In this document: positions 1-28,207 of the stretch, in pieces
Position numbering within the stretch: position 1 is the first letter of the stretch
Layout: each line of letters opens with the position of its first letter
Source of the DNA: Myxococcota bacterium
GTDB taxonomy: Bacteria; Myxococcota; JACRCW01
Assembly: GCA_040752415.1 (NCBI GenBank)
Contig: JBFMGU010000139.1
Location: forward strand, 1-28,207
DNA: 28,207 nucleotides
Reading direction: 5' to 3'
The notes under the pieces: generated by a model
Databases searched by the model: none
What the model saw: the letters and a program-made list of their open reading frames with translations, nothing else
Told to the model about the DNA's origin: nothing
Program-made: the position numbers and the translations under genes

Positions 1-1323
1 CAACCCGCCGCCGCGCCCACCGGCAACACCAACGTCGGCCCCGCGCCCGCGCGCACCGCGACGGGAACCACCAGCGTGGGACCCGCGCCCAAGCGGGGCG
101 GCGGCCTGGAGCTTTTGCCGCGCCTCGAGGCCGCGCCCGAGCCTCCGCCACCGCCTCCCCCCGTCGCCGCGGAGTCGTTGGACCTCATGCTGGAGCCGGT
201 GGACGCCGCCCCGGAGCCGCCCAGCAAGCAGGAGGTGTCCGAGCTGTTCGCGCTGATGCAGAACCAGGCGGATCCCAAGGAGGAGATGGAGCTGTACCTG
301 CGCGTGGCGTCGGAGATGGGCGTCAGCGACCTGCACCTCCACGCCGATTGCAGCCTGTACGTGCGCACCAACGCCGAGCTCACCGAGCAGAAGACCGACC
401 GCCTGGACGCCGCACGCCTGGAGGCCCTGGTCCGCGCCATCCTCACCGACGAGCAGAAGCGCGTCCTCGACGAGAAGGGCGAGGTCGACTTCGCCTACAC
501 GCTGCCCGGGGTCGCGCGCTACCGCGCCAACGCCTACAAGCAGCAGCGCGGCCTGGACGCCGTGTTCCGCTACATCCCCCCGGAGCCGCCCTCGCTCACC
601 GACCTGGGCCTGCAGAACCAGCTTGCCCCGGCGCTGGGCTACCGCAACGGTCTGGTGCTCTTCACCGGGCCCAGCGGCTGCGGCAAGTCCACCACGCTGG
701 CGGCGGTGGTGCGTCACATCAACGAGAAGCGCACCGACCACATCATCACCATCGAGGATCCCATCGAGTTCGTGCACAAGCCCAGGCTGTGCGCCATCAA
801 CCAGCGCCAGGTGGGCGCGCACACGGAGTCCTATCCCCGCGCCCTGCGCGGTGCGCTGCGGGAGGACCCCGACGTCATCGTGGTGGGGGAGCTGCGGGAC
901 TTCGAGTCGATTAGCCTGGCCATGAGCGCCGCGGAGACCGGTCACCTGGTGCTGGGCACGCTCACCACCGCCAACGCCACCGGCACGGTGAACCGGCTCA
1001 TCAACGCGTATCCCTCCGCGCAGCAGAACCAGGCGCGCGGCATGCTCAGTGAGTCGCTGCGCGCGGTGATCAGCCAGCGCCTGTGCACCAATGCCGACGG
1101 GAAGAAGCGCGTGGTCGCGGCGGAGGTGCTCCTGGTCAACAAGGCAGTGAGCAACATGATCCGCGAGAACAAGACCACCCAGATCCGCACCATCCTGCAG
1201 ACCAGCGCCTCCGAGGGCATGTGCCTGTTGGACAACGCGCTGGCGGTGCTGGTGCAGTCCGGCACCATCACCAAGGCGGAAGCGGCGCGCTACGCCGAGG
1301 AGCCCAAGCGTTTCGCCGGCTGA
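1..1323 (+). CDS. pilT: PilT/PilU-family type IV pilus retraction-type ATPase with a Pro-rich N-terminal extension (5'-partial)
   Basis: Frame is open from base 1. Motifs: SDLHL, RYRANAY, Walker A GPSGCGKST, Asp box TIEDPIE, REDPDVIVVGELRD (Walker B), AETGHLV, and AVSNMIRE (AIRNLIRE-like). The symbol denotes the family; orthology to the main pilT is not established. Confidence 0.92.
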   Translation, partial: QPAAAPTGNTNVGPAPARTATGTTSVGPAPKRGGGLELLPRLEAAPEPPPPPPPVAAESLDLMLEPVDAAPEPPSKQEVSELFALMQNQADPKEEMELYLRVASEMGVSDLHLHADCSLYVRTNAELTEQKTDRLDAARLEALVRAILTDEQKRVLDEKGEVDFAYTLPGVARYRANAYKQQRGLDAVFRYIPPEPPSLTDLGLQNQLAPALGYRNGLVLFTGPSGCGKSTTLAAVVRHINEKRTDHIITIEDPIEFVHKPRLCAINQRQVGAHTESYPRALRGALREDPDVIVVGELRDFESISLAMSAAETGHLVLGTLTTANATGTVNRLINAYPSAQQNQARGMLSESLRAVISQRLCTNADGKKRVVAAEVLLVNKAVSNMIRENKTTQIRTILQTSASEGMCLLDNALAVLVQSGTITKAEAARYAEEPKRFAG

Positions 1324-1330
1324 GGAGGAG
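1323..1330 (+). promoter_or_regulatory. Shine-Dalgarno sequence for the second PilT-family gene
   Basis: AGGAGGAG overlaps the last base of the upstream TGA and lies 4 nt before GTG at 1335. Confidence 0.8.
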
Positions 1331-1334
1331 CACC

Positions 1335-2387
1335 GTGGCCAAGATCGACACCCTGCTGCGCGCCATGGACGCCCGCAAAGGCTCCGACCTCCACCTGGCC
1401 GCCGGGCAGCCGCCACGCATGCGGGTCCGCGGTGAGCTGGTGAACGTGGAGGCGCTCTCCGCCATGGATGACGTGGCGGTGGGCCAGATGCTCTACGAGA
1501 TCTGCCCGCCCGACCTCTGGAAGCACTATGACATTAGCCCGGACATAGACTTTGCCTATGCACTCCCCGGCGTGGGCCGCTTCCGCGTCAACTGCTTCCG
1601 CCAGGAGAACGGCCGCGGCGCGGTGGTGCGCCTCATCCCGGAGCGCATTGTCCCGCTGGAGGAGCTGGGGATGCCCGCCGCCGTGGAGAGCCTGGCCCAC
1701 GCGCGCAGTGGCCTGGTGCTGATCACCGGCGCCACCGGCAGCGGCAAGAGCACCACCGCCGCCTCCATCATCGACAAGATCAACCGCACCTACGCGCGCC
1801 ACATCGTCACCATCGAAGATCCCATCGAGTTCGTGCATCCCAACAAGAAGAGCATCTTCAGTCACCGGGAAGTGGGACGACATACCGGCGGCTTCGGCCC
1901 CGCGCTGCGCGCCGCGTTGCGCCAGAACGCCGACGTGGTGCTGGTGGGTGAGCTGCGCGACCAGGAGACGGTGCGGCTGGCGCTCTCCGCCGCGGAGATG
2001 GGCCTGCTGGTCTTTGGCACCGTGCACACCAACAGCGCGCCCAAGGCCATTGACCGCATCCTGGACATCTTCCCCGCCGAGGAGCAGGCCCAGGCGCGCC
2101 TCACGCTCTCGGAATGCCTCACCGGCGTGCTCAACCAGGTCCTCGTCAAGTCCGCCGACGGCAAGGGCCGCGTCTGCGCCGTGGAGATCCTGCTGCGCAC
2201 GCCCGCCCTCCCCAACCTCATCCGGGAAGGCACGCCCGCCATGCTCTACTCCGCCATGCAGTCGGGGAAGGCCCAGGGCATGCAGACCATGGACATGTCC
2301 CTGCGTGAGCTCGTCGACGCCGGGCGTATCACCCGCGAAGACGCCTTGTGGCGCGCCACCGACAAGGGCCTGTTCGGCGCAGCGTGA
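1335..2387 (+). CDS. pilT: Second PilT/PilU-family ATPase (~350 aa)
   Basis: GTG start after a strong RBS (MAKIDTLL, typical PilT N-terminus). Motifs: GSDLHL, GRFRVN, Walker A GATGSGKST, TIEDPIE, DVVLVGELRD, GTVHT, ALPNLIRE, GMQTMD. The ORF-track start at 1083 overlaps the upstream gene and is unlikely. Confidence 0.93.
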   Translation: MAKIDTLLRAMDARKGSDLHLAAGQPPRMRVRGELVNVEALSAMDDVAVGQMLYEICPPDLWKHYDISPDIDFAYALPGVGRFRVNCFRQENGRGAVVRLIPERIVPLEELGMPAAVESLAHARSGLVLITGATGSGKSTTAASIIDKINRTYARHIVTIEDPIEFVHPNKKSIFSHREVGRHTGGFGPALRAALRQNADVVLVGELRDQETVRLALSAAEMGLLVFGTVHTNSAPKAIDRILDIFPAEEQAQARLTLSECLTGVLNQVLVKSADGKGRVCAVEILLRTPALPNLIREGTPAMLYSAMQSGKAQGMQTMDMSLRELVDAGRITREDALWRATDKGLFGAA

Positions 2388-2665
2388 CCACGCTCACAAG
2401 CGTCCCCGGCGCTGTCCGGAAGGGGCCCACATCAGGGTTGTGCCTTTCTTGCTGCCCGGCTCGGGCGCCTGCTATCCCACCCTCTCATTGACGGATGGTG
2501 ACGTCGGGCGGGGGCGGCCGGCGCCTCCGGTTTTCTCGCTGGAAGACAGCGCGTGAGCCAGGATCCGGCCATGGAATGTCGCGTGGGGTTGGCGGGGCGC
2601 GGGGTGGTGACGCGAGGTGAGCCGGCCCACGGGATGACGACGTGGGTCTGCAAGAAGGAGCTGGA

Positions 2666-5600
2666 ATGAACATGTCACGCTGGCGTCCAGGTGCGCTCGG
2701 ATTGCTCGTGGTGCTGGGGTGCTCCCAGTCCCATGAAGCGGCGCCGGTCACCTCGGCCCTCACGTCGTCGGCTACCACCGCCGCGCTGGACCAGTCGGAC
2801 TGTCCCGGCGGGTACAACGTCATCCTCGGTACCTCCGGGGACGACACGCTGAATGGCACCAGCGGCCAGGACTGCATTGTGGGCCTGGGCGGCAATGACA
2901 CCATCAACGCCGGCGACGGGAACGACTTCATCATTGGCGGTGACGGCGACGACAACATCAACGCGGGCGGCGGCAATGACACGGTCTACGGCGAGGCGGG
3001 CAACGACACCCTGACCCTGGGCGACGGGAACGACACCGCCGACGCCGGCGACGGCAACGACACCATCACCGCCGGCAACGGCGACGACACCATCAACGGC
3101 GGCGCGGGCGACGACACCGTCACCGGCGGCAACGGCAATGACACCGTCAACGGTGGAGACGGCAACGACACCATCACCGGCGACGACGGGAACGACATCA
3201 TCAACGGCGGCGCCGGCAACGACACCATCTCCGGCGGCCTCGCCAATGACACGCTGAATGGTGATTCCGGCAATGACATCATCGACGCCGGCACCGGCAG
3301 CAACAGCGTCAACGGCGGCGCGGATGTGGATGCCTGCAGCGGCACCAACTGCGAGAACGGCAACTGCGGCAACGGCGTGATCGACGACGGGGAGGCCTGC
3401 GACGACGGCAACTTCATCAACGGGGACGGCTGCAACGCCAACTGCGCGCCCGCGGCCTGCGTGAGCACCGCGCGCCCCAGCCAGACCTTTGCCACGGGGA
3501 GCTACATCATCCCCATGGACACCACCTACCAGGACTACGGCATGTTGCGCGCCTTCGGCCTGCTCAACCGGCTGCTGCGCAACAACATCACCGTGTACTG
3601 GATTGTCCGGGTGGGGAAGGCACACGGCTCGCCGGACTTCATTGCCAGCTCCACCGACGTGGAATCCGGCGCCACCATCACCAACCACGGCTACCGCGGC
3701 GGTCCCTTCGTGGTGGATTCCGCCAACGCCGCCGCGGCGCAGCCCATCATCAACGCCTGGCTGGCCTCCGACACGGTGACGGTGGTGCACCGGGCCAGCG
3801 CGTCGTTCACCGCGGAGGTGGCGCGCACGTTGACCGCCGCGCCGCGCATTGGCGTGTTCGCCGACGCCAACGAGCTCATTGCCTTCGAGTTCCTCAACGC
3901 CGCCGGCGTCACCGACAGCCTGGACAACGCCTGGCCCACCGCGGCACAGGTGCCGCCCACCTACAGCGGCTGGCCCGACGTGCTGGACCCCACCGAGATG
4001 GGTGGTCCCACCACCACCAGCCACTCCGACGGTGCGCTCTTCCTCGGCAACCTGCCCGCCTACTGCCAGCTCACCTCCATGCACTACGACGCGTCCGACG
4101 CGGAGTCGGTGGCGGAGATCCGTTCCTGGCTGGACCTGGGCCCGCTCACCCACGCTTTCATGGAGTGCATTGCCGCGGAGTACTTCGAGGACCACGCCAC
4201 CTACGGCTTCTTCCTCTCCACCGGCGGCCTCGAGGACACCAACAAGGCCGACCCCACCGCCAACCAGTGCCCCGACGAGCCGTTCTCCCAGTACGACGGA
4301 GACTGGGAGGTCCACCCCGGCACCATGGACGGTCTGAAGCTGAAGACCGGCAGCAGCCTGCGCGCCAACAGCCGCGGGCTCATCACCGAGCGCGGCAACA
4401 CCAGCACCATGGCGTGGATCACCGGTTATCTCGACGGGAGCACCAACAACGGCAAGGTCACCTACCTGGCGGGTCACCAGTACACCACCATCGTGCCCAT
4501 CACCGCCAACCCGCGCACCAACGGCGTGCGCTTGTTCCTCAACAGCCTGTTCGAGTCGCCGTGCGTGACACCGTCGGGGCAGGCCAATCTCACGCTCACC
4601 AAGAGCGCACCCAGCTACACCAACGGCACCCAGATCACGTTTGATCTCAGCTACAGCAACGCCGGTCCCGGCGCGGCGCTGAGCGCGGTGCTGAGTGACA
4701 CCGTCCCGGCAGGCACCACGTTCGTCTCCGCCACCGGCGGCGGCACGCTGAGCGGCGGCGCGGTCACCTGGAACCTGGGCACGCTGCCCAGCGGCGCCAG
4801 TGGCACGGTGAGCTTCACGGTGAGCGTCTCCGTCGACGGCACGTACAACAACAGCGCCACGTTGACCTACCAGGAGAACCTCACCGTCAAGACCATCACC
4901 AGCAACACCACCTCCACGGTGCGGGACACGGTCCTGCCCGACACCTTCGTCGACTCCGGGCCCGCCAACCCCACCGACGCCACCAGCGCCACGTTCACCT
5001 TCAGCGCCGACGAGCCCGAGCTCCGCTTTGAGTGCAGCGTCGACAGCGGCGCATTCTTCACCTGCACCTCCGGTTACACGGTGGGCTCGCTGGCGCTGGG
5101 CACGCACACCTTCGACGTGCGCGCGGTGGACCTCGCCGGCAACACGGACTCCTCCCCCGCGCGACACACCTGGCGCGTCAACGCCACGCCGGTGGCCGCC
5201 AATGATTCCGCCACCACCAACGAGGACACCGCGGTCACCACCACCGTGCTCGCCAATGACACGGGCCTCGGCGACACGCCGCTCACCGTCACCGTGATCA
5301 CCGCGCCCACCAACGGCTCCGCGGTGGTCAATGCCGGCAACACCATCACGTACACGCCCGCGGCCAACTACTTCGGTTCCGACAGCTACGTGTACCGCAT
5401 CGTCGACAACGACGGGCAGAGCACCACCGCCACCGTGTCCATCACCGTCAACTCGGTGAACGACGTCCCCGACGCCATCAATGACACGGCCACCACCAAC
5501 GAGGACACCGCGGTGACCACCAGCGTGCTGGCGAATGACACCGGGCTGGGCGACGGGAGCATTACGGTCACCATCGTCACGGCGCCCACGCGCGGCTCGG

Positions 5601-8600
5601 TGGTGGTCAACGCGGGCAACACCATCACGTACACACCCACCGCCGACCTCAACGGCGCGGACAGCTATGTCTACCGCGTCACCGACGTGAACGGCGACTC
5701 CGACACCGCCACGGTGAGCGTCACGGTCAACGCCGTCGATGATCTGCCGGTGGCCAACAACGACGCCGCCACCACCAACGAGGACACCGCGGTCACCACC
5801 AGCGTGCTGGGGAATGACACCGGCCTGGGCGACGGCGGACTCGTGGTCACCATCGTCACGGCGCCCACGCGCGGCTCGGTGGTGGTCAACGCGGGCAACA
5901 CCATCACGTACACGCCCACCGCCAACCTCAACGGCGCGGACAGCTATGTCTACCGTGTCACCGACGCCGACGGGGACAGCGCCACCGCCACCGTCAGTGT
6001 CACCGTCAACGCCGTCAACGACACGCCCAACGCCATCGACGACAGCGCGTCGACCAACGAGGACACCGCGGTGACCGTCAACGTGCTCGCCAATGACGTC
6101 GGCGCGGTGGACGGCACCATCACCGTCACCATCGTGACCGTGCCCAGCAACGGGTCCGCGGTGGTCAACGCGGGCAACACCATCACGTACACGCCCAACG
6201 CCAACTTCTTCGGCGCCGACAGCCTCGTCTACCGCGTCACGGATGGCGACGGGGAGAATGACACCGCCACCGTTTCCATCACCGTGAACAGCGTGGATGA
6301 CCAGCCCGTGGCGGTGAACGACGCGGCCACCACCAACGAGGACACCGCGGTCACCACCACCGTGCTGAGCAATGACACCGGCCTCGGCGACGGGAGCCTG
6401 ACGGTCACCATCGTTACCTCACCCACGCGCGGCTCGGTGGTGGTCAACGCCGGCAACACCATCACGTATACGCCCAGCGCCGACCTCAACGGCGCGGACA
6501 GCTACGTCTACCGCGTCACCGATGGCGACGGAGACAGCGCCACCGCCACCGTCAGTGTCACCGTCAACGCCGTCAACGACGTTCCCGTCGCCGTCAATGA
6601 CACGGTCACCACCAACGAGGACACCGCCGTGGCCACCACGGTGCTCGCCAACGACACCGGCATTGGCGACACGCCGCTCACCGTCACCGTCGTCACCGCG
6701 CCGACCAACGGGTCCACGTCGGTGGCGGGCAACGTGGTCACCTATACGCCGGCCGCGGACTACAACGGCGCGGACAGCTACGTGTACCGCGTCACCGACG
6801 GCAACGGAGAGAGCGCCACCGCCACGGTGGGTGTCACCATCAACGCTGTCGACGACCAGCCCGTGGCGGCCAATGACAGCGGGTCCACCAACGAGGACAC
6901 CGCGGTCACCGTCACCGTCCTCACCAATGACACGGGCCTGGGTGACCGGCCGCTCACCATCACTGTCGTCGGTGCGCCGTCCAATGGCTCCGCGGTCGTC
7001 AACGCGGGAAACACCATCACGTACACGCCTTCGGCCAACTTCTTCGGCTCGGACTCCCTCCGCTACCGCGTCACCGACGCCGACGGTGATTTCGCGGAAG
7101 CCGATGTCGCCCTCACGGTGAACGCCGTCAATGACACGCCCGTGGCCGCGGCCGACACCGCCACCACCAACGAAGACACCGCGGTCACCACCAGCGTGCT
7201 CACCAATGACACCGGTCTCGGCGACACGCCTGTCACCGTCAGCGTCACCACGGCGCCCACCCGCGGCAGCACCGTGGTCAACGCCGACAACACCGTCACC
7301 TACACCCCCAACGCCGACGTCAACGGCGCCGACAGCTACAGCTACCGCGTCACCGACGTCGACGGGCAGAACTCCACCGCCACGGTGACGGTCACCATCA
7401 ACGCCGTGAACGATGTCCCGTCGGCGGTGAATGACAGTGCCACCACCAACGAGGACACCGCGGTCACCGTCACCGTGCTCGCCAATGACACCGGGATCGG
7501 TGACACGCCGCTGACCGTGACGGTGCAGAGTGGTCCCTCGCGTGGCAGCGCGGTGGTCAACGCCGGCAACACCATCACGTACACGCCCAACGCCAACATC
7601 AACGGCGCGGACAGCTTCACCTACCAGGTCCGCGACGCCGACGGTCAGACCTCGACGGCGACCGTGAATGTCACCATCAACGCGGTGAACGACACGCCGG
7701 CAGCAGTGAACGACACGGCCACCACCAACGAGGACACCGCGGTCACCACCAGCGTGCTCGCCAACGACACCGGGCTGGGGGACACGCCGCTCACCGTCAC
7801 CGTCGTCACCGCGCCCACGCGCGGCAACACCGTTGTCAACGCCGACAACACCGTCACGTACACCCCCAACGCCAACATCAACGGCGCGGACTCCTACGTT
7901 TACGAGGTGCGCGACGCCGACGGGCAGACGTCGACCGCGACGGTGAATGTCACCATCAACGCGGTGAACGACACGCCGTCCGCCGTGGCGGATGCGGACG
8001 CGGTGAATGAGGACAGCTCGGTCACCACCGCCGTGCTCACCAATGACAGCGGGCTCGGCGACACGCCGCTGACGGTGAGCATCGCCACAACACCCAGCAA
8101 CGGCAGCGCGGTGGCCAACGCCGACAACACCGTCACGTACACGCCGTCGGCAAACTTCAACGGCACCGACAGCTACGTCTACCGCGTGCGTGACACCGAC
8201 GGACAGACCTCCACCGCCACGGTCACCATCACCGTCAACGCCGTGAACGACACGCCCGCCGCCGTGAATGATTCCGCTTCCGTCAACGAGGACAGCCCGG
8301 TGACCACCACCGTGCTCGTCAACGACACCGGGCTCGGCGACACACCGGTGACGGTCACCATCGTGACGAACGGCGCCAACGGGACCGCGGTGGTGAACGC
8401 GGGCAACACCGTCACGTACACGCCCGTTGCCAACTTCAACGGCACGGACAGCTACACCTACCGTGTCACCGACGCCGACGGGCAGACCTCCGACGCCACG
8501 GTGAGCGTCACGGTCAACGGCGTCAACGACACGCCAGTGGCCGTGGCCGACGCCGCGACAACCAACGAGGACACCGCGGTGACCACCACCGTGCTGGCCA

Positions 8601-11600
8601 ATGACACCGGCCTCGGCGACACACCGCTCAGTGTCACCATCGTCACCAACGGAACGAACGGGACCGCGGTGGTGAACGCGGGCAACACCGTCACGTACAC
8701 GCCCTCTGTCAACTTCAACGGCACGGACAGCTATACCTATCGCGTCACCGACGTCGACGGGCAGAGCGCCACCGCCACGGTCACCGTCACCATCAATGCG
8801 GTGAACGACACCCCCTCCGCCGTCAATGACAGCGCCACGACGAACGAGGACACCGCGGTCACCACCAGCGTGCTCACCAATGACACCGGGCTCGGCGACA
8901 CGCCGGTGACGGTCACCATCGTGACGAATGGCGCCAGCGGGACCGCCGTGGTGAACGCGGGCAACACCGTGACGTACACGCCCTCCGCCAACTTCTTCGG
9001 CAGCGACAGCTACATCTACCGCGTCACCGACGCCGACGGGCAGACCTCCGACGCCACTGTCTCGGTCACCGTCAACGCCGTGGATGACCAGCCGGTGGCG
9101 GTGAACGACGCGGCGGGAACCAACGAGGACACCGCGGTGACCACCACCGTGCTGGCCAATGACACCGCGCTGGGCGACACCCCGCTCAGTGTCACCATCG
9201 TCACCAACGGAACGAACGGGACCGCGGTGGTGAACGCGGGCAACACCGTGACCTACACGCCCGCGGCCAACTTCAACGGCACGGACAGCTACACCTATCG
9301 CGTCACGGACGTCGACGGAGACAGCGCCACGGCTACCGTCAACGTCACCATCAACGCGGTGAATGACACGCCCGCTGCCGTCAACGACACTGCGAGTGTC
9401 AACGAGGACAGCTCGGTCACCACCACCGTGCTCGCCAATGACACCGGCCTGGGGGATGCGCCTGTCGCCGTGAGCGTGACCGGCGCGCCGGCCAACGGAG
9501 CCACCGTCGTCAACGCCGACAACACCGTGACCTACACGCCCAACGCCGACTTCAACGGCGCGGACAGCTACACCTACCGGGTCACCGACAACGACGGGCA
9601 GTCATCCACCGCCACCGTCAACATCACGGTCAACGGTACCGACGACACGCCCAACGCCACCAACGACAACGGCACGTGCAACGAGAACGGCTTCGCCATC
9701 CTCAACGTGCTGAGCAACGACACGGGGCTGGGCGACACCCCGGTGACGTTGTCGGTGGTGGTTGACGCGCTCAATGGCGCGGCCACGGTCAATCCCGACA
9801 ACACCATCCGCTACACGCCCAACGCCTCCTACAACGGACCGGATACGTTCACCTACCAGGTTGCCGACGCCGACGGCGACAGCGACCTGGCCGTGGTGTT
9901 CGTCACCGTGGATTCCGTCGACGACGTGCCAGTGGCAGTCAATGACGCTGCATCGGTTGCGGAGGACGCGTTCGTCACCACCGACGTGCTCAGCAATGAC
10001 AGCGGCCTCGGGGACACGCCCATCTCGGTCAGCATCCGGACTCCGCCGGCCAACGGCACCGCGGTGGTGAACGCCGACCAGACCGTGCGCTACACGCCCA
10101 ACGCCAACTTCAACGGCGCGGACAGCTACGTCTACCGCATCACCGACAGCGACGGAGACACCGCCGACGCCACCGTGGCCGTCAACGTCTCCGCGGTGAA
10201 CGACACCCCGGTGGCCAACAATGACAGCGCCACCGTTGCGGAGGATGGCTCCGTCACCACCAGCGTGCTGCTCAACGATACCGGTCTGGGTGACGCGCCC
10301 GTCGTCGTCACGGTGGCCAGCGTGCCCGCCAACGGGTCCGCGGTGGTGAATGCCGACAACACCGTGACCTACACACCGGCGGCCAACTTCTTCGGCTCGG
10401 ATTCCTTCACCTATCGCGTCACCGACGTTGACGATCAGCAAGCCACCGCCACGGTCAGCATCACGGTCACCCCGGCCAACGACGTCCCGGTGGCGCTCGA
10501 TGACACCGACACCACCGACGAGGACACCGCGGTCACCACCACCGTGCTCACCAATGACACCGGGCTCGGAGATGCGCCGGTCACCGTGACCATCACCGTG
10601 GCACCCACGCGGGGAACGGCCGTGGTGAATGCGGACAACACCGTGACCTACACGCCCGACCCGCAGACCAGCGGCAACGACTCCTATGATTACGAAGTCA
10701 GCGACGTCGATGGCGAGACCTCCACCGCCACGGTTTCCATCACCGTCAATGCCATCAACGACACGCCGGTGGCCGCGGCGGACACCGGGAACACGTCGGA
10801 GGATGTCGCGCTGATCGTGGATGTGCTGGTCAATGACACCGGCACGGGGGACACGCCGCTGCAGGTGGTTGCCACGTCGCCGGCCAACGGAACCGCGGTG
10901 GTCCTGGCGGACAATCGCATCCGCTACACGCCGCGCGCGGACTTCAACGGCGTCGACACGTTCCAGTACACCGTCACCGACCAGGACAACCAGGCCAGCA
11001 GCGCCGACGTGACGGTCACGGTTGCCGCGGTGAATGACACGCCCGTGGCCACCGCCGACAGCGCCACCACCGACGAGGATGTCTCCGTCACGGTGCAGGT
11101 GCTCGTGAACGACGTGGGCCTCGGTGATGCACCGGTCGTCGTGTCCGTGGGCACGCCTCCTGCCAACGGCGCGGTGGTGGTCAACGTCGACAACTCCATC
11201 ACCTACACGCCCGGGGCGGACAACGTGGGCTTGGACTCGTTCGTCTACGTCGTCACCGACGATGACGGAGAGACGGCGTCCGCCTCCGTGGACCTCACCA
11301 TCAACCCGATCAATGACACGCCGGTGGCCACCAACGACGTCGACGCGGTGCCGGAGGAAGGCACGGTCACCACCGCGGTGCTCGCCAATGACTCGGGTCT
11401 CGGCGACCAGCCGGTTCTCGTCAGCATCACGACGCCGCCCGCCGTCGGCAGCGCGGTGGTCAACGGCGACAACACCGTGACCTTCACCGCCCCCGCCAAC
11501 TTCAACGGCCAGGTCACGTACACCTACGAGGTGCGCGACTCCGACGGTGAGCTGGCGAGCGCCCAGGTGACCGTCGACGTGGGAGCCGTGGATGACGTCC

Positions 11601-14600
11601 CGGTGGCGGTGGCGGACAACGCCACGCTCGACGAGGACACCAGCGTCACCGTGGACGTCACGCTCAACGACCTCGGCCTCGGCGACCTGCCGATCACGGT
11701 GAGCATTGCCGTGCCGCCCGTCGGCGGGAGCGCGGTGGTGAACGCGGACGGAACCATCACCTACACGCCCGCGCCCGACTTCAACGGCAGCGATGCCCTC
11801 GACTACCGCGTCCGCGACGCCGACGGGCAGGAGTCCACGGCCACCGTCAGCTTCACGGTCAACGCCACCAATGACACCCCGGCCGCGCTCGATGACACCG
11901 CGTCCGGTCCCGAGGATGCCGACGTCACCGTTGCGGTGCTCGCCAACGATCTCGGCGTGGGCGACCGGCCGCTCACCATCACCGTCGTCACGCCGCCTTC
12001 GCAGGGCAGCACCACCGTCAATCCCGACGGGACCATCTCCTTCACGCCCGCGCCGCAGGTCAGCGGCGACTTCACGTTCGAGTACGAAGTGGTCGACGCG
12101 GACCTGGAGACCACGCGTGCCCTGGTCACCGTGACCATCGACCCGGTCAACGACACGCCGACGGCGGTGGCGGACAACGCAACGGCTCCCGAGGATGGCA
12201 GCGTCACCGTCGACGTGCTCGCGAACGACACCGGCGTGGGCGATATGCCCGTGACCGTGACGCTGGAGCGCGCACCCGGCTTTGGCGTCGCGGTGGTGAA
12301 TGCCGACAACACCGTCACGTACACGCCCGCCGCCAACTTCTTCGGCACCGACACCCTGGACTACCGCGTCGCCGACGTGGACGACCAGTTCTCCGTCGCC
12401 ACGCTCACTGTCGTCGTGACCGGGGTGGATGACGCGCCGGTTGCCGTGGATGACGCGGCCAGCACGGACGAGGACGTTGCGGTCACCGTCGCGGTGCTCA
12501 GCAATGACAGTGGGCTCGGGGACACGCCGGTCACAGTCTCCGTCGGTACCGCGCCCACGTCGGGCACCGCGTTGGTCAACGCCGACAACACCATCACGTA
12601 CACGCCCTTCGCCGACGCGGTGGGCAATGACAGCTTCACCTACGTGGTGGGCGACGCCGACGGTCAGAACGCCACCGCCACGGTCACCATCACCCTGCGG
12701 CCCATCGATGACGTGCCGGTGGCCAACGACGACGCCGCGAGCTGCGCGGAGGGAACGGTCGCGGTGGTTGCGGTGCTGGCCAATGACAGCGGCATCGGCG
12801 ACGCGCCGCTGACGGTCACGGTGACGAGCACGCCGGGCTCCGGCACCGCGGTGGTGAACCCGGATGGCACCGTGACGTACACGCCCCAGGCGGACTTCTT
12901 CGGCACGGACGGGTTCGTCTACCAGGTCGTCGACGCGGACGGGCAGGGCGCCAGCGCCACCGTCGTCATCACCGTTGGCGGCGCCAACGACACCCCGTCC
13001 GCGGTCGACGACAGCGCCACCAGCGACGAGGACACCGCGGTCAACATCAACGTGCTCGCCAATGACCTGGGCGCGGTGGACCTGCCCATCAGCGTGTCCA
13101 TCAACGGCGCGCCCACGTCCGGCAGCGCCAGCGTGGAGTCCGACGGCAGCATCACCTACGCGCCCACCGCGAACTCCAATGGCACCGACACATTCACCTA
13201 CGTGGTCACGGATGCCGATGGGGAGAGCTCGCAGGCCACGGTGACCGTCACCATCAACGCCATCAATGACGCGCCCAGCTGCCAGCCGGATGCCATCAAC
13301 ACCGAGGTGGCGCAGCCCGCCCTCGTCGACGTGCTGGCCAACGACACCGACGTCGAGAACGACGCCCTGCTGCTGGTGAGCGTCACCGGGCCCACGCATG
13401 GCACGGCCGTCATCACCGCGGACAACAAGATCCTCTACACGCCGGAGGCGGGCTACAGCGGCAACGACACCTTCACGTATTCCGCGGGCGATGGAAACGG
13501 CGGTCTGTCCAGCGCGCTCGTCGTGGTCACCATTGGCCTGGACACCGACTCCGACGGTCTCACCGACGTGCAGGAGCAGCAGTGGAACACCGACCCCAAC
13601 AACGCGGACACGGACGGCGATCAGATCGAGGACGGTCGTGAGGTGTTCATCACCCTCACCACCCCGAATGACGACGACAGCGATGACGACGGTCTCGAGG
13701 ACGGCACCGAGGACGCCGACCAGGATGGCGTGGTGGATTCCGACGAGACCTCCGCCACCGCGCTGGACACCGACGGCGACGGTCTGCAGGACGGCACCGA
13801 GCTCGGTCTGACCGCGCCCGAGGGGCAGGACACGCTCTCCACCGTCTTCATCCCCGACGCGGATCCCACCACGCGCACCCTCCCCGGCGACGACGACTCC
13901 GACGACGACGGCGTCATGGATGGCAACGAGGACCTGGACCATGATGGCGGCGTCGACACCGGTGAGGCCAACCCGCTGGCGCGCGACAGCGACGGCGACG
14001 GCCTGCCCGACGGGCTGGAGCTCGGTCTCACCGCTCCGCAGGGTGACGACACCAACCTCCCCGACTTCGTGGCCGACGCGGACCCCAGCACCACCACCAA
14101 CCCCGCGCTCGTCGATACCGACACCGGCGGCTTGGCGGATGGCGTGGAGGACGTGAACCTCAACGGTCGCATCGACCCAGGGGAGAAGGACCCCAACGAC
14201 CCCACCGACGACGGCACCACGCTGGACTTTGATGGCGACGGCCTGCTCGACGCCGAGGAGTACACCATCGGCACCGACCCGTCGGACGCCGACTCCGATG
14301 ACGACGGCGTGGTGGACGGCAGCGAGCCCAGCTACCGCTTGGACAGCGACGGCGACGGCCTGATCAACGCGATGGACGCCGACGCCGACAACGACGGTCT
14401 CTTCGACGGCACGGAGCTGGGCCTCACCGCTCCCGCCACCGGCACGGACACGTGGGTCCGCAACTTCATCCCCGACGCCGATCCCGCCACCACCACCAGC
14501 CCGCTGCTCGCCGACACCGACGGCGGAACGCGGCGCGACGGCGCGGAGGACGTGAACCACAACGGTCGCGTCGACGCTGGCGAGACCGATCCCAACAACC

Positions 14601-16684
14601 CCGCCGACGACACCACCGTGACGCCAACCGATGGCGACGGCGACGGACTGGATGACGCCGAGGAGGCCACGCTGGGCACGGATCCCGCCGACGCCGACAG
14701 CGACGACGACGGCGTGCGCGACGGCTTCGAGCCGAACTTCGCCGTGGATTCCGACGGCGACGGTCTGATCAACCCGCTTGACCCCGACAGCGATAACGAC
14801 GGCGTGCTCGACGGGACCGAGCTGGGCCTGACGGCTCCGGACGCCAGCACCAACGTGCAGCGCGGCCACTTCCTGGCGGACGTGGATCCCGCCACGGTGA
14901 CCAACGCGTTGCTCGCCGACACCGACCGCGGCGGTGCGCGCGACGGCGCGGAGGACGGCAACCACAATGGCCAGGTGGACAGCGGTGAGACCAACCCGCT
15001 GGACCCCAGCGATGACAACGCGGTGCAGGATACCGACGGCGACGGTCTCTCCAACGTGGAGGAGCGCGCCATTGGCACCAACGAGGGTGACGCTGACAGC
15101 GACGACGACGGCGTGGTCGATGGCATGGAGGCCAACTACGCGCTGGATACCGACGCTGACGGCCAGATCAACGCGCTGGACCTGGACTCCGACAATGACC
15201 TCGTGTTCGACGGCACGGAGGTCTCGGTGGTCACGCCCCACGCCGACACGCAGGTGGACCGCGGCAACTTCGTGGCGGACGCGGACCCGGCGGCGCACAC
15301 CTCCATGGTGGTCGTGGACTCCGACCGCGGCACCGTGGGCGACGGCGTGGAGGACACCAACCACAACGGCGCCATCGACGTGGGAGAGACCAACCCCAAC
15401 GACCCCACCGACGACATCCGCCCGCCCGCGGACACCGACTCGGACGGCCTCCCCGACGCGGAGGAGCTCACCCTCGGCACCAACTACCGCGACGCGGACA
15501 GCGATGACGACGGCGTTATCGACGGCGCCGAGCCGCGCTACGCCGAGGACACCGACAACGACCGCCTCATCAACGCGCTGGACCAGGACTCCGACAACGA
15601 CGGCGTGGTGGACGGGACGGAGCTGGGTGTGGTCACTCCGCACGTCGACACCAACCTGGCGCGCGGATTCTTCCTGGCTGACGCCGACCCGTCCACCACC
15701 ACCGACCCGCTGGACGCCGACACCGACGACGGCACCATCGACGACGGCGCGGAGGACGGCAACCACAACGGTCGCATCGACGAGGGAGAGACCAACCCCA
15801 ACAACCCCGCGGACGACCTGCCGGGACCGCCGGACATCGACAACGACGGCCTCTCCAACACCGAGGAGGCGCTGGTGGGCACCAACCCCGAGGACGCCGA
15901 CAGCGACGACGACGGTGTCATTGACGGCCTGGAGCCCAACTACGCCATCGACACCGACGGCGACGAGGCGATCAACGCGCTGGACCACGACTCCGACAAC
16001 GACGGGATCTTCGACGGCACCGAGCTTGGCGTGACCACGCCGGGCGCCGCCACCAACGTGGACGCGGGCCGGTTCGTTGCGGACGTGGATCCCGGCACCA
16101 CCACCAACCCGCTTGCGGCGGACACCGACTCCGGCACCGTCGATGACGGCGTGGAGGACGCCAACCACAACGGTCGCATCGACCCGGGTGAGACGGATCC
16201 CAATGACCCGGCGGATGACCAGGGCGGCAGCTCCTCCAGCTCGTCGGGTGGCAGCAGCTCCACGGGTGGAACCTCGTCGTCGTCGGGATCCTCCAGCGGG
16301 CAGAGCGGCGGCACCAGCAGCAGCGGTGGCTCCTCCAGCGGTGAGAGCAGCAGCAGTGGCTCCTCCAGCGGTGAGAGCAGCAGCGGCGGTGGCTCCTCCA
16401 GCGGCGGGAGCAGCACCACGGGCTCGTCGAGCGGTGAGATCAGCAGCACGTCCAGCAGCTCCTCCAGCAGCGGCGACGTAGTTTCCGGCGGCTCCTCCAG
16501 CGGCGCCGGTGGCGTCGACGGTGGGTCCATCAACGAGATCCCCAACAGCGAGATGCCCGAGGACGGCTTCGTCGCCGGTGGCGGCTGTCTCAATTGTGCG
16601 TCGTCGGGTGGCGCGGACGCCGGCCTGCTCGCTCTGGTGATGCTCTCGCTGCGCGTGGCGCGGGTGCGTCGTCGTCGGGAGTGA
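2666..16684 (+). CDS. Giant repetitive cell-surface protein / putative adhesin (~4,672 aa) with lipoprotein-like signal and MYXO-CTERM-like tail
   Basis: RBS AAGGAG at 2655-2660, ATG at 2666. N-terminus [19 protein letters not shown] (basic, hydrophobic, lipobox-like). Recognisable RTX, Cys-rich, DUF11, Ig-like and TSP3-like repeats. C-terminus GGGC...[19 protein letters not shown]. Confidence 0.93.
   Translation: [4672 protein letters not shown]
2828..3340 (+). repeat. RTX/hemolysin-type Ca2+-binding nonapeptide repeats (19 units, 27-bp period)
   Basis: Contiguous GGxGxDxUx-type units from GTSGDDTLN to GGADVDACS; the last two units are degenerate. Confidence 0.9.
3365..3445 (+). repeat. 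Single Myxococcus cysteine-rich repeat (DUF4215-like)
   Basis: [27 protein letters not shown] fits the CGNG...E-x-CDDGN...DGC...C pattern. Confidence 0.88.
4586..4925 (+). other. DUF11 (conserved repeat / OmcB-like) domain within the giant protein
   Basis: NLTLTKSA...[15 protein letters not shown]...[18 protein letters not shown]...[11 protein letters not shown]. Confidence 0.82.
5180..13535 (+). repeat. 30 tandem Ig/cadherin-like repeats (Big_9 / tandem-95 type, ~93 aa, ~279-bp period)
   Basis: Counted 30 units of the form NDxPxAxxDxxxTxEDxxVxxxVLxND...TYTPxxxFxGxDSYxYxVxDxDG...ATVxxTV. Confidence 0.92.
13541..16220 (+). repeat. Asp-rich thrombospondin type-3-like Ca2+-binding repeats, including five ~134-aa super-repeats
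   Basis: DxDxDGLxDxxE...[19 protein letters not shown]...DSDNDGxxDGTELG units start at 14225, 14630, 15029, 15431 and 15833 (399-405 bp spacing), preceded by related partial units from 13541. Confidence 0.88.
16223..16525 (+). repeat. Ser/Gly-rich low-complexity linker containing a 30-bp tandem duplication
   Basis: [10 protein letters not shown]...; GTGGCTCCTCCAGCGGTGAGAGCAGCAGC occurs at 16326-16354 and 16356-16384. Confidence 0.85.
16577..16684 (+). other. MYXO-CTERM-like C-terminal sorting signal
   Basis: GGGC(LNC) motif, short spacer, hydrophobic segment LLALVMLSL, Arg-rich tail RVRRRRE. Confidence 0.82.
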
Positions 16685-16696
16685 GCCGGGGGTTGC

Positions 16697-16733
16697 GTGC
16701 CGGTCGTCGTGGAGGTGAGAAGACGGCCGGCAC
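16697..16733. terminator. Stem-loop downstream of the giant gene (possible terminator or mRNA-stabilising hairpin)
   Basis: GTGCCGGTCGTC (16697-16708) pairs with GACGGCCGGCAC (16722-16733): 12 bp with one G-U pair, 13-nt loop. No U-tract. Confidence 0.5.
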
Positions 16734-16735
16734 TA

Positions 16736-16781
16736 TGGGAGTGCGGTCAGAATTACCGCCTTGCTTCGGACCGCGCGGTTC
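16736..16781 (+). repeat. REP-like palindromic element, copy 1
   Basis: GGAG-T-GCGGT-N7-ACCGC-CTT; 25/29 identical to 24302-24330. Confidence 0.65.
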
Positions 16782-16830
16782 CCCGCCCCGTGCAAGGTTG
16801 TGGTGTCCAACAGATTCGTCGGCCCTGCGC

Positions 16831-17871
16831 TCAGTCCTTGCGCTCCAGGTGGAGCAGGCCCTTGCCGCCTTCGCTGGTGACCCACAGGTCGCCGCGGTGA
16901 TCAAAGGCCAGGCCCTCCGGCTGGAGCCGCCCACTCCCGCTGATGCGCGGCAGCTCCGTGGTGCCCAGCCCCTCCAGCTCCCAGCTCGTCCGCGCGCGCC
17001 CCGCTGCGCCGCCGCGCATGTTCAGCTTCAACGACGCCTCGAGGATCGTCTCGGCGCGGTCGGACAGGATGAACAGGTGACCGGTCCTGGGATCCACGGT
17101 GATGTCGCTGAGATCCTCCAGCGCGTCCTTGTGGCTCTCGGGCAGCTCCAGCAGCGCTTCCACCTCGCCGCTCTTGCGGTCCAGCACGCCAATGCGTCGC
17201 GGGCTCCCCTCGTGCACGGCGAGCAGGTGCGGCTTTCCGTCGGGGGAGAGACGCGCGGGCAGCACCGCAATGCCTTCCCAGCCCTTGTTCCCCTCGTCAT
17301 TGAGCGCGGGCAGCTTGCACAGTCGCTCCGCCTTTCCCAGTGAGAGCTCGTCGCCACCACGGTCCACCTTGACCTGCAGGACCTCGCGGGTGTCCTCGCT
17401 CACCAGCAGCAGCGTCTTCGCGTCCGCGTCGTACGCGCCGCCCTCCAGCCCCTTGAGCTTGCCGCCGCTCGGCTCCAGCTCGGTGGCGTCCGCCTTCTTC
17501 CCCCGGGGGATGCCCACCTGCCACAGCGCGCTGCCGTCGTCCGCGGCCACCACGAAGCCGTGCTCCGGCGAGATGAACGCCAGCGCGGAGGGCTCGCCGA
17601 TGTCCACCTCGTGACGGCCCTTGAGCTCAAAGCTCGTCGCCTTCGCCTTGCCGGGGCCGGCATTGCTCCCCGTGGTGCCCAGCAGCTCCTCCAGCATGGC
17701 GCGCCCGTCGGCGGTGAAGCGGTCCTTCTCGCGGGCCAGCTTCTGCAACAACGCGGCCTCGTCGTCATTGATCTTGCTCCCCGCCGCTTCCTGCAGCTTG
17801 CGGATGTCGGAGACGTCAACCTGACGACGAGGAAGACGACGGATGGCATCACTGAGGCGGTCAACGCTCAT
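16831..17871 (-). CDS. SdiA-regulated (YjiK-like)/phytase-like beta-propeller protein with an N-terminal helical extension (~346 aa)
   Basis: Blade motifs EPSALAF, GLEGGAYD...LLLVSE, NKGWEGIA, DLSDITVDPRTGHLFILSD, QPEGLAFDHRGDLWVTSEG. ATG at 17871 follows an AAGGGG RBS-like sequence. Confidence 0.82.
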   Translation of the reverse strand: MSVDRLSDAIRRLPRRQVDVSDIRKLQEAAGSKINDDEAALLQKLAREKDRFTADGRAMLEELLGTTGSNAGPGKAKATSFELKGRHEVDIGEPSALAFISPEHGFVVAADDGSALWQVGIPRGKKADATELEPSGGKLKGLEGGAYDADAKTLLLVSEDTREVLQVKVDRGGDELSLGKAERLCKLPALNDEGNKGWEGIAVLPARLSPDGKPHLLAVHEGSPRRIGVLDRKSGEVEALLELPESHKDALEDLSDITVDPRTGHLFILSDRAETILEASLKLNMRGGAAGRARTSWELEGLGTTELPRISGSGRLQPEGLAFDHRGDLWVTSEGGKGLLHLERKD

Positions 17872-17927
17872 GGGAACCCCTTGTGACCCGGGACTCTCCT
17901 CCACGTCGGGCGCAACCCGCAACCGCT

Positions 17928-17956
17928 TTGACCACTGATGTGCGCCGTGCTACCCG
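17928..17956 (+). promoter_or_regulatory. Candidate sigma70-type promoter for the 888-aa gene
   Basis: TTGACC (17928-17933), 17-nt spacer ending in TGC (extended -10), then TACCCG (17951-17956). The -10 box is imperfect. Confidence 0.4.
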
Positions 17957-18016
17957 CCTCCATCCTGATCTTCAGGTCTGTCGTCGACGGACCGACGCGC
18001 GCGGGGAGCTGTCCAG

Positions 18017-20683
18017 ATGACCACGTTCCATGTCCAGCGGGGAGTGCAGTTCAAGACGGAGCTGTATCGCGGTCCGGACCGCAACGCCTGGTTCAAGGCG
18101 GTGGGTGATGAGCTGGCCGCGCGCAAGCTGACCATCCAGCTCGCCCCCGGCGTCGAGGTGAAGAACGCCGACGACCTCGTGGCGCTGATGGGCCGCTTCA
18201 AGAACGACCGCGCCGCGCTGGCCGCCGCCATCGGCCTGCCCGCCGAGACCACCGTCGAGAACTACATCGGCGACATCATCCAGGCGCTCGACGACGCGGT
18301 GAGCCCCACCTCCAACGTCAAGGACAAGATGCTGGACTTCCGTCCGTCGAGCGACATCGGGAAGCTGCTCGGCCTGGACACCAAGGCGCGTTATGCGTCG
18401 GGCAGCACCCAGTTCGGCAAGCAGGGCGCGCAGCCCACCTTCAGCGTGCTGGGCATCCAGCTCTCGCGCAGCGCCGCCCCGGTGGATCCGCTCGAGGGCA
18501 AGGCCTTCATTGACTCCACCACCTTCGCCGCCGGGGGTTATGCGGGCTGGAACCGTGACAGCGTCGAGCTTGAGCAGGTGATGGGCGTGACCGGCATGGA
18601 CCCCATGGCGCTGCTGGACCTGCTGCGCAGCACCAACGCCGCGGGGCGCTCGGTGTACCAGCGGCTGCGCAAGCCGGAGGTCTGTGAGGCGTTCACGCTC
18701 GGCTACAGCGGCGTCGGCATCGACGACATGAAGTGGGACTCCGAGAGCCACCGCACGCGCGAGGCCAATCGTTTCGTCTCGCTGACCGTCGAGGGCGGCC
18801 GCTTCGAGCCCGACCAGCGCACCGGTGAGCGGGAGATCTCGCTGGGCACCGACAAGATGGACGACGTCTACTACGACACCAACAAGTTCGACCTGCTGAA
18901 GAACGGGATGAGCGTTCGTGGTCGCGCGCGTTGGGACACGGACACGGAGATCCGTCGTCTGCTCGTCGGCGTGAAGGCGGACAGCCAGATTGACGAGTTC
19001 GGGCTGAAGCGCTGCGCCAAGGTGGACGTGCGCAATGACAGCGCCACCCCCGACGACATCAAGAACCTGGACACCGACGTGCGCCGTGGCAAGGTGGCCT
19101 GGAACAACGCCGACGCGCCGCTGGACCCGCTCAAGGGCGTCTACGACAAGCTGAGCAGCAAGGGCGCGCTCCCCAACGTGGGCCCGCACGAGAAGGTGCT
19201 CCTCATGGAGCCCAAGTTCCACGTGCGCAGCGTCCGCAGCCGCTACCACCTCAACGAGACCAGCCTCAGCTCCATCAAGCAGCAGTACAAGGCCTGCACC
19301 GAGGACAAGTTGAAGCAGGTGCTGGACCTTGTCACCAAGGCCAAGGCGGGCGCGCAGGGCGCGGACCTGGAGACGCTGGGCAAGCTGGAGAAGACCGGGC
19401 AGGGGCTGCTCGACGGTAGCCTGGTGACGTCGCTGGTGACCGACAAGCTGAAGGCCATTGACCCCAACATGGACGTCACCCTCGACGCGGTGAAGGCGCT
19501 CATGCCCAAGGCCGACGGCAACAGCTGGAACACGCCGCAGAACGACACGCTCTCCGTCGAGAAGAAGCGCGTGGTCTCCGAGGCCATCTGCGAGGCGTTC
19601 CACACCTACGCGGAGGAGATCGACGGCGCGCGTCGACTCATCGCCGGGGCCAAGGACCGTGCGCTGGCGCCGTACGCGGACATGTTCGTGCGTTGGCAGA
19701 AGGCGGCGGACAAGAACCTGCTCAACAAGAACACCTATGAGCCGTTCCTGGCGTCGTACGACAAGCTGGTGGCGCTGCCGCAGGCGGACCTGGACACGCA
19801 GCTCAAGGCCTTCAATGACCACGGCACGGCGCAGAAGGCCGCGGGTGATCGTCGGTTCCGCGACTTCCAGCCGCTGACGTCGGACCAGCTCAAGGCGCTG
19901 CGCCCGCACCTGGTGAATGAGATGCTGGACATCAACCACCGTCAGCTGGAGGCGGGTGGCACCATGGCCAGCACGCTGTGGTTCGACGAGGCACGCTCCT
20001 TCTACGTGCCGCAGAGCTACCGCAACACCAGCAACTTCCTCATCGACACCACCGACCTCAGCGAGTTCGTGAAGCACGACGCGTGGGGGTCCATCCCCGA
20101 GGGCGAGCGCACGCCCGCCAAGCCGCTTCCCAAGGACAAGATCTTCCACGCCATGCTGGTGAACGAGACGCAGATCGAGCTGGGCTTGGAGAAGCCCTAC
20201 CTGGACCGCATGGCGGAGATGCAGAAGGGCATCAACGTCGACCGTGCCAGCCTGGTGATGAAGTTCCTGGAGCAGGGCGCCACGCCGGCCGCCGACCCCG
20301 CCGTGCATCACGACGCATTGAAGGCGCTCTTGGCGAGCCCGGAGAAGGACGCGCACCTGCAGAAGATCAACGCGTTCATCAAGGCGCAGGGCAGCGCGCT
20401 GGCTCCGGTGACGGCGGAGGAGCTTGCCCGTCTGGAGAAGGACGTCTTCACCGCCGCCAACCGCGACCTCGCCGTGCGCACCACGCCGGACAAGGAGAAG
20501 TCGCTGGAGGGCGCGCGCTTCGTGTTCGAGCAGTACCGCAATGCGCAGAAGTTCATCGTCGAGGCGAAGGGTGAGCGCATCATGAAGGTGCTGAAGGACG
20601 CGGGCGCGCCGCAGAACCTCGGCTGGAAGCAGACCGACGCGTCCAAGGGCGACACCGGGATGAAGCTGCTGGCCAATCCCTGA
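18017..20683 (+). CDS. 888-aa hypothetical protein with dispersed CYTH/triphosphate-tunnel-like motifs
   Basis: Long ORF with strong GC3 bias and RBS GGGGAG at 18003-18008. Contains VELE, DDVYYDT..FDLLKNGMSVRGR, VGVK, RSVRSRYHL, FLID, ETQIE and SKGDTGMKLL. The CDS itself is well supported; the CYTH assignment is moderate. Confidence 0.75.
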   Translation: MTTFHVQRGVQFKTELYRGPDRNAWFKAVGDELAARKLTIQLAPGVEVKNADDLVALMGRFKNDRAALAAAIGLPAETTVENYIGDIIQALDDAVSPTSNVKDKMLDFRPSSDIGKLLGLDTKARYASGSTQFGKQGAQPTFSVLGIQLSRSAAPVDPLEGKAFIDSTTFAAGGYAGWNRDSVELEQVMGVTGMDPMALLDLLRSTNAAGRSVYQRLRKPEVCEAFTLGYSGVGIDDMKWDSESHRTREANRFVSLTVEGGRFEPDQRTGEREISLGTDKMDDVYYDTNKFDLLKNGMSVRGRARWDTDTEIRRLLVGVKADSQIDEFGLKRCAKVDVRNDSATPDDIKNLDTDVRRGKVAWNNADAPLDPLKGVYDKLSSKGALPNVGPHEKVLLMEPKFHVRSVRSRYHLNETSLSSIKQQYKACTEDKLKQVLDLVTKAKAGAQGADLETLGKLEKTGQGLLDGSLVTSLVTDKLKAIDPNMDVTLDAVKALMPKADGNSWNTPQNDTLSVEKKRVVSEAICEAFHTYAEEIDGARRLIAGAKDRALAPYADMFVRWQKAADKNLLNKNTYEPFLASYDKLVALPQADLDTQLKAFNDHGTAQKAAGDRRFRDFQPLTSDQLKALRPHLVNEMLDINHRQLEAGGTMASTLWFDEARSFYVPQSYRNTSNFLIDTTDLSEFVKHDAWGSIPEGERTPAKPLPKDKIFHAMLVNETQIELGLEKPYLDRMAEMQKGINVDRASLVMKFLEQGATPAADPAVHHDALKALLASPEKDAHLQKINAFIKAQGSALAPVTAEELARLEKDVFTAANRDLAVRTTPDKEKSLEGARFVFEQYRNAQKFIVEAKGERIMKVLKDAGAPQNLGWKQTDASKGDTGMKLLANP

Positions 20684-20791
20684 GGCGCCCCCGGTTCACC
20701 GTGACGACGACATCTTGTGGCGCGGACCATTCCTGTCTGCGATCCCACGGCGGAGTGGCCGGCCGCACCAGCCCCCACTAAGGTGCGCGCC

Positions 20792-21706
20792 ATGTCCTCC
20801 AACGCCTTCCGCACCGGTGCCGCTCTTGGCCTGACCATGTCTCTTGCCGCCGCGCCCGCCGTGGGCGGACGCGCCGCTCCCGTCGTCGACCACGAGGCGG
20901 AAGTGCGTGCCTGGCACAAGGACCGCATCGCCCGTCTCACCAGCGAGACCGGGTGGCTCACCGTGGTGGGTCTGTTCTGGCTCAAGGAGGGCGAGAACAC
21001 CTTCGGCTCTGCCGCGGGCAATGACCTGGTGTTCCCGGGCAGGGCGCCGGCGCGCATGGGTCGGTTCACGCTCAAGGGTGACAACGTGACGCTGACGTTG
21101 GAGAGCGGCGTGACGGTGACGCTGGGGGACAAGCCGTTCACCGGCGGCGCGGTACGCACCGACGCACAAGGTGGTCCCGACGTGCTCAAGCACGGTTCGC
21201 TGATGTTCAACCTCATCCAGCGCGGCCCCAAGGTCGGCGTGCGGCTGAAGGACTCGGAGTCGGAGGCGCGCAAGGCCTTCAAGGGCATCGAGACGTATCC
21301 GGTCCGTCGGGAGTGGCGCGTGGAGGCGCGCTGGGAGCCGCACAAGGAGCCCAGGAAGATTCCCGTGTCCAACGTCATTGGCATGACCGAGCCCATGGAC
21401 GCGCCCGGGGTGGCGGTGTTCACCGTCGGCGGGAAGGAGTACCGGCTGGAGCCCGTGATCGAGGAGCCCGGCGCCAACGAGCTGTTCTTCATCTTCGCCG
21501 ACGAGACGAGCCGGACCGAGACCTATGGCGCGGGTCGGTTCCTGTACACGTCCCTGCCCAGGGACGGGAAGCTCACCATCGACTTCAACAAGGCCTACAA
21601 CCCGCCGTGCGCGTTCACCAAATACGCCACGTGTCCGCTCCCGCCGCCGCAGAACCGTCTCGCGTTGCGTGTGGAGGCGGGTGAGAAGCGTTACGGCGAC
21701 CACTGA
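20792..21706 (+). CDS. DUF1684 family exported protein (~304 aa)
   Basis: GWLTVVGLFWL, FADETSRTETYGAGRFL, DFNKAYNPPCAFTKYATCPLPPPQNRL...AGEK. Signal-peptide-like N-terminus; TAAGGTG upstream of the ATG at 20792. Confidence 0.9.
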   Translation: MSSNAFRTGAALGLTMSLAAAPAVGGRAAPVVDHEAEVRAWHKDRIARLTSETGWLTVVGLFWLKEGENTFGSAAGNDLVFPGRAPARMGRFTLKGDNVTLTLESGVTVTLGDKPFTGGAVRTDAQGGPDVLKHGSLMFNLIQRGPKVGVRLKDSESEARKAFKGIETYPVRREWRVEARWEPHKEPRKIPVSNVIGMTEPMDAPGVAVFTVGGKEYRLEPVIEEPGANELFFIFADETSRTETYGAGRFLYTSLPRDGKLTIDFNKAYNPPCAFTKYATCPLPPPQNRLALRVEAGEKRYGDH

Positions 21707-21708
21707 TC

Positions 21709-24279
21709 ATGACCACCACCGCGCTTTCCTCGTCGACCTCGTGGCCGCTGGCCCGTCTCCTGCCCGAGGGCACGGCCAAGCTGGACCAGGATGAGGTGTT
21801 GAACCGTTTCCTCGCGTTCGTGGCGGAGCGCGGGCTCTCGCTCTACCCGGCGCAGGAGGAGGCGCTGCTGGAGATTGTGGCGGGGAAGAACATCATCATG
21901 AACACGCCCACCGGGAGCGGGAAGAGCCTGGTGGCGGAGGCCATGATCTTCAAGACGGTGTGCGACGGAAAGCGCGCCGTCTACACCTGTCCCATCAAGG
22001 CGCTGGTGAACGAGAAGTTCTTTGCGCTGTGCAATGACTTTGGTCCGGAGCGGGTGGGCATGATGACGGGAGACGCGGCCATCAACCGCGACGCGCCCAT
22101 CATCTGCTGCACCGCGGAAGTGCTGAGCAACTGGGCCTTGCGGCAGGGCGAGTACACGCCGGCGCAGGCCGTGATCATGGACGAGTTCCACTACTACACC
22201 GACCGCGAGCGCGGCGTGGCGTGGCAGGTCCCGCTCCTGACCATGCCGCAGAGCACGTTCCTGCTGATGAGCGCCACGCTCGGCGACACCACGCGCTTCG
22301 AGGAGGGACTGACGCGTCTCAACGGCAAGCCCACGGCGGTGATCCGCAGCATGCAGCGCCCCGTGCCGCTGGAGTTCGAGTACCGCGAGACGCCGCTTCA
22401 CGAGACCATCGAGGAGCTGATTGGGGAGCGGAAGTATCCCATCTACGTGGTGAACTTCACGCAGCGGGCGTGCGCGGAGGAAGCGCAGAACCTGATGAGC
22501 GTGAACTTCTGCACGCGCGAGGAGAAGCAGGCCATCAACGAGGCGCTGGCGGATTTCCACTTTGACACGCCGTACGGCAAGGAGATCCAGAAGTTCCTGC
22601 GTCATGGTCTGGGCCTGCACCACGCCGGTCTCCTGCCGAAGTACCGTCTGCTCACCGAGAAGCTGAGCCAGCAGGGCCTGCTGAAGATTGTGTGCGGGAC
22701 GGACACGTTGGGCGTGGGAGTGAACATCCCCATCCGCTGCGTGCTGTTCACCAAGCTGTGCAAGTACGACGGAGAGAAGACCGGCATCCTGAGCGTGCGG
22801 GAGTTCATGCAGATCAGCGGCCGGGCGGGTCGCAAGGGTTTTGACGACGAGGGCTTCGTGGTGGTGCAGGCGCCGGAGCATGTCATCGAGAACATCCGGA
22901 TTGACATGAAGAAGGCTTCGGACCCGCAGAAGTACAAGAAGCTGCAGAAGGCCAAGCCGCCGGAGAAGGGCTTTGTGCACTGGGACCGGCAGACGTTCGA
23001 GAAGCTGACCACGCGCCCGCCCGAGGAGCTGCAGAGCCGTTTCAACGTGAGCCACGGCATGCTGATCCACCTGTTGCAGTCGGACAATGGCAGTCGCCAG
23101 GGTGGCTACGGGCGCATGGTGGAGCTGATTTCCGCCAGCCACTCCGACGAGCGGACGAAGCGCGCGCACCGTCGGACGGGGCGGCTGTTGTTCCGTTCCC
23201 TGCTGCACGCGGAGCTGATCAAGCTGGTGCGCCGTCCCTCGGGACGCGGGCAGCTGGTGGAGGTGAGCTCCAGCCTGCAGCGCGACTTCTCGCTGAACAC
23301 CACGTTGTCGTTGTTTCTCGTCGAGACATTGGCGGCGTTGGACCCGGAGTCGGAGACCTACGCGCTGGATGTGCTGACGGTGGTGGAGTCCACGCTGGAG
23401 GACCCCGACACGATCTTGTTCCGCCAGTTGGACAAGCTGAAGAAGGAGAAGCTGGCGCAGCTGAAGGCGGAGGGCGTGGAGTACGAGCAGCGCATCGAGG
23501 AGCTGGAGAAGCTGGAGCATCCCAAGCCGCTGCGGGACTTCATCTACGGCACCTTCAACGCGTTCGCCGACAAGCACCCGTGGCTGGGGCAGAACAACAT
23601 CAAGCCCAAGAGCGTGGCGCGAGAGATGTATGAGCGTTTCTGCACCTTCCACGAGTACATCCGCGAGTACGAGCTGCAGCGCAGCGAGGGGCTGCTGTTG
23701 CGTTATCTCTCGGACACCTACAAGACGCTCTTGCAGACGGTGCCGGACAGCTACAAGACGCAGGAGGTCTACGAGATCACGGAGTACTTCCGGACGATGA
23801 TCCGCTCGGTGGACTCCAGTCTCGTCGACGAGTGGGAGGGCATGCAGGGCGGGGTGGGCAAGCGGGAGGGTCCACCGCCGTCACCCACGCGTCAGCCGGA
23901 CCTGGCGGAGAATCCCAAGGCCTTCACGGCGCGGGTGCGGTCGGAGATGCACCTGTTGCTCAAGGCGTTGGCGGACAAGGACTACGCGGCGGCGTTGGGC
24001 CTGATGTGTCCGGACCAGGATGACGCGTGGACGGTGGAGCGCCTGGAGTCATCGCTGAAGGACTACTACGCGACCTATCCGTCGATCATGGTGCACCACG
24101 GGGCGCGCACGGCGGCGCACACGTTGATCAAGGTGTTGGAGCCACGTCGGTGGAGTGTGGTGCAGACGTTGGTGGACCCGGAAGGTGACAACCAGTGGAT
24201 GCTGGACGCTGAAGTTGACCTGCGCGCTCGCAAGGACGTGGAGGGTCCATTGATCACGCTGCGCCGCATCGGCGTGTAG
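21709..24279 (+). CDS. Ski2/HelY-like DExH-box helicase with C-terminal DUF3516 (856 aa)
   Basis: Q motif YPAQEEA, PTGSGKS, PIKALVNEKF, MTGD, DEFH, SAT, HHAGL, TDTLGVGVNIP, QISGRAGRKG; later PKSVAREMYE and RSEGLLLRYLSDTYK typical of DUF3516 helicases. Confidence 0.9.
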   Translation: MTTTALSSSTSWPLARLLPEGTAKLDQDEVLNRFLAFVAERGLSLYPAQEEALLEIVAGKNIIMNTPTGSGKSLVAEAMIFKTVCDGKRAVYTCPIKALVNEKFFALCNDFGPERVGMMTGDAAINRDAPIICCTAEVLSNWALRQGEYTPAQAVIMDEFHYYTDRERGVAWQVPLLTMPQSTFLLMSATLGDTTRFEEGLTRLNGKPTAVIRSMQRPVPLEFEYRETPLHETIEELIGERKYPIYVVNFTQRACAEEAQNLMSVNFCTREEKQAINEALADFHFDTPYGKEIQKFLRHGLGLHHAGLLPKYRLLTEKLSQQGLLKIVCGTDTLGVGVNIPIRCVLFTKLCKYDGEKTGILSVREFMQISGRAGRKGFDDEGFVVVQAPEHVIENIRIDMKKASDPQKYKKLQKAKPPEKGFVHWDRQTFEKLTTRPPEELQSRFNVSHGMLIHLLQSDNGSRQGGYGRMVELISASHSDERTKRAHRRTGRLLFRSLLHAELIKLVRRPSGRGQLVEVSSSLQRDFSLNTTLSLFLVETLAALDPESETYALDVLTVVESTLEDPDTILFRQLDKLKKEKLAQLKAEGVEYEQRIEELEKLEHPKPLRDFIYGTFNAFADKHPWLGQNNIKPKSVAREMYERFCTFHEYIREYELQRSEGLLLRYLSDTYKTLLQTVPDSYKTQEVYEITEYFRTMIRSVDSSLVDEWEGMQGGVGKREGPPPSPTRQPDLAENPKAFTARVRSEMHLLLKALADKDYAAALGLMCPDQDDAWTVERLESSLKDYYATYPSIMVHHGARTAAHTLIKVLEPRRWSVVQTLVDPEGDNQWMLDAEVDLRARKDVEGPLITLRRIGV

Positions 24280-24301
24280 TCGTGAGGCGCGGGCGGCGCT
24301 T

Positions 24302-24330
24302 TGGGAGTGCGGTCTGCAATACCGCTTTGC
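24302..24330 (+). repeat. REP-like palindromic element, copy 2
   Basis: TGGGAGTGCGGTCTGCAATACCGCTTTGC, with GCGGT/ACCGC stem after GGAG. Confidence 0.65.
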
Positions 24331-24358
24331 ATCCGCCCGCCGAGTCTTCCGTCGGGTT

Positions 24359-24419
24359 CATCCGCGGGCGCCAGCCCCTTCGGTTTTGTCGATCCATCCG
24401 CGGGCGCCAGCCCTTTCGG
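24359..24419 (+). repeat. Two 25-bp direct repeats, 36-bp period
   Basis: CATCCGCGGGCGCCAGCCC(C/T)TTCGG at 24359-24383 and 24395-24419. Confidence 0.85.
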
Positions 24420-24460
24420 ACTGCGGTATGAAGTACCGCTTTCCCTCGGACTGCGCGTTC
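24418..24460 (+). repeat. REP-like palindromic element, copy 3
   Basis: GGACTGCGGTATGAAGTACCGCTTT...TCGGACTGCGCGTTC resembles 16738-16781, including the TCGGAC(C/T)GCGCG tail. Confidence 0.6.
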
Positions 24461-27400
24461 AACCCTCGAGCTCATCGGGCGGCGTGAACCCGCGACGCAT
24501 GGTGTTCTCGGTGGTGCAGCGCGGCACCATGAAGTGGTGCAGGTAGTCTGGCCCACCGGCCTTGGTCCCCACGCCACTCATGCGCGCGCCGCCGAACGGC
24601 TGCCGTCCGACGAGGGCGCCGGTGATTCCGCGGTTCAGATACAGGTTCCCCACGCGGAAGCGCTTGCGCGCGGTCTCCAGGTTCCCCGGGCTGCGCGAGA
24701 ACACGCCGCCGGTGAGTGCATACGGCGTGGAGTTCGCAATCCTGAGCGCATCCTCGAAATCCTTCGCGCGGACGACGGCGAGCACCGGCCCGAACAATTC
24801 GGTCTGCGCGAGCGCGTGGTCGGGCGGCACATCCTTGAACACGGTGGGCGGCACGAAGAACCCCTTGAGTCCCTCCGGCACCGGCTGCTCGACGAGCACC
24901 TTGAGCTCCCCCTTGCACTTCTCGACGAACTTCCTGAGCCGCTCCTGCGCCTCGCCATCGATCACGGGGGGCACATTGGTCGCCACGTGGGTCGGGTCTC
25001 CCACGCGCAGGTCCTTCACGGCTTCCTGGAGTCGGGCGCAGAACTGGTCATACGCCTCCTCCACCACCACCACACGACTGCACGCGGAGCACTTCTGTCC
25101 CGCGTAATCGAACGAGCTGCGCACCACCCCGAGGATGGCCTCGTCCAGGTCCGCATCCGCGTCGACGATGATGGCGTTCTTCCCGCCCATCTCGCAGACC
25201 ACGTGCTTGACGTTGCGCTGTCCGGACAGGGTTTTCCCGGCGGTCTCGAGGATGGAGAGCCCCACGTTCATGCTGCCGGTGAACGCAATGAGGTCCACCT
25301 CGGGGCTGGCCACCAGCGCGCGACCCACCACCTCACCCACGCCCGGCACGAAGTGCAGCACATCCGCGGGCGCGCCGGCCTCGACGAGGATGCGGAACAG
25401 GTGCGCGCCGATGACGGCGGACTGTTCGGCGGGCTTCATGATGACGGCGTTACCGGTGACCAGCGCGGCGGTGGTCATGCCGCAGAGGATGGCCAGCGGG
25501 AAGTTCCACGGTGCAATGACCACGGCCACGCCGCGCGGCTCGTAGAAGAGGTGGTTGAGCTCACCGGGGAAGTAGCCCATGCGTTGCGGGACACTGAGCC
25601 GCTTCATTTCGGCGGCGTAGTAGCGACAGAAGTCCACCGCCTCGCACACGTCGGCGTCGGCTTCCTTCCAGCTCTTGCCCACTTCCAGGGTGATGAGCGC
25701 GGTGAGTCGGGCGCGGTCCTTCTCCATGAGCTCCGCGGCCTTCTCCAGCACCGCGGTCCTTTGCGCCACATCGACCTCACGCCACCGCTCGAACCCCGCG
25801 CGCGCGGCGCTGAGCGCCTTCTGGGCCTCGGCCTCACCGGCGGAAGCCACCTTGCCAATGATCTCGCCGGGCACGGTGGGATTGACGGACGCCTCCCACT
25901 TCCCGGTGACGACCTTCTCGCCATGGATGACGACGGGATGTTCCTTCCCCAGCCACTCCGCGCGCACCTTGCGCAGCGCCTCGGCCACCTCGCCGCGCGG
26001 TCCGTCGAGGGCGAAGTCGAGCATGGCCAGGTTCTCGAACGTGTTCTTCCCATGGCCGGGGTTCTCCCCGTCGGTCTTCTGCGCGGTGGGGGCGCGGAGC
26101 AGGGCGTCCACGTCCACGCCGTCGTGGAAGCTGTGACGGAGGAAGCTCTGGTTGCTGGTGTTCTCCAGCAGGCGACGCACCAGGTAGGCCATGCCCGGCA
26201 GGAGCTCACCCACCGGCGCGTAGACGCGCACGCGCGGGCCCAGCTGGCGCACGGCCTTGCGCGCGGGCTCGGCCATGCCAAAGAGCATCTGCACCTCGTA
26301 CGCGCGTTCGGGGACCTTGAGCTCGCGGGCCAGGGCCACGGCGTGGGAGAGGCTGCGGATGTTGTGGGAGCCGAACGCGGGGCGCACGTGCTTCCAGTTC
26401 TCCAGCATGCGACGGGACAGCGCCTCGTAGTTGGCGTCGGTGTCCTCCTTGCGGCTGAACACCGGGCAGGGCCAGCCCTTCTGCGCGGCCAGCACGGTCT
26501 CGTAATCCCAGTAGGCGCCCTTCACGAGCCGCACGGTGATGGGGGTGCCGCGCTTCTGGGCCAGGATGATGAGGCGTTCCACGTCGGACTTGGAGTCGCG
26601 CAGGTAGGCCTGCACCACCACACCCAGGTGCGGGTAGTCCTTGAGCGCGGGGTCCAGGCAGAGGCGCTCGAAGAGGCGGTAGGTGACCTCGTGGAGGCTG
26701 AACTGCTCCATGTCCAGGTTGATGAACACGCCCAGCTCGCGGGCGCGCTTGAACAGGGGGAGCACGCGTTGGAAGAGGCGCTCGGTGCTGCCGTCGGGGT
26801 CGTTGCCGTCGATCTGGCTGTCCAGCGCGCTGATCTTGAGGGAGACGTTGACGCGCGGGCACTTCTCGCCGTCCACGCCCTCGTCCACCGCGGGCTCGGC
26901 GTTCCAGCCCGGCACCTCCTTGGCCAGCGTCTCGACGAGCTCCTCGTAGCGGTGCAGGTACTCCAGCGACTCCTTCTGGCTCACCGCGGCTTCACCCAGC
27001 AGGTCCACCGTGAAGGCCATGCCGGCCTTGTGCAGCTTCTTGAGCTCCTTGAGCGCGTCCTTCCCGTCGGTACCGACGATGAACTGCTCGGCCATCTGGG
27101 TGATGTTCTTCTTGATGGCGCCCGCGGCCAGCTTGGCGGTGAGTCCGCCGCCGCCCGCCGCGGAGAGGCCCCAGCTCATGACCGCGGGCATCTCGCTCTG
27201 GCCGTGCAGGAAGTACTCGTTGATGTGCTCGCTGAGCGACTCGCTGCTGCGCAGGGACGGGAGCACGTCGACGAAGCGGAACATGTCCACCTTGAAGCGC
27301 TCGTCCTTCATGGCCCAGTCCATGACCTTGCCGGTCCAGAACCCCTTGTCGAAGATGCCGGGCGTCTCGCCCTTCATGAGGTCAAACAGCTCGCGACCGA

Positions 27401-27476
27401 GCTTGCGGACGGCTTCTTCCTGCTGCGGGCTGGCGGGGGTTCCCTTGGCGGGTGGGGGGACGGTGGAGGTGGCCAT
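24459..27476 (-). CDS. putA: Bifunctional proline dehydrogenase / L-glutamate gamma-semialdehyde dehydrogenase (1005 aa, no DNA-binding domain evident)
   Basis: PRODH motifs FRFVDVLP, DLLGE, NLDME, RLVKGAYWD, SHN, YLVRRLLEN. ALDH motifs PWNFPLAI, KPAEQS, FTGS, EMGGKN, AGQKCSAC, ELFGP, FGGARMSG. Confidence 0.96.
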   Translation of the reverse strand: MATSTVPPPAKGTPASPQQEEAVRKLGRELFDLMKGETPGIFDKGFWTGKVMDWAMKDERFKVDMFRFVDVLPSLRSSESLSEHINEYFLHGQSEMPAVMSWGLSAAGGGGLTAKLAAGAIKKNITQMAEQFIVGTDGKDALKELKKLHKAGMAFTVDLLGEAAVSQKESLEYLHRYEELVETLAKEVPGWNAEPAVDEGVDGEKCPRVNVSLKISALDSQIDGNDPDGSTERLFQRVLPLFKRARELGVFINLDMEQFSLHEVTYRLFERLCLDPALKDYPHLGVVVQAYLRDSKSDVERLIILAQKRGTPITVRLVKGAYWDYETVLAAQKGWPCPVFSRKEDTDANYEALSRRMLENWKHVRPAFGSHNIRSLSHAVALARELKVPERAYEVQMLFGMAEPARKAVRQLGPRVRVYAPVGELLPGMAYLVRRLLENTSNQSFLRHSFHDGVDVDALLRAPTAQKTDGENPGHGKNTFENLAMLDFALDGPRGEVAEALRKVRAEWLGKEHPVVIHGEKVVTGKWEASVNPTVPGEIIGKVASAGEAEAQKALSAARAGFERWREVDVAQRTAVLEKAAELMEKDRARLTALITLEVGKSWKEADADVCEAVDFCRYYAAEMKRLSVPQRMGYFPGELNHLFYEPRGVAVVIAPWNFPLAILCGMTTAALVTGNAVIMKPAEQSAVIGAHLFRILVEAGAPADVLHFVPGVGEVVGRALVASPEVDLIAFTGSMNVGLSILETAGKTLSGQRNVKHVVCEMGGKNAIIVDADADLDEAILGVVRSSFDYAGQKCSACSRVVVVEEAYDQFCARLQEAVKDLRVGDPTHVATNVPPVIDGEAQERLRKFVEKCKGELKVLVEQPVPEGLKGFFVPPTVFKDVPPDHALAQTELFGPVLAVVRAKDFEDALRIANSTPYALTGGVFSRSPGNLETARKRFRVGNLYLNRGITGALVGRQPFGGARMSGVGTKAGGPDYLHHFMVPRCTTENTMRRGFTPPDELEG

Positions 27477-27661
27477 GGCGTCGGACCTGTCTCGTGCGGA
27501 AACGGGACTGGGGGCCTACCCCGGGGGGAGGAGCGCTGCAAAGCGCCGGTACCCTGGGCGACGCGCACGCATCATGGCCACGAGCGTGGACATGGCATCT
27601 CGCCGAGTGGGGACGTGGCGCAGCGCGTCGGGAGCGCGGGGGAAGCAGCTCCCAACACACA

Positions 27662-27704
27662 GGCAATATATTGCCATCTTGTGCGCCGAGGTCGGCAACA
27701 TATT
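27662..27704. promoter_or_regulatory. Putative transcription-factor operator pair upstream of putA
   Basis: Perfect 14-bp palindrome GGCAATATATTGCC (27662-27675) and a related site GGCAACATATT (27694-27704), 32 bp apart, in an AT-richer patch. Confidence 0.55.
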
Positions 27705-27885
27705 CAGCAGTCCGCGAGGGCAGGGGGCCCGGACGTCAACAGCTTCCTTCCGTGGTCCCCCGACACACCCTCCCCAACCAATCCACGCCACGCGCGTTAC
27801 CGCCATTCCGGGGTGGCACCCAAGGGGCGGTCGAAGGTCTGGTCGCCTCGGAAAGGGCACACCACGCGCGCCGCGGCGCGATGGG

Positions 27886-28207
27886 TCAGTGCAGGTACTC
27901 GCGCGGGTTGCTCTTCTTTCCGCCGTTGTAGACGGTGAAGTTCCGCATGCGCTGCCGGTAGCGCCAGTTCTTGAACCGTTCGATGGGGTTCAGGTCGGAG
28001 AGGTTCAGCGGGAAGCGTCGACGCAGCATCAGCCACGCCACGGCAATGCCGGTGAACTCCATGGCAATGGGCCAGAGGAACGCCTGGGCCTGCCACATGG
28101 TGAGCAGCCGGAAGATGACGGTGCCCCACAGCAGGTGGATGGCGCGCACCGGCAGGACGAAGAAGAGGAGGATCTGCGCGTCGGGCGCCATGAGGGCGAA
28201 CGCGGCC
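27886..28207 (-). CDS. Rhomboid-like intramembrane protein, C-terminal part (5'-partial)
   Basis: Frame is open to the window edge. AAFALMAPDAQILLFFVLPVRAIHLLW resembles rhomboid TM4-TM5; hydrophobic helices are followed by a basic cytoplasmic tail ...FTVYNGG...YLH. Confidence 0.6.
   Translation of the reverse strand, partial: AAFALMAPDAQILLFFVLPVRAIHLLWGTVIFRLLTMWQAQAFLWPIAMEFTGIAVAWLMLRRRFPLNLSDLNPIERFKNWRYRQRMRNFTVYNGGKKSNPREYLH

Follow-up and report, generated by a model that had tools for sequence, protein, structure and literature searches.

The window, a 28,207-nucleotide stretch of a Myxococcota bacterium (GenBank assembly GCA_040752415.1, contig JBFMGU010000139.1), contains a gene for an 888-residue protein, P0001, which lies divergent to a gene for an SdiA-regulated/phytase-like beta-propeller (Table 1). 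The P0001 frame begins with an ATG that has a Shine-Dalgarno-like GGGGAG stretch about 7 nt upstream, and only 16 further codons are open in frame above it (open frame of 904 aa). GC content at the three codon positions (0.64/0.41/0.94) was like that of the neighbouring genes. The gene is present in single copy in its own genome (96.8% complete), in which we found no canonical match to the Pfam CYTH family (PF01928) at E ≤ 0.1. The propeller scored above the Pfam thresholds for both PF06977 (63.7 bits, cut-off 21) and PF13449 (43.2 bits, cut-off 27.6). Its true start is likely the ATG at 17871, giving 346 aa, because the partner in a related locus (L042) has a similar N terminus and because of an SD-like AAGGGG stretch.

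Table 1. Features of the P0001 gene and its divergent neighbour, in window coordinates (residue numbers are those of P0001)
Feature	Positions	Strand	Details
Divergent neighbour, SdiA-regulated/phytase-like beta-propeller	16831..17922	-	PF06977 E 2e-17; PF13449 E 5.8e-11
Whole gene, expanded TTM/CYTH protein P0001	18017..20683	+	888 aa plus stop; from ORF list and translation
N-terminal domain, residues 1-175, alpha/beta	18017..18541	+	specific to the clade without signal peptide
Barrel strand 1, residues 180-192	18554..18592	+	invariant R180, E184, E186 (ExE); position 188 is Val
Insert A, residues 193-276	18593..18844	+	short helices and one strand in the model
Barrel strands 2-5, residues 277-340	18845..19036	+	DDVYYDT; R301/R303/R305; R314; K320; K331/K335/D337/R339
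Helical connection, strand 5 to strand 6, residues 341-397	19037..19207	+	from the model
Barrel strand 6, residues 398-414	19208..19258	+	R404, R407, R409, H411
Large helical-bundle insert, residues 415-674	19259..20038	+	model helices 417-663
Barrel strands 7 and 8, residues 675-720	20039..20176	+	D677, D680, E717-x-Q719-x-E721
Second helical insert, residues 721-868	20177..20620	+	from the model
Last strand and C-terminal plug helix, residues 869-888	20621..20680	+	S876-K877-G878

Enzymes of the CYTH/triphosphate-tunnel (TTM) superfamily, whose fold is an antiparallel beta-barrel tunnel with a plug helix closing it at the C terminus, are described as compact domains, ordinarily of 170–250 aa, and the sequence-only reading had claimed that P0001 is such a barrel interrupted by very large insertions. 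This claim was supported by an AlphaFold2 model (pLDDT 92.8, pTM 0.80) and by superpositions on known structures. The top Foldseek matches of the model were almost all TTM enzymes. With VIA-align, the model superimposed on YgiF (5a60/5a61) with Z 15.4 and an r.m.s.d. of 3.3–3.4 Å over 200 residues at 18% identity, and on AtTTM3 with Z 15.0–15.4 over 200–203 residues, covering 202 of the 203 residues of AtTTM3 entry 5a68. These two tripolyphosphatases outscored the class IV cyclase CyaB (Z 10.6–11.1, r.m.s.d. 3.5–3.8 Å, 170–174 residues), ThTPase (Z 10.2–11.1), the tunnels of Vtc4 and Vtc2 (Z 9.0–10.4, 205–225 residues) and Cet1 (Z 8.9; Z 8.5–9.0 for the Cet1, Pct1 and mimivirus RNA triphosphatases together). 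Mediator subunits Med18 and Med20, which are non-enzymes with the TTM fold, also matched at Z of about 9–11. The aligned range ran from residue 180/181 to 884/888, that is, across every insert. According to the model, one complete TTM barrel is made up of residues 180–192, 277–340, 398–414, 675–720 and 869–888, and we infer from the superposition statistics that this barrel is closed and that its tunnel residues converge.

By sequence methods, the TTM identity of P0001 is barely detectable. PF01928 matched residues 280–303 only, at 13.8 bits (E 0.051), which is under its gathering threshold of 23.2 bits, and weak Pfam CYTH matches recurred in 37 of 47 family members (best E 3.1e-4). No significant sequence match to P0001 was found in Pfam, NCBIfam or the PDB (0 for phmmer against the PDB). 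The family profile reached PDB sequences only at E ≥ 0.32, with weak ThTPase rows among them, and the ESM Atlas gave leads to CYTH, CHAD/CYTH and VTC clusters that fell under its own reliability bar. A match of P0001 to DNA polymerase III psi (E 0.031) was spurious.

The model contains nine strands (182–192, 277–287, 298–306, 312–325, 331–340, 398–414, 675–686, 709–720 and 869–872) and a terminal helix (877–886), with E721 just past the end of strand 8. The insert sizes proposed by the sequence-only reading were borne out: the model has about 84 aa after strand 1, where the matching loop of YgiF has about 25 residues, a helical insert of about 260 aa and a further insert of about 148 aa. The N-terminal extension, which had been put at about 180 aa, appears as a domain of about 175 aa. 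In VIA, generic four-helix bundles were the only matches to the insert at 415–674 (Z ≤ 8.1). The middle of this insert (about 530–625) is absent from family forms of about 560–620 aa, and residues from about 735 to 820 are absent from forms of about 750–790 aa and about 590 aa. We found no support for the helical insert being CHAD, the conserved histidine alpha-helical domain that binds polyP, either in Pfam, where P0001 had no CHAD (PF05235) match at E ≤ 10, or in the whole-model VIA comparison, which aligned YgiF residues 0–202 only and placed the CHAD part of YgiF outside the P0001 alignment.

The candidate tunnel motifs that had been read from the sequence do lie at E184/E186, D282–T288, R301/R303, K320, R404–L412, D677, E717/E721 and K877, and these residues proved nearly invariant in homologues. 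Because they are conserved in the family, these motifs are not chance occurrences. We counted conservation in 124 family proteins of at least 500 aa; for each position, only the proteins aligned there entered the denominator. In strand 1, the two acidic residues were present in 108/109 (E184) and 109/109 (E186), and the R-x-R of strand 3 in 115/116 at both R301 and R303. K320 in strand 4 (116/116) and R407 in strand 6 (117/117) had no exceptions. Strand 7 has two conserved aspartates (D677, 99/110; D680, 106/110), both candidates for YgiF D143, and strand 8 has E717 (96/109, plus 11 Asp), Q719 (106/108) and E721 (105/108). The C-terminal lysine, K877, was found in 77 of 78. Further conserved basic residues in the tunnel are R180, R305, R314, K331, K335, R339, R404 and H411.

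Alignment of the family to YgiF linked many of these positions to known tunnel residues. An hhalign comparison placed P0001 283–304 on YgiF 38–59, so that R301/R303 correspond to R56/R58. At the ends of the VIA range, P0001 residue 180 falls on YgiF residue 0, with E184/E186 on E4/E6, and residue 888 falls on 202; K877 is therefore on K191, and S876–K877 corresponds to S190–K191. With a de-inserted profile, hhalign matched K320 to K69 and R407 to R126 at low support (E about 0.01), and the de-inserted profile–profile alignment of strands 7 and 8 gave spurious local matches (E 0.095–0.13).

One detail of the sequence-only reading had to be corrected. It described the ExExK motif as ExExQ, which is a register slip: Q187 is an 'x' and the lysine position is residue 188, a valine. 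The family has V (59), A (26) or T (22) at this position and never K, so that the ExE is present and the lysine is replaced. In a sample of canonical CYTH proteins, K8, E160/E162 and D143 (YgiF numbering) were each found in 31/31. In any simple register, one of the canonical strand-8 glutamates would thus be a glutamine in the P0001 family, barring a bulge that places E717 and E721 on both sites. Excerpts of PMC4641920 state that mutation of YgiF R56 strongly inhibits catalysis, that every TTM characterised so far retains the E160/E169 equivalent, that AtTTM3 has a two-metal acidic patch and a catalytic Arg, and that Vtc4p has basic residues in place of the acidic patch.

The family is rare, is unnamed in the databases searched and lies under Pfam detection. 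It comprises 196 cluster representatives among 1.84 billion, from Myxococcota and Planctomycetota, and the 48 homologues of P0001 that we found were annotated as hypothetical in the databases searched. Within one bacterial family it is single-copy and vertically distributed (39/172 genomes). A literature search, its coverage mostly outside subscription journals, returned no paper on the P0001 family or on any exported TTM.

TTM enzymes are, to our knowledge, generally cytoplasmic. About half of the P0001 family appears to carry Sec or lipoprotein signals, which the P0001 clade appears to lack; a hydropathy heuristic gave a signal-like N terminus in 57 of 124 members, 32 of them with a lipobox. 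The N-terminal domain of P0001 folded alone with pLDDT 87, and we found no fold relatives of it: in VIA the best Z was 4.2 and none of 48,161 chains reached Z ≥ 5, Foldseek gave no hit with E ≤ 0.001, and the ESM Atlas offered nothing usable. In its place, other clades have a lipoprotein signal and an HhH segment, PG_binding_1 or a subtilase (Peptidase_S8), and one family member has a C-terminal PPC. HhH modules are typically DNA-binding. The HhH-like segment follows the lipobox; Pfam HHH_3 matched weakly in 3 of 47 members (best E 0.0015) and at E 9e-9 in a related repeat protein, P0188. In a tree of the core (FastTree, midpoint root), PG_binding_1 forms without a Sec signal appear to nest beside P0001–P0004.

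The propeller gene is a recurrent neighbour. In 27 of 75 loci it lies within 500 bp of the tunnel gene, and three arrangements occur. The PF06977/PF13449 families were found in adjacent genes of 13 loci besides that of P0001. In the 15 pairs whose N termini could be read, both proteins had a signal peptide in 12 and neither in 3, with 0 discordant; the propeller in the window has none. Eight acidic residues are invariant in the partner (E110, D128, E160, E176, E216, E238, D270 and E336). In 2 of 75 loci (L030 and L032), the gene immediately upstream, in the same orientation, encodes PPK1. Complex prediction with the core (160–888) and the propeller (95–363), run without controls, gave ipSAE 0.00 in both runs and no verdict either way. 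Other neighbours were rejected as partners by tblastn: the downstream DUF1684 and DEAD/DUF3516 helicase genes each recurred in 0 of 74 relative loci, as did those for PutA and the T2SSE ATPases, and the N terminus of the giant adhesin was found in 1/74. A PADLOC search for anti-phage defence systems gave no match for the TTM, propeller or DUF1684 proteins, and the helicase matched only generic HamB-like helicase models. Separately, a protein of about 400 aa that is exported (cluster c5) adjoins the tunnel gene in 7 loci; it has no Pfam family, and hhalign did not detectably relate it to the propellers (probability 5%).

We consider it about an even bet that P0001 is, as predicted, a derived TTM enzyme that carries out metal-dependent hydrolysis of a polyphosphate-like polyanion and is paired with the propeller. 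Loops with short helices in ordinary 170–250-aa CYTH proteins have grown in P0001 into inserts of 84, 260 and 148 aa, and the helical inserts may extend or gate the mouths of the tunnel. Because the strand-1 acidic pair and the dense Arg/Lys residues are strictly conserved, we infer that a metal–polyphosphate-like polyanion still binds in the tunnel and that the reaction is most likely hydrolysis of a phosphoanhydride; our best guess for the substrate is tri- or polyphosphate. The chemistry is probably altered, with the ExExK Lys absent and one strand-8 Glu apparently a Gln. The tunnel protein would act with the neighbouring phytase-like propeller in the same compartment, as suggested by their conserved adjacency and matching signal peptides, and in signal-bearing members this compartment would lie outside the cytoplasm. 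We do not call P0001 itself exported, because both it and its propeller lack signal peptides. A bolder and rather unlikely extension would make the family the first recognised extracytoplasmic branch of TTMs: lipoproteins or secreted proteins with a remodelled metal site and helical lids, which degrade polyphosphate, phytate or similar polyanions outside the cell with a Ca-type phytase-like propeller as partner, the signal-less clade of P0001 and its PG_binding_1 sister forms leaving by a non-Sec route, possibly in predation.

Loss of the ExExK Lys and, apparently, of one strand-8 Glu could also mean that catalysis is lost, and the tunnel would then be a receptor, sensor or scaffold that binds a polyphosphate-like or other polyanionic ligand with high affinity. 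Position 188, which is V, A or T but never K, is consistent with such a role, as is Q719, which apparently replaces a Glu present in 31/31 canonical CYTH proteins; excerpts of PMC4641920 call the E160/E169 equivalent invariant in characterised TTMs. Non-enzymatic TTM folds exist (Med18/Med20, Z of about 9–11), and the N-terminal modules of relatives are binding or anchoring domains. However, E184, E186 and R301, the last aligned to the catalytic Arg, are essentially invariant, and a pure binder needs no such constellation. Glutamine, moreover, can still ligate a metal. We regard a non-catalytic tunnel as unlikely.

A role as an antibacterial or predation effector, in which the signal-less clade would leave by a non-Sec route and hit a phosphate or nucleotide pool of the target while the propeller serves as immunity protein or helper, is quite improbable. 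The PG_binding_1 forms without Sec signal that appear to nest beside P0001–P0004 would suit it, as would a propeller that travels with the tunnel gene in three arrangements, and most hosts come from predatory lineages (Myxococcota and Bradymonadia). Yet no secretion-system gene, PAAR, VgrG or Rhs was linked in the loci examined and PADLOC gave no match; the partner is itself exported in exported clades, unlike a cytoplasmic immunity protein, and single-copy, vertical distribution (39/172 genomes) also argues against an effector.

Two further activities known from the superfamily are very unlikely. A class IV (CyaB) nucleotide cyclase that makes cAMP or another cNMP, with regulatory inserts, would belong to the same superfamily, and CyaB structures matched at Z 10.6–11.1, but the tripolyphosphatases had distinctly higher scores (Z 15.4), export signals occur in about half of the family, NTPs are scarce as a substrate beyond the cytoplasm, and we saw no cNMP-binding or signalling partner among the neighbours examined. 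Similarly doubtful is end-processing of extracellular or envelope-associated nucleic acid by a Cet1-like 5'-triphosphatase or a similar enzyme. RNA triphosphatases, too, are TTMs that exceed the minimal domain in size, those of Cet1, Pct1 and mimivirus matched at Z 8.5–9.0, and exported members have an HhH-like segment after the lipobox, with HHH_3 weak in 3/47 members and at E 9e-9 in P0188; against this, the Z scores are lower than for small-molecule TTMs, the P0001 clade has no HhH, and a phytase-like partner and PPK1 genes nearby suggest phosphate chemistry on small or inorganic substrates. A Vtc4-type polyphosphate polymerase is extremely improbable: the Vtc4/Vtc2 tunnels align over 205–225 residues at Z 9–10.4, the tunnel is unusually basic and PPK1 is a neighbour twice, but the E184/E186 pair is invariant here where Vtc4p has basic residues in place of the acidic patch, no membrane channel partner was seen, and ATP is unavailable to exported forms.

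Small changes in a single tunnel determine the substrate range of TTMs (PPPi, polyP, ThTP, RNA ends and NTP cyclisation), and in the P0001 family the barrel accommodates some 500 additional residues, inserted in three loops, while the tunnel stays conserved. The putative export signals and the cell-wall and HhH modules suggest that in Myxococcota and Planctomycetota the barrel was recruited to the cell envelope. If it has activity in that location, it would represent a new class of extracellular enzyme that processes polyphosphate or organophosphate in soil and sediment bacteria. The family would also serve as a natural test of the two-metal mechanism, since a Gln apparently stands in for a Glu reported to be invariant.

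Among known systems, the best structural match is YgiF, an E. coli TTM tripolyphosphatase fused to CHAD (5A60/5A61). In both YgiF and P0001, a TTM barrel is accompanied by a large helical part, but the CHAD of YgiF follows the barrel, whereas the bundles of P0001 are inserted inside it. YgiF has K8 and E158/E160/E162 where the P0001 family has V/A/T and E/Q/E, and YgiF has no signal peptide, whereas half of the P0001 family has one. The Arabidopsis short-chain tripolyphosphatase AtTTM3 (5A5Y/5A67/5A68) is minimal, at about 210 aa; P0001 is four times longer and, unlike AtTTM3, lacks the ExExK Lys. CyaB (2FJT, 3N0Z and 3N10) shares the superfamily and the tunnel but is cytoplasmic and about 180 aa long, and P0001 is less similar to it than to the triphosphatases. 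Yeast Vtc4/Vtc2 and the Cet1-type RNA triphosphatases have, like P0001, barrels above the minimal size, with different accessory elements, and the acidic patch, absent in Vtc4 according to excerpts of PMC4641920, is kept in P0001. The multidomain kinase–TTM proteins AtTTM1/2 (7Z67), which matched P0001 at Z 11.1 over 164 residues, likewise join a TTM to extra domains, but there the extra domain is appended, whereas in P0001 it is inserted into the loops of the barrel.

The open reading frame of the TTM protein (P0001; TTM, triphosphate-tunnel (CYTH) enzyme) is preceded by a GGGGAG stretch about 7 nt upstream of its start; the frame extends open for 16 codons and no more upstream of that start, and its codon-position GC content (0.64/0.41/0.94) agrees with that of neighbouring real genes. 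Its genome (11.0 Mb, 96.8% complete) holds a single copy. An earlier sequence-only reading had described a CYTH/TTM barrel broken by very large insertions, and all of the motifs that it listed are present at the residues it gave in the translated frame. Searching Pfam returned one sub-threshold CYTH match (residues 280-303, E 0.051; 13.8 bits against a cut-off of 23.2 bits), and NCBIfam and PDB sequence searches gave no meaningful match. An AlphaFold2 model, built from an alignment of 47 homologues, had a mean pLDDT of 92.8 and a pTM of 0.80. Foldseek against the PDB placed E. coli tripolyphosphatase YgiF first, and the leading matches were almost all TTM enzymes. VIA-align, used both for a second look at these matches and to scan 48,161 representative chains independently, aligned YgiF (Z 15.4, rmsd 3.3-3.4 Å, 200 residues) and the Arabidopsis tripolyphosphatase AtTTM3 (Z 15.0-15.4, 200-203 residues; in 5a68, 202 of the target's 203) best, followed by SaTTM (Z 12.7-13.0 for ligand complexes, 8.7 for the apo form), ThTPase (Z 10.2-11.1), class IV cyclase (Z 10.6-11.1), Vtc4 (Z 9.0-10.4) and Cet1 (Z 8.9). 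For every TTM target the aligned model range ran from about 180 to about 885-888, so the whole TTM domain was recovered from segments that are set apart by 84, 57, 260 and 148 residues. The confident model and its superposition on YgiF and AtTTM3 across residues 180-888 thus bear out both the observation and the interpretation of the sequence-only reading, and the superposition statistics suggest that the predicted barrel closes and that the conserved residues converge within it.

Coordinates of genes and of predicted structural elements
Feature	Position	Strand	Detail
T2SSE-type ATPase gene, first	window 76-1323	+	
T2SSE-type ATPase gene, second	window 1083-2387	+	
Giant protein gene	window 2642-16684	+	4680 aa
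SdiA-regulated/phytase-like beta-propeller gene	window 16831-17922	-	PF06977 E 2e-17; PF13449 E 5.8e-11
TTM gene	window 18017-20683	+	ATG start, 888 aa
DUF1684 gene	window 20717-21706	+	
DEAD-box helicase gene with DUF3516	window 21709-24279	+	
Model strands, TTM protein	residues 182-192, 277-287, 298-306, 312-325, 331-340, 398-414, 675-686, 709-720, 869-872		AlphaFold2
Terminal helix, TTM protein	residues 877-886		AlphaFold2
PPK1 genes at two relatives' loci	L030:6644-9508, L032:7214-9526		gaps to TTM gene 25 and 70 nt
c5 genes	L021:8303-9505, L025:6065-7339, L026:6776-7957, L034:1317-2567, L055:2988-4208, L057:8224-9423, L065:4927-6144		

The alignments also placed the putative tunnel residues on YgiF. 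VIA-align paired model residue 180 with YgiF 0 and residue 888 with YgiF 202, which equates E184/E186 with E4/E6 and S876-K877 with S190-K191. An hhalign match of the family profile to YgiF (283-304 on 38-59; E 0.023, weak alone) equates R301 with R56 and R303 with R58, which is consistent with the fold result, and a de-inserted profile paired K320 with K69 and R407 with R126 (E ~0.01). Among 124 family proteins of at least 500 aa, counted over those aligned at each position, the residues that the sequence-only reading had singled out are conserved: E184 (108/109), E186 (109/109), R301 and R303 (115/116 each), K320 (116/116), R407 (117/117), D677 (99/110), E721 (105/108) and K877 (77/78). So are R180 (109/109), R305 (114/116), R409 (116/118), H411 (115/118), D680 (106/110), E717 (96/109, with Asp in 11 more) and Q719 (106/108), and K331, K335, D337 and R339 are kept except in one or two proteins.

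The inserts are modular across the family. Profile positions ~530-625 and ~735-820 are missing from the forms of about 560-620 aa, and positions ~740-820 from those of about 750-790 aa. In the model, residues 415-674 form long helices that matched generic four-helix bundles alone (VIA-align Z ≤ 8.1). The CHAD part of YgiF was left unaligned by VIA-align, and Pfam returned no CHAD match. The N-terminal domain (1-175), modelled alone with pLDDT 87, had a best VIA-align Z of 4.2, with none of 48,161 chains at Z ≥ 5, and no Foldseek match at E ≤ 0.001.

An exhaustive profile search returned 196 of 1.84 billion cluster representatives at E ≤ 0.001, 111 of them at E ≤ 1e-30. Scanning genomes yielded 74 loci with relatives, all in Myxococcota (Myxococcaceae, Archangium, Kofleriaceae, Polyangia, Nannocystaceae, Haliangiales and Bradymonadia) or Planctomycetota. 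Within the phylum, 45 of 401 sampled genomes had a match at E ≤ 1e-10, representing 16 of 154 genera; 39 of the 45 belong to one family (39/172 of its genomes). Canonical PF01928 had no match at E ≤ 0.1 in the window's own genome and is present in 48 of the 151 genomes sampled from the same phylum. Database names are 'hypothetical' or, for forms with PG_binding_1, 'peptidoglycan hydrolase-like', and a literature search on these proteins found nothing. The family is unnamed and has an unusual cellular context, which goes beyond what the sequence-only reading stated. Separately, the open frames of a second, more distantly related family (~580-630 aa; mostly within the same bacterial family; G227, G247, G228, G289 and other genomes) match profile positions ~278-430 alone (strands 2-6; E 1e-11 to 1e-18) and may represent another derived TTM. 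Weak Pfam CYTH matches (model positions 35-135) also occur within open frames of 1143-1519 aa.

In many family members the N terminus is clearly a signal of the Sec or lipoprotein kind (for example, ...LLLTVGC). By a heuristic based on hydropathy and the lipobox, 57 of 124 proteins have a signal-like N terminus, which includes a lipobox in 32; another 39, of the window or 'MxxIG' type, have no signal, 15 have other N termini and 13 are N-terminally truncated. The window protein (MTTFHVQR...) aligns with relatives from residue 1 and has no space for a signal peptide. In a core tree read for its topology (FastTree, midpoint root), signal-bearing forms cluster together, as do signal-less forms, and PG_binding_1 forms (7 of 47 members) adjoin P0001-P0004. 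Kofleriaceae-type forms carry an HhH segment behind the lipobox, and HHH_3 matched 3 of 47 members weakly (best E 0.0015). Two long forms have an N-terminal Peptidase_S8 (subtilase) domain, and P0108 combines a signal peptide with a C-terminal PPC domain. P0091, P0096 and P0108 are fusions built on the expanded core; P0091, a subtilase-TTM fusion, ends in DUF4056. We also observed a short motif, K[A/S/E]D[G/A], 10-40 residues past the lipobox ('...FGG..AKADG', '..SKADG', '..GKADA') in exported TTMs, propeller partners and proteins of neighbour cluster c5 (for example, at loci L016, L011, L021 and L055). Among signal-bearing TTMs 25/60 have it, as do 10/15 of the partners and 4/7 of the c5 proteins; the counts are 3/64 for TTMs that lack a signal and 6/409 for the remaining locus proteins (4/158 for those with a signal). 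The motif may serve as a common tag for sorting or processing.

In a six-frame profile search, at least 27 of 75 loci including the window had a relative of the divergent beta-propeller gene no more than 500 bp away from the TTM gene; the count is a minimum, as many loci stop a short way from that gene. The propeller is divergent upstream in 19, downstream on the same strand in 5 and upstream on the same strand in 3; at another two loci, a more distant propeller of cluster c17 (hhalign probability 92%) lies downstream. Among 15 pairs with readable N termini, both proteins bear a signal in 12 and neither does in 3 (the window, L001 and L042), with none discordant. The window partner's true start is likely the ATG at 17871. 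Several acidic residues are invariant in the partner, which would presumably fit a Ca-dependent propeller hydrolase, by analogy with Ca-phytase. In the signal-less clade, the partner has a helical N-terminal extension of ~80 aa (ORF residues 18-100; MSV.R.S....DI..L.EAAG.K...), common to the window and L042 and absent in exported partners.

Other neighbours vary. At two loci the gene directly 5' of the TTM gene, in the same orientation, encodes polyphosphate kinase 1 (PPK1), a histidine phosphatase lies downstream at L066, and Ser/Thr kinases are found at five loci. Cluster c5, an exported ~400-aa protein without a Pfam family and with no detectable relationship to the propeller, adjoins the TTM gene at seven loci. 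The window's other neighbours are conserved beside TTM relatives in 0/74 loci. One encodes a giant protein with a signal-like N-terminal segment, RTX nonapeptide repeats, 30 Big_9/cadherin-like repeats and TSP3-like acidic repeats; its tail, rich in Ser and Gly, ends in a hydrophobic and basic anchor. Two T2SSE-type ATPase genes (type II/IV secretion, PilB/CpaF-like) follow one another directly 5' of this adhesin gene and are found beside relatives in 0/74 loci. The DUF1684 gene, followed 2 nt later by the helicase gene, is likewise not conserved there, nor is the helicase, which matched generic HamB-like helicase models alone in PADLOC.

The protein most resembles tripolyphosphatases in structure, and it retains both the acidic pair and the catalytic arginine. 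We infer that its ligand is a polyanion of the metal-polyphosphate kind, which it most likely hydrolyses. The helical inserts would act as tunnel extensions or lids, and the TTM protein and the propeller would work together in a single compartment. According to PMC4641920, catalysis is strongly inhibited when R56 in YgiF or R52 in AtTTM3 is mutated; metal 2 is held by E4, E6 and E162, and metal 1 by E160, whose equivalent is invariant in TTMs characterised so far. In a canonical set of YgiF and 30 ordinary CYTH proteins from the same phylum, K8, E160 and E162 are each present in 31/31. The sequence-only reading had seen ExExQ in place of ExExK; its ExE part stands, whereas the lysine position is V188 and Q187 is the intervening 'x'. 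Position 188 is V, A or T in the family, never Lys. Local profile alignments of the E-x-Q-x-E segment were spurious and gave no register. In any simple register, comparing the family's E-x-Q-x-E with the canonical (E)-x-E-x-E, one canonical strand glutamate reads as glutamine; the distance to the next helix, together with the hydrophobic residue just before, favours Q719 as the equivalent of YgiF E160. The family also has extra invariant basic tunnel residues (R180, R305, R314, K331, R339, R404 and H411), suggesting a longer or more highly charged ligand.
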